Shown: in pieces, positions 1-64,000 of the stretch | How the letters are laid out: each line of letters opens with the position of its first letter | How positions within the stretch are numbered: position 1 is the stretch's first letter | Notes under the pieces: generated by a model | Database searches by the model: none | What the model saw: only the letters and a program-made list of their open reading frames with translations | What the model was told of the DNA's origin: nothing | Translations under genes and position numbers: made by a program | Source of the DNA: a virus | Lineage: Duplodnaviria; Heunggongvirae; Uroviricota; Caudoviricetes | Length of the DNA: 64,000 bases | Direction: 5' to 3' (one strand) | Virus record (IMG/VR): IMGVR_UViG_3300044798_000244 | Span: 1 to 64,000 of that record

Positions 1-1588
1 CAGCTAAAAGTACATCATCAAGATACCATTGGTATGTAACTGCCGGGTATCCTGTAGCAACCACAGAAAAACTAACGGGATCACCAAGAAGTATACTTTT
101 ATCACTATCTTGTGAGGTAATCTCAGGGGGATATGTTAGTGAATCACACGCACCTGTTAAGGTCAAGGCAAAATCAGAAGTGAATCTCCACAGAACAGCA
201 AGATCTTCATCAACCTCTCTTAGTGATGAAACCCCAGCATCGGCATCAGTTGCTTGTATACCACTAACCAGCAAATTACCTGCTAAATCGGGTGTTATAT
301 CCCACACTGTATTACCAATATCGTAGCTGGCTAACTGTGCACCATCCACGCTAAGCTTGTATAAATTATTGGCAACTACTCTAGTTGCTCCAACAAAAAG
401 TGCTCCAATAGACGAATCATACACTGCGCTTGTGGGAATGTTCTCTTCTGGATCTAACATGGTGTTCCATAATTCTGGATCACCAGTAACCGCGTAACTC
501 TCTATAACCGCCCCCACCGGAACGGATGGTCTGTTTCCAACCATAAACATTCTATCATCAGAGAGTCTAACAGCATTTTTAACTTGTAGCACATTTGTTG
601 TATTAAAAGAAAGTAATGTGGACCCATTAGCACGAGAATATATACCAGATTTAGTGCCATACCCCCATGAACCACTTTCCCCACTTGTAATCACATTTCC
701 GGAAGAATTAAAAGCACAGCCATATACTACACAACCAGATGCCTGTATCAACCATTGCTGAACGCCAGAAGCATTAAGAAGATAAATTCTTCCCAATGTT
801 AGATTAGTTACAATAGCAAGAAAATCGAATGAATCAACCGCAATAGTCTGGATTGCTCCTTGGGGTGTAAATACACCACTTGTTGCCCATGTAGTATCTA
901 AGGTCATATCAGCATTGTATCGATACACCTTTGGGGTTGGTGTAGCTATGTAATAGTAGTCCGCTGATTTGATCAAACTAACAACATTACCGCCGCCGGG
1001 CCACCAACCTTGTAAGATGGAGCTATTTGAGGCATCCCTTTGAATTTGGAATACATTAGTACTCCCAAACTTAGTACCGCCGGCCATATAGAGTTTGACC
1101 CCGGTAGCATCACCATCGTACATATCAAAGTGAATATCGCCAGCACCATCTACCCAAGTAGCACCACCATCAGTAGATGTTTGCATACACCCACCAGCGT
1201 AGGCACCAACCATCTTGTATGCAATACGAATTGCATTTGTTGCATTACCAGCAGACAAAGAAACGGTGAAGACGTATTGTGTACCATTTGTAAGAACAAC
1301 TTCCGGACTGAATGTTGCTTTCAGAGGAATTCCTGGATAAGTTGTTGAGGTGGTTGAATAACTAACAGTAGTTGTACCTAGGGGAGAACCGGTTTTGTGT
1401 CCATTTACGTCCGTAGCATAGATAGCTACAGTTAGCGTCCCTGCCGGAGCTCCTATTTTAGCGTACCACAAGGTTAACGTGGAAAGGGTGAACGTGGAGG
1501 CCGGGGTGAAACTCTGGGCAGTCCAATTAGTACCACCGTATGTTACCGGTGTGTTATCATCCATCGCGTGATAGAAATGTTTAAGCAT
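1..1588 (-). CDS. partial tail-fiber-like structural protein. The N-terminus is at 1588 or 1564; the C-terminal part, with an Ig-like segment, runs off the window start.
   Basis: The minus frame is open from ATG at 1588 or 1564 (MLKHFYHAMDDNTPVTYGGTNWTAQSFTPASTFTLSTLTLWYAK...) to position 1 without a stop. Thr/Ser/Gly-rich, beta-type composition. It sits at the distal end of a baseplate-then-fiber gene order. Confidence 0.45.
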   Translation of the reverse strand, partial: MLKHFYHAMDDNTPVTYGGTNWTAQSFTPASTFTLSTLTLWYAKIGAPAGTLTVAIYATDVNGHKTGSPLGTTTVSYSTTSTTYPGIPLKATFSPEVVLTNGTQYVFTVSLSAGNATNAIRIAYKMVGAYAGGCMQTSTDGGATWVDGAGDIHFDMYDGDATGVKLYMAGGTKFGSTNVFQIQRDASNSSILQGWWPGGGNVVSLIKSADYYYIATPTPKVYRYNADMTLDTTWATSGVFTPQGAIQTIAVDSFDFLAIVTNLTLGRIYLLNASGVQQWLIQASGCVVYGCAFNSSGNVITSGESGSWGYGTKSGIYSRANGSTLLSFNTTNVLQVKNAVRLSDDRMFMVGNRPSVPVGAVIESYAVTGDPELWNTMLDPEENIPTSAVYDSSIGALFVGATRVVANNLYKLSVDGAQLASYDIGNTVWDITPDLAGNLLVSGIQATDADAGVSSLREVDEDLAVLWRFTSDFALTLTGACDSLTYPPEITSQDSDKSILLGDPVSFSVVATGYPAVTYQWYLDDVLLA

Positions 1589-1614
1589 TTGTTCTGCTCA
1601 TCCTATCTCAACAT

Positions 1615-2118
1615 CTACATTATTTTGATCTTCAGCTGAATTGCTAAAGATTCACCACCAAGCTGCACAGTCCTCTCAACACCAAACGAGAGGCCAGCAA
1701 TGAGTGTGCCTGTATTGTCTGAAGATGTGCAGAGAAAAGCTCCGCTAATAGGTCCGATATTACCACCGGAAGCAATAACTATCAACTCCTTTGAAATGAC
1801 TCGCCAATCACCGTCATCTTTCTCAATCACGGGAAAGCCTACAGACGTTCGCTCTATTTTTTGTCTGGCGTACCCATTTCCGGAGGGCTCCCCAGGAACG
1901 GTAGTTAAGACGGATGTCCTGGCAAGCGAACCATTATACAGACCAACAAAAAAATCTGTCATGCCAAAATAGTTCGTGTCTTTATCGCGGAAAAATGTTT
2001 CAAGAATCGCCTTCTCACCATCTTCCACAATGAGATTTTTCTTGTCCCGCACTTCCCAGAGAATCTTTCCGGCCCGAAGATGCTGTACAGTCCAGAGAGA
2101 TTCATAATTGAGATTCAT
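1615..2118 (-). CDS. hypothetical tail or baseplate-associated protein
   Basis: 167-aa ORF between a gpI-like gene and the fiber. Its ATGA start overlaps the stop of the upstream endonuclease gene. No recognisable motif. Confidence 0.35.
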   Translation of the reverse strand: MNLNYESLWTVQHLRAGKILWEVRDKKNLIVEDGEKAILETFFRDKDTNYFGMTDFFVGLYNGSLARTSVLTTVPGEPSGNGYARQKIERTSVGFPVIEKDDGDWRVISKELIVIASGGNIGPISGAFLCTSSDNTGTLIAGLSFGVERTVQLGGESLAIQLKIKIM

Positions 2119-2792
2119 AGTAAGAACCCTTGAATTTTAAGTATTAGTTTTGGTATATCTTTCAACTCATGTTCCCAAATCACTAGGGTCTTATAGCCTT
2201 GGGATTCAAATAGTTTGATTCGAGGTTCCACCTCTTCTGGTTTGTGCCAGTAATCGCCAAATAATTCAATCAGAAGCGGTTTGGATACATGAACGAAATC
2301 AGGGCATTTGCCTGTGATAATCAATTGACCATCACCAACAAAGCGAACTTGGTCTGGGAAGTTTTCATCAAAAAATTGTTGAAGAAACACCTCAGGTTTA
2401 TTAGGTGATGAGTGAATAGCCTTGTGTTGTTTAGAAGCATACTCAGGATCTTGCCAAAGTTGAAGATGGGCATCCCTATTCTTCTTGCAGGTTTCAGGAG
2501 AAGGAGATTTTCCTCTATTAGCATTACCTATTTTCTTAAACACCTCAGGAGAAAGATTCCTACGGGCATCGCCCATCTTCTTGCGAGTTTCAGGAGAAGG
2601 ATTTCTATGACTATCACCCATTTTCTTACGAATTTCCACAGACCAATGCCGTCCGTAGTTAGGAGCATTTTCTCTTTTGGTTTCTCCTCGTTTAGCCTTG
2701 CAAATAGCACATGGGCAAGCTTCTTTGTGAGGATCACCTCTCTTGGCCTTGCAAACACTGCATTGGCAATCTTCTTTATGACCTTTTGGCAT
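2115..2792 (-). CDS. free-standing homing-endonuclease-like protein: zinc-ribbon repeats, NUMOD3 repeats, and a Vsr/DUF559-type PD-(D/E)xK nuclease
   Basis: Tandem CxxC...CxxC ribbons (HKEDCQCSVCKAKRGDPHKEACPCAICKAKRGE). NUMOD3-like repeats (SPETRKKMGDARRN, repeated). C-terminal PDFVH..LIELFGDYWH..GYKTLVIWEHEL, which resembles Vsr. Paralogous to 12515..13279 and 26564..27373. Confidence 0.6.
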   Translation of the reverse strand: MPKGHKEDCQCSVCKAKRGDPHKEACPCAICKAKRGETKRENAPNYGRHWSVEIRKKMGDSHRNPSPETRKKMGDARRNLSPEVFKKIGNANRGKSPSPETCKKNRDAHLQLWQDPEYASKQHKAIHSSPNKPEVFLQQFFDENFPDQVRFVGDGQLIITGKCPDFVHVSKPLLIELFGDYWHKPEEVEPRIKLFESQGYKTLVIWEHELKDIPKLILKIQGFLL

Positions 2793-2803
2793 ACTATATT
2801 ATA

Positions 2804-3229
2804 CTAGGATTCCATCTCAATCAATTCCACATCAACTGAATCCAGTTTGCAAATCTGCCTAAAGGTTGGGCTGATGTTACCAGCCTCGTCCTGTTGATAA
2901 CGAACATACACAGAAGCAGGAGCTGGGGTAACATCTAAAGTCAGCACACCTGTCGCATAATTAACAGTGCCTAAATATGTATAGGCGCCTACAGTCCCAG
3001 AAAACGATCCTGTTCCATCACCATTATCGCTATCTGTTATCTGATAAACATCCCCAACAAACACCCGGACTGTTTCAGGTTTGATGTCTGTGGCATCTAA
3101 TGCTTCGCCCCAATTGCATAATGATGAATACGTTGAGGAAAGCGCCCTCTTAATCTCGAGCGTCATATTGACGTAGGCTACCCCATCAAGATTGTCTATT
3201 GCCGCAAGAACATGACTATACTTTATCAT
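2804..3229 (-). CDS. baseplate protein, gpI-like by position
   Basis: 141-aa ORF immediately after the gpJ-like gene in the P2-type V-W-J-I order. No diagnostic motif. Confidence 0.3.
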   Translation of the reverse strand: MIKYSHVLAAIDNLDGVAYVNMTLEIKRALSSTYSSLCNWGEALDATDIKPETVRVFVGDVYQITDSDNGDGTGSFSGTVGAYTYLGTVNYATGVLTLDVTPAPASVYVRYQQDEAGNISPTFRQICKLDSVDVELIEMES

Positions 3230-3262
3230 CGTTCCAATTTTGGTTGTAGTACCAAGCGTAAA

Positions 3263-4540
3263 CTACTCTGCCAGAACATCCTCAATATCAGCCTGTGTTT
3301 GGGACATAGAATGTCCTGTTGTCACCTTGACAGTGAGTACAGAAATTACATCCAGAATAACGGGATCTATCCATTCATATTTTGTAGTCAGCACCGACTT
3401 TAGATAAATTGCTTCTGCAACTAGAGCCTTAAATGCAACATCGGGAATTACCCAATCCTGAAGAATTATTGAGAGCCTTGCTATGCCCCGCATAGCGAGA
3501 AGGGAAGTCGCACCGATAGCTTCTGCTTCTTCTTTCTCACCCCAAGCATTAGCATCAGCTACACCTGAGTAGTTCATGAGAATTGAAATGAAATCAGCTT
3601 TAGTAACTGCTCTATCGCCTGTACGGAAAACTTGGGGGGCCTCTACACGAATCTCCTCAATCCCCTCTTCATCATCTCCACCAAGAAAAGAACTAGGGTT
3701 CGTTACCGAAACTGTTACTACAGTACTACCTGAATCATAGATAACACTGTTAACAGTCTGAATACGGTCAGCATATGTAACGTTTCCTGACAGACCAGCA
3801 GACTTAATGTACTGGATCAGTATGACAGCTCCTGAGGTGGGCGATTCTCCATTCACATCATCTCCAAACAAGACAGACACATTCCCGTCCATCTCATCAA
3901 TAATTCGATAATGTTCAGAAGTGCTGTCGCTATCTAAAAACGAAGAAACAAGAGACCACTCGGTACCGTCTACAAGAACTCGAAGAGTTGGATTTTCTGT
4001 ATCAGCAGAATTCTCAACATATGTGTCACTTATCAGATACTCTTGACTAACCGCTCCAGCAGATGTAATCTCTGTCTGAACCAACTCACCTTGAATACCA
4101 CTAACTGTTACATCAAGCTGACCCTTCTGTATAGCACCACTCTCATTAGTAAGATACTTTACTCCATCTGAAGTCTGACATTCGGTGTACTTAGGAATGT
4201 ACACAATGGTAGTTAGAGGAGCAGCAATAGAGAATTCAAGATCCCCTACTGCTGAGCTCTTTCTCTTTGGATGGTAATTCAGAAGGGACACTAGATTTAC
4301 AACACTAGATCGATTTTGAGCGGTGGTGAGATATGACTCTTCTGCTCGACGTTCTGCATAAAACATACAGAGGTTGAGGACATAAGCCAAAAACTCAATG
4401 AGCATTTCTCCGCTGGCAGATCTATAAACATCTCGCCAAGCATCATTTGCTTTAAGTCGGGCTTGGAGCTGCAGGACTAAGAGGTCGAAGTCGTAGCTCA
4501 CATATGAAAGAAGATTAGCCATACTATAATACCCCACCAA
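3263..4540 (-). CDS. baseplate wedge protein, Baseplate_J / T4 gp6-like
   Basis: 425-aa ORF directly downstream of the gpW/gp25 homolog. Size and position match gpJ/gp6. Acidic, beta-rich. Confidence 0.5.
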   Translation of the reverse strand: MVGYYSMANLLSYVSYDFDLLVLQLQARLKANDAWRDVYRSASGEMLIEFLAYVLNLCMFYAERRAEESYLTTAQNRSSVVNLVSLLNYHPKRKSSAVGDLEFSIAAPLTTIVYIPKYTECQTSDGVKYLTNESGAIQKGQLDVTVSGIQGELVQTEITSAGAVSQEYLISDTYVENSADTENPTLRVLVDGTEWSLVSSFLDSDSTSEHYRIIDEMDGNVSVLFGDDVNGESPTSGAVILIQYIKSAGLSGNVTYADRIQTVNSVIYDSGSTVVTVSVTNPSSFLGGDDEEGIEEIRVEAPQVFRTGDRAVTKADFISILMNYSGVADANAWGEKEEAEAIGATSLLAMRGIARLSIILQDWVIPDVAFKALVAEAIYLKSVLTTKYEWIDPVILDVISVLTVKVTTGHSMSQTQADIEDVLAE

Positions 4541-4581
4541 AAAGACCTAGTACCTTCATTATGTTAGAAGAAGTGTCTTTT

Positions 4582-4980
4582 CTAGGTTGTGCTTCCCAAG
4601 GATGTTTTGAACTCGAAGATATTAGAGTGCCCGCGAATCGAGAATGCAATTGTTATTGAGACCGTACTGCGGTCCGGATCAGCCTGAAGTTCGACTTCTT
4701 GAACGAGAGCACGGTCGTCCCACGCTTCAATAGTATCTTTAACCTGCCTTGAAAGAACCTTCATCATCGTTTGTGTTATGTTTTCGAATAACACTCCCCG
4801 CAAATTACCTCCAAATGCGGGAAGCATCACGCGCTCCCCCTGTGAAGTTCTCAAGATATTATCTATAGATGTCATCACAGATGCAGCATTTTCGACTAAC
4901 TTAAGCCGACCCTGCCCATCTTGAATGAGTCGGTGATCAAGGTCTGACCATACAACTCCTACTTTCACAGAAGCGGTCAT
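4582..4980 (-). CDS. gp25: baseplate wedge subunit gp25/gpW
   Basis: 132 aa, the same length as T4 gp25. The motif ERVMLPAFGGNLRGVLFENIT matches T4 gp25 (SRPFDPEFGCDLSDQLFENMT), the gpW/gp25 signature. Confidence 0.7.
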   Translation of the reverse strand: MTASVKVGVVWSDLDHRLIQDGQGRLKLVENAASVMTSIDNILRTSQGERVMLPAFGGNLRGVLFENITQTMMKVLSRQVKDTIEAWDDRALVQEVELQADPDRSTVSITIAFSIRGHSNIFEFKTSLGSTT

Positions 4981-5004
4981 ATTATTATACTCCCTGCCTA
5001 TGAA

Positions 5005-5337
5005 CTACCCAGCATAAATCTTTCGATCAGGAGAAGAAATCTTTGCCCCACACCCCGTTATTGCACCATCTGTTATTAGCAGTTTCCCCTCACAGAATGT
5101 CTTGCTGATCACTGGATATATAGTTTGTGGACCATGATCACTACAGTTAAATACTGCTCCGTTGATCGCTACTTCTAACCCCGCAGCAAACAGTGTTGGT
5201 GTTGATTGTCCAGAAATAGTAATAGAACCACTGTGGGACGCACCATCACCAACACAAGAAATCCTCCTACTCTGTCCAAAAAGCCTACGGAGAAATTCAG
5301 TTGTTCCTAATAATGCTGTTCCGAAACGACCAAACAT
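5005..5337 (-). CDS. PAAR-repeat spike-tip protein (gp5.4-like)
   Basis: 110 aa with repeated Gly/Ala-rich PAAR-like segments (ISCVGDGASHSGS..AINGAVFNCSDHG..ITDGAITGCGA) and conserved Cys/His. Located downstream of the gpV-like spike genes. Confidence 0.45.
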   Translation of the reverse strand: MFGRFGTALLGTTEFLRRLFGQSRRISCVGDGASHSGSITISGQSTPTLFAAGLEVAINGAVFNCSDHGPQTIYPVISKTFCEGKLLITDGAITGCGAKISSPDRKIYAG

Positions 5338-5660
5338 TATGCTTCAACCTTTGGAACAATCCCTGTTGGTTGCCCATCAAGAATCTTACCAACTTGACCA
5401 ACAACCAAAGCAGAAAATCGTCTTGGCATTTGGGTTTTCAACAGCTCAACCTCTGATGAGGTCAGGTCCACTTCATCAGTTGTAGCTAACTTGACTCCAA
5501 GAGTAAACAGACTGCCCATCTCTGCATATGTACAAGACTGTTCCCGGGGTTGATTCACTGCTGCGAGAAGAACATTCCTAAGTAACAAGTCTGATTCGGG
5601 CCCATCCTTAAGAATTTCGCCGGTAAATGCTCTCAGTGGTGTTGTAAGAAGTATTTTCAT
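5337..5660 (-). CDS. hypothetical baseplate-associated protein
   Basis: 107-aa ORF abutting its neighbours in the baseplate block. Confidence 0.3.
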   Translation of the reverse strand: MKILLTTPLRAFTGEILKDGPESDLLLRNVLLAAVNQPREQSCTYAEMGSLFTLGVKLATTDEVDLTSSEVELLKTQMPRRFSALVVGQVGKILDGQPTGIVPKVEA

Positions 5661-5720
5661 GCTGTTCCTTTCCTAATTAGCTATTAACCTCAACAAAAAC
5701 GATTAATCTTTCATATTATT

Positions 5721-7205
5721 TTATGCCATTGCCGTAATGCGGCCGTTGGCAGTGGTGATCGAAGTAATTCCAACCAATGAGTATGCCCCATCGGCTATGT
5801 AGGTAATCTGTGTTTTTCCAGTAACAATTCCACCTGCCAATGAGGTAGAGTCAACTACTGTACCCGCCGATGCGGCCTGCGTCACACCATTTGTACCGCT
5901 AAGATTGAAGGCGGTATTGGCCCTTATCGTGGCGGCGAAGATATTACCAAAAAACTCAGTATCCATCGCTGCAAAAGCACTTGCGGCTGTCCCGTGTACC
6001 CGTATGGCCGTATGAGTGCTTGCGCTTCCCCCAACGGTTCGCCCGTTGTCATATTCAAAATCAAGACAATCGGTCACCTTATACAGCCAAAAACAACTGG
6101 TGTCTGTTGCAACCCAACCCGCACCACTCCAATAAACATCAAAACCAAAAGCGTTGTTATCCGGCCCATAAGCCAATGTAGAGAAACAACCGGTCGAGTT
6201 GTTCTGAATCAACAACTGAGAGGGGCCAATGGTCACGGGATTTAGAGATAATCCTGCAAGACTGGGACTGGCCGTGGTTCGACAATCCTGATTGAGACTG
6301 CTACTCGCAGTAACCGTGAGAGTTTGTCCGGCCGTTATAGCCAGACCGTGCACGCCTGTAAGTAAAGCGGCGTGCGTTGCAATAGCCCCGGATGTCTCAT
6401 AAGCCAGAGCAGGGATATCTGTAGTCTCTAATACTCGAAACGTCGGTGCCGCGTCGTCTCCTGAGATCGGACCAATGAGAACCTGTTTAGTTACCTGCGT
6501 GTCGAGAGACAACGCCTGACCAGACAATCCCAACAGCACGTCCGCCGACGTAGCCAGTGTAACAGCGTCGTGCAACCCTGGCACGGCTGCGAATCCAAAC
6601 GTCGTGGGAGTTAGGGCTTGCAAGACATGGCCCGTCGTCAACCCGGAGACTGTGTGATCTGAACTATTCAGAACATGAGCTTGGTTGTGGTGGTCATTAG
6701 CCCCAATAGTACTAAGACTATTATGTGCGATATTTCCTGGTACAACATCAATTGTTGCCCCGGTACCAATAAGTGCACCAGTACCTATTCCTCCAATACT
6801 TATCTTTGTTGATCCAGCAGTGAGATTCCCTTTAGATACAGTAGGCTCAAATCCTGTATGTCCAGAAGAGGCATAATCTAAATTACCAAAATTGTTATGA
6901 ATCATGGTGCCAGCCGTGAGATGTAGAGCGGCTGCATCACCTGAAGAATGTGCTATAGCAACTGTACTCTCTTGTGCTCTTGTAACATTGTAAACATTTG
7001 GTGTACCTGAATATTCAGCAGTTACTATTTCAGTTGATGAATCATCAGCAGGATTTGGATAAACAGCCATATTCCAAAACACCAGCACAAACTCTCCTGC
7101 GGTTACTGGAAGGTTGTGTCCAGGGGATACAGTGATCTGAGTATCACCAATTAGCATATTTGATGCTAAGGTAGCCGAACAGAAGTTTTTGAGTATTTTG
7201 GCCAT
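5721..7205 (-). CDS. putative central spike beta-helix or short tail-fiber protein
   Basis: 494 aa, extremely Gly/Ser/Thr/Ala-rich, consistent with a repetitive beta-structure. Follows the gpV-like OB-fold spike gene with an ATGA overlap at 7205. Confidence 0.4.
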   Translation of the reverse strand: MAKILKNFCSATLASNMLIGDTQITVSPGHNLPVTAGEFVLVFWNMAVYPNPADDSSTEIVTAEYSGTPNVYNVTRAQESTVAIAHSSGDAAALHLTAGTMIHNNFGNLDYASSGHTGFEPTVSKGNLTAGSTKISIGGIGTGALIGTGATIDVVPGNIAHNSLSTIGANDHHNQAHVLNSSDHTVSGLTTGHVLQALTPTTFGFAAVPGLHDAVTLATSADVLLGLSGQALSLDTQVTKQVLIGPISGDDAAPTFRVLETTDIPALAYETSGAIATHAALLTGVHGLAITAGQTLTVTASSSLNQDCRTTASPSLAGLSLNPVTIGPSQLLIQNNSTGCFSTLAYGPDNNAFGFDVYWSGAGWVATDTSCFWLYKVTDCLDFEYDNGRTVGGSASTHTAIRVHGTAASAFAAMDTEFFGNIFAATIRANTAFNLSGTNGVTQAASAGTVVDSTSLAGGIVTGKTQITYIADGAYSLVGITSITTANGRITAMA

Positions 7206-7765
7206 TATGGATTCAAATCAATTCGAGCACCTGTAATAGACACATCACCTGTAGCAGTCACTGTGGTATCTCCACTGGCATTTATTGTTACATCTTTTGC
7301 TGATATAACAATGCTCCCAGAAGAGTCCATCTGGATGTATTTTCCAGTTGGATGAATAATTCTTATTTCTTTTGCTGTGTCATCTATGTAGATTCCAAGC
7401 CCCGCTTTAGTCTTGATAATCCTTCGGTTTGGATAGTTGGTTGTCCTCTCTGATGGAAGACCAAGAACTCTATTCGGAGCTTCAGCCCAGTAGACTGGCT
7501 GATAAACATCTCCGCCCTCGAAGAAAACAAATACTTGTGAGTCTATCTCAGGAACAGCAAAATGTCCAAACCCAGATCCTGAACCAGAAAAAATTGGTTG
7601 CGCAGGAACCGCCCACGGAAGCTTCGCTGTTGCTATGTCCTCTGTAAAAATACCAAACACCTGAACCTTAATTCGACCTAACTTGTCCGGGTCAACATTG
7701 TCTAAAACCACACCTCTATACTGGTACGGAAAGCGTAGATCATCCTGTTCAAAAGTATTGTTCAT
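7205..7765 (-). CDS. baseplate spike protein, gpV / T4 gp5 N-terminal OB-domain-like
   Basis: The motif RGVVLDNVDPDKLGRIKVQVFGI...LPWAVP is the classic gpV/VgrG N-terminal signature. Confidence 0.65.
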   Translation of the reverse strand: MNNTFEQDDLRFPYQYRGVVLDNVDPDKLGRIKVQVFGIFTEDIATAKLPWAVPAQPIFSGSGSGFGHFAVPEIDSQVFVFFEGGDVYQPVYWAEAPNRVLGLPSERTTNYPNRRIIKTKAGLGIYIDDTAKEIRIIHPTGKYIQMDSSGSIVISAKDVTINASGDTTVTATGDVSITGARIDLNP

Positions 7766-8940
7766 CTTCGCCTTCGCTTTGTCACTTCTTGAAGTGATGT
7801 TGAAATATCTGTGTCAATTCCACACCGAGTTAACAGCAAATTCGTCATGTAGGCCATGCCAAAGATGTGCACGGCCCGTTTCACCATCCATAGGCCCGAG
7901 TTCTGGTAGAGAAACAGCTGACCCCTCTCAAGGGCGTCCGCAAAGACGACCTTCACGATATCGCCAGGGGCAATGTTCTCAAGGCCCCATGTAGATGCCC
8001 ACATGTGCACAAAGTTACTTGCCCGAAGATAGAAATCATTTCGAATCCGGCCTTTGAAATTTGTGGTAAAAGAATTTGAACGGCCTGTTCGTGTACAGAG
8101 CTTTGCATCTGTATCTTTATCGCTGTCTATTAAGTAAAACTCTGGTAGTGCAGGACAATCCTCTAGTTTCACAGAATCTTCAGTCCATACTCCTGTATCA
8201 TAATTAAAATATCCAAAGAACTGCTCCTTAGATCCCATATCAGCAATAAGTCCTGAATCATCATATACTTGATATGTGCTGACAGGATAGAAGTTCTCGT
8301 ATTCTTTATGTCCCACGATAAGATGATAAGCTACAGAAGATGTCAGAAGCTCATCTAAACTCTTGAACACAAAGGTCGAATTTCCTTGTGTGACTTTGAT
8401 AAAGCATTCATAGCCAGACTCATTATTCCTTCCTACGATGTTTTCCTTCAAATATCGAAGCAGCTTTGCATCTGTCCAATTTGGTTGAATGACATCTTTC
8501 TCGTATCCAAGAGATGCCCCCACTTCAGATGCTATAATTCCCATGTCATTTTTAGCTAAGTTCTCAAGCGATGTTTTGAGATTTCCACTAAGAACTCTAC
8601 TCTTTCGATTTGTTAGGAGCTCAGGAACATCAAGAACACCCTCAACTTCATATGTTCCCTCTGGATAACATGAGTGTCTGCGTTTTACTGAAAAGTGAAG
8701 GTTATTCAACTCTGATGTATTGTTAACTCGAGCGAACTCAATTGCCACGCTTGACGTACTCTTATCATATGGCATCACATCAGCTAAAAGACTTGTTGCA
8801 TCATTAAGCCGCATTTTGAAAGTGGGAACTAAACGATCTGCATCTTGGGTGATCGTAAGCTCCTGTATCATCTGTGGGGGAACCTCAACGGCTGAATCTC
8901 CCATAGTGATATTTAGAATATAATTCCCTGAAAATTCCAA
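7762..8940 (-). CDS. baseplate hub protein (late-control gene D / gp27-like)
   Basis: 392 aa, the size of P2 gpD. Positioned between the LysM-like protein and the gpV spike, as in P2/Mu-type tails. Confidence 0.4.
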   Translation of the reverse strand: MEFSGNYILNITMGDSAVEVPPQMIQELTITQDADRLVPTFKMRLNDATSLLADVMPYDKSTSSVAIEFARVNNTSELNNLHFSVKRRHSCYPEGTYEVEGVLDVPELLTNRKSRVLSGNLKTSLENLAKNDMGIIASEVGASLGYEKDVIQPNWTDAKLLRYLKENIVGRNNESGYECFIKVTQGNSTFVFKSLDELLTSSVAYHLIVGHKEYENFYPVSTYQVYDDSGLIADMGSKEQFFGYFNYDTGVWTEDSVKLEDCPALPEFYLIDSDKDTDAKLCTRTGRSNSFTTNFKGRIRNDFYLRASNFVHMWASTWGLENIAPGDIVKVVFADALERGQLFLYQNSGLWMVKRAVHIFGMAYMTNLLLTRCGIDTDISTSLQEVTKRRRR

Positions 8941-9255
8941 CTACTTGCTCCTTCTTAGTCTGTACTGCCGCTGAAAATTGTAGATATCCAACTTATTTGG
9001 AATAATGAGAACTACCCCTTCTGCCAACTCAGTTAACGGACTTGTTATGTTATTGACCAAACAGATGACCCACCAAAAGTCAACTACACCATACACCTTA
9101 TAACTAATCTTATCGGGACGCATCCAATCTGTAGCTGTAACTCGGTAATATGCTGTTTGATACTGCATCTCAAATCCAGATAAAGGATTCCAGAGATGGT
9201 CCAGTTCTTTTGTATCTTGGACAGTAAGTTCCTGATAGAAATTAGTACGGTTCAC
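8941..9255 (-). CDS. LysM-like tail protein X
   Basis: 104 aa. The C-terminal segment ISYKVYGVVDFWWVICLVNNITSPLTELAEGVVLIIPN resembles the LysM-like fold of phage tail protein X. Located next to the hub gene. Confidence 0.4.
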   Translation of the reverse strand: MNRTNFYQELTVQDTKELDHLWNPLSGFEMQYQTAYYRVTATDWMRPDKISYKVYGVVDFWWVICLVNNITSPLTELAEGVVLIIPNKLDIYNFQRQYRLRRSK

Positions 9256-9266
9256 TTAGAAACCTC

Positions 9267-10184
9267 TTACTTCTCATACCCATAGAAAGCTTGCAGAGAA
9301 TCTGTATTGATAGCAGAATTTTTTGTGTAAGCATCGTTAAGATCTTCAACAGTCATCATCTCATATGTTTGAAATGTAACGGAGACCTCAGATCGAACAG
9401 GATTACCTTCAGGAGTGAATGCAATAGGAAATACAGGTGTAGCAGATTTTACAATAACATTTGAGAAGGTCAAAAACCTCCCAATCTCCACCATAATCTG
9501 ATCACCACCTATCAAACCCTCAAGGTGCTTAAACTGCTCACTCTTAGTTATGGTCTGATTATTCAAAATGTCAGTGATTGAATATGGATTCGGACCTGGA
9601 GGTGCCAAAAAGGGAATCTGTTTCTGGATACCACTAATCCAACCATACTTACCCTCTGCCTCATCCCCCGACCGGGGTCCACTTGGCAAGGCCATACACT
9701 GCAAAAGTCTTGCTGGTTCTACAACCTCACGAACAGCATCTTTAATTGCTTGAAACTTCAAACGAAGAGTAATTGTTATTGGTTGAGTGCCCAACCACAT
9801 TCTTCGTGAAGTAGCTCTTGTAACTGCAGATAGCCGCCCACCAGATCCAGCTTCAACGATTTTATTGGCTACAGAAGAAATCATATCTGAAAGTGCTGGG
9901 CCCCACTGGGACTCAACATGGAGTGACACACTCTCTTGCAAAAGGGCTACAACAGTGGCCTGATTCCGCTTGCTGGTAATCCTGCATAGGTATTCTTCAG
10001 GAACAGGATCACCATCCGGAGATGTGTATCCATACTCCTCGAAAGCACCAAGCTTTTTCTCAGGAGTCTTAAAGGTCTTGCTTCCAAAAATTGTTCGAAT
10101 ACCTTTGGTCAGATCTGACATACTACTCTCCGAATGTAAGAGTCCCTCTTGCATATTCCTGCATAAGGGCATCTCCTGAATCAT
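9267..10184 (-). CDS. tail/baseplate protein, possibly a tube-initiator or DNA-circulation-like protein
   Basis: 305-aa ORF between the tape measure and the hub genes. Confidence 0.3.
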   Translation of the reverse strand: MIQEMPLCRNMQEGLLHSESSMSDLTKGIRTIFGSKTFKTPEKKLGAFEEYGYTSPDGDPVPEEYLCRITSKRNQATVVALLQESVSLHVESQWGPALSDMISSVANKIVEAGSGGRLSAVTRATSRRMWLGTQPITITLRLKFQAIKDAVREVVEPARLLQCMALPSGPRSGDEAEGKYGWISGIQKQIPFLAPPGPNPYSITDILNNQTITKSEQFKHLEGLIGGDQIMVEIGRFLTFSNVIVKSATPVFPIAFTPEGNPVRSEVSVTFQTYEMMTVEDLNDAYTKNSAINTDSLQAFYGYEK

Positions 10185-11670
10185 GCATATTATTGATTCT
10201 TGGTCCTATCTCCTGTGCCGGAGAGGTCAATTTCAACTGCTCTGCAAAAGCTTGTAACGTGCCTTTGAAGTCATCTAGTCCAGGAATTGTTACATTCACC
10301 TGAGGTGTTTTAGATGAACCAGAAGCTTCTTTTTGAGCCTGGGTTTCCTCCAGCTTTTTCTGAAGTTCCTCCATTCGAGGTCCATATGGTTTAATCTTGG
10401 TCAGGGGGTTTCGTCCTGTAATTGCCCCCAGGCTTCGACCTATTATCTTCGCAGGATTGTAGAATGGTATTGCAGCATAATGCTGTTGGGCTGCGTTCAC
10501 CCGCAGTGCATCCTGTGCCTGTAAAACTTGCCCTGGAGATTTCTTCGCAGCTACAGCATATTTCTTAAGACCCCCTCCCTCAACAATCGCTGCATTTATA
10601 TCTTGATAGGATCTCGCTAATGCCTTAGCAGCTTCTGCCTGTTGAGCTTTGGACTTTTGATAATCTGCAATAGCAGGTATCAACCTACCCAATTCTATAG
10701 TTGTAAAACCAACTGCTGCCGCGAGAAGAGCTAGAAGTCCAGCTGTACCAAGGAACGGAAGAAGACCCGCTCCAAACAACGTCAACATATCTCCAAGACC
10801 ACCTATACTTTTTCCTCTTCCAGCATCTCCCTTCGTAACCTCCAGAAGTTCTTTTGTCCAGGCTGCCTTATAAGCACCTTTGTCAAAAAACGTCATCAAC
10901 GAAGAAGATTCTTTTGGATGACCTCGACTCCGCATACGATGTTCTGTAGATCCTGCAGAAGGGGGTCGAGTATATGCTGCGTGTGGTGTGTCAAACCTAT
11001 CAACCCCTCGAGTGAATACAGGCCTAAGCTTTGATTGTTGCTTGGCAGCACGGCGCCCTTGGATTTTACTGGCAACACCTCGTCCTACACTAAACAACTC
11101 CTTAGCACCTGTCAGTAAAGGAGAAAAAGGACCAAGAGCTCCTGTAGCGATACCTCGACCAAGATCCTGAGCAGCAGAAACTGTCTTCGGAGCAGTTCGT
11201 TTTAAGAAGGAAAGGGTCCCCTCCTTTGTAGTCGCTCTGGCTTGAGAAATAGCTCTCTTGCTAATTTCCCGAGTGACATTCAAATCTTCTGGAGAAACAC
11301 CTACTGTTTTCTCTACCCTATCAATCTTCTCAGCTAAACTCTTGTTAGTTTCCATCTTCCTAACAAAAGAATCTTTGCGGTCTTCAATCTCATCTACAAG
11401 AGCAAACAGCGTCTTCGAATCCTCTGCAGTAATTGTTCCTGTTTTTAAGACACTACTAAGAAGACTTCGAATCTTCTCAACAGCTTGTACAGCAGCATCA
11501 GCAGATTTCTTCTCATCGCCCCTCGAATACATGCCAGAGATTTCTTTGAAGAATTGAAGATAATCTCGTGTGTATTTTGTGTAGAGGGCATCAAGTTGGT
11601 ACATACTGGTTTTGTCAACACCAGTAACCGACAGATTTTCGTAGTAGTATTTTCGCTTTTTCTCAACCAT
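10123..11670 (-). CDS. tail tape measure protein (gp29-like)
   Basis: 515 aa, alpha-helical and coiled-coil rich. Has a Gly-rich hydrophobic segment (LGDMLTLFGAGLLPFLGTAGLLALLAAAVGF). Positioned between the tube genes and the baseplate hub. Confidence 0.45.
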   Translation of the reverse strand: MVEKKRKYYYENLSVTGVDKTSMYQLDALYTKYTRDYLQFFKEISGMYSRGDEKKSADAAVQAVEKIRSLLSSVLKTGTITAEDSKTLFALVDEIEDRKDSFVRKMETNKSLAEKIDRVEKTVGVSPEDLNVTREISKRAISQARATTKEGTLSFLKRTAPKTVSAAQDLGRGIATGALGPFSPLLTGAKELFSVGRGVASKIQGRRAAKQQSKLRPVFTRGVDRFDTPHAAYTRPPSAGSTEHRMRSRGHPKESSSLMTFFDKGAYKAAWTKELLEVTKGDAGRGKSIGGLGDMLTLFGAGLLPFLGTAGLLALLAAAVGFTTIELGRLIPAIADYQKSKAQQAEAAKALARSYQDINAAIVEGGGLKKYAVAAKKSPGQVLQAQDALRVNAAQQHYAAIPFYNPAKIIGRSLGAITGRNPLTKIKPYGPRMEELQKKLEETQAQKEASGSSKTPQVNVTIPGLDDFKGTLQAFAEQLKLTSPAQEIGPRINNMHDSGDALMQEYARGTLTFGE

Positions 11671-11941
11671 TTTGAGCCCGTTCCTGCTGCTCCTGCAAAT
11701 CTCGAATCAGCCGTCCATAGTGCCAGTCCAGCAACCGTAAAGGTGTATTTCGAATATCTCCTAGTGTAAATCCGGGGACATGTTTACACAGTTGGAACTC
11801 CCGCTCCAAAACAATTTCTAAGGGCGGAACCAACCGGAAGAAAGAGGTCAAGTCGAAAGGGAACGGAAACGTCTTCCTCCTGTCCACATTTAGGACAAGG
11901 CATGATAATAGAAGTGGCAGGACCATGATCCATTTGCTCAT
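11663..11941 (-). CDS. hypothetical small protein, overlaps neighbours
   Basis: 92-aa ORF in the gap upstream of the tape measure gene. Its real start is probably internal. Confidence 0.2.
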   Translation of the reverse strand: MSKWIMVLPLLLSCLVLNVDRRKTFPFPFDLTSFFRLVPPLEIVLEREFQLCKHVPGFTLGDIRNTPLRLLDWHYGRLIRDLQEQQERAQNG

Positions 11942-12512
11942 GAAAAAGACGGAGACGAGCAGTATCTTTAGTTGACCAGCTTCTCATCTCAATAGCTGTT
12001 TTCACAGGATCACAACCATCAATTGATCGGGCCCAACGGTAGAGATATGCATCACCAACTTGCTGCTGGTACTTCTCAATCTCAATCTCATCAGCTACAG
12101 TCAAAAGTCGAAGACTAACAACTTTGCCACTGGGCAATGTAACTGGGACAGGCGGCTTGTAATCATCAGGCAGAGTAACTACGTTCAGTTTGCGAAGATC
12201 AACAGAAAAATCAACTGGGCTTAGACAATGTGAGCAGGTGCCTTGAGTTTTGATCATTTCACAAAACGAATTGATGTACTCAAAAATAATCAAGTAGAAA
12301 CGGTCTCCCAACGTTAGATTTTTAGGGTCGATTCCTTTCACAACACGATTCAGCACCAGCAGAAAGTTTCGTTCTAGATTCGCTGGATTGATTTGTGCTA
12401 AGATGAGTTCATCTTCGCCATTATATGGTCTGATCATCACATCAGAAGATTTAATGCCTGGATAAGAAAGACATTTTGAAGGAAGATCCACATGAATAAA
12501 TTGTTCTGGCAT
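11784..12512 (-). CDS. hypothetical tail-assembly protein with Cys clusters
   Basis: 242 aa with CxxC-type cysteines (CSHC...CPKCG). Position upstream of the tape measure gene. Confidence 0.3.
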   Translation of the reverse strand: MPEQFIHVDLPSKCLSYPGIKSSDVMIRPYNGEDELILAQINPANLERNFLLVLNRVVKGIDPKNLTLGDRFYLIIFEYINSFCEMIKTQGTCSHCLSPVDFSVDLRKLNVVTLPDDYKPPVPVTLPSGKVVSLRLLTVADEIEIEKYQQQVGDAYLYRWARSIDGCDPVKTAIEMRSWSTKDTARLRLFHEQMDHGPATSIIMPCPKCGQEEDVSVPFRLDLFLPVGSALRNCFGAGVPTV

Positions 12513-12514
12513 CT

Positions 12515-13279
12515 TTAATTTCCTAACTCGATAAAATTAGCTAGTTTCACAAGTAGTTTAGGTGTATCTGTCAGTTCGTGTTCCCAAATCACTAAGGTCT
12601 TGTAGCCTTGGGATTCGAATAATTTGATTCTCTCTTGCTCATGCTGTGCTTCTGGAATACCTGTTACTGCTTGTCCGTGCCAGTAATCACCAAACAGTTC
12701 AATTAGAAGAGGTCTGGAGGTATGGACGAAGTCAGGGCATTTACCTGCAATAATCAGTTGACCATCTCCGACGAAACGAAACAGACCAGGGGAGCTACTA
12801 TTTATAATGGTTTGTAAGAACTTCTCAAGCTTATTCTGAGAAACTTGTCTGGCCTTCATCTGCTTAGCTACATACTCAGAATCTTGCCAAAGCTCTTTTT
12901 GGGCTTCTCTTAGCTTCTTGCGAGTTTCAGAAGAACGATTTCTATTAGCATCACCTATCTTTTTACGTGTCTCAGCAGAAGGATTTCTTTTAGCATCACC
13001 TATCTTCTTGCAAGTTTCAGGAGAAAGAGTTTTTCCTCGAAGGGCATCACTTTTCTTCTTGCACGTTTCAGGAGATTGGTGCTGTCCATAGTTAGGGCTG
13101 TTTTCACCCTTCATTTCACCTCTTGTAGATCTGCAAGAAATGCACTGACAACCTTCTTTGTGGAGATCACCTCTTCTATTTCTACAGGAAGCACATTGAC
13201 AATCTTCTTCGTGAAGATCACCACGCTTAGCCTTGCAAATGCAACACTGACAATCTTCTTTATGTGATTTTCTACTCAT
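12515..13279 (-). CDS. free-standing homing-endonuclease-like protein (zinc ribbons, NUMOD3, Vsr-like nuclease)
   Basis: HKEDCQCCICKAKRGDLHEEDCQCASCRNRRGDLHKEGCQCISCRS. NUMOD3-like repeats (SPETCKKIGDAKRN and others). PDFVH..LIELFGDYWH..GYKTLVIWEHEL. Paralog of 2115..2792. Confidence 0.6.
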   Translation of the reverse strand: MSRKSHKEDCQCCICKAKRGDLHEEDCQCASCRNRRGDLHKEGCQCISCRSTRGEMKGENSPNYGQHQSPETCKKKSDALRGKTLSPETCKKIGDAKRNPSAETRKKIGDANRNRSSETRKKLREAQKELWQDSEYVAKQMKARQVSQNKLEKFLQTIINSSSPGLFRFVGDGQLIIAGKCPDFVHTSRPLLIELFGDYWHGQAVTGIPEAQHEQERIKLFESQGYKTLVIWEHELTDTPKLLVKLANFIELGN

Positions 13280-13280
13280 A

Positions 13281-13952
13281 CTACAGAATTTTACCTAATC
13301 CTCTCGAGACAGCACCACCGCCCACACCCATAACAGCATTAGCTGCCACTCCGCCCACGACCCCACCAACGACTCCTCCGATCAACCCTGCGATACCTGA
13401 TCTGATAGAACCTGTAAGACTCCACATCTCTATATTGTCGACACTAAGTGATATATCTACACGCTGTATATCATTAGCATTGTATGACAAGGCCACCGAA
13501 GGTTTTGATGTTGGGAAGGTGCCCTTCATGATAAACTTAACAGATTCAATTCCCGAACGGTCATAAAGAGAAACGTAAATTTGTTTTGAGTAGTTGTTTT
13601 TGGGATGGTGATAGCCCTGCTCATCTATCATCAGATGATACCAGCTATAGAAGTAATCCAAAACTGTGTTATCCACAGGCAACATGAACGACAAATTCAC
13701 GGTCTTAATACTCTGAAGACCTGCATAGAATCTCAAAAATGCTCCATGCTGCATCTTTACAACATCGCCCAGACCATAGGGCCCAAACGAAACGTCCTGA
13801 CAGTACTGAGAAACAAGATACCCAACTACACCATTGATATTACTGGGCATAAAGAGCTGCCAGAGATACTTCCTCTGAAGCATCCATACTCTGGACAGAG
13901 CTTTGATACCTATCCCAGAAAAATCAAACGGCAGGTCTTGGAGTCCGATCAT
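13281..13952 (-). CDS. hypothetical tail protein, possibly a tube paralog, with a Gly-rich C-terminus
   Basis: 223 aa. C-terminal GGVVGGVVGGVAANAVMGVGGG. Adjacent to the tube gene. Confidence 0.3.
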   Translation of the reverse strand: MIGLQDLPFDFSGIGIKALSRVWMLQRKYLWQLFMPSNINGVVGYLVSQYCQDVSFGPYGLGDVVKMQHGAFLRFYAGLQSIKTVNLSFMLPVDNTVLDYFYSWYHLMIDEQGYHHPKNNYSKQIYVSLYDRSGIESVKFIMKGTFPTSKPSVALSYNANDIQRVDISLSVDNIEMWSLTGSIRSGIAGLIGGVVGGVVGGVAANAVMGVGGGAVSRGLGKIL

Positions 13953-13979
13953 GATATTATACTCATCAGAGAGAAATCT

Positions 13980-14495
13980 TTAGGTCACCAACTCCCACCA
14001 ATCATATGAAAACGTAGCGGAGAATATCATTGTAGAATTGCTTCCATATGAGGTGGAGATGTCTCCCATCGACTCCAGGTAACACCCGACCAACTTGATG
14101 CTCAACCAAGTGGCCCCAGCCTGATCCAAACACTGGAAGTACAGATCCGTTTTGACTAAAGGATCAGGGCTTCCAAGACCTGTCCTAGTGTTGTTAATGA
14201 CCTGCTGCCAATTATACAGTGCAGTAAAGGTCTTCTTATCTGCTGTACTCTCCAAGAAGTCCAAGCTCCAGGTTTGGGTCATCGCAGCTTTACCTGGAAC
14301 TTTGAATCCGGGAGTTCCCCGGAAGGGAATCTTAATACTTTGTGTGGCTCGACCAGGCAGGCCAGCAGACTGACACCGAGCCGCCAGGGCCGTTCCATCT
14401 CCACCACCAATCAACTTCGGGAATACAGTAGCCCAGAGGTAACTCTTGGCAGGATTGGTAAGATTATTACGAAGTACATCGACGGACATATCCAT
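13980..14495 (-). CDS. gp19: tail tube protein gp19
   Basis: 171 aa. N-terminal YLWATVFP and C-terminal FSYDWWE match T4 gp19 (NLFQVEI...LDYWE). Immediately downstream of the sheath gene. Confidence 0.6.
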   Translation of the reverse strand: MDMSVDVLRNNLTNPAKSYLWATVFPKLIGGGDGTALAARCQSAGLPGRATQSIKIPFRGTPGFKVPGKAAMTQTWSLDFLESTADKKTFTALYNWQQVINNTRTGLGSPDPLVKTDLYFQCLDQAGATWLSIKLVGCYLESMGDISTSYGSNSTMIFSATFSYDWWELVT

Positions 14496-14557
14496 GTGAA
14501 AATCTCCTTCTATGTGCTGCTGAATTTTATAGCGAAGATACTCTTAGTACTTAGCTG

Positions 14558-16177
14558 CTACCACATAATTCCGCGGGCAACAAGTTCTTCAAACGAAGCG
14601 CCAGTTGACGTAATTATACTTTGCAACTTGATGTACTCTGCCGCCCGAATCGGCTTGATAAACACATCCACATTCATCTGATTCGAGTCAATGACCGCAG
14701 GAGTGTTATTCGTTGCACTACAAAGAACGTGATACCCTTTATCTCCACCCTCTTTCTGAAAAGCACCTTGTGCAGACAACCTATCCAAGTACTCTTCCAG
14801 TAAAGCTACAACTCGGAACCGCGTAATTTCATCATTGGGCTCAAAGAGGAACGATCGCAAGGAGATAGCCATTGCCTTCTCAATAACGATCAGAAGACGT
14901 CTGACATTAACACTGCTTAACGCAGACATTTTCTTCTGCAGAGTCTTCTGACCCCAAATCGCAATGCCCTCACCTCGGAACAACTGAATTGGATTGATTT
15001 GCACAGGATACAATGTGTCCCGCTCACCTTGAGTAAATACATACGAGGTAGAAATGACATTCAGAATACCTCGGTTGAATCCTGCAGGAGCGTCCCACGG
15101 ATTGGCCACGTAATCATTGTAAGCCATTTGTGCAGCCACGTGTCCTGACGGAGGAACGTAAATCAGCTTATCATTATACGAATCGTAAATCTGAACCCAC
15201 GGGGCATACAAAGCACAATAATTCGAATTGATGTTTTGCGTGGTACTCCGAAACGTGAGCATGTCCGTTGGATCCTGGACTGACAGCCACGGCATATCCA
15301 GAACTGCAATACAATCAGCACGGTCCTCAGCAATAGCCTGCATATTAGACTGCACGGCCGTAGCCGTCTCACCACCATTGATAAGGATACGGATATCAAT
15401 ATCATCTGGGTTGGCAAACTCATCCCAACCGGTGATTAACTCTCCTGAAGAAATTGCACTTCCATCGGATCCACAAGCAAAGTCTAATGCTGTAGCTTGT
15501 ACTTTAGGAAGGATGGTATTTTCAATAGTAGTGTTATCAAAGACCTGGATATACTGACTGATTCCATTCACACGATCTTCAAGGTACAGATCCTTACCAA
15601 AACCATCGACTTTGGTTTGACGAGACACTTGGAACTTCTCAAGCTCCTGATCAGTACCATCATCGTCCTCATAGTACACAACAATCTCGAAGGTGTACCG
15701 ATCACTAATCACTTCATCTGATACGGTCTTTACATTCTGAATCTTCACCCGGATCTTGTTATTCCAAACACCAGGATCTTTCCCAATGATCTGGAAAAGG
15801 ACAACACTAAGACCGGTACTAACACCAAAGGTAGCAGTAGACTTTCCAGTGGTTATTGCAGCGTTGGCCGTCGATGAATCAGACCGTATGATGTTCACAC
15901 CACCATACAATGCTCCACTGGCGACCCGAAGACAGTACAGAGTGTTACCCTGGGCCAGATACGCCAATGCAGCATAATGGAAGTAGTGCCCAGACGAAGG
16001 ATCCGGCTCACCATACTCCTCGATAAACTGCTTATCACTGGTTATCAGAGTGATATCAGCAGTACTTCCCTTGGCCGAATAGCCAACAATTGCAGCAGAC
16101 GCACTTGCTACCGTCGGGACGATGTCAGAAATGTCTTTCTCGCTTGAATAAACGCCGGGTGACAACAGGATGGCCAT
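14558..16177 (-). CDS. gp18: contractile tail sheath protein gp18
   Basis: 539 aa. The N-terminus MAILLSPGVYSSEKDISD matches T4 gp18 (MTLLSPGIELKETT). AAGGAG ribosome-binding site 8 nt upstream. Confidence 0.75.
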   Translation of the reverse strand: MAILLSPGVYSSEKDISDIVPTVASASAAIVGYSAKGSTADITLITSDKQFIEEYGEPDPSSGHYFHYAALAYLAQGNTLYCLRVASGALYGGVNIIRSDSSTANAAITTGKSTATFGVSTGLSVVLFQIIGKDPGVWNNKIRVKIQNVKTVSDEVISDRYTFEIVVYYEDDDGTDQELEKFQVSRQTKVDGFGKDLYLEDRVNGISQYIQVFDNTTIENTILPKVQATALDFACGSDGSAISSGELITGWDEFANPDDIDIRILINGGETATAVQSNMQAIAEDRADCIAVLDMPWLSVQDPTDMLTFRSTTQNINSNYCALYAPWVQIYDSYNDKLIYVPPSGHVAAQMAYNDYVANPWDAPAGFNRGILNVISTSYVFTQGERDTLYPVQINPIQLFRGEGIAIWGQKTLQKKMSALSSVNVRRLLIVIEKAMAISLRSFLFEPNDEITRFRVVALLEEYLDRLSAQGAFQKEGGDKGYHVLCSATNNTPAVIDSNQMNVDVFIKPIRAAEYIKLQSIITSTGASFEELVARGIMW

Positions 16178-16257
16178 CTTAGAACTCCTTGCTTAAAAAC
16201 ATCTACGTTTAAGTTTTCCTTGTTAAATTAAAGTAAAACTGGATTAGCTATAATTTC

Positions 16258-17676
16258 TTATCTACCAATGGTTTTTAACAATTCTTTCTCTGGAACCAGA
16301 TTATAATCACAAGCGAAACATCCACCAACTGTTTGTGGTGCTCCTTCTAGGGTTGTTAGTTGATTATAATCACAAGCGAAATATCTACCAACTTCTTGTG
16401 GTGCACCCTCTAGGGTTGTTAGTTGATTAGAATCACAGTGGAAATTCCCACCAACTGTTTGTGGTGCTCCTTCTAGGGTTGTTAGTTGATTAGAATCACA
16501 GTGGAAATTCCCACCAACTGTTTGTGGTGCTCCTTCTAGGGTTGTTAGTTGATTATAATCACAAGCGAAATTCCCACCAACTGTTTGTGGTGCACCCTCT
16601 AGGGTTGTTAGTTGATTAGAATCACAAGCGAAATATCCACCAACTGTTTGTGGTGCACCCTCTAGGGTTGTTAGTTGATTAGAATCACAAGCGAAATATC
16701 CACCAACTGTTTGTGGTGCACCCTCTAGGGTTGTTAGTTGATTATAATCACAAGCGAAATCCCTACCAACTTCTTGTGGTGCACCCTCTAGGGTTGTTAG
16801 TTGATTAGAATCACAGTGGAAATTCCCACCAACATACTTAAAAGTTATAGGTAGATGTTTAAGATATAAACCACTAAAATCAACATCTTCTTCTGTAGAA
16901 TATGTTCCATCTGAATTCTTTGTGCACCTAGATATAATCTCCTGTATATATTTTTGAGTTCTGGAAGAAAGTTCTTCTTCTGAAGCAGGCCTAACTTTAT
17001 CAACTAAGAAATCAACTCCAATGGCTTTTTCAATAGTTTTAATAGAGACGTGCTTATCTTGTTCGTTAAAGCATTCCATCTCACCATTAGGAGCAACTGC
17101 AACAGCATATTTTTTACTTTTCTTCTTATCAATAACAATGTAAATCTTGATTCCAGCTTTATAGTATGCCTTCCAATACACTGCTGTTTTTCCTGAAATA
17201 CACCATTTGGTATTAGCACCATAAAAACACGAGGCACCATGTGATTCTGGGACAACAATCAGGTAATTATCGGTTTCATCCACAATTGTTGATTCTGATT
17301 TCTGTTCTCGTTTGACTTCACCTTTGGTTTGTTTAGTTGAAGTTTGTTGTGCAGCTTGATCTGCAGATTCTAGATCAAGTTTATAGATATCTGCTTTATC
17401 ACCAGCTAAAATTCGTCGTTGAACTTGTTGATCAAACAACTTAACAACATCAATAATATGTCGTTCTCGATCTGGATTAACTGTGTATTGTTTACACATC
17501 CATTGAAGATATTTCTTAGTTTCGGAGGGGTCTTCAGTTCGGAATTCATTAAAAACACTTTCAGGTACTTTCTTGGTATCTACAAACTGGGCATAAGTAT
17601 CTTTCCAACCTTCAAACAGAGGTTGTTCAGAAGATGATTTCAAAAGGTGTTCAAAAAGCTGTTGGAAAGAATTCAT
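16258..17676 (-). CDS. protein with nine C-terminal 20-aa tandem repeats that resemble leucine-rich repeats, plus an N-terminal Cys-containing domain
   Basis: Repeats of GGNF(H/A)CD(S/Y)NQLTTLEGAPQTV, nine in a row. The N-terminal domain has ASCFYGANTKWCISGK. Inserted between the gp15-like and gp18 genes. Confidence 0.5.
   Translation of the reverse strand: MNSFQQLFEHLLKSSSEQPLFEGWKDTYAQFVDTKKVPESVFNEFRTEDPSETKKYLQWMCKQYTVNPDRERHIIDVVKLFDQQVQRRILAGDKADIYKLDLESADQAAQQTSTKQTKGEVKREQKSESTIVDETDNYLIVVPESHGASCFYGANTKWCISGKTAVYWKAYYKAGIKIYIVIDKKKSKKYAVAVAPNGEMECFNEQDKHVSIKTIEKAIGVDFLVDKVRPASEEELSSRTQKYIQEIISRCTKNSDGTYSTEEDVDFSGLYLKHLPITFKYVGGNFHCDSNQLTTLEGAPQEVGRDFACDYNQLTTLEGAPQTVGGYFACDSNQLTTLEGAPQTVGGYFACDSNQLTTLEGAPQTVGGNFACDYNQLTTLEGAPQTVGGNFHCDSNQLTTLEGAPQTVGGNFHCDSNQLTTLEGAPQEVGRYFACDYNQLTTLEGAPQTVGGCFACDYNLVPEKELLKTIGR
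16298..16840. repeat. nine near-perfect tandem 60-bp repeats, coding the C-terminus of 16258..17676
   Basis: The unit ttgattataatcacaagcgaaa...ccaccaactgtttgtggtgc(t/a)cc(t/c)tctagggttgttag is repeated head-to-tail. No spacers, so it is not CRISPR. Confidence 0.85.
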
Positions 17677-18623
17677 TATAGTACACCTTCTTCTGGACGA
17701 TAGATGTTACCATCTACAGTAGTGCCAGCTACGGTCTCAGATACTATGATAGTTGTTTCGTCTTCCTCCGCATCATAAGAAGAGCTACTTATGGTATAAA
17801 CCTCGTTGTTTTCAGTTGAATTCTCGACAAAGAACTTCGCACCAGCTACAAAATCACTGGTCCTATCTCTCAAGACCATGAAAGAGCTATTTGCTGAACT
17901 CACACCTACGATTCCATACAGATTAGCCCGAAACATTCTAAGGGCTGCTTCCAGCTCTGTACTCTGACCTGATCCTGGAACAACAATGGCACTGTAGCTG
18001 GAGACATCATCTTTATCATAAGTTGTGAGTTGTATTTTTTGAATCTGCTTTTCAGTAGATGTTAACTTCGGAAGCCAACCATCGATCTTGGCTGTCATTC
18101 TGAAGGTCCAGACCTTACCATCCTCAAACACATCTTCAATCTGCGACTCATCTACAACTGCACTAAATTGTATATCTGGATTCAGAACAAATTCATCATC
18201 ATAAAGCAGAGTGATCTTGGGAGTTTCGTGCTGCCACTGAAGATACTTCTCAACACACAAATTCACCTTGTCGAGATCGTTACTCCAGAACCACATTCCG
18301 TACCCAATATCTGTAGCATCTGCTCTGATATTTCCGATCTCACCAGATGTTCGTATGTAATTGAAGCCTCTTCGAGCAACTAAAGTATTCTGCCTCTGCC
18401 AACTAAACTGAACAGACTGGCGATAAACACTGATGAACTCTAGAAATGTTTGTCCTCGCTTCTCAGCGACCTCACGCTCTGCAATACCTTTTGGGACGAA
18501 AACAACACCTTTGTTTATAGAGTCCTCATCTGTGGCCTCGGAGTTGATACCTAGAATAGATGCAAATCGTGAGAACACAAGTGCTCTCATAGCAACGTCA
18601 TATATATACAACACTGAATTCAT
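17676..18623 (-). CDS. tail sheath stabiliser / completion protein, gp15-like
   Basis: 315 aa. The segment KVWTFRMTAKIDGWLPKL resembles T4 gp15 (IEWSLTFEVNGWMYPP). Sits upstream of the sheath gene as in T4. Confidence 0.35.
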   Translation of the reverse strand: MNSVLYIYDVAMRALVFSRFASILGINSEATDEDSINKGVVFVPKGIAEREVAEKRGQTFLEFISVYRQSVQFSWQRQNTLVARRGFNYIRTSGEIGNIRADATDIGYGMWFWSNDLDKVNLCVEKYLQWQHETPKITLLYDDEFVLNPDIQFSAVVDESQIEDVFEDGKVWTFRMTAKIDGWLPKLTSTEKQIQKIQLTTYDKDDVSSYSAIVVPGSGQSTELEAALRMFRANLYGIVGVSSANSSFMVLRDRTSDFVAGAKFFVENSTENNEVYTISSSSYDAEEDETTIIVSETVAGTTVDGNIYRPEEGVL

Positions 18624-18628
18624 TATTA

Positions 18629-18820
18629 TTAGTCCAGAAGACCTTTAACTTCGGTCAGATCAAAAGTCACACGAACATGTGGTCGAACTTTGTTCAGCTC
18701 CTTCTCGGAGACCTGAACATTCTCCAGAATTTGTCCAGAAGGAAGTGTAGTTCTAATTCCATTGATATACTCAACTTCCAACTCAGTTGCAGAGGTATTC
18801 ACTAGTTTTCGAATTCTCAT
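18629..18820 (-). CDS. hypothetical small protein
   Basis: 63-aa ORF packed between neighbours. Confidence 0.3.
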   Translation of the reverse strand: MRIRKLVNTSATELEVEYINGIRTTLPSGQILENVQVSEKELNKVRPHVRVTFDLTEVKGLLD

Positions 18821-18827
18821 ATTTCAC

Positions 18828-19310
18828 CTACAACTTAACGCGCCTTGGAGCTGCCGAGAACACTCGTTTCAACGCGGCATCATGCAAATTCGTAACAGCA
18901 TTAACAATCTGAAACTCTGCTACACCCTGATAGTTCCCTGAGGAAAACTCCGGCTCAATTCGGAAGTAACTGTATCGAGTGACATTGATAGGAACTGTTT
19001 GGCCTGCAGATGACCCCTCAAGAGCTGTTGCAGTAAATCCAAATTGCACCATGATAGGCGTTTGACCCTCAACGAAAAGACCAAACTTCTTCAATTCATA
19101 AACTGATGGGCTCCACTTGATTCCCACATTGGTCTGGTAGGATGTAAAAACATGATCTGCTGGCTTCGAGTACACATCTAACTTCTCTGCGGTCAGGAAG
19201 GACTGCTCTGTCGGAATGTAAAGAGTGCAAGCAATGCCAGTAATATCAAGTCCCACATCCACCATGTGACGAATGACATCAATTGTTGCCCGGGGAATGA
19301 GTTTGGACAT
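18828..19310 (-). CDS. hypothetical structural protein (neck or tail-terminator candidate)
   Basis: 160-aa ORF in the tail-completion region. No motif. Confidence 0.3.
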   Translation of the reverse strand: MSKLIPRATIDVIRHMVDVGLDITGIACTLYIPTEQSFLTAEKLDVYSKPADHVFTSYQTNVGIKWSPSVYELKKFGLFVEGQTPIMVQFGFTATALEGSSAGQTVPINVTRYSYFRIEPEFSSGNYQGVAEFQIVNAVTNLHDAALKRVFSAAPRRVKL

Positions 19311-19312
19311 TT

Positions 19313-19531
19313 TTATCTCTTCTCAAAGTACAGTCCGAAAGATGTTTCTAGATAATCTACAGCTGCTTCTGGTCCACCTGAGTAATATTCGCTCCAGGCA
19401 TCTAAAATATCTTGCTTCTCCAGATCGGAAAAAGATCCATCTACTAAAATGTATCCATCATTCTTAAGACGGAGTTGTAGGTTCTGACCAGACTCAGCAT
19501 CCATCGTCTCATTAACTAATTCATGAAACAT
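19313..19531 (-). CDS. hypothetical acidic protein
   Basis: 72 aa. Overlaps the upstream gene by 11 nt. Confidence 0.3.
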   Translation of the reverse strand: MFHELVNETMDAESGQNLQLRLKNDGYILVDGSFSDLEKQDILDAWSEYYSGGPEAAVDYLETSFGLYFEKR

Positions 19532-20447
19532 TATCAGGTACCCCTATGATTCCCTTAATCACATTCACGTCCTTAGGTTCAATCTCTTCATCACCAACCA
19601 AATCTGAAAGGTCTTTAATCACTTTCAAATACCGGTACCTTGTCAGAAATTTGAAGATAGCATTTTTATCTTTCCAAGTTTTCGCCATCTCCACATCCTG
19701 CAGAGCTTGCTCTGGTGTACTTGGTTGACTGGCCAATCTTCGATCTGCGGTCCAGTCTCTCTTCATCTGAACCAGCTTCTGTATATCAGATTCAATCTCA
19801 TCCAACTTACTCTGAAGAGTTTCAAGGAACTTCTTCTTCTGCTCAGAGGACATTCTATTTAGTGCACTTTTGATTGTATCATAATCAATAACATCTCGTT
19901 TCAACTCACCAAGAAGAAGATCTGCATCTTCAGCAGAACCCCGTATTTCGTTTGCGATATCTGAGAAATCTTTGTAAGGATCATAGTCTTCTGAATAGAT
20001 TTTAGGGCCTTTCAGCCATTTGTGTTCCTTAACATCGTAAACACCTTCCGAGAGAAGATCTTGGTTTGGATTGGTTTGAATGTAGACCTCTATTGGATGG
20101 GTCCCAATGTATCCTCCGATGGATTCTCTATTTTTATCAAACCACTGTCGTAGATCTTTAACAGCGTCCTCCGTCCAAGGCACTAGATCTTTTGGAAAGA
20201 TATGGACATCAACATCGGTATCATCAACATACAGGTTGGTAGTGATGGACCCCACTATATGAATTTGATCAGCGATGCACCAAACATCTATCTCATGATT
20301 CTGAGCAAGAACACTGTGTATCTTTTGCTCTGCATAGAGTGAAAGACGATATGCACCACCCTCACTGGTCCAAACATGGGGTGAGAGACCAGATTGGGAG
20401 AAGTCGATGAGGGACTCCTTCAACACCCTGCTCAATAAGCTCTCCAT
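19521..20447 (-). CDS. nucleotidyltransferase-fold (Pol-beta/MNT-like) protein with a C-terminal coiled coil
   Basis: HIVGSITTNLYVDDTDVDVHIF fits the nucleotidyltransferase motif hG[GS]x9-13[DE]h[DE]h. The C-terminus has coiled-coil character (KKKFLETLQSKLDEIESDIQKLVQ). Confidence 0.4.
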   Translation of the reverse strand: MESLLSRVLKESLIDFSQSGLSPHVWTSEGGAYRLSLYAEQKIHSVLAQNHEIDVWCIADQIHIVGSITTNLYVDDTDVDVHIFPKDLVPWTEDAVKDLRQWFDKNRESIGGYIGTHPIEVYIQTNPNQDLLSEGVYDVKEHKWLKGPKIYSEDYDPYKDFSDIANEIRGSAEDADLLLGELKRDVIDYDTIKSALNRMSSEQKKKFLETLQSKLDEIESDIQKLVQMKRDWTADRRLASQPSTPEQALQDVEMAKTWKDKNAIFKFLTRYRYLKVIKDLSDLVGDEEIEPKDVNVIKGIIGVPDNVS

Positions 20448-20457
20448 AGTAGTTCAC

Positions 20458-21411
20458 CTAAGAAACAGTCACTGAAATAAGTGGGCCACCAGAAACTGAA
20501 GTGAACTCAAGAAAAAGAACTCCACTCTCCTCTTCATGTGTAGAAGAGTGATAATAGCCCAGATTGAGAGTTTGAAGAGCTTCTCCAACAACACCTGCGA
20601 TCTTGTCCCAAAGTTTTTTATCAGAAGCTACTCCAGGCTCCTCCTCTCCAGCAACTTCTTCTGAACTATCTGCTAGTTCATCTTGCTCCTCTTCAGTGAG
20701 TTTTTGAACGATCTTCTCTTCGGAATCATCTTTGTCCGAGGGGACTTTGCCTTCATGCATTGAAAGAGCCTTCGGAATCAGAACATGTTTGAGATAAGAC
20801 ATTTTCAGATCCATATCTGGGCTTTCCTGTTCCGGATCAACAATATCCTCAAGAGAACTAAGAGCATCAGTCATTTCTTCATCAGAGGGCCATTCATCAC
20901 TAATCACGTCTGTGTTAATAGCTAACTGAAGAATCTTTTGATCGCTAACACTAATTCCAGGAACTTCACCCACCAACTCCAAGACCCCCTCCTTAATCTG
21001 CACAATAGGCTCAACAGCGATTGAAGGACAGTGAATGCACTTGGCCTTAGTGTTTCGGAAGGTCTTGAAGCACTCGTTACACAAGTAGAGAGTGCCTATC
21101 TTGCTCTCTTTGGTTGGAGGCTTCACCACAGGAATTGGTGTCTCAACTTCTTTGTCAGCCACCTTCCGAACAGCATATTTAGCATTTTTCGGAGTTTGAC
21201 TCTTGACCTTAGTCAGATCCTCATCTTCATAGGTCTCAACACCGAGAGCCTCGTGATCAACATCTGGCTTACTCTGCATGGGCGTCTGCTGAGGAACCTT
21301 TGCCGAAGGAGCGAGCTTTTTCGATGCTTCAGTTATCGTAAGACCCGTTTTGTGGTACTCTCCATCGTCATGGAGGAATCTCATCAGACTTCCCATATCA
21401 TTTGATTCCAT
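20458..21411 (-). CDS. acidic C4 zinc-finger protein carrying the shared EGKVPSDKDDSEEKIVQKLTE module; candidate internal head protein
   Basis: CNECFKTFRNTKAKCIHCPS. Very acidic. Carries one copy of the 21-aa module that is also found twice in 34865..37348. Confidence 0.4.
   Translation of the reverse strand: MESNDMGSLMRFLHDDGEYHKTGLTITEASKKLAPSAKVPQQTPMQSKPDVDHEALGVETYEDEDLTKVKSQTPKNAKYAVRKVADKEVETPIPVVKPPTKESKIGTLYLCNECFKTFRNTKAKCIHCPSIAVEPIVQIKEGVLELVGEVPGISVSDQKILQLAINTDVISDEWPSDEEMTDALSSLEDIVDPEQESPDMDLKMSYLKHVLIPKALSMHEGKVPSDKDDSEEKIVQKLTEEEQDELADSSEEVAGEEEPGVASDKKLWDKIAGVVGEALQTLNLGYYHSSTHEEESGVLFLEFTSVSGGPLISVTVS
20733..20797. repeat. dispersed 62-65 bp repeat, copy 1 of 3
   Basis: cagtgagtttttgaacgatcttctcttcggaatcatctttgtccgaggggactttgccttc is about 93 percent identical to 36040..36103 and 37037..37100. 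Confidence 0.85.
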
Positions 21412-21416
21412 CGGTA

Positions 21417-22007
21417 TTACTCCTTTTTCTCGTCACTTGACATATCAATCAACTGAACGACCGCACCATTGATATCCACCCACTTGCCGGCCTTCCCTGA
21501 ACCCTCAAGATCCAAAAGGTCTTTCACACGATCGGATTTCTGATCACCTTGGGACCAAAACGCGACCTCATGTCGACGTCCTTTTTTTGATATTGGTCTA
21601 ATTTCAACAGGTAAGCACGAAAAGTGTAAGTTCAGAAGGGTCTGTACCGTGTTTGAAACATCCTTCTCGCACAGTATGTAATCCAAGATTGCAAGAGCTG
21701 CTTTATCTTTTGGTAGAACTTGTTTTCCCTGCTCAACAGCCTGGTCAAAAAGCTTATCTACACCAGTACAAGGAACACTCTTACAGTACATTCCTAAGAT
21801 CCTGAGAAGTCTTTTGTAGAGATTAAGATCTTTGGATTCAAGAAGTACTTCTTTGATTTGCATGGACACAATATACCCCTTGGATTCTAATTCAGATTTT
21901 CGCTTCTTAGCTTGCTCTTCATTTGAAATAGACTCTGCACTCCTATATCCAAGACTTGATCGTTTCTTATACTTGTCATTAGGATGGCTATATGTTAAAA
22001 TATACAT
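21417..22007 (-). CDS. hypothetical basic protein
   Basis: 196-aa ORF. Confidence 0.35.
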   Translation of the reverse strand: MYILTYSHPNDKYKKRSSLGYRSAESISNEEQAKKRKSELESKGYIVSMQIKEVLLESKDLNLYKRLLRILGMYCKSVPCTGVDKLFDQAVEQGKQVLPKDKAALAILDYILCEKDVSNTVQTLLNLHFSCLPVEIRPISKKGRRHEVAFWSQGDQKSDRVKDLLDLEGSGKAGKWVDINGAVVQLIDMSSDEKKE

Positions 22008-22012
22008 TGCAG

Positions 22013-23383
22013 TTAATCACCGCCTTTCAGATCTTGAATAGCCTCAACAAGAAGATTTTGAACATTCGCTTGACAAGCAAAGTGTCCAGATCGCACAAAA
22101 AATACATTTCCTACTCGCCGAGCACCAGTCAAGGATTCTTGAAGACGATCAGCTATCTCAGCATCTTCTACAAGGACTGAAAAGTATAAATTCTTATCAA
22201 AACCAACCTGGGCCTCAAAGATTACTCCTACACCATCTAATGTGCTGTGAATCCGTGCACCAGCCAGGATAGTATGACCTATGTTTTTATATTTAGATTC
22301 ATTTGGTACATCTAAAGAAGGAGGTTCAGCCCATTGTTGCTCAAGACTCTCTATATCCTCTGTTTTTTCTACTTCTTCACGTTCCTTAGAAGGAACTTCT
22401 AGAGCTGCAAGTTTAGCTCGATTTCTCGTTCGAGCAATACCTATCATACCATCCCCTCCCCCATCCCATCCACCATAAGACAAGCCTTTTGTTAGTCGAG
22501 AAATTGCTTCTTGATAGTAATCTAAACTGTTAAACCAAAAAGAACTAGCATTCAGTCCTGGTACTTCTCCCCCACCAGTCATCGAGGTTTTTAGGAGGAT
22601 AAGATCTTCTAGAGTTGTTGTATACCATTGTGGTTTCTGGTATTCCATCCTGCCACCAGGTTGAAAGTACACAAATAATCCTCCAGATTGACCCTCCTCA
22701 GTCAATCTCTGAAGGGTTTTTTGGAGTATCAAAAATGAATCTGGTTCACTAAGACTCTCTGACAGCATTTCCAGCTGGCCTCGATCATCTGAACAAGACT
22801 CGACCAGCTTCTGATACACCTTCTCTACACCATCCTTGAGTGTGTGCAGAGGAAACATGACCTTCTCAGATGTAAGATCTTTGTCGGGTTTGAATCGAGA
22901 GATCCACTTGCTGTACACCTGTTGTGCACAGCGAATCTCCGGACAGTCCAGAGCGGACTCAAGTGCCAGATGAATATCAACTCTGCGACCTTCAAGGTCA
23001 ACAGCATCTTCAAGAGATTTATTGTCCATGATGAAGGACGGAAGAGTGAAACAAGATGAGCTATCAATCTGCCCATCAAATATCTCTTGAAAGTTGTCCC
23101 AGTGTTCATTAGGGACAACTATCTTAAGAGCATCTTCGAAGCAAACCGTCCTATCCGTATCACCTTCAAGGATCTCGAGGTTCCACTTCTTCTTTTTCTT
23201 TCCTAGACCAGAGAGGACGGAACGAACAACACCTACCTGTGTAGGTAGATAGGAGATCATGTTCATCGTGGTAGCACCTCCTGTAGACCCTCCACTTCCA
23301 GCAGTGCTGCCAGCAGCACCATCCTCTTGAAGTTTTGATGCTAGATCATAAAATCCGTTAGACATTCTTTGCCTCCCAACCAA
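22013..23383 (-). CDS. hypothetical large protein
   Basis: 456 aa. Gly/Ser-rich N-terminus and a lysine run. No confident motif. Confidence 0.4.
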   Translation of the reverse strand: MVGRQRMSNGFYDLASKLQEDGAAGSTAGSGGSTGGATTMNMISYLPTQVGVVRSVLSGLGKKKKKWNLEILEGDTDRTVCFEDALKIVVPNEHWDNFQEIFDGQIDSSSCFTLPSFIMDNKSLEDAVDLEGRRVDIHLALESALDCPEIRCAQQVYSKWISRFKPDKDLTSEKVMFPLHTLKDGVEKVYQKLVESCSDDRGQLEMLSESLSEPDSFLILQKTLQRLTEEGQSGGLFVYFQPGGRMEYQKPQWYTTTLEDLILLKTSMTGGGEVPGLNASSFWFNSLDYYQEAISRLTKGLSYGGWDGGGDGMIGIARTRNRAKLAALEVPSKEREEVEKTEDIESLEQQWAEPPSLDVPNESKYKNIGHTILAGARIHSTLDGVGVIFEAQVGFDKNLYFSVLVEDAEIADRLQESLTGARRVGNVFFVRSGHFACQANVQNLLVEAIQDLKGGD

Positions 23384-25715
23384 CCATTTTCAGATAAGCA
23401 TTAAGCCTCTCAGGATGACTTCGAAGGAATTGTTCTACATGGGCTGCTTTCTGATGAGCCTCTTCGTATGGAGTACCTTCTCTCATCATACGACCACGCT
23501 CATACAATTCATGAAAGAGATTGAACCTATGTTCAGAAGGATCTCTCATTCTCTCGATCCAGATTTCATCTTTAGGTATGAAATCCCACCTGAAATGATG
23601 ACCGCCTTCTGTGTAGTCATCATCATATGTATTCCGGATCTCTTCACCATCAACTAAGTAGACCAGAACATCATTTGTGGTTTCTCCCCAGAGTTCCTTT
23701 GAGATACCATCTGCTTCCTGAATGGACTCTTGCACTCCTGCAGACCTCCACGCTTCCAGGGATGCCCATCGAACGGTGATCGTGGGTCTTTTAACTTCTA
23801 GCTTCTCCGGCTCCTCACCTGTAAAAGCTAGAGAGAGCCCACTTGGAAGATTGTTTTCTACCCATCTTGCTTGTGTTCTGCTCGAAGGAATAATAACACT
23901 GCTTCCTTGTAGATCTTGAAGCATTTTTCTGCAAACATTATTATAAAATTCGAGAGGTTCTGGTTTTTCAAAATCAGAAACAACAACGTCCTGCCCTTCA
24001 TACGGAGTTGTCACCTCAACAAGAACTTCATCTTTTGTAGGGGTTGACAATATAAAATCACCTTTCTTAGACCATACTGCGAACAGCCAACCCCTATCCA
24101 TCAAAAAGTTCAGAACTTCAGTATACAGAAGATCGCGTTTCCTATCCCTCTCCTTCTTATCCTCCTGAATAGACTCGCCAAGAAGCTTTCGAAGATAATC
24201 TGAAGAATAAATCGCCTCAGAACCTACTTCCGAAGCAAGCTCTTCAGGGCCGTACCGAAGGTACAGATCAACTATAGCACTTCGTTGGACCCTTGTAATT
24301 GTTTTTAGATTCTCTGCACCTAAATGTTGATGACTTACAAGTATCCGAATCGCCCCAGATTCAAGCAGCTCATTAACCTCAGTTCCAGCATCAAGAGCTG
24401 TACGTATGTGTGCAACAGGAACATGTATTAGAGTTCCATCTGAAAGAAGCCAGAACTTAAAATAGGCTTCTTCCCCAGGATACATAGAGGGGGTTCGCAT
24501 GTCCTCTTCTGAAGCAGGTCCAAACTCATCTAGCAGAACTTGCTGCGGTTCTGGAAGAGTTGCTACTGCTTCCTGGATGGGTTCACCAATTTCTTTGAAA
24601 TGGAACCTCTCAAGACCTTCAGTCTTCCCCATAAGAAGTCTGCATACTATATCTGTTAAGATATGGGCACTTCTCGTCTCCAGATCTCCTGGAATCCGAT
24701 GATAATCTTGTCCCACTTCAACATAGATTGATTCAAGATTATATGAAGCAATTACCTCTTCAATAGCAGAACGTTGTCCTTCAGAAGGCTCAAAACTGTT
24801 ACTTAAGTAAATGTCAAGATTACAATCCTGCCAAACATCTCCTTTTATTGCCCCCTCGTCCTGGACTTCCCAAGAAACACCAGCTGCATCTAGAATATCA
24901 GAATGCTGTTCACGCGTTTCATCGTTTCCTACAACCGAACGACCATTATTAAGAAGAAAAAATCGGCCTATTGGAAGTTTAGATATACCTTTTCGTCTTC
25001 TCCAGTATAGAAATAATTTCTTCTGGGCAGGAGGAAGATCATCTCCGATAGTTTCTAAAAGTAAACTTTGTGATTCTTTGGCCACTCTACGACCAAGAGC
25101 TTGTCCAGCGGCCTTGAACTGCTGAGCTGTTCGTGTGGCTCCGGCTTCTGCTTGCTGGATCAGATCCTTGAACTCTTTCCCCAGCCAATTAGCAATAGTG
25201 GTTTTGTAAAAAGGAAGTGTTCGCATCAGAACCTGTACGTGCTTGCAATACTGCCCATATTTTTTGGGGTTCCGAATATCAGGTGATCGATCCTCTGGTT
25301 CACCATACTTAGCATGTTTTTGAGTAAGAAGGTAATCCCCACCATAGTATGTTTGGGCAGGACATTCACAACTCAATTCAACGTTACCATCTTTGAACAG
25401 CTTAGCAGCAACTTTCCTTAGGTCTGCTCGTTTCTTATCTTTGGTCCAGTTACGCCGATCTGAGACCAGCTTCTGAACATCTTTTTCTATATCTTTCCAA
25501 CGGACAACAACATCATACTGAAGACCTTCCTCTGTTCCGCTGTGAACACTAAATGTCCATATATCCTTCTGAATACTAGAAAGTCGAACACCGCCTTTGG
25601 AAATCACACCTTTGACCTTGACTGGATTTGAAAAAAAATCAGGGAAGAGTCGGGTTATTGACTTCTGCTTGGTGTTCAACTGACCAAGAGTGGCTTCTAT
25701 AAGTTTGTGGAACAT
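23358..25715 (-). CDS. large protein with an N-terminal SWIM-type zinc finger
   Basis: CECPAQTYYGGDYLLTQ...YCKHVQVLM fits the SWIM pattern CxC...CxH. 785 aa. Confidence 0.45.
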   Translation of the reverse strand: MFHKLIEATLGQLNTKQKSITRLFPDFFSNPVKVKGVISKGGVRLSSIQKDIWTFSVHSGTEEGLQYDVVVRWKDIEKDVQKLVSDRRNWTKDKKRADLRKVAAKLFKDGNVELSCECPAQTYYGGDYLLTQKHAKYGEPEDRSPDIRNPKKYGQYCKHVQVLMRTLPFYKTTIANWLGKEFKDLIQQAEAGATRTAQQFKAAGQALGRRVAKESQSLLLETIGDDLPPAQKKLFLYWRRRKGISKLPIGRFFLLNNGRSVVGNDETREQHSDILDAAGVSWEVQDEGAIKGDVWQDCNLDIYLSNSFEPSEGQRSAIEEVIASYNLESIYVEVGQDYHRIPGDLETRSAHILTDIVCRLLMGKTEGLERFHFKEIGEPIQEAVATLPEPQQVLLDEFGPASEEDMRTPSMYPGEEAYFKFWLLSDGTLIHVPVAHIRTALDAGTEVNELLESGAIRILVSHQHLGAENLKTITRVQRSAIVDLYLRYGPEELASEVGSEAIYSSDYLRKLLGESIQEDKKERDRKRDLLYTEVLNFLMDRGWLFAVWSKKGDFILSTPTKDEVLVEVTTPYEGQDVVVSDFEKPEPLEFYNNVCRKMLQDLQGSSVIIPSSRTQARWVENNLPSGLSLAFTGEEPEKLEVKRPTITVRWASLEAWRSAGVQESIQEADGISKELWGETTNDVLVYLVDGEEIRNTYDDDYTEGGHHFRWDFIPKDEIWIERMRDPSEHRFNLFHELYERGRMMREGTPYEEAHQKAAHVEQFLRSHPERLNAYLKMVGWEAKNV

Positions 25716-25716
25716 A

Positions 25717-26256
25717 TTATCCTTGTGCTGGCAGTGAACTAATCAACGGATCTGTTAGGAGTCGGAGATTTCGAGTTTTTCCAATATCTGTAACAAAAAC
25801 CTCATCTATCTCGAGACCCCAACCATTAGCAGCATCGCTGATATCCTTGCGAAGCTCTTCCTTAGTATTGCTTATATCACAGCACTCTTTGAAAGTTTTC
25901 TGACTGAAGTACTCGCACAAAACACCAAGAGCTAGGGTCGTAAGAGACTTATCAGCATCATGTACATTTAGAAAGTTCTTGCGTGCATCACAAACTTTGT
26001 ATTGAATAGCACCAGATATAATAATATCGTAACCATCCAGTGTCCGACAGCTTTGATTCTTCAGATCTACAACCTGTGGAGCAGTGTATGCCCACCAAAT
26101 ACTTTGTATCAGAGGCCAGTAGAACCAAATCCCAGGACCAATTTCACAAATACTATGTCCACATGTAATCCGCAGTCCGGTCTGCCAAGGTTCCAATATC
26201 TGGATACGTGGAACAAAGGAAAGAAGCTTCTCAAGTAGATCTCGCAACCATGCCAT
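25717..26256 (-). CDS. SPFH/band-7 (stomatin/prohibitin-like) domain protein
   Basis: 179 aa with a beta-alpha pattern and a GWGLEIDEVFVTDI segment typical of the SPFH core. Hydrophobic N-terminus. Confidence 0.4.
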   Translation of the reverse strand: MAWLRDLLEKLLSFVPRIQILEPWQTGLRITCGHSICEIGPGIWFYWPLIQSIWWAYTAPQVVDLKNQSCRTLDGYDIIISGAIQYKVCDARKNFLNVHDADKSLTTLALGVLCEYFSQKTFKECCDISNTKEELRKDISDAANGWGLEIDEVFVTDIGKTRNLRLLTDPLISSLPAQG

Positions 26257-26294
26257 TCAACACCTTTGTTAGCTTTAAGTAGCAGTGCAAAAAA

Positions 26295-26567
26295 TTAAAT
26301 TTTTCGATTATATATCACTCGCTTAACTTTAGTAATAACACCTTTTGGTATCACAATAACGCCACCTACATCATCATTATCACCAATTGTGCTGGCCAGT
26401 CGAATGACCATAGCATCTTGATTTAGAAGCCAGCCAACTGATACACATTCGAGGGACTCTGTTTTCCCTGCTTCTTCTTGGGAAATCCAAGAATCTGAAG
26501 AAACAATGTCGTTCCAGTAGCAAACAAGAAGGTCTGCATATTTGAATCTCGCCCAGTTGATTTTCAT
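26295..26567 (-). CDS. hypothetical protein
   Basis: 90 aa. Its ATGA start overlaps the stop of the upstream endonuclease gene. Confidence 0.35.
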   Translation of the reverse strand: MKINWARFKYADLLVCYWNDIVSSDSWISQEEAGKTESLECVSVGWLLNQDAMVIRLASTIGDNDDVGGVIVIPKGVITKVKRVIYNRKI

Positions 26568-27373
26568 TGGTGCTGGACCCCAATAAAATTAAGCATTTTC
26601 TGAGTTAAGAGATTTACATCTTTCAACTCATGTTCCCAGATTACCAAGGTCTTGTAACCCGCTTCTTCAAACAGGTTACTTCTTTCTTGTTCGTGCTGCT
26701 TCTCAGGTACACCTGTTACTGCTTGGGAGTGCCAGTAATCACCAAAAAGTTCAATGATCAGTTTCTTATCTTCATTAACGAAATCGGGGCACTTACCAGA
26801 GATAATTTTCTTGCCATCACCAGTAAACTGAAATCCTGCAGTGATCTGGATAATCCATTCTGCAAGAAATATCTCAAGTTTGTTCTGAGCTACTTGTCTG
26901 GCAACCATCTGTTTGGCTACGTATTCAGGATCTTGCCAATGTTGAGTTTGTATTTCTTTCAGCTTCTTGCAAGTTTCAGGAGAACGTTTCTTTCCTCTAT
27001 TACTATTTGCTCTTTTCTTGTTTTCTTCAGGGGAACGAATTCTTCCTCTGTTAGCATCTTGCATCTTCTTAAGAGTTTCAGAAGAAGAATGACATTCACC
27101 TCTTTTATTCTTGCAAGAAGCACATTGACAATCGTCCCTATGAACTCTTCTTCTATTAGAATCACCTATCCTCTTACAAGCTTCAAACGAAAGATGGTGT
27201 CCATAGTTAGGATTATTCTCACCTTTTGTTTCACCTCTTTTAGATCTACAAGAAGCACATTGGCAATTCTCTAGATGAGGTTCCTTCCGTTTAGCTCTAC
27301 AAACTCCGCACGGACAATCTTCTTTATGTGGTTTTCGACCCACTATTATTGCCTTTTCAAAAATACCACCCAA
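26564..27373 (-). CDS. free-standing homing-endonuclease-like protein (zinc ribbons, NUMOD3, Vsr-like nuclease)
   Basis: HKEDCPCGVCRAKRKEPHLENCQCASCRSKRGE...DDCQCASCKNKRGE. NUMOD3-like SPEENKKRANSNRGK. LIIELFGDYWH...GYKTLVIWEHEL. Confidence 0.6.
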   Translation of the reverse strand: MGGIFEKAIIVGRKPHKEDCPCGVCRAKRKEPHLENCQCASCRSKRGETKGENNPNYGHHLSFEACKRIGDSNRRRVHRDDCQCASCKNKRGECHSSSETLKKMQDANRGRIRSPEENKKRANSNRGKKRSPETCKKLKEIQTQHWQDPEYVAKQMVARQVAQNKLEIFLAEWIIQITAGFQFTGDGKKIISGKCPDFVNEDKKLIIELFGDYWHSQAVTGVPEKQHEQERSNLFEEAGYKTLVIWEHELKDVNLLTQKMLNFIGVQHQ

Positions 27374-28128
27374 CGCGAACTTTTTTGTATATCATCTTGC
27401 AAAAACTTCATTTCTTCCTTACCTTCATCAAACAAGGTCTGCCCATCAATATCACCAGGCAGAACCATACCAGCAGCTCTAAGGGTGTGTCCTTCTGCTT
27501 GCTTCACAAGAGCTTTCGTGTACTGACACAGAAAATCATTGATATGTTGACTATCGATAACATCAGAAGGAATAATTCTTTTGGTCCCAACTACAAAAAG
27601 ACTTGTAGTACCTGAAGGCACGTTCTTGCAGTAAAGATAGCCACCTACAGCTGGATCGTCATGATTCTCGTCCATCCACCAACGGAAATTCGCTCCTGCA
27701 TAGATATTGAACGTGCGAAATGCTTCAGTAGCCAAAACTAGGTCTGTGCGTATGTTATCAAGTACAGCTATTCCAGCTAATGACCAGGTCGGGAATTCAT
27801 TCCAGATAAAGTTTGCATTTTTGTTCGGATAGACTATAGCTATGGATTTGAACTGGGCTGAGATCTGTGCTCTGGCCTGTCCTGTAGCGTAGTTCACCAT
27901 TTGAGAGATTTTGTATGCTGAGTGTGTGTTCCAGTATCGAACAGCATTATCAATTAGCTGCTCAATAGACGCATCTGGGATAGCTAAAGTTCTCGGCTGG
28001 AACTCCTGCTTAATCCAAGTTACATATTTAGTTTTGTTTGTTAGGATTGAGAGACCGGCCATACCATGCGTCCTTAGTATTTCATCAAAGCCCACCTGAT
28101 AAAGGAATCTCCTTACCAGCAGCATCAA
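27346..28128 (-). CDS. hypothetical head/neck structural protein
   Basis: 260 aa, directly downstream of the capsid gene and its terminator. The start may be the internal Met near 28065. Confidence 0.35.
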   Translation of the reverse strand: MMLLVRRFLYQVGFDEILRTHGMAGLSILTNKTKYVTWIKQEFQPRTLAIPDASIEQLIDNAVRYWNTHSAYKISQMVNYATGQARAQISAQFKSIAIVYPNKNANFIWNEFPTWSLAGIAVLDNIRTDLVLATEAFRTFNIYAGANFRWWMDENHDDPAVGGYLYCKNVPSGTTSLFVVGTKRIIPSDVIDSQHINDFLCQYTKALVKQAEGHTLRAAGMVLPGDIDGQTLFDEGKEEMKFLQDDIQKSSRWVVFLKRQ

Positions 28129-28348
28129 AAAGAGGTGTGTTAATTAAGGTTGGGTAAAAGACAGGAATCTTCTTCTGCTCAGGAATGCTGTTATCAACTA
28201 ATTCAAGGGTATGAAGTTCTATAAGACCGTTGAGTACATGAAAATCTTTGAAAACACAAGTCAAGACCTGTCCCACCGATACATTATACTCTGCAGAACC
28301 AGTATTCAAGTGTGTATCAATTAAAAATCTTACTTTTACTGTTAGCAT
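28085..28348 (-). CDS. hypothetical small protein
   Basis: 87-aa ORF beginning just after the capsid-gene terminator. Confidence 0.25.
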   Translation of the reverse strand: MLTVKVRFLIDTHLNTGSAEYNVSVGQVLTCVFKDFHVLNGLIELHTLELVDNSIPEQKKIPVFYPTLINTPLFDAAGKEIPLSGGL

Positions 28349-28356
28349 TTTTACCT

Positions 28357-28420
28357 AAAAAATAAAAATGTGGGGGCTGGAGTCTCCACTCTCAAACCCT
28401 CCCTGTGGCCCCCACCTAAA
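28357..28420 (-). terminator. intrinsic terminator after the major capsid gene
   Basis: Minus-strand RNA: GUGGGGGC...GCCCCCAC stem (28408..28415 pairs with 28370..28377) with an internal UGGAG/CUCCA hairpin, followed by AUUUUUAUUUUUU (28357..28369). Located 20 nt after the stop at 28440. Confidence 0.55.
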
Positions 28421-28439
28421 AACTAGATCAAAAACCTAC

Positions 28440-29030
28440 TTACGTACCTAGCGTATAACCAGTTTGCAAGTTGGTTATACTTCCCCAAGTAAACATCCCG
28501 GCATTTATAACTTTGAATGCGGCCGAGCTAAGGAAGCCCTTCTGCGACATAAGGTCGCTGGTCGTCAGCGTCGGGGTCGCGAATAAAGGTATGTAGGGGC
28601 AGTATATAAATCCCGCGTGCAGGTAGTCCGGACCACGGAACCCTAAGGTGTACCGATTGGTACTCTTGAAGGGGTTCTGGATCACAGTCACCTGATTGTT
28701 CAACACACCAATCTTCACAGGACCCGTCGGCGTCAACTTACCAAGGTTCGAAACAGGGCTGAAATGATCCTTCCCAAGCTGCATAATGACCCGGGCAACA
28801 TTATTACCACAGATCATGAAATTCGCCGTAGCACGCTTGGTTTTCTCGAAGATAGCATTTGAACCCTGATAGATACGATCAAGGAACTCCAGCTTCTTAA
28901 AGACCCAGGCCTCACCCTGCGACGGACGAGCATCCCAATCAGACACCTGCGTAGCCGCATCAGCACCTTCGGCCGCTTCATCGATCATATCGAGACCGGT
29001 CTGGTCGATGGTGAACTTACAATTTGTTAC
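28440..29030 (-). CDS. gp23: major capsid protein gp23, exon 2 (C-terminal part)
   Basis: ANFMICGNNVARVIMQL and LGFRGPDYLHAGFIYCPYIPLFATPTLT match T4 gp23 (GNFIIASRNVVNVL; VGYKGPNEMDAGIYYAPYVALTPLRG). The frame is open upstream of the listed Met as far as 29030. Confidence 0.7.
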   Translation of the reverse strand, partial: VTNCKFTIDQTGLDMIDEAAEGADAATQVSDWDARPSQGEAWVFKKLEFLDRIYQGSNAIFEKTKRATANFMICGNNVARVIMQLGKDHFSPVSNLGKLTPTGPVKIGVLNNQVTVIQNPFKSTNRYTLGFRGPDYLHAGFIYCPYIPLFATPTLTTSDLMSQKGFLSSAAFKVINAGMFTWGSITNLQTGYTLGT

Positions 29031-30445
29031 TCACCTTATAGTGGGGTAGGTCATTTCTGCCTACCTCTGCATGTTACCATGCAGTTCAGACTATACCTTC
29101 ATCCCGTTATCCTATACTCCGGGAGGCTACCGTAGCCTCTACAATCTCTTGTAGAGACATAGTCGTTACACTGCTTTTTAAGCAGCTCGGTATTGTCCTC
29201 AGCATTACCTGGTAGGATGTCCACCGAATTGAGTAGCTTTCTAAATCGTTATTACTAACAATTCGAGGCCAAGTTACTAACCTCGCCACCAAGAAACTTC
29301 ACAAGCTCAGACTCAAGATCAATCCCATGCAATCTGTTACTTAGTAACCTATCTCCTGATAGGCGGATGAGTCATTTCTGCTCATCTCTACATGTCACCA
29401 TGTAGTTCAGACTATATCATCAACCAATGAATTGGTTGGCCGCCGTAGCCTCATGGATCACTCCAAAAGACATAGTCGTTACACCATTGTCATTGAAAAG
29501 AAACTTCTCAGTCCAGATAAGAAAACCTAAATTATTTTCTTTTGCGAAGATAGAAGCAGCTTTGAATTTTATCTGATTTAACTCATCTGATATGAAGATC
29601 TCAGGTTTTACTTCAACCAGAACTTGTTCTCCATCTTGTAGAGATACAAGAAAATCAGGTAGATAGTTATGAATGCTTCCATCCTTCAAAGTATACGCAA
29701 TAGAAAAAGGTTCAGCAACAACATCAAGAACATCAACACAAGCATCTAGAACTAACAAGGCCCGCTTCTCATAAGAAGATCTGTAGAAGACATTTTTGGA
29801 AAGCTGTGAAAGAAATAACCAACCTCGTTTGAAACAGGAAGGGCTGTTATTTCCTTCTAATTGAATCCTCTCTATCATAGATCGAGACATTTTAGATTTG
29901 GTCTCGAGCTTTCGAGGATAGGCAAGCTTCGCCATCCTCTCATCCGTTTCCTTTGTCAGGCCTTTATTCCATGCTGGACGATTTGCAGATGGATTTCCTT
30001 CCCCTGTTCTCTGCAGACTTATCTTCATCAATCGAAAATTATCTGTTTTCGTCAATCCTTTATTCCAAGGATCCTTGTGACCACGTTTCATTGCTTCTAT
30101 AGTTGTCTCTGGTAACTTTCTTCCTTTAAGAGATTTTCCATAGCATTCTGAAGAGCAATGAATCGTTGGTGTTGAAGCATAGTACCTAAAAACTTTCTTG
30201 CATATAGGACATATGCTCTCAACTGTTCTAGTATGCTTTCCTTTACCATTATGACCATGTAGATATGTGTTTCCTAACTTTACTACCCCACCACATCCAC
30301 AAGCACATAAACGAGTTGTTGCATCTGACTGAGTCATTTACTATTATACTTTTCAAAGATCTGGCTCGGTATTATCTCAAAGAGACGTCCACCGAATTAA
30401 GCAGCTTTACAACACACATTGCTGTATGAAGGGCCCATTTTATTA
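29006..30445 (-). mobile_element. putative group I intron, about 1.4 kb, interrupting the capsid gene and carrying an endonuclease ORF
   Basis: The capsid reading frame is broken. Exon 1 ends AAIDMQKA-stop and exon 2 resumes ...TGLDMIDEAAE, aligning with contiguous T4 gp23 (SIELAQDLRAVHGMDADAE). The flanks are non-coding and hairpin-rich, with GTTCAGACTATA / AUAGUC-type elements. Confidence 0.55.
29420..30337 (-). CDS. intron-encoded homing-endonuclease-like protein: zinc ribbons, NUMOD-like repeats, and a PD-(D/E)xK nuclease
   Basis: CACGCGG..HGHNGKG; CPICKK; repeats GHKDPWNKGLTK / RPAWNKGLTK. C-terminal YLPDFLVSLQDGEQVLVEVKPE fits PD...(E)VK. Confidence 0.55.
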   Translation of the reverse strand: MTQSDATTRLCACGCGGVVKLGNTYLHGHNGKGKHTRTVESICPICKKVFRYYASTPTIHCSSECYGKSLKGRKLPETTIEAMKRGHKDPWNKGLTKTDNFRLMKISLQRTGEGNPSANRPAWNKGLTKETDERMAKLAYPRKLETKSKMSRSMIERIQLEGNNSPSCFKRGWLFLSQLSKNVFYRSSYEKRALLVLDACVDVLDVVAEPFSIAYTLKDGSIHNYLPDFLVSLQDGEQVLVEVKPEIFISDELNQIKFKAASIFAKENNLGFLIWTEKFLFNDNGVTTMSFGVIHEATAANQFIG

Positions 30446-31324
30446 AGCCTTCTGCATATCAATCGCGGCACCCAGTGACCACTTAGCGCGCAGTGGGAAG
30501 TCAATCGCTTCCACAGCGGACTGCGTCACCGTCACGTTAACCTCAGGCACCCCATCCCGATTAGTGTATGCATCTACAGGCAGATCATACTGATAATCAT
30601 AGGTGACCAGAATAGTCGATCCACTATAACCAGCTGCAACTGTGAAGGAATACACACCAGCAGCCGTAATCGACCCATTTCCAGTGATTCCATCTCCGGT
30701 GATAACACCAGCAGCACTGCACGTACCTAACGTGGTATACGTAGTTCCAGATTTGGACTCAACCTTGGTATTCTCAAGATTGATCAGACCAGGAGCCTGA
30801 ACGACAGTTCCAGACTTAGCTCCGCTACCAGTTCCAACTGACTCACGAACAGTGCGAGCCATCGCATACTGACGCTCAGACTTTCCAGTCGCATGACCGG
30901 TCTTAGCACCGATCATCGTGTCGCCAGCAGTCACCTCACCCTTAGTAGTGCCGTACTGAACATCCAGATAGAACACGGAAGCAATACGCCGATCAATCGC
31001 CTGAACGATGGCAACCTCATTAAGGACCAGCGTCGGGATCAAGGCGGCAATCACAGGCAGTTGTATGCCAAGAAAATTCACCGAGTCCTCAGTCGTGGCC
31101 TCGAACACCTTGCTGTTCTGGCGGCAACCACACTCAATAATGGCATTGTACAAGCACTGTGCAATGTTACGCTGCTCATAAACCGAAATCTCCCGGCCCT
31201 GAGTCTCCTGAACCCACTTTCCAACAGATCGAACGAAGGGACGAATCTTGGGATGCTCCAACAGAGCCGCCCGTGACTCGTCGATCTTTTTCATCTCCAA
31301 CGAGATGGCTTCCTGAATATTCAT
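30443..31324 (-). CDS. gp23: major capsid protein gp23, exon 1 (N-terminal part). The terminal codons and stop are probably intronic.
   Basis: PVIAALIPTLVLNEVAIVQAID matches T4 gp23 RRAIPNLIAFDICGVQPM. AIDFPLRAKWSLGAAIDM matches AKSRQLKAAYSIELAQDL. AAGGAGA ribosome-binding site 8 nt upstream of ATG at 31324. Confidence 0.7.
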   Translation of the reverse strand: MNIQEAISLEMKKIDESRAALLEHPKIRPFVRSVGKWVQETQGREISVYEQRNIAQCLYNAIIECGCRQNSKVFEATTEDSVNFLGIQLPVIAALIPTLVLNEVAIVQAIDRRIASVFYLDVQYGTTKGEVTAGDTMIGAKTGHATGKSERQYAMARTVRESVGTGSGAKSGTVVQAPGLINLENTKVESKSGTTYTTLGTCSAAGVITGDGITGNGSITAAGVYSFTVAAGYSGSTILVTYDYQYDLPVDAYTNRDGVPEVNVTVTQSAVEAIDFPLRAKWSLGAAIDMQKA

Positions 31325-31355
31325 AATTAAATCTCCTTATCACACTTTTCCTACT

Positions 31356-34007
31356 TTACATCCAGTTCTTCATCAGACCACCAACCTGCTTATCCACCTT
31401 GTCCTGCTCAGGATCTACCGACCGCCCACGAACAACCACGTCCCTCAGTGACTGCGGGTGAAGTGCACCACGCTGAGCTACCTGGACGAGGCTCTCAATG
31501 AGTTGGTCGACATCTCCAAGGCTCTGACACTTCTCAAGAAGTGCTTGAGTGTTGTCATCAGCCTCCAGACGACAAGCGGACAACCGCCGGTCAAAGTAAT
31601 CCTTCAGAACTTCTATTCGACCCTCACAGATCGAATTACTAGCTGTTTTCACGAGCTCCTGCTGATGAGCAGTATGCTGTACTGAGATCTTCTCATTCAG
31701 TTTCTTCACATCCGGAGAAATTTTCTTGGCTTCAACGACCTGAGAAGCTTTCTTCTCAACCATAGTCCGAAGACCAATAATCTCAGTAGCTGCTGTTTGA
31801 AGTTTTTTAGACATGACCCGAATCTGAACATCGTTCTGACTTTTTGATGCTTCAAGCAGTGTGTCCCGCTCAGCACGAGTGCACGCTTCTTTAATCCGAA
31901 GATCAATCAAGGCGTCCAGAGGAGGAACAGTAACCTTAGATTCTCTCGGAGCATTTTGAGCTGCAGCAATCCTATCAGTAGTATTCGAAAGAGCTTGGTT
32001 GACCAGTTGATCAGTCTCCTCCGGAGTTCTATCAATCATTCGAGCAACGATAGGAACGGCTTCCCCATAATTAACATTTTTCTCTTTCTCAACTCGAAGG
32101 AACAATTTTAGAAGTCGGACCTCATCATCGGCAGTTACAAACTCATCTTCATCAACCTTGGACTCATCAGTCACCTTCTTTCGAGGTTTGTTGATCACAA
32201 TATATCCAATACCTTCTTCACCTTCATAGTCCTGAGCTATCTTAATCGCAGCTTGTTTAGAACCTGGACCATACTCGTCACCTGCTGGAAGGACAACAAA
32301 CCAACCCTCTTCTCCTTCATATCTAATCACCTGGGTCTTTTCGTATCTCTCATCAACCTTGGACTCATTAGGAATACCTTTTGGTGAAGATCGGGACCAC
32401 TGATCCTCAAGCTCATCTTCAGAACCTGCTTCTCTTTGATCTTCAGTATCATTTTCACCTTCAATTTCACTTTCAAATGGAACTTTGGTAAGAGAAGCTA
32501 TGTTTTTACCGGCCTGCATGATTTCAGATTTATCTGCTGATCTAATAAGAGTGATAGGTTCTGGTTCACCTTCAAAAACACCACAAAGACGATACTCTAT
32601 TTGTCCTTCCTCATCCTCGTGCGGACACACGACCAGAGACGTAAGACCTTCAACTGTCTCAGCGATCTTGGACTCATTCTGAGTCTTTCGTTTATACTGC
32701 CGGAGTTCGGATTTCAACCAATCATCACTACCATTACGTATGAGGTTCTGAGCAGCCGCATAGTCAAGCTTGTCTGGTGATCCAATACGATCTCCCCTAT
32801 CTTCTGGAGTCTCAGCGTTGATCTTTTTCATCCACCAAGTGACGAACTTCTTATCATAAGCCAGATTTTTCGCTACCACATCTGAATTCTCAGCGATCTT
32901 GGACTCGAATGGTGACATCTCTTCTTCCTTTTCGGCCTCAGGAGAACCAGGTCCTTTCATGTCCTCTAGAGGCGGATTCTCTGCAGCCATCTCACCAGCA
33001 TTATCAACTTCAGTTCCAGTAAGCCCAACATCTTCAGATGGAACAGCAGGGATCGCTGATGCGAAAACATCAACAGAACCATCAGACCGAATAGTTACCT
33101 TATCAGATCCTTCTACGGTCAGCATCTTGTTAGAGCCATCCGGAGTGGTAACTACGATGTCCATTCGACCTTCAGTAATCTTTTTGACAGAAGCTTTCGT
33201 GTATTTCATCTCACCTATCTTGGTTTTGATAGTCAAGGTCACGGCCTTACCTTCAGTCAGCTTGCCACTCTTGATCTGCTCAGCAACTGTGCTTTTGTTC
33301 ATTTTTGGTTCCTGTCCTTTAAGGCACTTGCAAGCACCACAATTCTGGCACTTGTTCTTGTGATTGCACCGCATTGATTCGAGAATCCGATGAGCAAACT
33401 GCTTCTCACCAGGTTTACTTTCGTTGGACTCAGCTGTATTACGAACAGCGTTAATAATGTTCCTCTTTACATCTAAAGGCACAGCATCAAATGTTGATGG
33501 ATCGGCAGTCGTGTCAGTTGTAATATATTTATAGCTCTCAGGAACAACTCGCTTAAAAGAAGTATCCCCTTCTTTTACCTCTTCAAGATCCCCTTCCGCA
33601 CGAGTACTGCATCCTACCTGGCATCCTGCCTCGAGCAAGGTGTTAACAATCCGACCACAAGGTGTATCCAGAATATCAAATGTTTGGTAGACCTTATTCT
33701 CATTCTCATCTATCCACATTCTATGTATAACATGAGAAGTCAACTGCAAATCAGATGCTGATTCCTTAGGGTGTTCAGCATGTCCATAAAGAGTTCTACT
33801 TTCCAACTTCCTCTGAAGCTCTTTGTCAGAAAGAACTTTCTCCCAGAGAGCTTGCTCATAAAGCCGGTTGTTAGCATTGGTTTCACCAATGTTACAAATG
33901 TTGTAAGTAACTCTGGCTAACACACCCGAAGGAAGCTTTTCATTTGAACCATGTAACCTGCCTTGTTCAGACATGAATTCATTCAGTATCATACTGCTAC
34001 TCCACAA
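31356..34007 (-). CDS. gp21: prohead core protease gp21, N-terminal about 200 aa, fused to an acidic extension of about 680 aa that may be scaffold- or core-like
   Basis: ETNANNRLYEQALWEKV, LYGHAEHPKES and FDILDTPCGRIVNTLLEAGCQVGCSTRAEGDLEE match T4 gp21 (DTVNRNGRVYPLAVMEAAV; VGELNHPTQHE; AIVLNTPCGRILEGLIDGGVLLGVSSRGVGSLDS). The rest is acidic, with LxE/IxE-rich coiled segments. Confidence 0.6.
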   Translation of the reverse strand: MWSSSMILNEFMSEQGRLHGSNEKLPSGVLARVTYNICNIGETNANNRLYEQALWEKVLSDKELQRKLESRTLYGHAEHPKESASDLQLTSHVIHRMWIDENENKVYQTFDILDTPCGRIVNTLLEAGCQVGCSTRAEGDLEEVKEGDTSFKRVVPESYKYITTDTTADPSTFDAVPLDVKRNIINAVRNTAESNESKPGEKQFAHRILESMRCNHKNKCQNCGACKCLKGQEPKMNKSTVAEQIKSGKLTEGKAVTLTIKTKIGEMKYTKASVKKITEGRMDIVVTTPDGSNKMLTVEGSDKVTIRSDGSVDVFASAIPAVPSEDVGLTGTEVDNAGEMAAENPPLEDMKGPGSPEAEKEEEMSPFESKIAENSDVVAKNLAYDKKFVTWWMKKINAETPEDRGDRIGSPDKLDYAAAQNLIRNGSDDWLKSELRQYKRKTQNESKIAETVEGLTSLVVCPHEDEEGQIEYRLCGVFEGEPEPITLIRSADKSEIMQAGKNIASLTKVPFESEIEGENDTEDQREAGSEDELEDQWSRSSPKGIPNESKVDERYEKTQVIRYEGEEGWFVVLPAGDEYGPGSKQAAIKIAQDYEGEEGIGYIVINKPRKKVTDESKVDEDEFVTADDEVRLLKLFLRVEKEKNVNYGEAVPIVARMIDRTPEETDQLVNQALSNTTDRIAAAQNAPRESKVTVPPLDALIDLRIKEACTRAERDTLLEASKSQNDVQIRVMSKKLQTAATEIIGLRTMVEKKASQVVEAKKISPDVKKLNEKISVQHTAHQQELVKTASNSICEGRIEVLKDYFDRRLSACRLEADDNTQALLEKCQSLGDVDQLIESLVQVAQRGALHPQSLRDVVVRGRSVDPEQDKVDKQVGGLMKNWM

Positions 34008-34798
34008 ATAGACCTGATTTTATCTTGAAAGAAAAGAGTCCAGCAACTTCTGTTTCCATTCACTCTGGAATTACAGGCAGCACACAATGTTATTAAGTTT
34101 TCTTGTTTACAGTTCTCTTTGATGTAATCTATGTGATGAACATCTAGCTCTCTGTAATTCTCCTCTCTTGTTCTACCACAAAGTTGACAGGTATTACCAT
34201 CCCGCTCTCTAATACAATTACGGAGCTTGTTGTTAAAAACACAAGGATATTCATCTTGGGATATTCCACCACACCAGTTGCAATTCTTTTCACCTCTTTG
34301 AGCATCACCTATACATTTCTTAGCATCTTCAGTATGATGACCACCGGAGAAAGTAACTCCTAGACCACGTTTACCAAAGTTAGCATTATTCACTCCTGTA
34401 TGCTTCTGCCTATTCTTCTCAATAGCCTCTTCTGTATGTTTATGGCCCTTCCAAGGATTTAGATCGCCCTTACCATTGTGACCATGAATAAATTCAGGAA
34501 TTCCAGCAGCTCTGTGCCACTCCTTAATAGAAATTCGTTCCCCGCATCCGCACTCACACAGAGGAGCCTCTTCTAGTCCACTTAGTATTCTATTCACTCT
34601 TGAATATAGTGAAAAATCACTTATCTTCTCATGGTTGAGAATGTACTGAGGAATTCCATTTTCTTTGTGAGAAGCTCGTACCTTTATCAAACCTTCACAT
34701 CCACAAGCACAAACTCTATCTGGATAGTACTCCAGATTCTTGTAGTCGTCCCAAACGAAATCATGTATGGAATTTTTAAGAATCATAAATGATGGCAA
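33989..34798 (-). CDS. HNH homing-endonuclease-like protein with zinc ribbons and a NUMOD-like repeat
   Basis: CACGCEG...CECGCGE...HGHNGKG. GHKHTEEAIEKNRQKHTG. C-terminal HNH motif LDVHHIDYIKENCKQENLITLCAACNSRVN. Overlaps the start of the gp21 fusion gene by 19 nt. Confidence 0.6.
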   Translation of the reverse strand: MPSFMILKNSIHDFVWDDYKNLEYYPDRVCACGCEGLIKVRASHKENGIPQYILNHEKISDFSLYSRVNRILSGLEEAPLCECGCGERISIKEWHRAAGIPEFIHGHNGKGDLNPWKGHKHTEEAIEKNRQKHTGVNNANFGKRGLGVTFSGGHHTEDAKKCIGDAQRGEKNCNWCGGISQDEYPCVFNNKLRNCIRERDGNTCQLCGRTREENYRELDVHHIDYIKENCKQENLITLCAACNSRVNGNRSCWTLFFQDKIRSICGVAV

Positions 34799-34864
34799 AG
34801 CTGTGATTTGATTCCTTTCTGGTTCACAGCCAGAAACCAGTCCTATAAAGATGGTCCAAAAGAT

Positions 34865-37348
34865 TTACAGTTTATAAACAGTCCAGAATGGTTTTCTATA
34901 CCACTTCTGTGAATCCGGCACGTTGCTACCAGTAATTTCAACACCTTGCTTCTCGTCAAGGGCTTTGACCGTGGCCTCTTCGACCTCTACTCGGAAACTA
35001 TTAGCATCAACGATCTGAACAAAATCTCCTACCTTCACTGGCTCGTCCTCAACTTTCGCTTCTTTCAGACCCAAAAGATCTTTAGCAATCTGGACGGAAC
35101 GTCGTTCGGTGGGCTCTTCACCCTCAGGACCAAATCCTTCCTCTTCATCATGCACACCCTGAGAAATGCTCTTGATATCCACACCTAAAATCTGAGCAAG
35201 GATTCCTGCATCAGACATTGTCCAACCTTCGTCATTCAACATCCCACGAACAAGTTCAACTCCTCTATTTCTACCTACTCGTCTAACCAAAGAATCAAGA
35301 AGTTGCTTAACTTGATCTACAGGAACCTCTTGATTTCGTTGAATATAAGCAGAGAACAGTTCTGATAACTCAATAATTTCATATTCACGTCTGGTAGACC
35401 CTGTATCCTCTTTCACGGGTCTCTTAGACTCATTCGGACCTGTTATTTTTCTTGGTGTTCCTATAACAGATTTGACATCCTTATTCCGCTTCATCATCAC
35501 CTTAGCATCATTCTCATCAAAAGCCATAACGCGAGTTGACTTCTTCTCACCACTCTGCAGAACAAAATCAACTTGGAACACATCTTTGGTCAGGGCAGTC
35601 ATATCCGAGTACTCATTCTCTTTGACTTGGTTTTTCTTATTCATTTTAGCTTCACCACATCCACCAGCTTCCATCTTCTTCAACTTCATATAGTACTTAG
35701 GATCTTCAGTTAGATGGTCCATGGCAATTTGCTGGGCTTTTGAATGGTCGTCAGTATGTTCCTTCTCGACCTTTGTACCAACTGCTAACTGCACTTTATC
35801 GAAGTCCCCAGGTTTCTTACCGGCGTTCTTGGCCAGACCATCTTTCTCTGCTTCGGCAATCTTAGATTCACTTTCCTTCTTGTGAACCTCACCTCTGAAA
35901 GACTTGTCATCAATATAACAGTACTTAACGTACTCACCTTCAGCCAGCCCATGCTCTTTATCTACACCAGAAACAGTACGAACTCGACCACCACGATCTA
36001 CACAGGACTGAAATCCTGCAGGCTCGTTCAGATTTTGCTCAGTAAGTTTTTGGATGATCTTCTCTTCGGAATCGTCTTTGTCTGAGGGGACTTTGCCTTC
36101 AGTAGCTTGTTCTTTCTGTCCACGGGTTTTCAGCTCATCTTCAAGCTGTTGGAGAGTCGTCTCATCATCAGGAGAGCGATCCTTTTTAGCCCGGAGCTGC
36201 TGAGCACGTTGGAGCAGAGAATCTTCACCAACCTCTTGTGTGACAGAAGGATCAAGATCTTCCTGAATACCGCTTCCGATCACCTCAGCATACTCGCTGT
36301 CATCAAGGTGTCCGAGAACCTCCTGAGCAAGGTCCTGAAGGCCTTGCTCAGTAAGCTTTCCACCAGCCATCTCATAGAGAGCTGCAAATTCAGGCTTGAA
36401 GCGGAACTCGCGGTTGTTAATCTGGACAACAATATCCTTACTGCCTTCATCAATAACCTGGATACTGAAGGTGTTTCCTTTATCATCTTTTACACTCATA
36501 GTCTCAGAGAGCTGCTTGGACTCTCGGGGCTTCACACCTTTCATATTTTTCTCTGCTGATAGAGGAACTTCTTCTTTAGGTTCGTTCTCTGCCCCTAAAG
36601 GCATCTCTTCTCCACCAGGCTCCTCACCTTCCTCTTCCTCAGCTTCAATTTCCTCTTCTTTCTGAGGAACTAAATACTTCATAACAACATCTCGCTCAAG
36701 TTCTGCGATCTTGACCTTATTACTGTCAAGTGCAGCAAGAATGAATTTCGCCACATCATGAGGATCAAGTTCATTCTCTTTCGCTGAGAACAGTTCTTTT
36801 CCCTCTTGATCAGTGATCTGTAGGTCTTCAGTCTCACCAGAATCGCCCTTCTTAGCAACTACATAGAAGTGAGTTGTGTCGTTCTGACCCAAGTAAACCT
36901 TATCAAAATCAGCTTCTACGGCTTCATGCTTATCATCAGGCTCCAATTCATCTGGTGCAGGTTCCTCTCCGACATCAGCACCTGGCTGAAAGTCCTTGTT
37001 AGGAATACCAGGCTGTCCATCATCAGTTGGACCAGCTTCAGTAAGTTTTTGGATGATCTTCTCTTCGGAATCGTCTTTGTCCGAGGGGACTTTGCCTTCA
37101 GAGGTAAAGATCTTCTGAGCTAACTGGCCTTCCCAACCAGGAGTCAAGGCTACACCCTCGGGAACAGCACCAGCCGGCCAGGACTTCGTCTCAAGGAAGA
37201 CCTCATAAGCAGCCATGTGGTCTTTATTAGCAGGGTCAAACCATTCGGTAATAGTTCTGCCTTGCGAAAGAAGCTCAGCAGACTCGTTGAGCATGTTGTT
37301 AATCAGACTCTTCTGCACTGTAGATCTCCTTAAAAGCTTAGAACCCAA
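34865..37348 (-). CDS. large acidic prohead core / internal head protein candidate carrying two copies of the EGKVPSDKDDSEEKIIQKLTE module
   Basis: 827 aa, about 25 percent Asp/Glu. Upstream of the gp21 and gp23 genes, as T4 gp67/gp68 are. Contains the segment VGTKVEKEHTDDHSKAQQIAMDHLTEDPKYYMKL. Confidence 0.4.
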   Translation of the reverse strand: MGSKLLRRSTVQKSLINNMLNESAELLSQGRTITEWFDPANKDHMAAYEVFLETKSWPAGAVPEGVALTPGWEGQLAQKIFTSEGKVPSDKDDSEEKIIQKLTEAGPTDDGQPGIPNKDFQPGADVGEEPAPDELEPDDKHEAVEADFDKVYLGQNDTTHFYVVAKKGDSGETEDLQITDQEGKELFSAKENELDPHDVAKFILAALDSNKVKIAELERDVVMKYLVPQKEEEIEAEEEEGEEPGGEEMPLGAENEPKEEVPLSAEKNMKGVKPRESKQLSETMSVKDDKGNTFSIQVIDEGSKDIVVQINNREFRFKPEFAALYEMAGGKLTEQGLQDLAQEVLGHLDDSEYAEVIGSGIQEDLDPSVTQEVGEDSLLQRAQQLRAKKDRSPDDETTLQQLEDELKTRGQKEQATEGKVPSDKDDSEEKIIQKLTEQNLNEPAGFQSCVDRGGRVRTVSGVDKEHGLAEGEYVKYCYIDDKSFRGEVHKKESESKIAEAEKDGLAKNAGKKPGDFDKVQLAVGTKVEKEHTDDHSKAQQIAMDHLTEDPKYYMKLKKMEAGGCGEAKMNKKNQVKENEYSDMTALTKDVFQVDFVLQSGEKKSTRVMAFDENDAKVMMKRNKDVKSVIGTPRKITGPNESKRPVKEDTGSTRREYEIIELSELFSAYIQRNQEVPVDQVKQLLDSLVRRVGRNRGVELVRGMLNDEGWTMSDAGILAQILGVDIKSISQGVHDEEEGFGPEGEEPTERRSVQIAKDLLGLKEAKVEDEPVKVGDFVQIVDANSFRVEVEEATVKALDEKQGVEITGSNVPDSQKWYRKPFWTVYKL
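36040..36103. repeat. dispersed 62-65 bp repeat, copy 2 of 3
   Basis: cagtaagtttttggatgatcttctcttcggaatcgtctttgtctgaggggactttgccttc. Confidence 0.85.
37037..37100. repeat. dispersed 62-65 bp repeat, copy 3 of 3
   Basis: cagtaagtttttggatgatcttctcttcggaatcgtctttgtccgaggggactttgccttc. Confidence 0.85.
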
Positions 37349-37664
37349 AAATTGAGCCCACCTTTACATTATAGGAATCTTCGACATTATCTGTGTTTGC
37401 TGGAGAACTTCCAGCTTGAGTATATACAACAATGTCGTATGTATCAGGAGGGAAGTCTGCTGGGATCACTACTGGAAACGCTCCAGTAGTACTTTTCTCA
37501 GTCATGGTAATTGTTGAATTCTCCCAGGTGGTAGTGGCTGACATCACCTCAGCTACTGTATCCCAGATTGATGCATCTGCCCGACGAACAATCCGGAAGT
37601 AGTACTTAGCGCCAACTGTGTATCCGCCTGTAGCATAGAAAATTCTATCAATGTATGAATTCAT
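37338..37664 (-). CDS. hypothetical protein
   Basis: 108-aa ORF. Confidence 0.35.
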   Translation of the reverse strand: MNSYIDRIFYATGGYTVGAKYYFRIVRRADASIWDTVAEVMSATTTWENSTITMTEKSTTGAFPVVIPADFPPDTYDIVVYTQAGSSPANTDNVEDSYNVKVGSIFGF

Positions 37665-37698
37665 TTTTATCTTCGTCCTATGAAAAGGCTATCTTCTA

Positions 37699-38478
37699 CT
37701 AGACACTTTCTTCGCCCCAGCCATCATCATCTTCGCCAGCTTCCTCGTCTTCCTCGTCTTCAGAAGAAGTTTCCTGGCCCGGATAAAGAGTTTTAGGATC
37801 TACATCTAAATACTTAGCAATCCTAACAATCTCAGAATAATTCCATCCTGGGCCGGTATTGGGCAAGCCTTCAAGTTCCGAATAATCTTCCAATCCTTTT
37901 AGATCAAGAGAAATTGCTTTTTGGAATTCTTTAACAAATTCTTGTTTGGAAACCTTTTGAAGTGTTTTTTGTATAAGAGATTTTATCTGCTTTTCAGGGG
38001 GGTCTCCATCATAAGCATCAAACAACTCTGTTAGCTTATCAACCTCAACTTCCACAACAGAAGTTTCAATTTTCCGAGGTTGAAAAGGAGTAAGAGCTTC
38101 CCATTTATTTTCTGGATTTACTTGAGGAATAAGAACCCTCCTCAACCAATCTGAAACAAGGAATTTTTGGTCTAATTCTGCAGGTAACTCCTCTCCTGTT
38201 TTAGCTACATCTCCAAACATTTTCTCTCGAGAGGGCAACTCAAATGGAACTTTCCCTTCCCTCTGCAATTTTCTTAAACTGTCAATCTCCTGTTTTGAAA
38301 AGTTCTTGTCTTCTTGGGGTTGCGTAGTAAATAATTTCTCCAAATCAACATGCCGAATATCCTGGGGCACTCGAAATATATAATTAGTAAAATTATCTTC
38401 GGAGTTCTCATTAAGAATAGCTAAGTTTTTTCTTAATAGAAGTTGAAAATCAAACATATCCATATTATTCACCCCCAC
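37699..38478 (-). CDS. hypothetical protein with an acidic C-terminal tail
   Basis: 259 aa. C-terminal SSEDEEDEEAGEDDDGWGEESV. Confidence 0.4.
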   Translation of the reverse strand: MGVNNMDMFDFQLLLRKNLAILNENSEDNFTNYIFRVPQDIRHVDLEKLFTTQPQEDKNFSKQEIDSLRKLQREGKVPFELPSREKMFGDVAKTGEELPAELDQKFLVSDWLRRVLIPQVNPENKWEALTPFQPRKIETSVVEVEVDKLTELFDAYDGDPPEKQIKSLIQKTLQKVSKQEFVKEFQKAISLDLKGLEDYSELEGLPNTGPGWNYSEIVRIAKYLDVDPKTLYPGQETSSEDEEDEEAGEDDDGWGEESV

Positions 38479-38660
38479 TATGATTTTAGGAAGTTAAGAA
38501 CAAATCCACCCACAATGCCCAGAAGCGCTGTGAATAATGCTAAGGTGTAAATCAAATGATGATGCAGATGGTTTGTGAAATGCGTTACTAGATCATCCAC
38601 CTTCACATTTAGTCCCAGCAAAAGATCATGGTCTGATTGAGATATCTTCTCAGGTCTCAT
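38478..38660 (-). CDS. small membrane protein
   Basis: 60 aa with a C-terminal transmembrane helix (LIYTLALFTALLGIVGGFVL). Its start codon overlaps the stop of 38665..38892. Confidence 0.35.
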   Translation of the reverse strand: MRPEKISQSDHDLLLGLNVKVDDLVTHFTNHLHHHLIYTLALFTALLGIVGGFVLNFLKS

Positions 38661-38664
38661 TTTC

Positions 38665-38892
38665 TTATCCTTGATTTGATGCTAAGCTACGAAAGTACTC
38701 TCGCTCTCGACGTGTTGCTTCAAGATCCAGTTCTTCGTATTTTGCAAACACAATTGCACACTCAAGAAGGTCTACAAGCTGATCTATTGGAGCAACATTT
38801 CTCGAAGGTACACCTAGACCTGAATTGCCTAGAACAGTAAGTAGCTCTTTGGCTCTTGTGTTCGCCAGCAGGATCTTCTCTTCTGTGGTCAT
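38665..38892 (-). CDS. hypothetical small protein
   Basis: 75-aa ORF. Confidence 0.3.
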   Translation of the reverse strand: MTTEEKILLANTRAKELLTVLGNSGLGVPSRNVAPIDQLVDLLECAIVFAKYEELDLEATRREREYFRSLASNQG

Positions 38893-39260
38893 TGATATGA
38901 ACCTATGATAACAAACCCAGCGACCACACTATGGATCTCTGGGGAGGATATAATCTAACTTAGAAGATTTCCACTTCTACTTCGTCCTTCACGAACAACC
39001 AAAAAATTCTGTGTTGATACTAGAACCCCATTTTCGTAGAACTTACCTACATAAGCACCAAGAGAGTGAAATAAACAATCAAAATAATACAATCCACCCC
39101 CCACCTCTGAAAGCTGTACTTGGCACAGAATACTTGACAGATCTTTATACACCAAATCTACTAAAACAACCAACAACTCTGTAAACGCTGTTGATCGGTA
39201 GAAGATTCTATAATGGCCTTTTGTGTAGATCTCAGCCATCTCAAATGCTCCACATCATTC

Positions 39261-39764
39261 CTACGAACACATTGGGGGAGTACTAAGAGAACCCACTTTC
39301 GTAGACAAAAAATCCAACTTTGTGTTAGCAGTATCAACTTTACCATCTACAGTTACTATCTTACCGTCTACCGTATCGATCTTACCGGTAGCTGTATCAA
39401 CCTTACCATCCACTGTAGTTACTGCTGAACTAACAGTTACGATCTTACCATCGACTGTATTAACTGCTGCACCAACAGAACTCACATTATAAGCACCAAC
39501 TGAGTAGCGCTTGAAAACCTGTCCATCACCTTCAGCATCATGATAGATAGCGAGCCAATCACCTACAGCATCGGGAGTAAATATACCAGTGTAGATGCCT
39601 GTAGCTCCTACCTCAACTAATTCCACATCTGGAAAATTTACTGCATCTTTCTGTCCTGTTGGAAGGTAAATCTCCGCAAGAACACCTACAAGCCCTGTCT
39701 CTCTATTAGGGGCTTGGTAGGTGAGCTCAACAGCTTCATTGACAAGTAGATTTTTCTCTGCCAT
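39261..39764 (-). CDS. fiber- or whisker-like protein with C-terminal heptad repeats (TVDGKxD)
   Basis: N-terminal beta domain. C-terminal heptads TVDGKVD/TATGKID/TVDGKIV/TVDGKVD/TANTKLD, consistent with a trimeric coiled coil or beta-roll. Confidence 0.4.
   Translation of the reverse strand: MAEKNLLVNEAVELTYQAPNRETGLVGVLAEIYLPTGQKDAVNFPDVELVEVGATGIYTGIFTPDAVGDWLAIYHDAEGDGQVFKRYSVGAYNVSSVGAAVNTVDGKIVTVSSAVTTVDGKVDTATGKIDTVDGKIVTVDGKVDTANTKLDFLSTKVGSLSTPPMCS
39321..39446. repeat. about six imperfect tandem 21-bp repeats that code the heptad repeats
   Basis: atcttaccgtctaccgtatcg / atcttaccggtagctgtatca / accttaccatccactgtagtt ... Confidence 0.7.
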
Positions 39765-39776
39765 TATGATTCCCCC

Positions 39777-40070
39777 TTACTCTGTTTTTCCTTCTGGTTT
39801 TAACAGCAAAGGAATTTTTTGATTTAGCGTATCAACTTTGCTATCCATCAATGTAATCTGACCACCTATGATCGTTATGTCTCCTTGTGTTAGCATTTGA
39901 AGCACTTGATCTATCTTAGATTCGATTACAAGTAGTTTAGCCCAGATCTGAGGAAGACCTTGTGTTGGACTGAGAAGGATATCTTTTATTCCTTTAAGTC
40001 CTTCTGCTTCTCCTTGAGCAAGTTCCCCTAACTCCGTAACAAGAAGTTCATATGAAGCTTGGGACGGCAT
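39777..40070 (-). CDS. hypothetical coiled-coil protein
   Basis: 97 aa. Confidence 0.3.
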   Translation of the reverse strand: MPSQASYELLVTELGELAQGEAEGLKGIKDILLSPTQGLPQIWAKLLVIESKIDQVLQMLTQGDITIIGGQITLMDSKVDTLNQKIPLLLKPEGKTE

Positions 40071-40092
40071 TCGCTACGCTCCAGAACTAAAA

Positions 40093-40290
40093 CTAAGTTG
40101 TGGTTTGAAGCTTCTCACAATCAGCAAGCAAAGATCGCTTCTCAGCTAACTCTGTTTCCAGTCGGGCAATCTCTGCTTCCAACTGCTCTTTCGAGAAGTT
40201 CCAAATCACAGATGGCTTAGTAATCCTAAATCTTTCCTGATCACCATCTACCAACTTCTCTAACATTCTATCACCAGACATTGAAATCAT
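40093..40290 (-). CDS. hypothetical coiled-coil protein
   Basis: 65 aa. Confidence 0.3.
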   Translation of the reverse strand: MISMSGDRMLEKLVDGDQERFRITKPSVIWNFSKEQLEAEIARLETELAEKRSLLADCEKLQTTT

Positions 40291-40291
40291 C

Positions 40292-40624
40292 TTACATCTC
40301 CTTCTCTGGAGCTGAATATCTCTTCTGGCCAGGACCTGACTTACCTGTAGATTTGCTTGGGAATGCTTTCTGATCTACAACAGGACCTTCATCTTCTTCA
40401 TCTGGCTCTTCATCATTAGAAGCAGAATTTTCAGATCCAATTTTGGTAACAAGGTCTTTAACTTGCTCTAGTGTTAAACCTAGTTCCTTAGCCAGAGTAG
40501 TTATAACACCGGTTACCATCTCTACTGGCTTAACTACAATATCAGATGATAGAGCATCTTCTTCTCCAGTTGTTTGAGTATCTTTAAGCAGCCCCTGAAA
40601 ATCAAACTCTCTATTATCGTCCAT
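40292..40624 (-). CDS. hypothetical acidic protein. The track ORF extends to 40753, but that start would overlap the upstream gene.
   Basis: An internal Met (MDDNREFDF...) gives a non-overlapping gene. Acidic C-terminal half. Confidence 0.3.
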   Translation of the reverse strand: MDDNREFDFQGLLKDTQTTGEEDALSSDIVVKPVEMVTGVITTLAKELGLTLEQVKDLVTKIGSENSASNDEEPDEEDEGPVVDQKAFPSKSTGKSGPGQKRYSAPEKEM

Positions 40625-40628
40625 ATTC

Positions 40629-41327
40629 TTACTTCCTTTCCACATGTATCTGTAGTCCTGTACTTTTTCCGTAGGCTTTCCGGAGTTCTTGCTTCTTTCC
40701 AGTGGCCTCTTCTCGATTAGTGAACGGACCAGCAACAAATTTCCAACGGGCAATTGCTATCCACTCTCCTTTTCGGTGTGTCAAAGGAAGTAGAGAAACA
40801 TACCAACCAGAATCTCTTGATTCTACTTCCTCTTGTTTGTTATAGAAACTCATTGCATAATCTTCTGAGCTCTCATCAATCTGTTGAGTTTGTTTGAGAA
40901 GCCTTTGAAAATCAGAGCCATTAGAAACATTCCTTTCGCTCATAATCTTAAATACTGTAGTATTTAGCTTCTCAAGAATCACTGGAATCAGCTTCTTGAA
41001 CTCAGTGGCACCCTTCTCACATTCAATCAACGCATGCGTTAAAAGACTTGACAGCCCTTTTAGAGCTGTATAATCTCCCACTGCCTTCTCCGATTGAATC
41101 TTCTCCAAAGTTGTATACACGCTCTTACCTTTCAGCTTCTCTACAAGCTGAGACAGGAGCTGTTGGTCAGTAGGAAGGCTACTGAGGATAGCTGTAGCCC
41201 TCTTGGAATGTCCAGAGTTTGCTGCGGTCTGGGCAGACTCAATAATCTTCTGGTACTGAGTACCTTCGAAGTACACCCTGGCGGACTGGATACGTCCCAG
41301 TAGTTTTATAGCTTCATCTGTAATCAC
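40629..41327 (-). CDS. hypothetical protein
   Basis: 232 aa. ATGA overlap with the protease gene stop. Confidence 0.4.
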   Translation of the reverse strand: MITDEAIKLLGRIQSARVYFEGTQYQKIIESAQTAANSGHSKRATAILSSLPTDQQLLSQLVEKLKGKSVYTTLEKIQSEKAVGDYTALKGLSSLLTHALIECEKGATEFKKLIPVILEKLNTTVFKIMSERNVSNGSDFQRLLKQTQQIDESSEDYAMSFYNKQEEVESRDSGWYVSLLPLTHRKGEWIAIARWKFVAGPFTNREEATGKKQELRKAYGKSTGLQIHVERK

Positions 41328-42115
41328 TTGTTCAGCTCCTCAAGAAGCTTCGGAAGACATTTGCTAATCTGATCTACACCGATGGCAAAACCTAGACCAA
41401 TGTTAAAAGGTCCAGGGATGATTCCTTCTGCGATTCCGATTAGCTCACCTCTCGTATTCACAACAGGACCACCTGAGTTACCAGGATTTAGTGCTGCATC
41501 AGTTTGGACATTAACTCCAGTTTCTTTATCAGGTTCACGAATGTTACTAACGATTCCTTGTGAAACAGAAAACTCCAGATCTAAAGGATTTCCAATCACA
41601 TACACTGTATCCCCTACCTTAACATCCAGAACCTCAGAAACCGGAAGAGCTTTTAGAGGTGTATTGGGATCAACCTTGCACACAGCAATATCTAGATTTG
41701 GATCAACTACAAACTTAGTAATAATCAGCTCTGTGCCATCAACAAGTGTAACAGATCCAACACCTTTTTCACCTAAATCCTCTACTACGTGCTTACAGGT
41801 GAGAATCACTCCTGAAGGATCAATCACTACACCAGAAGCTGAGGATGACCTCATCTTTCCGGTAAGGACGTTGAATACGCCGGTTTGGATTTCAATCATA
41901 ACAGTTGCAGGCACCACCTTTTCAAGCATGTAAGATGCAGGAGTAACCTCATCAGCAATGGTCATAATCGCTATCTGATCAACATCGACTCGATAATCCG
42001 TCCAGTTAATCTTACGATCTACTCCGAGCATCTGCCAGTTCAGAACTGCTGTATTGATACAAACTACAAGCGCTAACGTTACGAGCAGTGTTCTGATGAG
42101 CTTCTTCATAATCAT
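41324..42115 (-). CDS. membrane-anchored or secreted trypsin-like serine protease (S1, DegP-like, no PDZ domain)
   Basis: N-terminal hydrophobic anchor (LIRTLLVTLALVVCI). Catalytic triad context: TCKHVV (His), NLDIAVCKV (Asp), GNSGGPVV (Ser). Confidence 0.65.
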   Translation of the reverse strand: MIMKKLIRTLLVTLALVVCINTAVLNWQMLGVDRKINWTDYRVDVDQIAIMTIADEVTPASYMLEKVVPATVMIEIQTGVFNVLTGKMRSSSASGVVIDPSGVILTCKHVVEDLGEKGVGSVTLVDGTELIITKFVVDPNLDIAVCKVDPNTPLKALPVSEVLDVKVGDTVYVIGNPLDLEFSVSQGIVSNIREPDKETGVNVQTDAALNPGNSGGPVVNTRGELIGIAEGIIPGPFNIGLGFAIGVDQISKCLPKLLEELNK

Positions 42116-42299
42116 TCCTTCTGCTTCGAGGTGTGCATTACTTTCTTATCTGGAGAAGGCATTCAGTGATTTGTTGTTTTTTGAGAAGTGATTGAAAGGA
42201 CATAGAATCAGATCCTCTGTACTGTAGCGTATTATACTGTAAACAGGGGTCGGTTTGGGACAGAAAATCAAGAATTCTAAAGAATGTTTTGTGTGTGTG

Positions 42300-42602
42300 T
42301 TAGAAGAAAGCTTGATCTCGGGCTTTGGTCGTTACTGCGGGAACTGGTGGAACTTCCTTCTCTTCAACTCTACTACCTGGATTGGCCAGATCAGCTATCA
42401 CTGTATCCAACCACTCAAGGTATGCCTGTGCACACCCTTCATCTACAAAAGCAGAATACTCTCGTTTCTGAGCTTCCCTGTAATTCTTAAGAGCTGTTTG
42501 AATGTTCTGGACATTTTGAGTAGATGGATCAACTACCAGAGCAGCATCTGCTTTGTAGAAAGCTTCTGCAAATGATCCCACTGTCTCGAGAAGTGGTTTC
42601 AT
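42300..42602 (-). CDS. hypothetical protein
   Basis: 100-aa ORF. Confidence 0.35.
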   Translation of the reverse strand: MKPLLETVGSFAEAFYKADAALVVDPSTQNVQNIQTALKNYREAQKREYSAFVDEGCAQAYLEWLDTVIADLANPGSRVEEKEVPPVPAVTTKARDQAFF

Positions 42603-42605
42603 CTC

Positions 42606-42962
42606 TTACTCAACAAGAAACCTAAGATTTTGTGCTACGACAACAGCTTCAGGAAGATGCTTAAGCTTGTAATCTCCTGAGGGTAGAAACTTCAGAACAT
42701 CTCGTCCTGCTTTCTTAAGCGCTGCTATCTTGGCTTCAAGAACTCGAAGATCTGGCCACTTGTGGTTCTCATCACCTGATCCCCAGCAGTGGTCGCATAC
42801 TCCTGTAGTCATCATCTGACCTGATGGGCGATGCCGCCATGTTGAACCATCACCATAGGTTTGAGTCCCAAGACCTCCACACTGCTTACAAGGGGTATCA
42901 ACACCTCGCATCTGTAAAAAATCTTGAAGACATTGATCTCTAGTTTCATTTGTGCATTCCAT
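42606..42962 (-). CDS. hypothetical Cys-rich (zinc-binding) protein
   Basis: 118 aa with CKQCGG...CDHCWGSG. Confidence 0.35.
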   Translation of the reverse strand: MECTNETRDQCLQDFLQMRGVDTPCKQCGGLGTQTYGDGSTWRHRPSGQMMTTGVCDHCWGSGDENHKWPDLRVLEAKIAALKKAGRDVLKFLPSGDYKLKHLPEAVVVAQNLRFLVE

Positions 42963-43068
42963 ACTTATCTCTTTATTCCACTTCGGATAAGGAGTCCAAA
43001 ATAGGTGAACACAATAGCTAAGATGATCAACCTAACTACCTCAGTATCTAGAAGATCAAAGAGCATAT

Positions 43069-43545
43069 CTACTCCTCATCCTTCTCAAAGCTCTTCATCG
43101 GACACAGGTAAACCTCGGTCTCTTTAGCAAAATGCTCAACTACACCTGTAGTCAGATCTGCAGCAAATACCAAAGCTGCTCCATCGCCCCCTACGAGCAC
43201 AGCTCCTGCCTCCTGAGCCTTCTTCAGATCCAAGATATCCACGAGACCCTTTGTCAGGTCAATCACTTGATAAGCCTTCATCAGATTGATAGGCCGAAAG
43301 GTCTTCCCTACAGGAACATCTCCAACCTTCACCTTCGTATGTGTTTTCAGTTGTACTTCCACAGTTCGTCTCCTTCTTTTCTTCTTGTTAGGACAAGTAT
43401 GACACGCTTCGAGATCGTTCTGGTGAGGGCATCGTGTGCAATCCATTCTGGCACCTCTACTATACCTTCTCAATCTTTCTTCTTGTAGGTACACAAACCT
43501 TTTGAGCTCCAAGATGTTGACATTCTCCTGGACAAGAAAATCCAT
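43069..43545 (-). CDS. hypothetical protein with a CxxC...CxxC cluster. The start is possibly internal, near 43446.
   Basis: 158 aa with MDCTRCPHQNDLEACHTCPNKKKRRRR. Confidence 0.35.
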   Translation of the reverse strand: MDFLVQENVNILELKRFVYLQEERLRRYSRGARMDCTRCPHQNDLEACHTCPNKKKRRRRTVEVQLKTHTKVKVGDVPVGKTFRPINLMKAYQVIDLTKGLVDILDLKKAQEAGAVLVGGDGAALVFAADLTTGVVEHFAKETEVYLCPMKSFEKDEE

Positions 43546-43657
43546 CTTCTAATCGAGCTTGGTGTGGTTCTGCATGAGGACATTCTTCACAACCTGGAAC
43601 ATCCTTATGTGCACAAGCGACCCAGAAATACTTTTTAGTTCTATCTCTGTGTCTCAT
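43460..43657 (-). CDS. hypothetical small Cys/His-rich protein
   Basis: 65 aa with CAHKDVPGCEECPH...CPGECQH. Confidence 0.3.
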   Translation of the reverse strand: MRHRDRTKKYFWVACAHKDVPGCEECPHAEPHQARLEDGFSCPGECQHLGAQKVCVPTRRKIEKV

Positions 43658-44077
43658 CTACCAAATCTCCATACTAAATAGATGATACCCACAAAGTCAA
43701 TAAGCAGTTTCAGTGCACACCATATCAGAAGAAGTATGTCTGCTGTCTTCATGTGTATCAATCCTCATACTATTATCTGATCTGGCTTGTTACAACGTTG
43801 ATTTCTGGATGCTTCCAGCAGTAAAACTTACATGCTTCACAATCATCCTGACACACAAAGAAGTCCTCTGATCCTTTTGTTCCTTTAACCGCTTCCGATG
43901 AGCTAACAGGACAGGTCGCCATGCGAAGTGGCCTTTACAAGCATAGCACAGTACACTTCGCACCAAGGCGATGGGGTGCAGGTCTTCAGAGCTGGGAGGT
44001 TCCAGATCCCTACTGAGGAGGGCATTGTTGAATTGCCTGCTACCAAGAGATTTCTCATTCTGTCTGATCCTGGTTTG

Positions 44078-44461
44078 TTATTCAGGTAACCAAATATCAT
44101 TACCATTATTCTTTGTCTTCAAAGGGCTTGAGATATTTGGTCTGTCACAAGGAGTTCGACCCGTTTGGACCGAAAGGAAAAACCCTTCACGCGGGGTTCG
44201 GGCGTATAACTGATTGCTCTCTTCCACAATAGCATCACAAGCTCTTTGGAAGATGATATGCCCCGCATTCCAATTCCACACAGTTTCAGAATGTGCCCAG
44301 TTAATCGGTTTAATCAGAGCCCATCTAGTTGTAATTTTCCTAGTATGAATCAACAATCTAAAAAAATTAAGAACAAGCCGACCCTTTACAGTCTCAACTG
44401 GCCAACCTAATCGGTCCAGAAACCAAAACTTAACTGGCTCAACATTGTATGGTCTCCACAT
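44078..44461 (-). CDS. hypothetical protein
   Basis: 127 aa, Trp-rich. ATGA overlap with the upstream 63-aa ORF suggests translational coupling. Confidence 0.35.
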   Translation of the reverse strand: MWRPYNVEPVKFWFLDRLGWPVETVKGRLVLNFFRLLIHTRKITTRWALIKPINWAHSETVWNWNAGHIIFQRACDAIVEESNQLYARTPREGFFLSVQTGRTPCDRPNISSPLKTKNNGNDIWLPE

Positions 44462-44652
44462 CAGATGATCTCCAGATCCTGATAGTCAAACCACTGCACC
44501 CCATCAGAAGAGAGTAAGCAGTAGAGAGAACCTTTGAAATAGAACTGGCAGCGGTATGAGGCCAACAGACATTTCTGGGTTGAGACGCTTTGAACTTCTG
44601 TCTGCCCCAACTCAATGCTTTTTGCCATTTCGACTGTCATTTTACGAGACAT
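44461..44652 (-). CDS. hypothetical small protein
   Basis: 63 aa, coupled to 44078..44461. Confidence 0.3.
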   Translation of the reverse strand: MSRKMTVEMAKSIELGQTEVQSVSTQKCLLASYRCQFYFKGSLYCLLSSDGVQWFDYQDLEII

Positions 44653-44801
44653 ATTACGACTTTTCTAATACTAACCCTACTATTTGTACACTGTTCCCCG
44701 CCGGATCTGGATCACCTCTCACGTCCTTCGAAGTGAAAAATAAATGAACTCCAGATCCGGCGGTTCCCTTCAACCTCCATGTTATAAAACACATGCTTAA
44801 T

Positions 44802-45299
44802 TTACGAATTGTACTGTTTGACCTCTTGCACAAGGGCTTGGGTTTTCGGACTTTGGATACCCTCAATCAGGAGTTTATTGATTTCATCTTTCTGGGCTCT
44901 TCCGGCTTTCACCAAAGTATCCTTCACTTTCTGAGCACCAGCCACAACTTCTGAAAATCCGGTTTTGTACTTCTTAGCCTGTCGCAGCAGAAGAAATGCC
45001 AAACCGCCTAACAGCACGAGCACTCCGGCCAAAGCGATAATCGCTCCATACTTGGCAATTGTTAGCATTAAGACCAGTGTAGTAAGTCCTCCTACTACGA
45101 TAGGCAAACCAATAGTTGTTGCCCCCATTGTCATAGCAGCTACTCCACCTGCTGTAGCCAGAACAGCTCCCGCAGATAAAAGCTTTGATGGTGCACCTGG
45201 AACAGGAGGTATAGATCCCGGATTTGGTGATACTGCACATCCAAAAATGCCTATCACCAAGATCACGAACATCAACCAAATTCTTATCTTATCTCTCAT
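44802..45299 (-). CDS. polytopic membrane protein with a lipoprotein-type signal
   Basis: MRDKIRIWLMFVILVIGIFGC is a signal with a lipobox-like IFGC. Two Gly/Ala-rich transmembrane segments. Confidence 0.45.
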   Translation of the reverse strand: MRDKIRIWLMFVILVIGIFGCAVSPNPGSIPPVPGAPSKLLSAGAVLATAGGVAAMTMGATTIGLPIVVGGLTTLVLMLTIAKYGAIIALAGVLVLLGGLAFLLLRQAKKYKTGFSEVVAGAQKVKDTLVKAGRAQKDEINKLLIEGIQSPKTQALVQEVKQYNS

Positions 45300-45312
45300 C
45301 TCTCAATCCTTT

Positions 45313-45549
45313 CTACTCTTTGAATGCTGTACACTTCGTGAATGGTGTGGGTCTGATGCTTTCTACTTGTTGATTCAAACATAGTCCCATGGGGCAACCT
45401 TCTGCTCCGAGGTTGTAACACACGTGACAATTCTTCAGATCAACAGATTCACCACCTACGTTGATTACCCCTGAACTCTTATTAACCATCACCATCCTAA
45501 TTTCACTCCTACTAGTTGTTCTCCCTGATGCGCTTAGGCTCTGCTCCAT
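45313..45549 (-). CDS. hypothetical small protein
   Basis: 78 aa. Confidence 0.3.
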   Translation of the reverse strand: MEQSLSASGRTTSRSEIRMVMVNKSSGVINVGGESVDLKNCHVCYNLGAEGCPMGLCLNQQVESIRPTPFTKCTAFKE

Positions 45550-45659
45550 TCCTCAAGGCTTGCTTGGCCCTAACACAGTCTTGCTTTCTACGGAGCTTAT
45601 CTCTCCTGTCTTTACTATCATCATAATAGTCAGAAGTCCGTCTAATTGTACGACTCATA

Positions 45660-46208
45660 CTAGTACCAATCCTCTGCATTTACTTGTTGATTACTCAGAA
45701 CGAATGTGATGATTTTCTCTCTGAGTGACAATTGATTCCACATCGTCTGAATTGACTTTGTCACATAACTTTTCCAAGTATGCTCTCCTCTCTTATCTTT
45801 CCACTGGACACTTTCCAAGTAATCAACAAAGTCCTCTTCTGAAGATCCAGGGATGATGTGGTACGGAAGCAATACTTGGACACCTTCAATGATACTTTCC
45901 TGTTTGATTTTAGTCCAGGTGATGTTTCCAGTATTTCTGATAGTCAGTTGATAGGTATCCCAGAGGTTAGGACTGGTCTCGACATATATGCCCACTCGAC
46001 ATTCACCTCGGAGGAGCGAGTAGATATTATTGCAAGTCTTTTCCTCTCTGACATCTATATTTATCGGACCTATACCTGCATTCTCAAGGCTTCTCCTAAC
46101 AGCTTTAACCATTAACTGCCGGTTTCTGGTGTTGTTCTCTACGAACATAAACTGATCAATGGCTTGACGGACAGTGTTCTCAACTTTCTTGGTTCGGCTT
46201 ATCCCCAT
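45660..46208 (-). CDS. hypothetical protein
   Basis: 182 aa. Confidence 0.4.
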   Translation of the reverse strand: MGISRTKKVENTVRQAIDQFMFVENNTRNRQLMVKAVRRSLENAGIGPINIDVREEKTCNNIYSLLRGECRVGIYVETSPNLWDTYQLTIRNTGNITWTKIKQESIIEGVQVLLPYHIIPGSSEEDFVDYLESVQWKDKRGEHTWKSYVTKSIQTMWNQLSLREKIITFVLSNQQVNAEDWY

Positions 46209-46223
46209 TTGGTTTTTCCTCTA

Positions 46224-46604
46224 CTACCTCAACCTCAAGTGCCCTGCTCGAACTCGGGTAACTCGGGTGATGTCATCTGGATCATTCTTGACAAATGTAG
46301 TTTCGATCACGACTGAGTCTTCAAGACCTTCGAACTCGTGCAAGACTCTTGGTGGAATATCTCCGTGGCTCTCTCCTTCTTCTACAGCACATGTGGATAG
46401 AGAGCAATCAGGGTATTGAAATCGAATCACAATTCTTCCACTTACTACATGAAAACGATTATACTTGCTATTGTGAAAATGCCAAGAACAAACCCCGCCT
46501 TTCTTTATCTTTAAGAGATTAACACTAACAGTGTCGTTCCTAAAGATCTCACAAGTCTCACCCCATATCTTCTGGTTCATACTACATTCCTCTACGTACA
46601 CCAT
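46224..46604 (-). CDS. cupin-fold protein
   Basis: KGGVCSWHFHNSKYNRFHVVSGRIVIRF is a typical cupin motif region. Confidence 0.4.
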   Translation of the reverse strand: MVYVEECSMNQKIWGETCEIFRNDTVSVNLLKIKKGGVCSWHFHNSKYNRFHVVSGRIVIRFQYPDCSLSTCAVEEGESHGDIPPRVLHEFEGLEDSVVIETTFVKNDPDDITRVTRVRAGHLRLR

Positions 46605-47059
46605 AGAACTTAGGTGGTATAGGTAGTATGTGCAAAACTACACTGCGCTTGATGATTCCGTTCTTATATGTCTGCATAGTTGGGGATGGACAGCACTCTG
46701 GACATTCCGGAAAACTACAACAGCACTTAAAGGGCAAATCACTTGGTAAGAATTCAGGTGGTTTTATCTTCTGAATCATAATCATCGTACCAATCCTCTT
46801 CTCTTGGAGCTCTTCAGTAGTGGTGACGTCGTATATCGCTTTTCATTCGCTCTACCCTTGTTCAGTATCTTTATTACCTCGTCCTGCTGCGTACCTTCTG
46901 GTAAGGTAGGCTCTCGGCTTCGAGCCGGAGCCGCATCGGCCAGCGCTTGGCTTCCTGCACTGATATCGACCCGTAGTGGTAAAGCCCATGTTACAAGGTA
47001 CAGCAAACCAAATACGGACCATCTCAGTTAAGTAATACCAGAGCTTCTTGGTCATCTCG

Positions 47060-47410
47060 TTAATTTCCTATTTTATTCTTACTACTCTCTTCTCTCAGAA
47101 AGCTGATGAACCGCTTTCCGAACCGCTCTTCGGCTACGACCAGAGGTATCAGAACTTCACTAGTATGTTGGTGCCACCCTGACTCTTGACTATTACCTAA
47201 CTTATAAGTTCCACCCTCCTGAATATCTGAGTAGATCCTATTAGTTCTAATTACGACCATCACAGACCGTAGCTCGTTACTCTTCGGATCCCTGAACTCT
47301 TCCACTCGGACAGGAAACCAAGATCTTTCGATAATGAACCAGCGATGTTCCTCTGGTGGAGTAAACCACCTCTTGTAGATCCAATTTTGTATTTTTTTCC
47401 AGATCTTCAT
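47060..47410 (-). CDS. hypothetical protein
   Basis: 116 aa. Confidence 0.35.
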   Translation of the reverse strand: MKIWKKIQNWIYKRWFTPPEEHRWFIIERSWFPVRVEEFRDPKSNELRSVMVVIRTNRIYSDIQEGGTYKLGNSQESGWHQHTSEVLIPLVVAEERFGKRFISFLREESSKNKIGN

Positions 47411-47416
47411 ATTTGC

Positions 47417-47638
47417 TCAAAGACAGAACATCTCCCGACGGAAGTTGCAATCTCGTTCCCACAGGTTCCGAAGCATTGTTGCCTCTTGTAGACTCATATC
47501 AGAAAAGTACTCCAAGAGCTTAGATGGAAGATCTTCATAATCAAATCCATCCTCGTAGTAAAGCTGTGTCAAGGAATCAAATACGTCTTTTTTGCACTGA
47601 GCATTAGAAGCTATATAGGGTTGTCGGCAGTGTTCCAT
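47417..47638 (-). CDS. hypothetical small protein
   Basis: 73 aa. Confidence 0.3.
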   Translation of the reverse strand: MEHCRQPYIASNAQCKKDVFDSLTQLYYEDGFDYEDLPSKLLEYFSDMSLQEATMLRNLWERDCNFRREMFCL

Positions 47639-47641
47639 AAA

Positions 47642-47965
47642 TTACTCCTTCGAGTATTTATCTACTGTGTCCATCGCTTGTGGAATCGTCTTGTAGTGAC
47701 CTTGGAAGAGACAGCTCTCCAAACTGCTGCAGGAGCGAGCGAAGTGTATCGTACCATCCTTCCATAAGAAGCCCTTCGAGTTGAGTACCTCGACATGTCC
47801 ATCACAACTATACTGTGTCGTAATCGTGAATCCTCTATACGGAAAGTCTGGTACGGAGATAGCCTTGTCCTTCGGCAAGAAATAGTGGGTCTCGTCGGGC
47901 AGATAGCATCCACCTAGAGCGCTCAATGTAATGATGAGTAGGACGACTGTGATAGCAGTTCTCAT
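47642..47965 (-). CDS. lipoprotein
   Basis: MRTAITVVLLIITLSALGGC is a signal peptide with a lipobox L-G-G-C. 107 aa. Confidence 0.5.
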   Translation of the reverse strand: MRTAITVVLLIITLSALGGCYLPDETHYFLPKDKAISVPDFPYRGFTITTQYSCDGHVEVLNSKGFLWKDGTIHFARSCSSLESCLFQGHYKTIPQAMDTVDKYSKE

Positions 47966-47996
47966 GATTAAGTTTATCTCCTTAGTTGTTCTACTC

Positions 47997-48236
47997 TTAA
48001 CCTACAACAAGCCGGTAGGCCAGCCTTCTATCATGTTCAATAGAAGCTGATTGCATTAAGATTTCAGCAGCATCAAGGTCTTCTTGAGAAATAGCGGGAT
48101 TCAACGTTAACTTCATGTAAACTGTGACGAGCCCACGTAGAGCGTTAGATACTTGTTCAGGGGTGTATTTAGAATCTCCCATGATGTTCTGAAATGTTAC
48201 CCGCTCAGTACGGAAGTACTCTATGTCTACACTCAT
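47997..48236 (-). CDS. hypothetical small protein
   Basis: 79 aa. Confidence 0.3.
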   Translation of the reverse strand: MSVDIEYFRTERVTFQNIMGDSKYTPEQVSNALRGLVTVYMKLTLNPAISQEDLDAAEILMQSASIEHDRRLAYRLVVG

Positions 48237-48238
48237 CT

Positions 48239-48712
48239 TCAGCTCTTCACAGCAACAATATCTTGTGCATCAACAATACGACACTTCTGGTCATTGTATT
48301 CTACTGGCGTACCACCTTTGGAAACCAGAACAACATCCCCAACTTTGGCCGGCATAAGATTTCTTTTCCGATTGCCTAAGATACGACCAGGGCCCACTGC
48401 TACCACTATAGCTTGAACTGATGTTTGGGACTTGTTTGGAAGAAGAATGCCTCCAGCAGTCTTGGTCTTAAGAGGATCATCTCTCACTATCAGCTTGTCA
48501 CCAAGAGGTCTAATCTTCATTTCTTGATCTCCTCCTTCCCTCTCGTAAGCATCTCGGTCCCACTTCCAAGCACCCTCAACAATCTTCATGTGAGATCCAC
48601 AGTACTGACACTTGTGAACTGAGCCTTCTCTAGTTGCTGTGCAATTCTCTTGAACATCTTGGATACAGCATCTAAGAAGGCCTCCTATGTGGATTGGAAT
48701 CATTTTCTTCAT
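48239..48712 (-). CDS. groES: GroES-family co-chaperonin with an N-terminal zinc-ribbon extension
   Basis: The C-terminal 95 aa, MKIRPLGDKLIVRDDPLKTKTAGGILLPNKSQTSVQAIVVAVGPGRI...VGDVVLVSKGG...DIVAVK, aligns with GroES. N-terminal CCIQ..C..C...CQYCG. Confidence 0.65.
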   Translation of the reverse strand: MKKMIPIHIGGLLRCCIQDVQENCTATREGSVHKCQYCGSHMKIVEGAWKWDRDAYEREGGDQEMKIRPLGDKLIVRDDPLKTKTAGGILLPNKSQTSVQAIVVAVGPGRILGNRKRNLMPAKVGDVVLVSKGGTPVEYNDQKCRIVDAQDIVAVKS

Positions 48713-48951
48713 TGTTGCTGCGTCCCTTTATACAGAAAGCAATACCTGCCAGTGGTGGGGGCGGGAACATACTTGACTAATCCACCCAACGTACCACATC
48801 CGACGCAAACATGAAGCCTGTTCATATCATCTTGGCTGGTAAAGGTCCCACAGTACTTGCACAACCACATCGGAGAATGAAACCAATCCTCCTTAGGATG
48901 CACTTCTTTCGGCCTCGGATACAGAACCTCGTTCGAAAAATTGATATTCAT
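48709..48951 (-). CDS. small zinc-ribbon protein
   Basis: 80 aa with CKYCG...CVGCG. Confidence 0.35.
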   Translation of the reverse strand: MNINFSNEVLYPRPKEVHPKEDWFHSPMWLCKYCGTFTSQDDMNRLHVCVGCGTLGGLVKYVPAPTTGRYCFLYKGTQQQ

Positions 48952-48978
48952 CTTACTACCTTTCTATTGTGTGAATCC

Positions 48979-49173
48979 TTAAGCGGTTTCTCTAGGAGTA
49001 CCCTCTGTAGATCTGTGGGGGTCTTGTTCTTGAAACACCTGATCCATCACCTTCGCTTGTTTGAGGAACGGATCTTGATGGGCGTGTCTCTGTTTATACT
49101 GCTTTGCCACTTCGGAATTAACTCCATGGCAGTGTAGCAATCTAGTGTACTCAGTAATAGACGGTTTTGTCAT
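48979..49173 (-). CDS. hypothetical small protein
   Basis: 64 aa. Confidence 0.25.
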   Translation of the reverse strand: MTKPSITEYTRLLHCHGVNSEVAKQYKQRHAHQDPFLKQAKVMDQVFQEQDPHRSTEGTPRETA

Positions 49174-49280
49174 CTTCGGTTCACCTTTTCAACTAATATC
49201 CAATACTATCATCAAAGGATTCATCTTCACGGAGATCTTCATTATCTTCATCATCAACAAAAATTCCATCATAATTGATT

Positions 49281-49763
49281 TTATCTTTCCCAGCCTTCCC
49301 AGTCTTCATCAAGTTCGGTATCAATGACAATCTTCTCATCATCAGCAGTAATCGTAAAGATTCCGCCCTCTGCTTCGAAGATAAGATGCTGCTTGATATC
49401 AAGAACAGTACCTAGAGCATTTTTCTTGATGAGCTCTTCGGTGATCTTCCACATCAAAGCAGGTACGATTCCAATCACTCCGGCATCAACTGGGTACTTT
49501 CGACCTTGGAGATCCACATACTCACCATCACCATAAGCTGTACTGGCAACTGCAAAAGACTCAATGCACTCACCTATACCATCATCCGTCAAGGTGAACT
49601 GTCCCTCTTCATAGTTGTACTTCTTGCCCCAGATGATCTTGTAGATAGCATCCTGCAGAACGTAGCAAATGTCTCCAAGATAGTACTTGCCTGGACCAAA
49701 TTCAGCTCTCATTATTATCTCCTCCAATGCACCAGCTGTTTTCGTATATTTTCTTGAGTTCAT
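49281..49763 (-). CDS. hypothetical protein
   Basis: 160 aa. Confidence 0.4.
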   Translation of the reverse strand: MNSRKYTKTAGALEEIIMRAEFGPGKYYLGDICYVLQDAIYKIIWGKKYNYEEGQFTLTDDGIGECIESFAVASTAYGDGEYVDLQGRKYPVDAGVIGIVPALMWKITEELIKKNALGTVLDIKQHLIFEAEGGIFTITADDEKIVIDTELDEDWEGWER

Positions 49764-49827
49764 CTTCCTTGAATGTAAGCAAAATCAGACTTATCAGGAT
49801 CCCTAAGGTATCGTCCTTGTCATGCTA

Positions 49828-50346
49828 TTATACTGGTTTATCGTGTTCAGGACCATAAAGAACTGGTATCAGTCCTAGTATATCTTTCAGCTGGTTAAAT
49901 GACACAGGAGTAAAGTTATTAGCATCTACTCCTACATCCCACTGCTTTCCAATTGGAGGAAGTGTACCATGCGAGTGTCCGTACAGCTGCCAGGCTCCGT
50001 GGTGGGCCCTTTCCCAGGTTCTCATTGCGTAGTGGCACACAACCACGAACTGACCTTCTATCATCTTTCTCCACATGAACTTCGATGAATCTGGTAACCA
50101 AAGGTCGTGGCTTCCTTTGATGAAGATATGATTACCGTTGAGTCGGGTAATAGTACTCAAAGCACAAACTGGTTTCTTAAACCAACCGAAGTCTCCAGCA
50201 TGGACTGTGATGTCATTCTTTCCAACTACTCGATTATGATTAGCAATCAAGGTTTCGTTCATCTCTTCTACGGTAGCAAAGGGACGATGACAGTACTCGA
50301 TGATCTTTGCGTGGTCGTAATGCTCATCAGCTGTGAAGAAGTGCAT
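49828..50346 (-). CDS. calcineurin-like metallophosphoesterase
   Basis: GDFG, GNHI and GHSHG motifs in the order typical of the metallophosphoesterase fold. 172 aa. Confidence 0.55.
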   Translation of the reverse strand: MHFFTADEHYDHAKIIEYCHRPFATVEEMNETLIANHNRVVGKNDITVHAGDFGWFKKPVCALSTITRLNGNHIFIKGSHDLWLPDSSKFMWRKMIEGQFVVVCHYAMRTWERAHHGAWQLYGHSHGTLPPIGKQWDVGVDANNFTPVSFNQLKDILGLIPVLYGPEHDKPV

Positions 50347-50355
50347 AATTAGATC

Positions 50356-50535
50356 CTACCAATCTACTAGACCATCTTTAGGACAGTACCACCATATTCC
50401 CCTAACATCAGAGCATATTGCGACCGGAACGATCTTACCGCACTTCGGACAAGGAGCTTCTCCTCGGGCACTGTGTCCATTCTCATTTTCTCGTATATTC
50501 ACTGTATCCTTCGGAAGCATATCTCTTGCGGTCAT
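50356..50535 (-). CDS. 59-aa zinc-ribbon protein, below the 60-aa ORF-track cutoff
   Basis: Hand translation: MTARDMLPKDTVNIRENENGHSARGEAPCPKCGKIVPVAICSDVRGIWWYCPKDGLVDW, with an ATG start. Confidence 0.3.
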   Translation of the reverse strand: MTARDMLPKDTVNIRENENGHSARGEAPCPKCGKIVPVAICSDVRGIWWYCPKDGLVDW

Positions 50536-50548
50536 GTATTATTCTACT

Positions 50549-50725
50549 CTACTTAGAAGGAAATAGCCTTCGGAAATGCTCCCAGGCCCAGATAGAACAT
50601 CTGATTCCGAGATGAGCACGAAAGAAGTTGAATGTACAAGTAGCTACCAATCCATCTACTATCACTAGTGGTCCCCAGCCCAACCAGTTGCAGACGAAGA
50701 ACAGAATATAGCAAAGAGTTTTCAT
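50549..50725 (-). CDS. 58-aa single-pass membrane protein with an ATG start. This is an alternative to the TTG-start frame ORF 50553..50747.
   Basis: MKTLCYILFFVCNWLGWGPLVIVDGLVATCTFNFFRAH..., preceded by a hairpin at 50749..50785. Confidence 0.25.
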   Translation of the reverse strand: MKTLCYILFFVCNWLGWGPLVIVDGLVATCTFNFFRAHLGIRCSIWAWEHFRRLFPSK

Positions 50726-50816
50726 GCGTTGGTCTCCTCAACAACAAGAAGAGGCGGTAGGTTGATAAGGCCTCCGCCTCTTGCTCTCTGAATGGGCTTG
50801 TAGCCCAAATGTATTG

Positions 50817-51020
50817 TTACTCCGAACCAAGGAACAACTTGGTCAGGATGGGGTGCTTCTGTCGCCAGTTCAAAGTAAGATGGCAATCAAAACTCTCAGG
50901 ACAATTCCGACCAGCACAGCTATTACCACAGGTGTAGCAGACGTGATTTCTCAAGAAGAAGTTTCTAATCTTTCTACGCATGTGAGATCTCCTCTGGTTT
51001 CTGAGGGTGGGAGCTGTCAT
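50817..51020 (-). CDS. 67-aa basic Cys-rich protein. It is the C-terminal part of track ORF 50817..51434, whose upstream portion is a shadow.
   Basis: MTAPTLRNQRRSHMRRKIRNFFLRNHVCYTCGNSCAGRNCPESFDCH..., starting 44 nt after the stop of 51064..51483. Confidence 0.25.
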   Translation of the reverse strand: MTAPTLRNQRRSHMRRKIRNFFLRNHVCYTCGNSCAGRNCPESFDCHLTLNWRQKHPILTKLFLGSE

Positions 51021-51063
51021 CGGTGATCTCCTCGGCCCCCACCTTACATCTCCATCATCTTGT

Positions 51064-51483
51064 CTACGCAGCCACCGGCACTGCCATTCTCTTCTTTGTA
51101 TCGGCCAAGATCGTCTGGGCCGAGCTCTTGGCGGTCTTCTCATCGTAGCCACCTTCGGTGATATACTTCTGGGCAATAGCGTTGATGATTGTCTCATCCA
51201 AAGCTTGGTCCGTCGGATTGACAAGCAAGCTTCGGCACAGCTTGACCACACCTTTGACCGGCTTGCGACGCTCGTTCTTCTCCTGCTCCTTAACGATGTC
51301 GAGAAGGGTGACCGGCTCGGTCGACACAACGACCTCATTCGGGGACACGAGCTGGAGGACATCTGTGATATGAGCGATGCCCTGCTCCTTGGTTCGGAAC
51401 TTCTTGATCTGCTTGTCAGAGCTGACACTGGCATTGTACAGTGCCGTGAGCTCGACGATGGTCATGTCGTTCAGGTTCTTCAT
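51064..51483 (-). CDS. hypothetical protein
   Basis: 139 aa with good protein-like composition. The overlapping Arg/Ser-rich frame is rejected. Confidence 0.4.
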   Translation of the reverse strand: MKNLNDMTIVELTALYNASVSSDKQIKKFRTKEQGIAHITDVLQLVSPNEVVVSTEPVTLLDIVKEQEKNERRKPVKGVVKLCRSLLVNPTDQALDETIINAIAQKYITEGGYDEKTAKSSAQTILADTKKRMAVPVAA

Positions 51484-51589
51484 CTTTGTCTCTCCTATTT
51501 AGTTGCTTGTTGGTTTCGACTTATGTTGTTGATTATACTTATAGTATAAAGTCTACTACCAACAATGCCAACTAGAAAAGAGAAAAATG

Positions 51590-53599
51590 TCAAAAATCTT
51601 TTTCCTCCTCAATCGGCTCAGCCTTATCACCTCTTACCTCAGCCAAAATCTTCTGCAAGCCAGCTTCATCCTTCACAGTAGCCACCTTGGCCTCCCCAAC
51701 AAGGTTCTTCCAGGTCAGGGCATCTCTTTTAGTAAACCAGAGAACCTTCTTCATGTCTACTACGGTAGTCTTGTCGTGTGTAGACACAGCTTCAAAGATG
51801 TTAGCTTTCTTCGCTGCTTTCTCACCCTTCTTATCAATAATCGGTAGGTAGGAGGTCAGGTCTAAGTTCTCTATCGGGCGTCTGTAGAGCTTACGCCATG
51901 GGTAGATACTCTCTTGTACCTTACTTGCCACCACCGGTTCAGGACGAAGCCGCACAGGTCGTCTAGCAGCAGGAGCTTGGCCAGGGGTCGCCTCTTCGGG
52001 CTTCCGTTCACCACCCTTCGCTCCTTCAGCTTCCACTTGACCACCAGCAACCTGTGCAGCTTGAGCTCTCCGTAGCATCTCTTCTTCCTTTTCGATAACA
52101 TCGGGGCTCTTGTAGAAGTCCTCAATGTTAAAATCTTCGAGTTTCAAGATCTTGTCATTATAATACGCCCAGACCTTTACCAAATCAATCTTCCGACCAG
52201 CAACCATCTTTAGAGTCTTGAGGAGTTGTGTAAATGTTCGCATACCAGCTTCGAGACCTTTCCTAAGCTGCTCTTCCTCTGCTGCTGATGTCTCAGCCAT
52301 GTGAACTTGGAAGAGGTTCGGATCAGGATCCATTCCTTTATAGGCCAGATGAATCTGACAGAGTCTCGTAACCCCGGCAATTATTGCTCGCTGTATCCTT
52401 CTTGCTGATCTACTAAATCGAATGTCTAATTTACCAATAGATTCACTTCCTAAGGACCCTGTAGCCTCCGATACATATGCTCCTCCAAGTGCTGGAGGCG
52501 TAGCCAATGAGAACGCCAGCTGCTGCCTCAGGTTATCTACATCTACGATCCATCTGATATCTGCTTCCCCACCAATCTTCTCATACTTCAGATCATCACT
52601 CGATCCCCACACCGGAACGAAAATATCTTCAATCACTGTTAGAGGGTTCTGTTTGGAATCAAAGCTTGGGTTGTCTGATCCGGTATTGATACTTCGAGCG
52701 TGTGTAATCAGAGCTGCGTATTGATCCATTAAGGCAGACACAGCTTCAGAGTTGTTCATGTCCACCTTCATTTTCCAGATGTACCGGATGATGCCCCTCG
52801 TCACACGGGCTAACAAGAGGGAGTCTTCTGCCAGTCTCAATCGCTTATACGCTGGGAGGGCGTTAACTGGAATACCTGTGCCATATCTCGTGGTGAGCTG
52901 TTTGGTATCTGCTCCTGTAATAAGATGGATCTGTCGCATCTCTGTATAGCCAGGATCATTAAAACGAGGTCGTTTCTTCTTCGCTCCTAGTAATCGGAAG
53001 TGCACATATCGCCACGGTGGAATCAGGTCAGCTTTATCACTATCATTCGCTTGTCCTTGTGGGCTATGGTAGAATCCAACCAGAACGCCATTATAATCCA
53101 CTCTACTGATAGTCATCGGATGCATACTGTCATCTACATTTACTACACCCAGACCCGGAGCACCCACGACCTCCATGAACAGATCTCCATAGGCTGCTGT
53201 ACTATACGCCCAGTCGTGGATCTTCTCTTCTACTCCAATACGGTCGATGAGGTTTGATAGCTCTTGCTGATACGTAGCACTATCACTTGAGACCCAAACT
53301 GTAGAGTTTCTGATTGGATTATATGTTGATGCAACATTGGCGTACAATTCAAGGGCGCTGCCCACAAACCAATGCTCAAGAGATCTTTCTATTTCACTAT
53401 ACATGTTCCATCTATCGTAGCTGACCTGGATATCTGCTTCGATAGAATGTTGTACCATTGAAGCTGTTACGCCTGCTTTTCTTAACAAGGCGAGAGCTTC
53501 TTTACTCCACTTCTGATCACCCTTAAACGTATCCGCTGGGATCATTGGAGGTCGTGGACTAATGTCAGGAAGGAGTTGACGAAATGGGTTTGTTGCCAT
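51590..53599 (-). CDS. portal protein (gp20-like)
   Basis: 669 aa, the largest ORF near the terminase genes. It precedes the head-morphogenesis genes. Acidic, helix-rich C-terminus. The call rests on context and size. Confidence 0.5.
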   Translation of the reverse strand: MATNPFRQLLPDISPRPPMIPADTFKGDQKWSKEALALLRKAGVTASMVQHSIEADIQVSYDRWNMYSEIERSLEHWFVGSALELYANVASTYNPIRNSTVWVSSDSATYQQELSNLIDRIGVEEKIHDWAYSTAAYGDLFMEVVGAPGLGVVNVDDSMHPMTISRVDYNGVLVGFYHSPQGQANDSDKADLIPPWRYVHFRLLGAKKKRPRFNDPGYTEMRQIHLITGADTKQLTTRYGTGIPVNALPAYKRLRLAEDSLLLARVTRGIIRYIWKMKVDMNNSEAVSALMDQYAALITHARSINTGSDNPSFDSKQNPLTVIEDIFVPVWGSSDDLKYEKIGGEADIRWIVDVDNLRQQLAFSLATPPALGGAYVSEATGSLGSESIGKLDIRFSRSARRIQRAIIAGVTRLCQIHLAYKGMDPDPNLFQVHMAETSAAEEEQLRKGLEAGMRTFTQLLKTLKMVAGRKIDLVKVWAYYNDKILKLEDFNIEDFYKSPDVIEKEEEMLRRAQAAQVAGGQVEAEGAKGGERKPEEATPGQAPAARRPVRLRPEPVVASKVQESIYPWRKLYRRPIENLDLTSYLPIIDKKGEKAAKKANIFEAVSTHDKTTVVDMKKVLWFTKRDALTWKNLVGEAKVATVKDEAGLQKILAEVRGDKAEPIEEEKDF

Positions 53600-53887
53600 T
53601 GTGAGTGAGTTTCCCTTCTCTTCTATTTTATTTTATTTTATTTCTCTTGGGCTTACATACTTAGAGGACTCCTCAAGTCATATTTTAGTATAATCTTAGA
53701 GACCTCTGTATATAAATAAAGTACGTTGACTTGACTTCGGGAAGAGTTATGTAGATTTGGTTGGTTTTTATCTAATAAGATGGTGATCTGCTATTTCTTT
53801 TGAGAAAGCATCTTCTCTTTCAAGTGCCCAGTTGATTGCATCCCGAGTCGCCTCAATCGCACTTAGGCCAGGTGTGAGTTGTCTTCA

Positions 53888-54226
53888 TTATTCTACCTCA
53901 TCTAAACATTCGTCCACTAGAGAAATTTCTCCGGTAGCTCTGATTATCAAGATATGTTCTACATTTCTCTTGGTTCGAACCACCACTACCAGAAGCGGAG
54001 GGCTAAAAGATATTGTACGGATAGACCATCCAGCTACTGGAGGATGCGTTCCAGTGGAAAGACAATCAAGGAGATACTCCAGAGCTCGAACTGTTTCGCC
54101 CATCTCAGAGTGGGTAACAATGCTCCCTAGAAAAGAACTAAAGAGAGCACTATTCACCGTGAGAAGTGCTATATCATCATACAAGTCGAAGAGTTCTTCT
54201 TTGGAGAAAGGCATTGTTCTAATCAT
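53888..54226 (-). CDS. hypothetical protein
   Basis: 112 aa. Preferred over the overlapping Ser/Arg-rich plus ORF 53832..54245. Confidence 0.3.
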   Translation of the reverse strand: MIRTMPFSKEELFDLYDDIALLTVNSALFSSFLGSIVTHSEMGETVRALEYLLDCLSTGTHPPVAGWSIRTISFSPPLLVVVVRTKRNVEHILIIRATGEISLVDECLDEVE

Positions 54227-54587
54227 TCAGTTTGATGAGTTTTAGACTTGGCTTTCCAGGGGTGGGCTTCAAGGGCTCTTGCTCTTCAGGTTTGGGGCCA
54301 ATAGCGATCTCTTCGTTCTGCATCTTCCACAGAGCCATGTCCTTCGTACAATCGACCAGAATAGCTGGGCCAGCGAACTGAAGCTGAGCTCCAGGCTTAC
54401 CTAGAGGGTTACCATCAGGACCAGAAAGATCTGTTGGAATCGTAGCTGGAGCAACGAAGCAGATTAAGTCAACATTGATAGGGACGTCCTTGATCACCAT
54501 CACAGAAATTCCATTCTGCTTAGTCTGTTGAATATTGACAATGTCGAAGTTGACCCATCTCATCTTGCTTTCTCCTCTACTTAGCAT
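54219..54587 (-). CDS. hypothetical protein
   Basis: 122 aa. Confidence 0.35.
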   Translation of the reverse strand: MLSRGESKMRWVNFDIVNIQQTKQNGISVMVIKDVPINVDLICFVAPATIPTDLSGPDGNPLGKPGAQLQFAGPAILVDCTKDMALWKMQNEEIAIGPKPEEQEPLKPTPGKPSLKLIKLND

Positions 54588-54666
54588 TAGTATTTACGTT
54601 AGGTGTGGTGAAAGCTGAAGAGGTTACCATAAGCAACGTTGCAACTTCACCACACCTTACACATCA

Positions 54667-55476
54667 TTATACTGCTTCTGGCCTCAACCTTTCCATTGTG
54701 TTATGATATTCCCGAACACAATTTCCACAATACTTGCATCCACTCTTGCCCTTCTCACCTTCAATCTTGCCACATGAATAGACCAGTGGGTTGTCCTCAT
54801 ACCGGGCCATGCTCTTTCGCCAGGCATCAGTTGTAATGGCCCAGTACTCATTAAGCGTTCGCTTTCGAAAGATGTAGCCCATAACTACCTCATCAGGATA
54901 GCCTTTAAGTATTGCCTCTGGTGTTTTGTGATAAGCCATGAAGGTCAGGACCACTGGAACAGGCACATCTCTATGTGTATAGTATTCTACAGCTCTATCA
55001 CACAAATCGAGATTCCAGAGATTTGTACGGAATCGAACGAACATGAGATTAGGAGGAACATCCACTTTGTGAAAATCCACATCCGTCATCTTTCCAGGAT
55101 TGAGAGTCAGTACGACCGGGGCCTGGGCGTAGTCAACTGTTTCGTCGTGCCCCGACCATGTGCGACAGGTAACGATTGGGAAATCGAGATTAGGAATCGC
55201 TGTATTGTAGAACTTGTGCTGGTAGTTCTCGGTTGCATCAAGAACTAACTTCTTCTGCACATTCGAATCATGTCCATCATTAACTCTTATAATAGCAGTT
55301 GTATTTTTCGGAGGCATGTTGGGCAGATTGTCAAACAGAGGTTCAAGATAAGACCTCCCCGATTGGAAGAAGCAATCTTCACAGTTGTTAGGGCATACTC
55401 CGGTCTGCGGAATCGCACACAGGATACCACTGCCTTTGGTTTTAGGATTTTCGATGTACATATTACTACCTTTCAC
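54667..55476 (-). CDS. radical-SAM-like protein (CxxxCxxC) with an extra C-terminal Cys cluster
   Basis: GSGILCAIPQTGVCPNNCEDCFF has a Gly-rich stretch followed by CxxxCxxC, the layout seen in QueE/NrdG-type activases. C-terminal CGKIEGEKGKSGCKYCGNC. Confidence 0.4.
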   Translation of the reverse strand: MKGSNMYIENPKTKGSGILCAIPQTGVCPNNCEDCFFQSGRSYLEPLFDNLPNMPPKNTTAIIRVNDGHDSNVQKKLVLDATENYQHKFYNTAIPNLDFPIVTCRTWSGHDETVDYAQAPVVLTLNPGKMTDVDFHKVDVPPNLMFVRFRTNLWNLDLCDRAVEYYTHRDVPVPVVLTFMAYHKTPEAILKGYPDEVVMGYIFRKRTLNEYWAITTDAWRKSMARYEDNPLVYSCGKIEGEKGKSGCKYCGNCVREYHNTMERLRPEAV

Positions 55477-56192
55477 TCAAAGTTTGGGTTGATCCAATTA
55501 ACAATCCACTCTTCCTGATCTTTTATCGTTCGGTTTCTGTTATCAACAATCTGGTCAAATAGAACAGGATTTTTTAACCATGTAGCATGCATATCCTGGA
55601 TCTGAGTCTTCTGCTCTGTTGTAAGCATCTCAGGCCTTATAGCACGGAAGATATTATTCGTATTAAGATCCCACCGCAGCAAGGTAGCCCACATCGCTGT
55701 GTCTAAAGCTGTCTCACTTTCATGCTGATCTTCAAACTCGAAAGGTGCCCGCAACAACCGGACAACCTTACCACCATGCTCCTGAATATATCGAAGCTCA
55801 TTGGGAAACCGAACATCTGGTGTGAGGACTAAAGGAACAAGCGTCTGTTCTGGCTTCAGAGGATAAAGAACACTTTTTAGAGATTTTCCATAAGCATTGA
55901 TCCAGCAATCACCATAAGTATGCCGAAACCAATCAGTGCCTACTAACTGAAGCAGTTGACGCACGGTTTTACCACAAGGCAAGACAGTGTTCTTCTTCTC
56001 ATCAGAGTCCAGATTATCAACACGCCAATCCCACTCTGGTGGAACGAAGCAGTCAATAACGATTTCTTTGAGCTTGTCAGCGAACCGGAGCACCTTCCAA
56101 CATGGAAGCTGGGTTTTCAAGATATTAACGAATGTACTCTTCCCACCCTGCTTCTTCGCTGACACCCCTATGATGTTCATCTGTGAATCCAT
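55473..56192 (-). CDS. deoxynucleoside monophosphate kinase (T4 gp1 family)
   Basis: P-loop GVSAKKQGGKST, like T4 GVKRSGKDTT. VLTPDVRFPNE matches T4 VPDTRQDHE. 239 aa, against 241 aa in T4. Confidence 0.55.
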   Translation of the reverse strand: MDSQMNIIGVSAKKQGGKSTFVNILKTQLPCWKVLRFADKLKEIVIDCFVPPEWDWRVDNLDSDEKKNTVLPCGKTVRQLLQLVGTDWFRHTYGDCWINAYGKSLKSVLYPLKPEQTLVPLVLTPDVRFPNELRYIQEHGGKVVRLLRAPFEFEDQHESETALDTAMWATLLRWDLNTNNIFRAIRPEMLTTEQKTQIQDMHATWLKNPVLFDQIVDNRNRTIKDQEEWIVNWINPNFE

Positions 56193-56377
56193 CTCCTAAT
56201 CCTTATTCTGAAATTGAACAACTTGTAGCTGAGCTTCTTCAAATACTTCGTGTACCAGGACTTACTCTTCTCAGCCTCAACCTGTGCAGTGAACTTCTGA
56301 CGGTACATCTCAGCAAATAATTGTCTTAGATTACTAAAGGAGCTGTCAAGTTGATGTTTCTGTTTTCGGTTTTTCAT
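56177..56377 (-). CDS. hypothetical small basic protein
   Basis: 66 aa. Confidence 0.25.
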   Translation of the reverse strand: MKNRKQKHQLDSSFSNLRQLFAEMYRQKFTAQVEAEKSKSWYTKYLKKLSYKLFNFRIRIRRWIHR

Positions 56378-56573
56378 CTTTCACTCCACCTCTTGCAATA
56401 TCTCTTCCAGGCCAGTCCTTTCCGCAGAAAATCACTCCGCCTCCCTTGCCTATCAATCGTCTCAGCATCTTGAATCCGCAGTTAGGGCACTTCTTCAACA
56501 GTTCTGCTGTGATAGACTGAAAAGTTTCGAATTTGTGCTGACACGCATCACAACAATAATCATAATGTGGCAT
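56346..56573 (-). CDS. FmdB-family zinc-ribbon protein
   Basis: MPHYDYCCDACQHKFETFQS...CPNCG is the FmdB signature. Confidence 0.55.
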   Translation of the reverse strand: MPHYDYCCDACQHKFETFQSITAELLKKCPNCGFKMLRRLIGKGGGVIFCGKDWPGRDIARGGVKDEKPKTETST

Positions 56574-56578
56574 ATACT

Positions 56579-57190
56579 CTACTCAATGCAATCCCCAGGC
56601 TCTAAATTCAACATTCGAATCCGATGCTTAATTCGAAGAAGGCTGTCATGTATTCTACTGCTAATAGTATCACTGCACAACCCCCGCATGGCCGCAATCT
56701 CATTCAACGGAAGCTTCTGAATTTGATGAAGAATGATAAGCTCGAGCTCCTCCTGAGATATCACGTTATCATTGAGCATTCTTTTGAACACTCCATCGAG
56801 ACACTCAGAAGTATTCTCTTGACACAAACCTTCTTCTGGTGGCACCCAGATCTCTTCAAGTTCTGAAGCATTTATTACTCTCGGATGGGGAAAAGCTTGC
56901 AGGATCTCATTCTTGATATATGAAACAAGCCAAGCTGGAATTTTCTCAGGATCTTCTTTAGTAGGAATTCGGAAGGTAGCTTTGTAGATACCTACAGCAC
57001 CAGTGTGATACAAACTATCAAGGGCTTCGTTTCTAAGATGTTTATAATGATGTCGAAGCTGATGAACTACGTGCAAAATCAGCAAATGGGTTTTTGTCAA
57101 GATCTTTTTGAACATCTCATCATCTTGTGTTCTCTGATACTCAGATACAAGATCTCTCAATACCTCATTTGATATTCTCCGAGCGTCCAT
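56579..57190 (-). CDS. RNA polymerase sigma factor, sigma-70 family (regions 2 and 4)
   Basis: Region-2-like LDSLYHTGAVGIYKATFRI. Region-4 helix-turn-helix ISQEELELIILHQIQKLPLNEIAAMRGLCSDTISSRIHDSLLRIKHRI. Confidence 0.55.
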   Translation of the reverse strand: MDARRISNEVLRDLVSEYQRTQDDEMFKKILTKTHLLILHVVHQLRHHYKHLRNEALDSLYHTGAVGIYKATFRIPTKEDPEKIPAWLVSYIKNEILQAFPHPRVINASELEEIWVPPEEGLCQENTSECLDGVFKRMLNDNVISQEELELIILHQIQKLPLNEIAAMRGLCSDTISSRIHDSLLRIKHRIRMLNLEPGDCIE

Positions 57191-57240
57191 TTCTAAATCC
57201 TTTGGTGATATGAAGTTATAAACCTTTGTAGTATCATATC

Positions 57241-57270
57241 ATTATACTCACACCTACTAGCCCTGGTGAA
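57241..57270 (-). promoter_or_regulatory. possible sigma-70-type promoter for the sigma factor gene
   Basis: Minus-strand sense TTCACC, 18 nt, TATAAT, about 50 nt upstream of ATG at 57190. AAAGGA ribosome-binding site. Confidence 0.25.
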
Positions 57271-59296
57271 TGCCCCGCATACGTTTGAGCATGGCTTCGT
57301 ACCTTTTTAGATGCTCTGATTGAAGTTGCAAAGAAGATTCCACAGGTTTTTTCAACAGATCAATCCCTGCTACAGATGAGAGCATCCTGGAAATCTCATC
57401 CTCATCTTTTGGCAAGGACTTCCTCATCAATTCTGTTAGCACCTCTATATCAGGGGGAACCATACATCGCTCTATAGCCAAACTAACTGATCCAGCTACT
57501 GCATCCGCAACATCCTTTGATCCCCTCATCACTATCTCTCTAGTATTTCCATCTTCGAGAAACTCCAGCTCAGCCACCTCATCAGGGTGATCTATTTTAT
57601 TCTTGTCTGGATCATCTTCAAGGTTCTTAAGCTCAAAGTGTAAGTACGGATTGAGAGGAGTTGACCAAAGACCCTCAAACACTCTGTTTCTGAAGTCTCT
57701 ATACCGGTTAGGACTCTTGTCCATTGATAGGTCGCTACAGACCAGCCCAGCCCTCTCAAGAATCTGTTTATCGCTCTCTGTAGCAATAGACAAATCGTAG
57801 GACACTTCGTTGATGTTGAATCCATGAACTACCTTTAGATCCAGAATCAACTTGCGTACCTTGTGAAGAGGTATCCTGTCACCTGGATGACCCCGTATCC
57901 TCATTGCAAAGTCCGTGTAAGCCACAGCTACTTTGTCTACTCGGAATGAACCATCGCTTTCCTCAGCAGTCCTCCTAGCCCAACCAGAGATGCATGACAT
58001 AGCCAGTCCAAGAGAATCACCATCACCTGAGAAGGCGAAGTCCACATGTAGGAACCTTGGAACGTTCCGAGGGATCTTAATAACAGAGAGATCCAGAAAA
58101 TCGAGCAGGTTCACCTCATCATTGAGTCCAGTCTCAATTGTCATCAACTTGACAGGATTTGGATCACTTGTATAACACTTTACCAAGGCACTCTCAGATG
58201 GAAACAACTTCGTCCTTCGAATACTCGAAGTGGAAATACCTGCAATGTCTCTTAGCGCCCCTATAATATCTTTTACAAAAGGCTCAGAGTACTCAACAGG
58301 AACCTCAATAATCTGAAATCCATCCAGAAGCGCTTTCTTCAGATCCTCTTCAGTATCCAGAACCCTTGGAGGATTATGAACATCTCCAATACTGACCTTG
58401 AATTTCTTTCCACAGTAGTGACTGGAGGGTTTAGCATCCCAAATCGGAATATCAACAATCACGACACTCTTAGAATTTTTGTATTTTGCAATGAAAGCGT
58501 TAAGAAATGCCAAACGATCTTGCTTCGAAGCTACCAAAAAGAATCGACCAATAGTCTCCCCATGAATTACAAACCGAGTCTCCAGTCGACGTCGGGCATT
58601 TTCATAGGCCTGAAGAACTTTTTGCCGCTGTATATTGGTTGCTGCGGGGGAATCAACTTCATCCATCAAAGCTATAATAACATCTTCGCCTTGCGATCCG
58701 AAGCCTTGAACAAACGGGGAAGCAAAAGTGTACTTAATAAGAGAAAATTCAACTCGAGGGTGAAGTTCAGAACCCACAACATTCCCATGGGCTCTAAACC
58801 AGGGAGAAGCTAAGAGATGACTTTGAAACAAGGCATACGATCGACTCTCACTTTCGCTCTTGGTGAGGTTGAAAAACACAATGGACATTTGTCCACCAGA
58901 TGTTAGCCCGAAGTGAGCCCAAGGATCTTTCAGGCAAAGTATCCGGCACAAAGTATACAGAGCCCCATAAACCGCCGCTCTGGTTTTTCCTGTTCCTATG
59001 GCACCTGTATACACGTACAGGAATTTACTATCTTCTTTAGCTACTACATCTAGAGAATCTTTCCAAACTGGATAAACTACTTTTCCTTCACCAGTAAGAT
59101 TACCAAGATATTGCGGACTACGAAGAAATTCCTCCATAGTAGGGGGCTTCTCTTTGTAATTCAAAGAGATAGTATAGTCAAGATAGTTCTTGATCATGCC
59201 TTGACTATTTGGAGCTGTCTTCGCCATTGGGTGTGCTTTTTTCTGAACTTTCGAACGTTGCTTCAGTTGCTCCCTCTGCAAGCTTCCGAAGATCAT
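57257..59296 (-). CDS. gp17: terminase large subunit (gp17-like). The true start is probably the internal Met near 59230 or 59200.
   Basis: Walker A VYTGAIGTGKT. Walker B-like IIALMDEVD. C-terminal acidic nuclease-type region. 679 aa. Confidence 0.7.
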   Translation of the reverse strand: MIFGSLQREQLKQRSKVQKKAHPMAKTAPNSQGMIKNYLDYTISLNYKEKPPTMEEFLRSPQYLGNLTGEGKVVYPVWKDSLDVVAKEDSKFLYVYTGAIGTGKTRAAVYGALYTLCRILCLKDPWAHFGLTSGGQMSIVFFNLTKSESESRSYALFQSHLLASPWFRAHGNVVGSELHPRVEFSLIKYTFASPFVQGFGSQGEDVIIALMDEVDSPAATNIQRQKVLQAYENARRRLETRFVIHGETIGRFFLVASKQDRLAFLNAFIAKYKNSKSVVIVDIPIWDAKPSSHYCGKKFKVSIGDVHNPPRVLDTEEDLKKALLDGFQIIEVPVEYSEPFVKDIIGALRDIAGISTSSIRRTKLFPSESALVKCYTSDPNPVKLMTIETGLNDEVNLLDFLDLSVIKIPRNVPRFLHVDFAFSGDGDSLGLAMSCISGWARRTAEESDGSFRVDKVAVAYTDFAMRIRGHPGDRIPLHKVRKLILDLKVVHGFNINEVSYDLSIATESDKQILERAGLVCSDLSMDKSPNRYRDFRNRVFEGLWSTPLNPYLHFELKNLEDDPDKNKIDHPDEVAELEFLEDGNTREIVMRGSKDVADAVAGSVSLAIERCMVPPDIEVLTELMRKSLPKDEDEISRMLSSVAGIDLLKKPVESSLQLQSEHLKRYEAMLKRMRGIHQG

Positions 59297-59945
59297 GTAT
59301 CAAGTGTTCTCTTTCGACAGGTGACATGTCATCCACCTTCTGAGCTATTCGTGCATCAATCTGAACCGGACCAGTAGTAACTTGGTTATTTTGCTGCTGT
59401 CCAACAATAAGAAAATTCTTCTGATTAACAACTGGGGCAGATTCTTGTGGAGCTGTGAAACCCATCTGCTTAGCAAAATTGATCAGGTGATCAGACTCTG
59501 CTCGCATTTCCTGAATGAGCTTGATTTTCAACTTCTGCAGCGCTTCATTACGAACAACACGAACACCACAGTTGATACTGCACTTCGCACAAACATAGTA
59601 AATGTTCCCACCCAGCCCATGTTCCACCACTGGAGCTTCGCAACAGACAGACTCCATAGCCTCATCCTTACCATCCCACAACTGGAACATCGCTTCAAGC
59701 TTAGCACATCGTTCTTGTGAGCCTTGAACAATCTGTCGTGATAAATTAGCAGCTACTTGAACAGCTACATCTTTGTCCATAGTCCGTTTGAATCTCTGCT
59801 TGATCCGGACAACTTCTTCCACAGAGATATCGCAGTTGAAGATCTCTGATGCCTTCTCAGCGACCTTCTTCATATCCTGAGGATATCGCAAGATCAAAAA
59901 TCTGACCTGCTCTTCCCAATTTAATTTCTGGATATTATGACTCAT
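59205..59945 (-). CDS. terminase small subunit candidate
   Basis: 246 aa, immediately upstream of the large terminase gene. Cys cluster CCEAP...CAKCSINCG. Confidence 0.4.
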   Translation of the reverse strand: MSHNIQKLNWEEQVRFLILRYPQDMKKVAEKASEIFNCDISVEEVVRIKQRFKRTMDKDVAVQVAANLSRQIVQGSQERCAKLEAMFQLWDGKDEAMESVCCEAPVVEHGLGGNIYYVCAKCSINCGVRVVRNEALQKLKIKLIQEMRAESDHLINFAKQMGFTAPQESAPVVNQKNFLIVGQQQNNQVTTGPVQIDARIAQKVDDMSPVEREHLIHDLRKLAEGATEATFESSEKSTPNGEDSSK

Positions 59946-59954
59946 TACAAAAAC

Positions 59955-60341
59955 TCAGAACTCCACTACTCCACTAATATCTGCCACACCACAGAGTACG
60001 ATAGAATACTCTTTTCCATCTGGGGCGGTTTCGATATGCCGCCAGGGGACTGTCTGATCATATTTGACGTAAATGCCAGGCACTAGGTCTTTCGGAACGC
60101 TACGCCACCTTCCCTTATCAGTGAAGAACCCCGGCCCCACTGCCAAGAGAATCCCAATACCTTGTCCATACTCCTGACGAAGCTTCTCCGGTATCTCAAT
60201 CACACCACCAGGAATATACTTCTCCGGAGGAGGGCATGGAAAGATAAACACTCGATCAGCCGTTGGCCGCCAAGGAAACCTCACCTTGCCCCGAACATGG
60301 AACGGTGTTAGTTGCTTCATTGAAAACCTCAATCTTTGCAT
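59955..60341 (-). CDS. groES: GroES-family co-chaperonin. The track ORF extends to 60416, overlapping the QueD gene, so an internal Met start is assumed.
   Basis: DRVFIFPCPPPEKYIPGGVIEIP...GILLAVGPGFFTDKG...VPGIYVKYDQ...DGKEYSIVLCGVADISGVVE aligns along the length of GroES (DRVIVKR..SAGGIVL..VLAVGNG..VGDIVIF..EEVLIM.E.DILA). Confidence 0.55.
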   Translation of the reverse strand: MQRLRFSMKQLTPFHVRGKVRFPWRPTADRVFIFPCPPPEKYIPGGVIEIPEKLRQEYGQGIGILLAVGPGFFTDKGRWRSVPKDLVPGIYVKYDQTVPWRHIETAPDGKEYSIVLCGVADISGVVEF

Positions 60342-60673
60342 TCGTAGGTAGCAATGTTTCCTTCGGACTCCTGAACATCCACACGATAGCAGGTTGGTAT
60401 CTTGAGACAGATCCATTCAGCGATGTTTTCCGCTGTAGGATTGACATCCAGAACATCATTCAGATACTTATGATCAAGGGCATCTACTACAACCTCTTTG
60501 ATTACTGTAAAGTCGACCACCATTCCATTGTTAGCCTTGACCTCTTCATCTGTGGCTTGGCAGTACGTAGTGACTATCCAAGAGTGGCCGTGAAGATTTT
60601 GGCACTTACTTCTGTAAGGCAGATCTAACTTATGTGCCCCCGCTATTTCTATTCGTTTCTGAATTCGGAACAT
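60329..60673 (-). CDS. queD: 6-carboxy-5,6,7,8-tetrahydropterin synthase QueD (PTPS family)
   Basis: AHKL...CQNLHGHSW (CxxxHGH zinc site). DHKYLNDV and ESEGNIATYE align with E. coli QueD. Confidence 0.7.
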   Translation of the reverse strand: MFRIQKRIEIAGAHKLDLPYRSKCQNLHGHSWIVTTYCQATDEEVKANNGMVVDFTVIKEVVVDALDHKYLNDVLDVNPTAENIAEWICLKIPTCYRVDVQESEGNIATYECKD

Positions 60674-60685
60674 CTTTCTCTCCTA

Positions 60686-61258
60686 TTACTTTTCATCTGG
60701 TACTTCATAGATTTCACTAAGATGCCTATACATTTCTCCACAGCCCATTCCACATCCGGCCAAGAACTTATCACCTGTGTATCTGAAGCCTGCGATGGTG
60801 GGGCCAAGTTCAGCAACCCCTGTCGTATTGATTTTGTGAACCAGGGCTGCTGTCCTCAAGTGGGCTGGCTTCATCAGACTGATAATCTCGAAGGCCTTCA
60901 TCATCGTCGCTCCAGTGTCCCAAATATCATCGATGATCCAGACATTTGAGTCCTGAACATCTTCAATAGATAAGTCAAGAGTTGAGGTAACTTTCATCTG
61001 ATCGGGTTGGCGACCATTTCCATAGCTGGAGATTCCCATGTGACCAATTCGAACATCTTTAACGTAGTTATCAAGATGATGAAGAATTTGGTATGCAGTC
61101 CAAAGACCCCCTTTGAGAATAGCAATAAGAACCAGAGTGCCAGGTATCTTTCCTACAATTCTACCAAGCACTTCTCCTGCGATGTTGAGACGGAGATTTC
61201 GAATCGCTTCCTCTACATCTATTTGAGAGTAAAGAAGACTCCAATCTTGTGTTTTCAT
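60686..61258 (-). CDS. purine phosphoribosyltransferase (type I phosphoribosyltransferase, HPRT/XGPRT-like)
   Basis: PRPP-binding motif VWIIDDIWDTGATM. Upstream LIAILKGG loop. 190 aa. Confidence 0.6.
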   Translation of the reverse strand: MKTQDWSLLYSQIDVEEAIRNLRLNIAGEVLGRIVGKIPGTLVLIAILKGGLWTAYQILHHLDNYVKDVRIGHMGISSYGNGRQPDQMKVTSTLDLSIEDVQDSNVWIIDDIWDTGATMMKAFEIISLMKPAHLRTAALVHKINTTGVAELGPTIAGFRYTGDKFLAGCGMGCGEMYRHLSEIYEVPDEK

Positions 61259-61869
61259 CTAATCTTCTCCACTGTGCTTGTTCCATTGGTAATAATCACA
61301 CGGTATGACACATCTGCAATAGAAGCGAGCTCTTGCTCATGCGTTACCAGAATGAATTGCACACCAAGACGTTCCGAGAGGCTCTTGATCATCACACCAA
61401 TCGCCTCAAGGCGTCCTGAATCCACATTTTTCAGGGGCTCATCAAAGATAAGAACTGGTTCAGTCCTGTTAACTTGTAGTGCCCAGAAGGTAACCCTGAG
61501 AACAAATGAGCAGACATCAACTACCCCACCCCCAAGTTCATCTTTCAGTGAATGTTGATAGTCGTCGATGACGACCCACATCTGGGCCTCGGCCTGGCTT
61601 CGGCTCACTGTACTCTCAATCTCGAATGAGTAATTATCACCAAAGACGTAGTGAAGAGCTTCAGTGACCAGAGCTTCAACCACACCTTTGAACTCTGTCT
61701 GGGCCAGAACACCTACAGTGGTAATCACATTCTGGGCAGATACTAGGTTAGCGAGCTTCTCTTTAAGGTTCAGGAGCTCGTTCTGACTCGCTGCCAGTTG
61801 TGATTCCAGGAGCTGTTTCTTGGTTCTGGTCTCCACCAGAAACGTTCTGTACTTGCTCAATGTTGTCAT
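61255..61869 (-). CDS. Rad50/SbcC-like ABC ATPase, C-terminal half only
   Basis: Coiled-coil lead-in. Signature-like KDELGGG. Walker B / D-loop PVLIFDEPLKNVD. H-loop QFILVTHEQEL. There is no Walker A anywhere in this ORF. Confidence 0.55.
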   Translation of the reverse strand: MTTLSKYRTFLVETRTKKQLLESQLAASQNELLNLKEKLANLVSAQNVITTVGVLAQTEFKGVVEALVTEALHYVFGDNYSFEIESTVSRSQAEAQMWVVIDDYQHSLKDELGGGVVDVCSFVLRVTFWALQVNRTEPVLIFDEPLKNVDSGRLEAIGVMIKSLSERLGVQFILVTHEQELASIADVSYRVIITNGTSTVEKIR

Positions 61870-62146
61870 CTACTGGTACCGGAACATATAATTCGATTTT
61901 GGTTCCTATCTGGAGCTTCGCGACAGGAAACGTCAGTGGTTGGGCAGGCGACATATTTACATGGTCGTGACCTTTTCCATCGAAGGTCTTCCACATCTTG
62001 AAGCCGGTGATGTCATCACTCCCCAGGACAGCATAGCCAGCAAGCACCAGCCTAGTGTGCAATGGCTGTTCTTTCCCCGTGCTCACCCCGGGCTTGGCAT
62101 GATGAACCTTTCGGCGGTGATGGTTACGGTTTTTGGGCTGAGCCAT
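61763..62146 (-). CDS. hypothetical His/Arg-rich protein, or a frame fragment of a disrupted Rad50 gene
   Basis: 127-aa ORF overlapping the start of 61255..61869 in another frame. It would leave a 255-nt non-coding gap if not coding. Confidence 0.25.
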   Translation of the reverse strand: MAQPKNRNHHRRKVHHAKPGVSTGKEQPLHTRLVLAGYAVLGSDDITGFKMWKTFDGKGHDHVNMSPAQPLTFPVAKLQIGTKIELYVPVPVDDNIEQVQNVSGGDQNQETAPGITTGSESERAPEP

Positions 62147-62411
62147 TCAAACCTCCTGTGCTTGGCGCTATAGCTATTTGTATAATCTGCTCCAACTCTG
62201 TATTGAGGGCTTGAAGACCTTGTTCGGTCTGGGCGATCTCCTCGCCTATTGTATTGAGCCTCTCTACTGCGGCCTCGACAGTATCTAATTCGAATCCTTG
62301 TTTCAGTTGAGTCCTCAGCTGGTCCTCTTGACCCTGACGTCTCTGCTCGCGATTCCGGAGGTCTTGTATTTGCTGTTCCTTACGACGAAGATCAGCTACT
62401 ATATCACTCAC
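62124..62411 (-). CDS. coiled-coil protein, possibly a Rad50 coiled-coil fragment
   Basis: 95 aa of continuous heptad coiled coil (LRRKEQQIQDLRNREQRRQGQEDQLRTQLKQ...). ATGA-type overlap with the Mre11 gene. Confidence 0.3.
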   Translation of the reverse strand: MSDIVADLRRKEQQIQDLRNREQRRQGQEDQLRTQLKQGFELDTVEAAVERLNTIGEEIAQTEQGLQALNTELEQIIQIAIAPSTGGLNGSAQKP

Positions 62412-63325
62412 TTTATAGCCTCCTCAAGAGCACTATCAAGTTCATCTTTCACACCTTGACCAACATTCATCTTGTCCATAACACGAAGCAAAATACTCTT
62501 CCAACCTTCTGATGCTCCTCTCGAGTTGAGCATCTTTTCTATGAATCTCTCGAGCACATTTGTATTCTTCACTTCAGGTGATGACAAATCGAACACGGCC
62601 TCGGCCGGCTCGATCTGCAACTCATATGTCTTCACTTGAAGATCCGGGATGCTGACAACACACACTGAAGGTTTCAGATCAAACTTCAGGTCGGTCATTG
62701 TCTGTCTAACAATGGCTCCAACATTGATAATCACTCGACCATTCCATCGATCAACAAATGGGTAGTGATAATCTCCAACTAACACCAAATTATAGTCCTG
62801 ATGAACTCGAAGAAATGCTCGGGGCTCTTCAAGTACTTGTCCCGGGAATAGCGGACGATTTCCAATCATCCGATGGGTGACTAAAATGTTAAAGTCGTCC
62901 CGGCTCTGCACCTTAGGAATCATCTCACCAAACGAAGCTCCATAGGCACGAACTCCTGGCATGATTACTATGGAATAGTGATCTAAGATCTGCACCACAC
63001 CAGCAGACTCAAGAACCCGGATAGGACTATTTGGCAGTGTATTAACTGAGTGTCCTGCTACATCATGTTGACCCCAACAAGATAAAATAGGACTTTTCTT
63101 CGTTCGTAAGTACTCAATCAGTGTAGCCTTCACCCGATTAGCTACCGTCGGAGAATCAAAGAAATCTCCAGCCTGGAGGACAGCTTGACATCCTTCAGAG
63201 TCAAAGATTCCATACGCCTGATCCAGCTTGTTCATCTGGGTAGCGAAGTAGTTGTCTCTTCGTCTTTTTGGTGCTACATTGGTGAAGTGAGTATCACCTA
63301 GGAGACCAATCTTGATTGATTCCAT
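62408..63325 (-). CDS. Mre11/SbcD-type nuclease (gp47-like metallophosphoesterase)
   Basis: Motifs in canonical order: GDTHF (I), GDFFD (II), GQHD (III), ILVTHR (IV), GDYHY (V). Confidence 0.65.
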   Translation of the reverse strand: MESIKIGLLGDTHFTNVAPKRRRDNYFATQMNKLDQAYGIFDSEGCQAVLQAGDFFDSPTVANRVKATLIEYLRTKKSPILSCWGQHDVAGHSVNTLPNSPIRVLESAGVVQILDHYSIVIMPGVRAYGASFGEMIPKVQSRDDFNILVTHRMIGNRPLFPGQVLEEPRAFLRVHQDYNLVLVGDYHYPFVDRWNGRVIINVGAIVRQTMTDLKFDLKPSVCVVSIPDLQVKTYELQIEPAEAVFDLSSPEVKNTNVLERFIEKMLNSRGASEGWKSILLRVMDKMNVGQGVKDELDSALEEAIK

Positions 63326-63654
63326 GCTGCGAGATCCTTGTTAAGTGCATGTATGAACAGCATGTATGATTCGTCTATCATCATCTGATACAGCTTTTCA
63401 TCGTTCCTGTCCTTCGCCAGCCAGAGATTAGTACGATCGGAAACGAACTTCTGAAACAACTCCACAGTACCAGGTCGAACACATTCAAGGTGAACAACCT
63501 CTTCGCCATGCATAAGAACAGCGATATCTGCTCCTGAGATACCAAGCCGACTGCATTCCCGGCAACACATGTCTGCTTCCCGGGCCTGCTGTGGATCCCA
63601 ATGTCGGGGTGGTGTGATCTTCTGAGTCTTGACAGGATTTGCTTCGCTTCTCAT
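63298..63654 (-). CDS. hypothetical protein
   Basis: 118 aa. ATGA overlap with the upstream ORF. Confidence 0.35.
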   Translation of the reverse strand: MRSEANPVKTQKITPPRHWDPQQAREADMCCRECSRLGISGADIAVLMHGEEVVHLECVRPGTVELFQKFVSDRTNLWLAKDRNDEKLYQMMIDESYMLFIHALNKDLAAWNQSRLVS

Positions 63655-64000
63655 TTGCTGTGCTCCAGTAGATGCTTCTGTGTTACTTTTGTTAGAGGAC
63701 TACTGCACCAAGGACACGTAGTAAGCTGAAATAGAAGTTTTTGCTTTTCCTGCTCCATCTTACTCACTGAATCATCTGCCCCTTGACCTTCATTCACGCA
63801 CTTTCTAAGTGCTTCTACAATCGTATACAGCTTCTGAAGGTTGGTGCACAGTGTATTATACTGTTGGACCAGCTGTTCTCTTCTACTTAGCACCTCGTCA
63901 AGATTGGCTGGGAACACAACCTTATTCGCACAAGCAGACCTCAATCCTTCAATGAGAGCTTGGAGAGCATGGTACAAGCTTCTTTGTTGCAAGAAAGCTT
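63651..64000 (-). CDS. hypothetical protein, 5'-partial, with a C-terminal CPWC
   Basis: The frame stays open to the window edge. The listed start is a TTG, so the N-terminus lies beyond 64000. Confidence 0.35.
   Translation of the reverse strand, partial: AFLQQRSLYHALQALIEGLRSACANKVVFPANLDEVLSRREQLVQQYNTLCTNLQKLYTIVEALRKCVNEGQGADDSVSKMEQEKQKLLFQLTTCPWCSSPLTKVTQKHLLEHSK

Follow-up and report, generated by a model that had tools for sequence, protein, structure and literature searches.

A QueD gene displaced from a probable DpdA-type 7-deazaguanine DNA-modification system and its divergent phosphoribosyltransferase neighbor in a myovirus lineage with T4-like structural genes

Introduction

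Transglycosylases are present in all phages known to contain 7-deazaguanines, an association which indicates that these bases are inserted after replication (PMC10516641). Phage DpdA systems of the preQ1 class are found in Halovirus HVTV-1, Cellulophaga phage phiSM as well as Vibrio phage VH7D (Hutinet 2019 and 2023). Deazapurine bases are also handled by TubE, an HGPRT-like phosphoribosyltransferase (PRT) specific for CDG and PRPP, whose gene is clustered with those for GCH-I, a CPH4 synthase and an enzyme of the radical-SAM type; for preQ0, ToyH has been proposed as the equivalent (PMC6112128).

Here, we analyzed a 64,000-nt stretch of DNA (the window) of an uncultured myovirus whose structural genes resemble those of T4. 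A preliminary description had proposed that four of its genes, coding for QueD, a purine PRT, a T4 gp1-type dNMP kinase and a radical-SAM-like protein, bring a modified purine into DNA through the nucleotide pool. All four open reading frames are present at the coordinates given there, and all lie on the minus strand. They do not constitute a contiguous module: genes for a terminase, a sigma-like protein, a Zn-ribbon protein and a Cpn10-like protein separate the pair at 54667-56192 from the pair at 60329-61258. The four genes are real, but they form no new nucleotide-level pathway. Only two parts are unusual: the PRT next to QueD, which is altered and lineage-specific, and an orphan iron-sulfur protein that is unrelated.

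QueD and the pathway genes outside the window

The identification of QueD (6-carboxy-5,6,7,8-tetrahydropterin synthase; 60329..60673, minus strand, 114 aa) is well founded. The protein matches Pfam PTPS (4.5e-24) and TIGR03367 (5.5e-23; 81 bits, slightly under the 89-bit equivalog cut-off), its top PDB matches are the CPH4 synthases 2oba and 4ntm, and the QueD-type CxxxHGH motif (C24-x3-H28-G-H30), H14 and D67-H68 are all present. At the corresponding position, L010, L013 and L036 have orthologs with 69-76% identity. In the window, the QueD–PRT pair is set among recombination and packaging genes, away from other Que genes.

Pfam scans of all minus-strand ORFs of at least 150 aa and tblastn with lineage-specific queries both recovered no FolE, QueC, QueE, QueF or DpdA in the window, in agreement with the preliminary description, which had noted the absence of FolE, QueC and DpdA there and had allowed that they might lie beyond position 64000. 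That fallback is supported by a syntenic relative and by a QueC- and DpdA-coding contig from a sequencing run that also yields contigs identical to parts of the window. The relative, IMGVR_UViG_3300031952_000030, is collinear with window positions 56230-63886 (~71% nucleotide and 60-82% amino acid identity). Upstream of its PRT–QueD pair, at a distance of 15-24 kb, it codes for FolE (Pfam, 2e-61), QueE (Radical_SAM, 1e-9; phrog_2076, 2e-31), QueF (PF14489, 1e-30), QueC (PF06508, 4.5e-50) and a 369-aa DpdA-like transglycosylase (phrog_887, queuine tRNA-ribosyltransferase, 7.6e-43); of these, FolE, QueE and QueF are shown in relatives only and not for the window's own phage. On this contig QueD sits ~15 kb apart from the other Que genes, and the ~32 kb of it that was read (IMG/VR coordinates 14829-47369) shows no further QueD. 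Since FolE, QueE, QueC, QueF and DpdA are encoded and this stretch holds no other QueD, the pathway of the lineage would require a QueD of the window type.

The link of QueC and DpdA to the window's own phage is strong but indirect. Among the contigs of run SRR35360736 are some with 100% identity to window positions 52000-56846 and 60100-64000 as well as the contig with QueC and DpdA, the JGI copy of which carries a homing endonuclease 71-75% identical at the nucleotide level to copies in the window. P0292, an ortholog of the relative's 369-aa transglycosylase (83% identity), is recorded on a JGI contig 80,329 bp in length, which is also the length of the contig that encodes P0001 and P0271, exact proteins of the window. 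Both sequence and model mark P0292 as DpdA-like: over 221 aa it shares 33% identity (E 1e-30) with gp34 of Pantoea phage Vid5, which is annotated as a queuosine tRNA ribosyltransferase and located in a QueE/Gat-QueC/QueD/FolE cluster, and the first structural matches of its AF2 model (pLDDT 89) are tRNA-guanine transglycosylases.

The other Que genes and DpdA of the lineage bear out the earlier assignment of QueD to a phage 7-deazaguanine DNA-modification pathway. We consider it likely that this QueD belongs, as a displaced part, to an ordinary DpdA-type system, with the other genes just outside the window, and that the lineage carries the standard post-replicative pathway of the preQ1 class. 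In such a pathway, FolE would convert GTP to dihydroneopterin triphosphate, the QueD encoded at 60329-60673 would make CPH4, QueE would make CDG, QueC preQ0 and QueF preQ1, and the DpdA-type transglycosylase would exchange the deazaguanine base for guanine in phage DNA. While the window holds QueD only, QueC, DpdA, FolE, QueE and QueF would be encoded in the replication module, ~15-24 kb upstream and past coordinate 64000.

Entry of a modified purine through the nucleotide pool is not upheld, as QueC and a DpdA-like transglycosylase were found for the same phage and the full set in the relative. Moreover, the proposed chain from base to NMP to dNTP is not closed by the cited genes because the PRT yields a ribo-NMP, whereas the dNMP kinase acts on deoxy-NMPs. 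A standard DpdA-based cluster in flanking sequence had been named in advance as a finding that would refute the hypothesis and turn both proteins into ordinary salvage enzymes; with these genes found, that expectation fits the kinase but not the PRT, the pocket of which is altered.

The phosphoribosyltransferase beside QueD

The PRT gene (60686..61258, minus strand, 190 aa) lies upstream of QueD at a distance of 12 bp and overlaps, at its start, with the stop of the gene for the C-half of SbcC. Its sequence places the protein in the HGPRT family, yet as a divergent member, with matches to Pfam Pribosyltran (1.4e-13) and to TIGR01203 HGPRTase (5e-25; 88 bits against a cut-off of 150 bits) and with bacterial Hpt proteins as its top PDB matches (1e-13). 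Its clade comprises 17 members in all, every one metagenomic, with no relatives among GenBank phages or GTDB genomes, and the members with flanking sequence show the same gene block as the window. The PRT adjoins QueD in 4/4 related contigs examined; as the whole surrounding gene order is also conserved, this adjacency alone is no proof of a functional link. Near the compact FolE-QueDEC-QueF-DpdA clusters of other phages, a PRT of this kind is absent from the stretches of up to ~20 kb that were covered.

In an alignment of the clade, the PRPP loop is retained (DDIWDTGAT), as are the SSYG catalytic loop and KGG; the stacking Phe and the Arg at the C-terminus are likewise kept. The Asp of the GYGIDY motif, the counterpart of human D193 and a Mg2+ ligand otherwise invariant in 6-oxopurine PRTs, is replaced by Gly (GCGMGC); further pocket changes fixed in the clade are GY to GC, EDIID to DDIWD and DF to GH. 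Going by HGPRT structures, the Asp of the xDTG motif presumably contacts the purine N7, a Lys contacts O6 and the Phe stacks. This Asp is present in 15/17 members, and the Lys is an Arg in most of them. Because both base and metal pocket are altered, the protein is not a plain housekeeping Hpt, and the clade-wide fixation of the substitutions argues for selection rather than drift. It is probably a lineage-specific, divergent PRT of the 6-oxopurine type.

Its most likely role, which we propose tentatively, is the recapture of guanine expelled by DpdA. Converting guanine and PRPP to GMP would return purine to the GTP pool that feeds FolE and would remove the base that competes with deazaguanine for re-insertion. 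The N7-contacting Asp, the O6-contacting Lys, the stacking Phe and the PRPP-binding elements would favor action on a true purine; the lost Mg-ligand Asp and the fixed pocket changes would be unexpected in simple guanine salvage.

Those changes, which affect positions invariant in canonical HGPRTs, could also be those of a TubE/ToyH-like enzyme with a 7-deazaguanine base (CDG, preQ0 or preQ1) as its phosphoribosyl acceptor, giving 7-deazaguanine nucleotides in the infected cell that either feed a parallel route into DNA (NMP kinase, RNR, polymerase) or have an antimetabolite or regulatory function. This has the biochemical precedent of TubE (PMC6112128) and agrees with the restriction of the PRT to a lineage predicted to make 7-deazaguanine, always next to QueD, and with the presence ~5 kb away of a dNMP kinase or, in L010, of a MazG-like dGTP diphosphohydrolase. 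We nevertheless regard it as unlikely: with DpdA present a nucleotide route is superfluous, the widely kept N7-contacting Asp is easier to reconcile with a real purine than with a 7-deaza base, the PRT product is a ribonucleotide and the T4-type dNMP kinase acts on deoxy-NMPs, and the window showed neither an RNR nor an NMP kinase.

Phages carry single Que genes and salvage enzymes as auxiliary genes. QueD and the PRT might accordingly be auxiliary metabolic genes apart from DNA modification, QueD boosting host queuosine (tRNA) or pterin metabolism and the PRT serving generic purine salvage, with its divergence a product of drift or of resistance to inhibition by deazaguanine bases. The intact PRPP-binding and catalytic-loop elements of the PRT and the setting of the pair, amid recombination and packaging genes, would be compatible with this. 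It is, however, quite improbable given the full FolE/QueE/QueC/QueF and DpdA set of the lineage, the single QueD in the ~32 kb examined and the clade-wide pocket substitutions, which speak for selection.

The dNMP kinase and the 269-aa iron-sulfur protein

The dNMP kinase (55473..56192, minus strand, 239 aa) is of the T4 gp1 type, as first described: it matches Pfam DNMK (PF21448; 28.7 bits, marginally over the 27.1-bit cut-off) and phrog_139 (dNMP kinase, 3e-30). L013 has an ortholog (61% identical), whereas in L010 the slot is taken by the MazG-like gene; on account of this replacement, the kinase is not a conserved partner. No link to Que genes was found, and we judge it to be ordinary T4-style nucleotide salvage outside the 7-deazaguanine system.

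The 269-aa protein (54667..55476, minus strand) probably starts at the ATG at 55461 (264 aa), the start that its relatives share and that the JGI gene call uses. It has the CxxxCxxC layout for which it had been compared with QueE (C28-x3-C32-x2-C35, then an aromatic residue), a second, C-terminal four-Cys site and a predicted partial TIM-barrel structure; in the window copy, 18 aa are inserted around residues 100-117. The QueE identity itself did not stand. The sequence has no match in Pfam, PHROG, NCBIfam or PDB, none to QueE, NrdG or any radical-SAM family profile, and no GGE motif; in an hhalign comparison with a phage QueE profile, the alignment was confined to the Cys motif (11 columns; probability 2.2%). 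Its family is large, highly conserved and closed (229 representatives with two Cys clusters). Homologs with 57-66% identity occur in many unrelated phages next to DNA methyltransferases, SLOG proteins, RNA ligase, clamp loader or terminase; the 10 kb around them shows no Que genes. We think it likely that this is a widespread orphan phage Fe-S enzyme that came to lie near QueD by chance and does not belong to the Que system. A non-orthologous QueE replacement, or another enzyme that tailors 7-deazapurines in a role like that of DpdM, is very hard to credit: the cysteine sites and a divergent homolog (31% identical) in the same slot of L010 would suit it, but a bona fide QueE is encoded elsewhere in the lineage, the homologs in unrelated phages lack Que neighbors within 10 kb, and the protein is outside DUF3109 (the DpdM family).

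Comparison with known systems

Like the radical SAM superfamily (QueE, spore photoproduct lyase and the twitch/SPASM-type enzymes), the 269-aa protein combines CxxxCxxC and an aromatic residue with a partial TIM-barrel model, and its C-terminal Cys-rich site recalls an auxiliary cluster; unlike that superfamily, its family is closed and without a profile match or the GGE motif. The kinase shares its Pfam and PHROG families and an N-terminal P-loop with T4 gp1, differing in its marginal Pfam score. The PRT belongs by sequence to the type I PRT family, like bacterial Hpt (PDB 3o7m, 1g9s), from which it is set apart by its subthreshold score, the Asp-to-Gly change, the other fixed pocket changes and its occurrence in this phage lineage only. 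With TubE/ToyH of the Streptomyces tubercidin/toyocamycin systems, compared by description only, it shares an HGPRT-family PRT encoded together with deazapurine-base genes, including a QueD homolog (PMC6112128); those are secondary-metabolite clusters without a transglycosylase, whereas the phage lineage has DpdA.

The lineage's DpdA has no Pfam TGT match and is 31-35% identical to annotated phage DpdAs, to which only the part beyond about residue 130 can be aligned. It adjoins the sliding clamp and the DNA polymerase, like its counterpart in Pantoea phage Vid5. The closest likeness is to the preQ1-class phage systems, with which the lineage shares genes for FolE, QueD, QueE, QueC, QueF and a TGT-fold DpdA. 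In contrast to the compact arrangement of those systems, its genes are scattered over the replication module, and QueD is displaced by ~15 kb to a place beside the PRT.

Genomic context of the four genes

The genes of the window all lie on the minus strand (~43% GC) and include a T4-type structural complement, namely a gp23-like capsid protein, a gp20 portal, a sheath, a gp19-like tube and the baseplate proteins J/gp6/V, together with a large ORF of terminase size. No near relative of this phage was found among the phages deposited in GenBank. The gene for the gp23-like major capsid protein (28440–31324, minus strand) is in two pieces, an N-terminal part (30443–31324) and a C-terminal part (28440–28988), separated by a group I intron (Rfam RF00028, 29067–29289, 51.8 bits) and an ORF for a TnsA-like endonuclease (29420–30337). 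Four free-standing homing-endonuclease-like ORFs are also present on this strand (2115–2792, 12515–13279, 26564–27373 and 33989–34798); three combine NUMOD3 with a DUF559/Vsr-like domain and one HNH with NUMOD3, and they are paralogous, with 71–75% nucleotide identity. The structural region further codes for an SPFH/Band-7 protein (25717–26256), a trypsin-like serine protease (41324–42115) and an 883-aa ORF with a T4-type prohead protease domain at its N-terminus (31356–34007), all on the minus strand.

The preliminary description had placed four ORFs in a possible modified-purine module, and all four are present exactly where it located them: a QueD (60329–60673), an HGPRT-family phosphoribosyltransferase (PRT; 60686–61258), a T4 gp1-type dNMP kinase (55473–56192) and a 269-aa protein with a CxxxCxxC motif (54667–55476), each on the minus strand. 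They are not contiguous, as six genes lie between the QueD–PRT pair and the kinase/269-aa pair; these code for a Cpn10-like protein, a 246-aa product, the terminase, a sigma-like protein, a Zn-ribbon protein and a small product. Two Cpn10/GroES-like genes occur on the minus strand, one with a clear Pfam match (48239–48712, 1.4e-18) and a weak one (59955–60320) that stands directly downstream of QueD in relatives too. A promoter and terminator scan of 53500–64000 was uninformative, and neither a preQ1 riboswitch nor a tRNA was found in the window. The reported absence of FolE, QueC and a TGT/DpdA from the window was borne out by Pfam scans of all minus-strand ORFs of at least 150 aa and by tblastn with lineage-specific queries, which returned none of these and no QueE or QueF either.

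QueD is matched at the family level (Pfam PTPS 4.5e-24, 85 bits against a 22-bit cut-off), with the TIGR03367 score (5.5e-23, 81.2 bits) falling narrowly under the 89.25-bit equivalog cut-off and CPH4 synthases being the closest solved structures. The protein has the full site, comprising the catalytic Cys of Cx3HGH, three His residues that bind Zn and an Asp-His pair (C24-QNL-H28-G-H30, H14 and D67-H68), and aligns with the QueD proteins of E. coli and P. aeruginosa. Its Cx3HGH motif rules out DpdL, for which the motif is LxxxHRH (PMC10516641). The kinase scores just above threshold in Pfam (PF21448, 28.7 bits against a 27.1-bit cut-off) and matches phrog_139 (3.2e-30) over residues 3–165.

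Que genes and DpdA outside the window

The nearest homologue of the PRT (P0272, 69% identity) occurs on two contigs, one of 125 kb from ENA and one of 47 kb from JGI/IMG-VR, which are collinear with positions 56230–63886 of the window at ~71% nucleotide and 60–82% amino acid identity. The shared order runs SbcC-N, SbcD, two small ORFs, SbcC-C, PRT, QueD, Cpn10-like, a 250-aa ORF, terminase, sigma-like and Zn-ribbon, and it is the same in two more sub-lineages whose PRTs are 58% and 51% identical. Because this whole surrounding block is equally conserved, the adjacency of PRT and QueD is weak evidence for their coupling. The SbcC/Rad50-like ATPase is coded in two pieces, an N-terminal and a C-terminal half, placed on either side of SbcD and two small ORFs (61255–61869, 62408–63325 and 63651–64000, minus strand), an arrangement kept in all the relatives examined (L010, L013 and L036, each a related locus with PRT–QueD).

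We then walked upstream along the IMG/VR contig of this syntenic relative (IMGVR_UViG_3300031952_000030) and located its Que genes with Pfam and PHROG scans. In order, it codes for FolE (2e-61), QueE (Radical_SAM 1e-9; QueE-like phrog_2076 2e-31), QueF (1e-30), a primase, QueC (4.5e-50), a 369-aa protein matching the queuine tRNA-ribosyltransferase family phrog_887 (7.6e-43), a sliding clamp, a family-A DNA polymerase, a clamp loader, a RecA-like protein, SbcCD, PRT and QueD. QueC and the DpdA-like protein thus lie ~15–17 kb, and FolE ~23 kb, upstream of the PRT. The QueE proteins of this lineage carry IQGEG, CNLRCxxCDT and TGGEP. A 316-aa ORF beside QueF, considered as a DpdA, proved to be the primase. 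The polymerase of the relative (L015:6330-9065) bears an N-terminal domain of the uracil-DNA-glycosylase superfamily (PF03167, 1.2e-20).

For the phage of the window itself, a protein 83% identical to the DpdA-like protein of the relative (P0292) is recorded on an 80,329-bp JGI contig, and two exact proteins of the window (P0001 and P0271) are recorded on a contig of equal length. In the run SRR35360736, a 3-kb contig bears QueC, a small HNH ORF and, immediately following them, P0292; that run also gives contigs that match window positions 52000–56846 and 60100–64000 at 100% identity. An identical JGI copy of the QueC–DpdA contig adds, beside QueC, a NUMOD3-DUF559 homing endonuclease (L032:761-1447) with 71–75% nucleotide identity to the copies within the window. 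Together, we strongly infer that the QueC–DpdA contig is physically linked to the window. Exact-protein look-ups for sequence past position 64000 gave Logan fragments of 4–5 kb, one extending 295 bp beyond the window, and when metagenomes were scanned with the DpdA of this phage, the matches were confined to relatives 78% identical to it. Accordingly, QueD (in the window) and QueC (L033, the QueC–DpdA contig) are seen for this phage, and FolE, QueE and QueF only in the syntenic relative.

Four lines of evidence identify P0292 as a DpdA with the TGT fold. First, in tblastn searches it matches annotated queuine/queuosine tRNA-ribosyltransferases of many phages. Second, it shows 33% identity over 221 aa (E 1e-30) to the DpdA of Pantoea phage Vid5 (gp34), which lies within a QueE/Gat-QueC/QueD/FolE cluster that precedes clamp and polymerase genes. 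Third, the conserved segments DSG and S-x-D-S-x-x-W are present. Fourth, the first Foldseek matches of its AF2 model (pLDDT 89) are tRNA-guanine transglycosylase structures. It is also tied to phrog_887 through its 83% identical orthologue.

Fate of the nucleotide-level hypothesis

The lack of a DpdA in the window had suggested that a modified purine might enter DNA through the nucleotide pool, with a standard DpdA-based cluster in the flanks named beforehand as the observation that would refute this. Such a cluster was found, as QueC and DpdA on the contig that we link to this phage and as the whole set in the relative, and the nucleotide-level idea is therefore not supported. The proposed chain from base to NMP to dNTP is also chemically incomplete: the product of a PRT is a ribonucleoside monophosphate, T4-type gp1 kinases phosphorylate deoxy-NMPs, and the window showed no RNR. 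Nor is the dNMP kinase a fixed partner of the pathway, since in L010 its slot is held by a MazG-like dGTP diphosphohydrolase. This enzyme (PF18909) occurs in two unrelated phage lineages (L010:15633-16094 and L008:3155-3601), where its gene adjoins, or stands two ORFs downstream of, homologues of the 269-aa protein. In agreement with this, every phage known to contain 7-deazaguanines has been found to have a member of the DpdA subfamilies, a pattern that points to insertion after replication (PMC10516641). Thus, the absence of DpdA from the window does not amount to a nucleotide-pool route, a tempting inference that is now removed; what emerges is a 7-deazaguanine system of the preQ1 class whose genes are scattered, carried by a lineage of uncultured myoviruses that have structural genes of the T4 type.

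An orphan family of probable phage Fe-S proteins

The 269-aa protein had been described as radical-SAM-like with a QueE-type layout. Its CxxxCxxC motif (CPNNCEDC) stands, and in sequence the resemblance ends there: Pfam, PHROGs, NCBIfam and PDB searches, the last with both single sequence and profile, were empty, as was the search for an NrdG relationship in these databases, and Foldseek against BFVD gave no significant match. An hhalign comparison with the phage QueE profile aligned just 11 columns at a probability of 2.2%, and the GGE motif for SAM binding is lacking. The protein is therefore not a QueE, and it shows no profile similarity to NrdG. DpdM, considered as a further candidate, is a DUF3109 protein and was ruled out by the lack of any Pfam match.

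The protein has homologues in over 1200 sequence clusters, which typically share ~60% identity and are all unannotated. In a whole-library HMM search this family proved closed: at 50% identity it has just 229 representatives, and nothing connects it to known families, radical-SAM included. Two Cys clusters, C28-x3-C32-x2-C35-F and the C-terminal C235-x11-C247-x2-C250-x2-C253, are conserved to 96% or more in 90 diverse members, and several polar motifs are conserved too; the window copy has an 18-aa insertion. Apart from one intein, no informative partner domain was found in the longer members. In unrelated phages the homologues adjoin N6/N4 DNA methyltransferases, SLOG-family proteins, an RNA ligase or a clamp loader, or lie just upstream of terminase and portal genes, and no Que genes were detected at these loci. 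The homologue in the same slot of L010 is just 31% identical to the window protein, which suggests in-situ replacement. We conclude that this orphan family likely consists of phage Fe-S enzymes, which are plausibly radical-SAM-like, have an auxiliary cluster and probably act on DNA or nucleotides, and that it is outside the 7-deazaguanine pathway. Its members are very widespread, show a conservation that is unusual in phage proteins, and carry two Cys clusters, the first of radical-SAM type.

A divergent phosphoribosyltransferase

Besides the orphan family, the lineage-specific PRT is the only element of the four-gene set that is out of the ordinary. It is recognized by Pfam (Pribosyltran 1.4e-13) and by bacterial Hpt structures (1e-13), with a TIGR01203 score (5e-25, 88.1 bits) well under the 150-bit equivalog cut-off. 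It is also rare: 19 homologues were recovered among 5.8 billion proteins, none was found in IMG/VR with the window sequence as query or in GenBank phages, and the motifs of its clade are absent from 185,579 GTDB genomes.

We aligned the 17 metagenomic members of this clade with canonical Hpt proteins, of which the E. coli and human sequences may be inexact; directly computed alignments with the B. anthracis and 3ohp Hpt agree with the result. The PRPP loop, the catalytic SSYG loop, the KGG cis-peptide region, the stacking Phe and the C-terminal Arg are all kept in the window protein and the clade. So is the Asp preceding TG, which contacts the purine N7 in HGPRTs. The Asp of GYGIDY, kept by canonical Hpt and corresponding to the invariant Mg2+ ligand D193 of the human enzyme, is replaced by Gly (G172 of the phage PRT) in 17/17 clade members (GCGMGC/I). 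The changes GY to GC, EDIID to DDIWD and DF to GH are likewise fixed, and Lys165 is Arg in most members.

We tentatively favor a role in recapturing the guanine released by DpdA. The latter would free one guanine per modified site, which the PRT would turn into GMP, thereby refilling the GTP pool that feeds FolE and taking away a competitor for re-insertion. A true 6-oxopurine substrate is favored because the N7-contacting Asp and the O6-contacting Lys/Arg are retained. A variant of this role that we considered is salvage by an enzyme that has become insensitive to deazaguanines.

Alternatively, the PRT might resemble TubE/ToyH and act on CDG, preQ0 or preQ1, a reading that we regard as improbable, even though the remodeled pocket favors a changed substrate and the PRT co-occurs with Que genes in genomes. 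It has a precedent in TubE, a demonstrated CDG-specific HGPRT-like PRT (PMC6112128). It is similarly doubtful that a 7-deazaguanine PRT, with a pocket lacking the Mg-binding Asp, would make deazaguanine nucleotides alongside the base exchange mediated by DpdA; if true, the phage would either reach hypermodified DNA by a further route tied to replication or gain a nucleotide antimetabolite or signal.

Comparison with known systems

The QueD of the window is best described as one displaced gene of a DpdA-dependent 7-deazaguanine DNA modification system of the preQ1 class; systems of this kind are known, and this one belongs to a new lineage of uncultured phages. Phosphoribosyltransferases go unmentioned in both major surveys of the 7-deazaguanine systems of phages, and none of this type was found near the compact FolE-QueDEC-QueF-DpdA clusters of other phages in the stretches compared. 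The biochemistry of the PRT and the orphan Fe-S family are the two subjects worth following. Should the PRT recycle the guanine expelled by DpdA, base exchange in DNA would for the first time be seen linked to salvage of its product; should it act on deazaguanines, the PRT would be the first TubE-like enzyme from a phage.

Follow-up and report, generated by a model that had tools for sequence, protein, structure and literature searches.

The window analyzed here, a 64,000-nucleotide stretch of a Caudoviricetes virus record (IMGVR_UViG_3300044798_000244), covers a nuclease module for recombination from a T4-like myophage, with the pieces of Rad50 wrapped around mre11. The module is very probably intact, with a naturally split Rad50 whose head and zinc hook are encoded upstream of Mre11. 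The genes follow one another in the order N-half, a 118-aa insert, Mre11, B, X, and C-half (Table 1), and all four ORFs of the original prediction are among them, on the minus strand and with the coordinates first given. The B, X, and C-half ORFs lie in three different frames, and their overlaps measure 23 and 107 nt, the latter placing the final 35 codons of X inside the C-half gene. The GTG start codon of B overlaps the Mre11 stop codon (GTGA), and the C-half stop overlaps the start of the following gene (ATGA), which suggests translational coupling between these genes. T4-like portal, prohead protease, and tail sheath genes are present in the window. A RecA gene lies two genes upstream of the N-half on contig L011 from the same phage, and a gp32-like SSB is encoded upstream in a relative (L002). 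A DNA search with the region returned no match among GenBank phages.

Table 1. Genes and motifs of the split Rad50 locus, from high to low coordinates in the window
Feature	Position	Strand	Remarks
Rad50 N-half gene, C-terminal 116 codons	63651..64000	(-)	Frame open to window edge
Zinc-hook motif CPWC	63705..63716	(-)	17 residues before N-half stop codon; from translation
118-aa inserted ORF between N-half and Mre11	63298..63654	(-)	Lineage-specific; coding periodicity
Mre11/SbcD-type nuclease, 305 aa	62408..63325	(-)	Pfam, predicted structure, motifs
Mre11 motif I	63287..63298	(-)	Canonical
Mre11 motif II	63155..63169	(-)	Canonical
Mre11 motif III	63062..63073	(-)	GQHD
Mre11 motif IV	62870..62881	(-)	Canonical
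Mre11 motif V	62765..62776	(-)	GDYH
B, 95-aa two-helix protein	62124..62411	(-)	Position conserved among related loci
X, 127-aa clade-specific small gene	61763..62146	(-)	Basic N-terminal tail and ~55-aa beta-rich core
Rad50 C-half, 204 aa	61255..61869	(-)	phrog_15167, PDB match, conserved motifs
C-half signature-like LGGG	61525..61536	(-)	
C-half Walker B VLIFDE	61438..61455	(-)	
C-half H-loop QFILVTH	61339..61359	(-)	

The locus had been described as lacking both an N-terminal Walker-A head and a zinc hook, and neither absence holds. A CPWC motif occurs inside the window, at the end of an ORF that runs off the window edge, and contig L011, which matches the window exactly along 724 nt, completes this ORF upstream of Mre11. 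The complete N-half is 368 aa long, and its start is expected near position 64757, beyond the window. The Walker-A head is the N-terminus of this ORF, approximately 0.7 kb past the window end, with the Walker A motif itself (GQSNAGKT, from the L011 sequence) at residue 29. Among the readings first offered, that of an unusual split Rad50 with its head encoded elsewhere is borne out: the proposed search for a Walker-A fragment elsewhere finds head and hook a short distance upstream of Mre11, in part beyond the window edge.

The N-half consists of ATPase lobe I (Walker A and Q-loop), a coiled-coil region of ~200 residues, and a CPxC hook near the C-terminus. It matches Pfam AAA_23 (3e-14), and its family profile matches Rad50 in the PDB (5e-18). 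Across 63 N-halves, G29, G34, and K35 of the head and C348 and C351 of the hook are invariant, and Q123, Q125, and P349 are at least 90% conserved. Although the hook region gave no Rad50 match in the PDB as a single sequence, a profile of the C-terminal 75 aa of the family had as its top matches 1L8D (4.4e-7) and 6ZFF (1.9e-6), both P. furiosus Rad50 hook structures, with CPxCGxxL aligned. The Pfam Rad50_zn_hook model matched just 14 of the 63 N-halves, all below threshold (best E value, 0.007). From these alignments, the N-half ends in a predicted Rad50-type CxxC zinc hook.

The C-half contains an N-terminal helix of ~50 aa and ATPase lobe II. It aligns end to end with phrog_15167 (4e-29), and its best PDB match is the C-terminal chain of P. 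furiosus Rad50 (2.8e-5). The Walker B, D-loop region, and H-loop recognized earlier in this 204-aa ORF stand, as does its lack of a Walker A, but the Rad50 signature has to be downgraded to a signature-like GGG: the ABC signature is LGGG here and xGGG in the family, without the serine of the canonical LSGGE/Q. D143 and E144 of Walker B are invariant among C-halves, and Q171 and H177 are at least 90% conserved. Stand-alone C-halves make up 1674 representative clusters at an E value of ≤1e-10, and the best 150 of these are all 136 to 295 aa, around 200 aa, in length. A scan of cellular genomes for close C-half relatives yielded nothing useful.

The nuclease gene encodes a calcineurin-like phosphoesterase (Pfam Metallophos_2, 1e-9). 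An AlphaFold2 model (pLDDT, 92; pTM, 0.80) was compared with the PDB by Foldseek, and the top 50 matches were all Mre11/SbcD proteins (best E value, 6.8e-12; query-normalized TM-scores, 0.53 to 0.59). The nuclease fold and capping domain, as modeled, are of the Mre11/SbcD type. All five phosphoesterase motifs had been reported for this protein; three of them (I, II, and IV) are canonical, but motifs III and V depart from the consensus throughout the family. In motif III, GQHD stands for GNHD, so that Q replaces the Asn ligand; in motif V, GDYH stands for GHxH, and D replaces the first His ligand. In an alignment of 77 Mre11 sequences, the G, H, and D of GQHD and the G and H of GDYH are invariant or at least 90% conserved, and Q86, D185, and Y186 are likewise at least 90% conserved. 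To judge from the residues involved, metal could still be bound with the Q and D substitutes.

The module could conceivably be a different SMC/ABC-type conflict system, Lamassu-like or anti-defense, with a Rad50-like ATPase fold and a phosphoesterase in common only by chance. PADLOC models of LmuB score roughly on a par with Rad50 models for both the N-half (5e-12) and the C-half (3e-5), and there are further matches to AriA, GajA, and PtuA in the P-loop region. We nevertheless consider such an assignment improbable, because PADLOC gave no hits for the remaining ORFs and thus no LmuA, LmuC, or other defense partner, the nuclease has the Mre11 fold, the hook profile is specific for the Rad50 hook, and the best PDB sequence matches are to Rad50. 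The surroundings, a lytic T4-like myophage with RecA and a gp32-like SSB nearby, are also those of a phage recombination module, and the module is very widespread in viral contigs.

The split is conserved among relatives. In a comparison set of 80 related viral loci from IMG/VR, the N-half, Mre11, B, and C-half occur together in 72, and this order never varies; all 71 complete N-halves terminate 6 to 26 residues past a CxxC. None of the 80 loci showed an unsplit version, and in some of them the pieces are up to ~4 kb apart with unrelated genes between. The relative L002, which is 76 to 79% identical, has the same six ORFs. Cultured phages with the split are Microcystis phage Mvi-JY20 and Bacillus phages 0305phi8-36 and vB_BboS-125. 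Since vB_BboS-125 carries an AP2-domain gene at the post-hook split, a past mobile-element insertion is a plausible origin of the arrangement, but the present state is very probably a conserved functional architecture and not decay.

Each piece is under selection in its own frame. Against L002, at 76% identity, there are no indels, and the excess of third-position substitutions follows the frame of each ORF. Values of dN/dS are 0.09 to 0.21 in the annotated frames (Mre11, 0.087; B, 0.18; C-half, 0.10; X core, 0.21), compared with 1.1 to 1.7, with stop codons, in the other frames. Constraint is relaxed in the tail of X that overlaps the C-half gene (dN/dS, 0.61).

Rad50 had been described as spread over three overlapping frames. 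The frames and overlaps are as described, but the middle, 127-aa ORF, X, is not a Rad50 piece but a clade-specific gene in its own right. Only three close homologues of X were found in 5.8 billion proteins. Homologues of its core are present in 18 of the 72 loci and lie in every case between B and the C-half, and X homologues elsewhere, such as that of L014, stop before the C-half start; in 43 of the 72, B directly adjoins the C-half and there is no X gene. A profile of the 17-member X family gave nothing significant against Pfam or the PDB, and an AlphaFold model of X built from four sequences was unusable (pLDDT, 40). The 118-aa ORF shows coding periodicity in its own frame, has its sole homologue in L002/L013, and has no family matches. 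These two ORFs are lineage-specific genes inserted at insertion-tolerant gene junctions.

Programmed ribosomal frameshifting, suggested earlier as an option, would yield a single long polypeptide for the C-terminal part of Rad50 from B, X, and the 204-aa ORF, as the overlapping frames and the A-rich stretch CCCAAAAAC within the B/X overlap might invite one to suppose. This is very unlikely: each ORF has a conserved start codon of its own, kept in L002, a stop codon immediately precedes the ATG in the C-half (D) frame, and the distances and unrelated genes between the pieces of other loci, the frequent absence of X, the early ends of X homologues, and the relaxed X tail all argue against a fusion. 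Effectively refuted is the view that the three ORFs are remnants of a single Rad50 gene, whether degraded by frameshifts, as first proposed, or broken by an assembly or sequencing indel, since their succession in three overlapping frames and the passing over of the 127-aa ORF by the gene caller on a Logan contig are outweighed by an identical locus sequence in a second assembly, by the absence of indels and the low dN/dS values against L002, by the gene order shared with 72 of 80 loci, by the many stand-alone C-halves, and by a middle ORF that lacks Rad50 similarity and has homologues of its own. Overall, conserved order, CxxC-terminated N-halves, a big C-half family, purifying selection in each frame, and the lack of indels leave decay, sequencing error, and programmed frameshifting unsupported.

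With an intact, naturally split Rad50 as the preferred reading, the two halves leave the descending coiled-coil arm to be accounted for, and we lean toward B as this arm. B sits between Mre11 and the C-half in 77 of the 80 loci, is ~85 aa long across relatives (95 aa in this phage), and is also found in Bacillus phages 0305phi8-36 (gp7) and vB_BboS-125 (gp34). The N-half corresponds to positions 6 to 349 and the C-half to positions 434 to 590 of the 611 positions of LmuB, a colinear arrangement that leaves a B-sized gap of ~84 aa. In addition, one natural C-half (P0083/L012) has a B-sized N-terminal extension and is encoded directly after an Mre11 gene. B had been called a pure coiled-coil ORF; it is a helical protein, but its profile matched only generic coiled coils in the PDB, with no significant similarity to those of Rad50. 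The B HMM gave no match to the fused protein P0083, and an hhalign comparison of a small B profile with the P0083 N-terminus was colinear and not significant (E value, 0.066).

A profile joining the N-half tail to B scored 37.2 and 35.3 bits against 6ZFF and 1L8D across the junction, but when B was reversed as a control, the scores rose to 44.5 and 42.8 bits. The extension of the match into B is therefore coiled-coil composition only, and we dropped it as evidence. N-halves fall into length classes of about 293, 340, and 390 residues up to the hook, and the length of the N-half arm does not covary with that of B or the C-half (Spearman coefficients, 0.18, 0.01, and 0.12). Because these classes are unmatched by B or C-half lengths, a simple picture of arm pairing may be incomplete.

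The N-half, B, and the C-half, which share an operon and a conserved gene order with Mre11, may form a complex with it. The Rad50 pieces would assemble noncovalently, much as in the solved two-chain head structures of archaeal Rad50, for which the N and C halves were produced separately. In such an assembly, the ascending N-half helix would run antiparallel to B in the hook region and to the N-terminal helix of the C-half next to the head, a pairing that would bring the two ATPase lobes together, and a single Zn2+ would be shared by two hooks. Mre11 would contact the coiled-coil base through its C-terminal helices (residues 255 to 304). By analogy with T4 gp46/gp47, the complex might process DNA ends for RecA-dependent recombination and replication. 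ATPase and nuclease activities are assumed here despite the GGG signature and the two substituted metal-ligand positions of Mre11.

There is still debate over how the coiled coils and zinc hook of Rad50 relay ATP-driven changes to Mre11. A Rad50 that is split in nature, and widely so, is a ready-made system for asking which of the covalent links are important, what portions of the arm are required, and how the complex is loaded onto DNA. We tentatively propose that many phages, most of them uncultured, use a three-polypeptide Rad50 made of an N-half ending at the hook, B, and a C-half, with a noncovalent descending arm, although the odds of this broader proposal are slightly below even. If it is true, Mre11-Rad50 would be able to function without a covalently continuous hook and arm, the noncovalent arm might be an openable gate or a regulated assembly point, and clade-specific small proteins such as X might dock there. 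The split also matters for annotation, as the pieces currently carry labels such as "exonuclease," "ATPase," "chromosome segregation ATPase," and "hypothetical," which can make a phage with a split Rad50 look as if it has no complete Rad50.

Like T4 gp46/gp47 and bacterial SbcC/SbcD, the locus has an ABC head (Walker A, Q-loop, Walker B, D-loop, and H-loop), segments of coiled coil, and a CPxC zinc hook. Its operon likewise includes a nuclease of the Mre11 fold, and its neighbors are recombination genes (a RecA/UvsX-like recombinase and a gp32-like SSB). In contrast to those systems, the phage Rad50 is not one polypeptide: the first chain stops 6 to 26 residues past the hook, the rest is carried on proteins of ~85 and ~205 aa, and mre11 lies inside the split. 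The signature is xGGG instead of SGGE/Q, and in Mre11, motif III reads GQHD and motif V reads GDxH. Because lobes and coiled coil are not on a single polypeptide, we regard the locus as a Rad50/SbcC variant and not a canonical member. A literature search limited to open-access papers found no relevant paper on split Rad50/SbcC, and in that literature we found the encoding of Rad50 as separate small genes around Mre11 described nowhere.

LmuB of Lamassu gives colinear matches and is of similar size (~600 aa, against a total of ~650 aa for the three phage pieces), and the N-half matches positions 9 to 313 of archaeal ASRP, a short SMC/Rad50-like protein of ~600 aa. Both, however, are single polypeptides from cellular genomes with other partners, whereas the phage has no LmuA or LmuC equivalents. 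In two-chain structures of the Rad50 catalytic domain (such as 1F2T, 1II8, and 3QKR), the head is likewise formed from separately encoded N and C ATPase halves, and chains of such structures are the best PDB sequence matches of both phage halves. Those proteins were truncated in the laboratory and lack the hook and most of the coiled coil, whereas the phage split occurs in nature, retains the hook and the whole ascending arm, and includes a third piece. Viral Mre11-Rad50 fusion proteins have been described (Yoshida et al. 2011, PMC3175470; bioRxiv 10.64898/2026.07.21.739742), and one P-loop NTPase segment of a phage fusion was "not observed" (Yoshida et al. 2011, PMC3175470). Gp8 of Bacillus phage 0305phi8-36 belongs to the same family as the genes studied here, with Mre11 and an N-half ending in CPTC fused, whereas in the phage of the window the two are unfused. 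The split explains the ATPase segment reported as missing from the 0305phi8-36 fusion, which we identify as a separate gene, gp5, preceded by gp7 (B).

The original prediction described an Mre11 nuclease followed by a Rad50 spread over three frames, with neither a Walker A head nor a zinc hook. ORFs re-derived from the window reproduced its coordinates and ORF lengths, and the supposedly missing parts were found upstream of the nuclease. All genes of the window lie on the minus strand, with a steadily negative GC skew. In the 5'-to-3' direction of that strand, the locus consists of an ORF that stays open to the window edge (N-half), a 118-aa ORF, the nuclease, a small helical protein (B), a further ORF (X), and an ORF for Rad50 lobe II (C-half), followed by a phosphoribosyltransferase-like and then a QueD-like gene. 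Adjacent genes overlap, either through ATGA or GTGA or by 23, 28, or 107 nt.

Features of the split Rad50 locus and its surroundings in window coordinates
Feature	Position	Strand	Remark
N-half ORF	stop at 63651, open to window edge	-	
CPWC zinc hook	63705..63716	-	in N-half
118-aa ORF	63298..63654	-	
Mre11-type nuclease	62408..63325	-	305 aa
Nuclease motif III, GQHD	63062..63073	-	canonical GNHD
Nuclease motif V, GDYH	62765..62776	-	canonical GHxH
B	62124..62411	-	95 aa, GTG start
X	61763..62146	-	127 aa
C-half	61255..61869	-	204 aa
ABC signature, xGGG	61525..61536	-	in C-half; versus SGGE/Q
Phosphoribosyltransferase-like and QueD-like pair	60329..61258	-	190 and 114 aa
Large terminase-like ATPase	57257..59296	-	read from Walker A and size
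gp20-like portal	51590..53599	-	
Prohead protease domain	31356..34007	-	
Tail sheath	14558..16177	-	
Baseplate J	3263..4540	-	
T4-like myovirus structural module	3263..59296	-	several large ORFs without Pfam match

The N-half ends in ...TTCPWCSSPLTKVTQKHLLEHSK and continues on a JGI contig (L011) that is 100% identical to the window over a 724-nt overlap. The full protein, of 368 aa, has its Walker A (GQSNAGKT) at residue 29 and its CPWC at residue 348; it would start near 64757 in window coordinates, placing the head about 0.7 kb past the window edge. Pfam assigns it to AAA_23 and AAA_15, and a profile of 63 N-halves finds Rad50 structures as its best PDB matches (5e-18). A profile of the last 75 residues, run against the whole PDB, ranks two structures of the Pyrococcus furiosus Rad50 zinc hook first, 1L8D (4.4e-7) followed by 6ZFF (1.9e-6); the CPlCGqeL of the family consensus is aligned with CPVCGREL. 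Together, the CPWC inside the window, the Walker A on L011, and these profile matches show that the claim of no head and no hook was wrong. A search of the window found no further Rad50-like ORF.

The C-half is a complete protein rather than a fragment. Its alignment to phrog_15167 (a profile of 211 positions annotated "ATPase"; 4e-29) runs from end to end, and its best PDB matches (2.8e-5) are C-terminal chains of P. furiosus Rad50 that had been expressed separately. Among 1.84 billion representatives searched in full with HMMER, 3125 relatives reach E<=1e-3 and 1674 reach E<=1e-10; the top 150 are each 136-295 aa long and align over their whole length. D143-E144 of Walker B are invariant, and H177, Q171, R125, and GGG are nearly so. 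The canonical serine of the ABC signature is absent, and its three glycines are found in 56-57 of 63 C-half sequences. The nuclease matches Metallophos_2 (1e-9) and Metallophos (1e-6) in Pfam, and its family profile matches P. furiosus Mre11 by sequence (4e-9), pairing GQHD with GNHD and GDYH with GHIH. Two metal-ligand positions are thereby changed, N to Q (Q86) and H to D (D185), each kept in at least 90% of the 77 aligned sequences. With an AlphaFold2 model based on 77 homologues (pLDDT 92, pTM 0.80) as query, the top 50 Foldseek matches in the PDB were exclusively Mre11 or SbcD, with human Mre11 best (6.8e-12). In this model, helices at residues 255-304 would occupy the usual place of Mre11's Rad50-binding helices.

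Of the readings proposed for the three frames, a split Rad50 proved right, as an N-half with head and hook lies upstream and the order recurs in relatives. Decay through frameshifts is not supported: the split arrangement is conserved. The closest relative (L002, 76-79% protein identity) shares all six ORFs and their frames, with zero indels over 61211 to 63460, and substitutions concentrate at third codon positions, counted in the frame of the ORF annotated at each point; where X and the C-half overlap, the C-half frame dominates. Values of dN/dS, qualitative given that dS is near saturation, are 0.087 for Mre11, 0.18 for B, 0.21 for the nonoverlapping core of X, and 0.10 for the C-half; the same X core DNA gives 1.7 and 1.1 when read in its two alternative frames, both interrupted by stops. 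In a second assembly (Logan SRR35360736), the aligned stretch of about 61200-62500 shows no difference from the window. Programmed frameshifting is not supported either: selection acts on the two ATPase halves, Mre11, and B as individual genes, and the C-half cannot be extended upstream because a stop in the same frame directly precedes its ATG.

X is a separate, clade-specific gene. Only three close homologues were found among 5.8 billion proteins, profile searches gave no Rad50, Pfam, or PDB similarity, and an AlphaFold model gave no usable fold. Its core of about 55 residues recurs in 18 of 72 loci, each time between B and the C-half, in proteins of 74-127 aa that have a basic tail at the N terminus and usually end before the C-half start. 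The 35-codon tail of X over the C-half start (dN/dS of 0.61) is read-through under weak constraint. The 118-aa ORF, too, is lineage specific, with a homologue in the closest relative only and no family matches; it has a Cys-rich stretch (CCRECS...HLEC) and a 28-nt overlap with the start of Mre11. Downstream, the phosphoribosyltransferase-like gene (Pribosyltran, 1.4e-13) adjoins the C-half through an ATGA stop/start overlap and is followed by the QueD/6-pyruvoyl-tetrahydropterin-synthase-like gene (4.5e-24). This pair, which also trails the C-half in L002, may have a role in nucleotide or 7-deazaguanine metabolism.

A degenerate-pattern scan of IMG/VR, with matches confirmed by C-half alignment, yielded at least 501 relatives among the 599 matched stretches listed. 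HMMs for the four parts were applied to the best 80 of these loci, and N-half, Mre11, B, and C-half were present in 72, in the same order every time; most of the remaining eight are interrupted by contig ends. Typical sizes are 361, about 300, 84, and 207 aa, respectively. A CxxC, in most cases CPxC, lies 6-26 residues before the C terminus of each of the 71 complete N-halves, none of which is fused to a C-half. The start-to-hook distance falls into three discrete classes of about 293, 340, and 390 residues, with no compensating length change in B or the C-half, which suggests insert blocks of about 50 residues in the ascending arm. Extra genes, in 155 clusters, are common at all three junctions, and gaps reach about 4 kb; those above 150 nt separate N-half from Mre11 in 45, Mre11 from B in 24, and B from C-half in 29 of the 72 loci. 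Insertions include a second, unrelated calcineurin-like phosphoesterase of about 190-217 aa (N-half/Mre11 gap in five loci, e.g., L016 4069..4647; Mre11/B gap in one) and an NAD-dependent epimerase/dehydratase-like gene of about 310 aa (Mre11/B in two loci, B/C-half in one).

Cultured phages carry the module as well. Microcystis phage Mvi-JY20 has all four genes, each annotated "hypothetical." In Bacillus phage 0305phi8-36 (L009, NC_009760, 1468..5504), gp8 is Mre11 fused to an N-half with a CPTC end, gp7 is B, and gp5 is the C-half, with no identity assigned to gp6. Bacillus phage vB_BboS-125 (L094, 3992..6864) encodes an N-half with a CPLC end (gp32), B (gp34), and a C-half (gp35); gp33, directly after the hook-terminated N-half and in place of mre11, is an AP2-domain protein. 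Genes with AP2 domains are often linked to homing endonucleases, and this one hints that mobile-gene insertion created the split sites or is drawn to them. Microbacterium phage Magritte may represent a hook-less variant, its N-half-like gp155 (L093 4001..5053) having no CxxC anywhere. Its C-half, gp2 (L010 1..934), is annotated "exonuclease" and is about 40 kb away when the distance is taken over the genome ends, so the pieces can be dispersed.

Both ATPase halves have intact catalytic residues. They come with a hook of the Rad50 type, a nuclease with the Mre11 fold, and the small helical B, which co-occurs strictly. We propose that N-half, B, and C-half would assemble noncovalently with Mre11 into an Mre11-Rad50-like complex, because both halves have two-chain structures of the Rad50 head as their best relatives in the PDB, because the halves are colinear with SMC/Rad50-like proteins of about 600 aa, leaving a gap of about 84 residues (the size of B), and because one natural C-half (P0083), directly after an Mre11 gene, has a B-sized N-terminal extension. 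Matches to LmuB cover positions 6-349 and 434-590 of 611, and those to ASRP cover 9-313 by the N-half and 365-443 by B, the latter weak (E of 0.004). The B profile found generic coiled coils only, and arm lengths showed no covariation. A junction-spanning test of N-half tail plus B was rejected as support for B, since a reversed-B control scored better. L011, a contig of the same phage, encodes RecA two genes upstream of its N-half, and the relative L002 has a gp32-like SSB upstream; with the T4-like structural genes of the window, this context makes it likely that the module does the gp46/gp47 job in recombination-dependent replication. The DNA of 61000..64000 has no match among GenBank phages.

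Our search of the open-access literature found no description of a naturally split Rad50 or SbcC, and an earlier description elsewhere is possible. Yoshida et al. (2011, PMC3175470) reported a P-loop NTPase segment as "not observed" in the 0305phi8-36 Mre11/Rad50 fusion; that segment is gp5, the C-half. A 2026 preprint (bioRxiv 10.64898/2026.07.21.739742) catalogues viral Mre11-Rad50 fusions and two-gene systems, and the passages of it examined here do not mention the present split. PADLOC models of LmuB from Lamassu and models of Rad50 fit the window module about equally well, but PADLOC identified no Lamassu partners in the module. With Rad50/Mre11 it shares head, hook, and nuclease and would work in the same way; it differs in that its Rad50 is not a single polypeptide and in its ABC signature motif and two Mre11 motifs. 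The module is a widespread variant of the phage Mre11-Rad50 machine, made of several pieces and apparently not described before.
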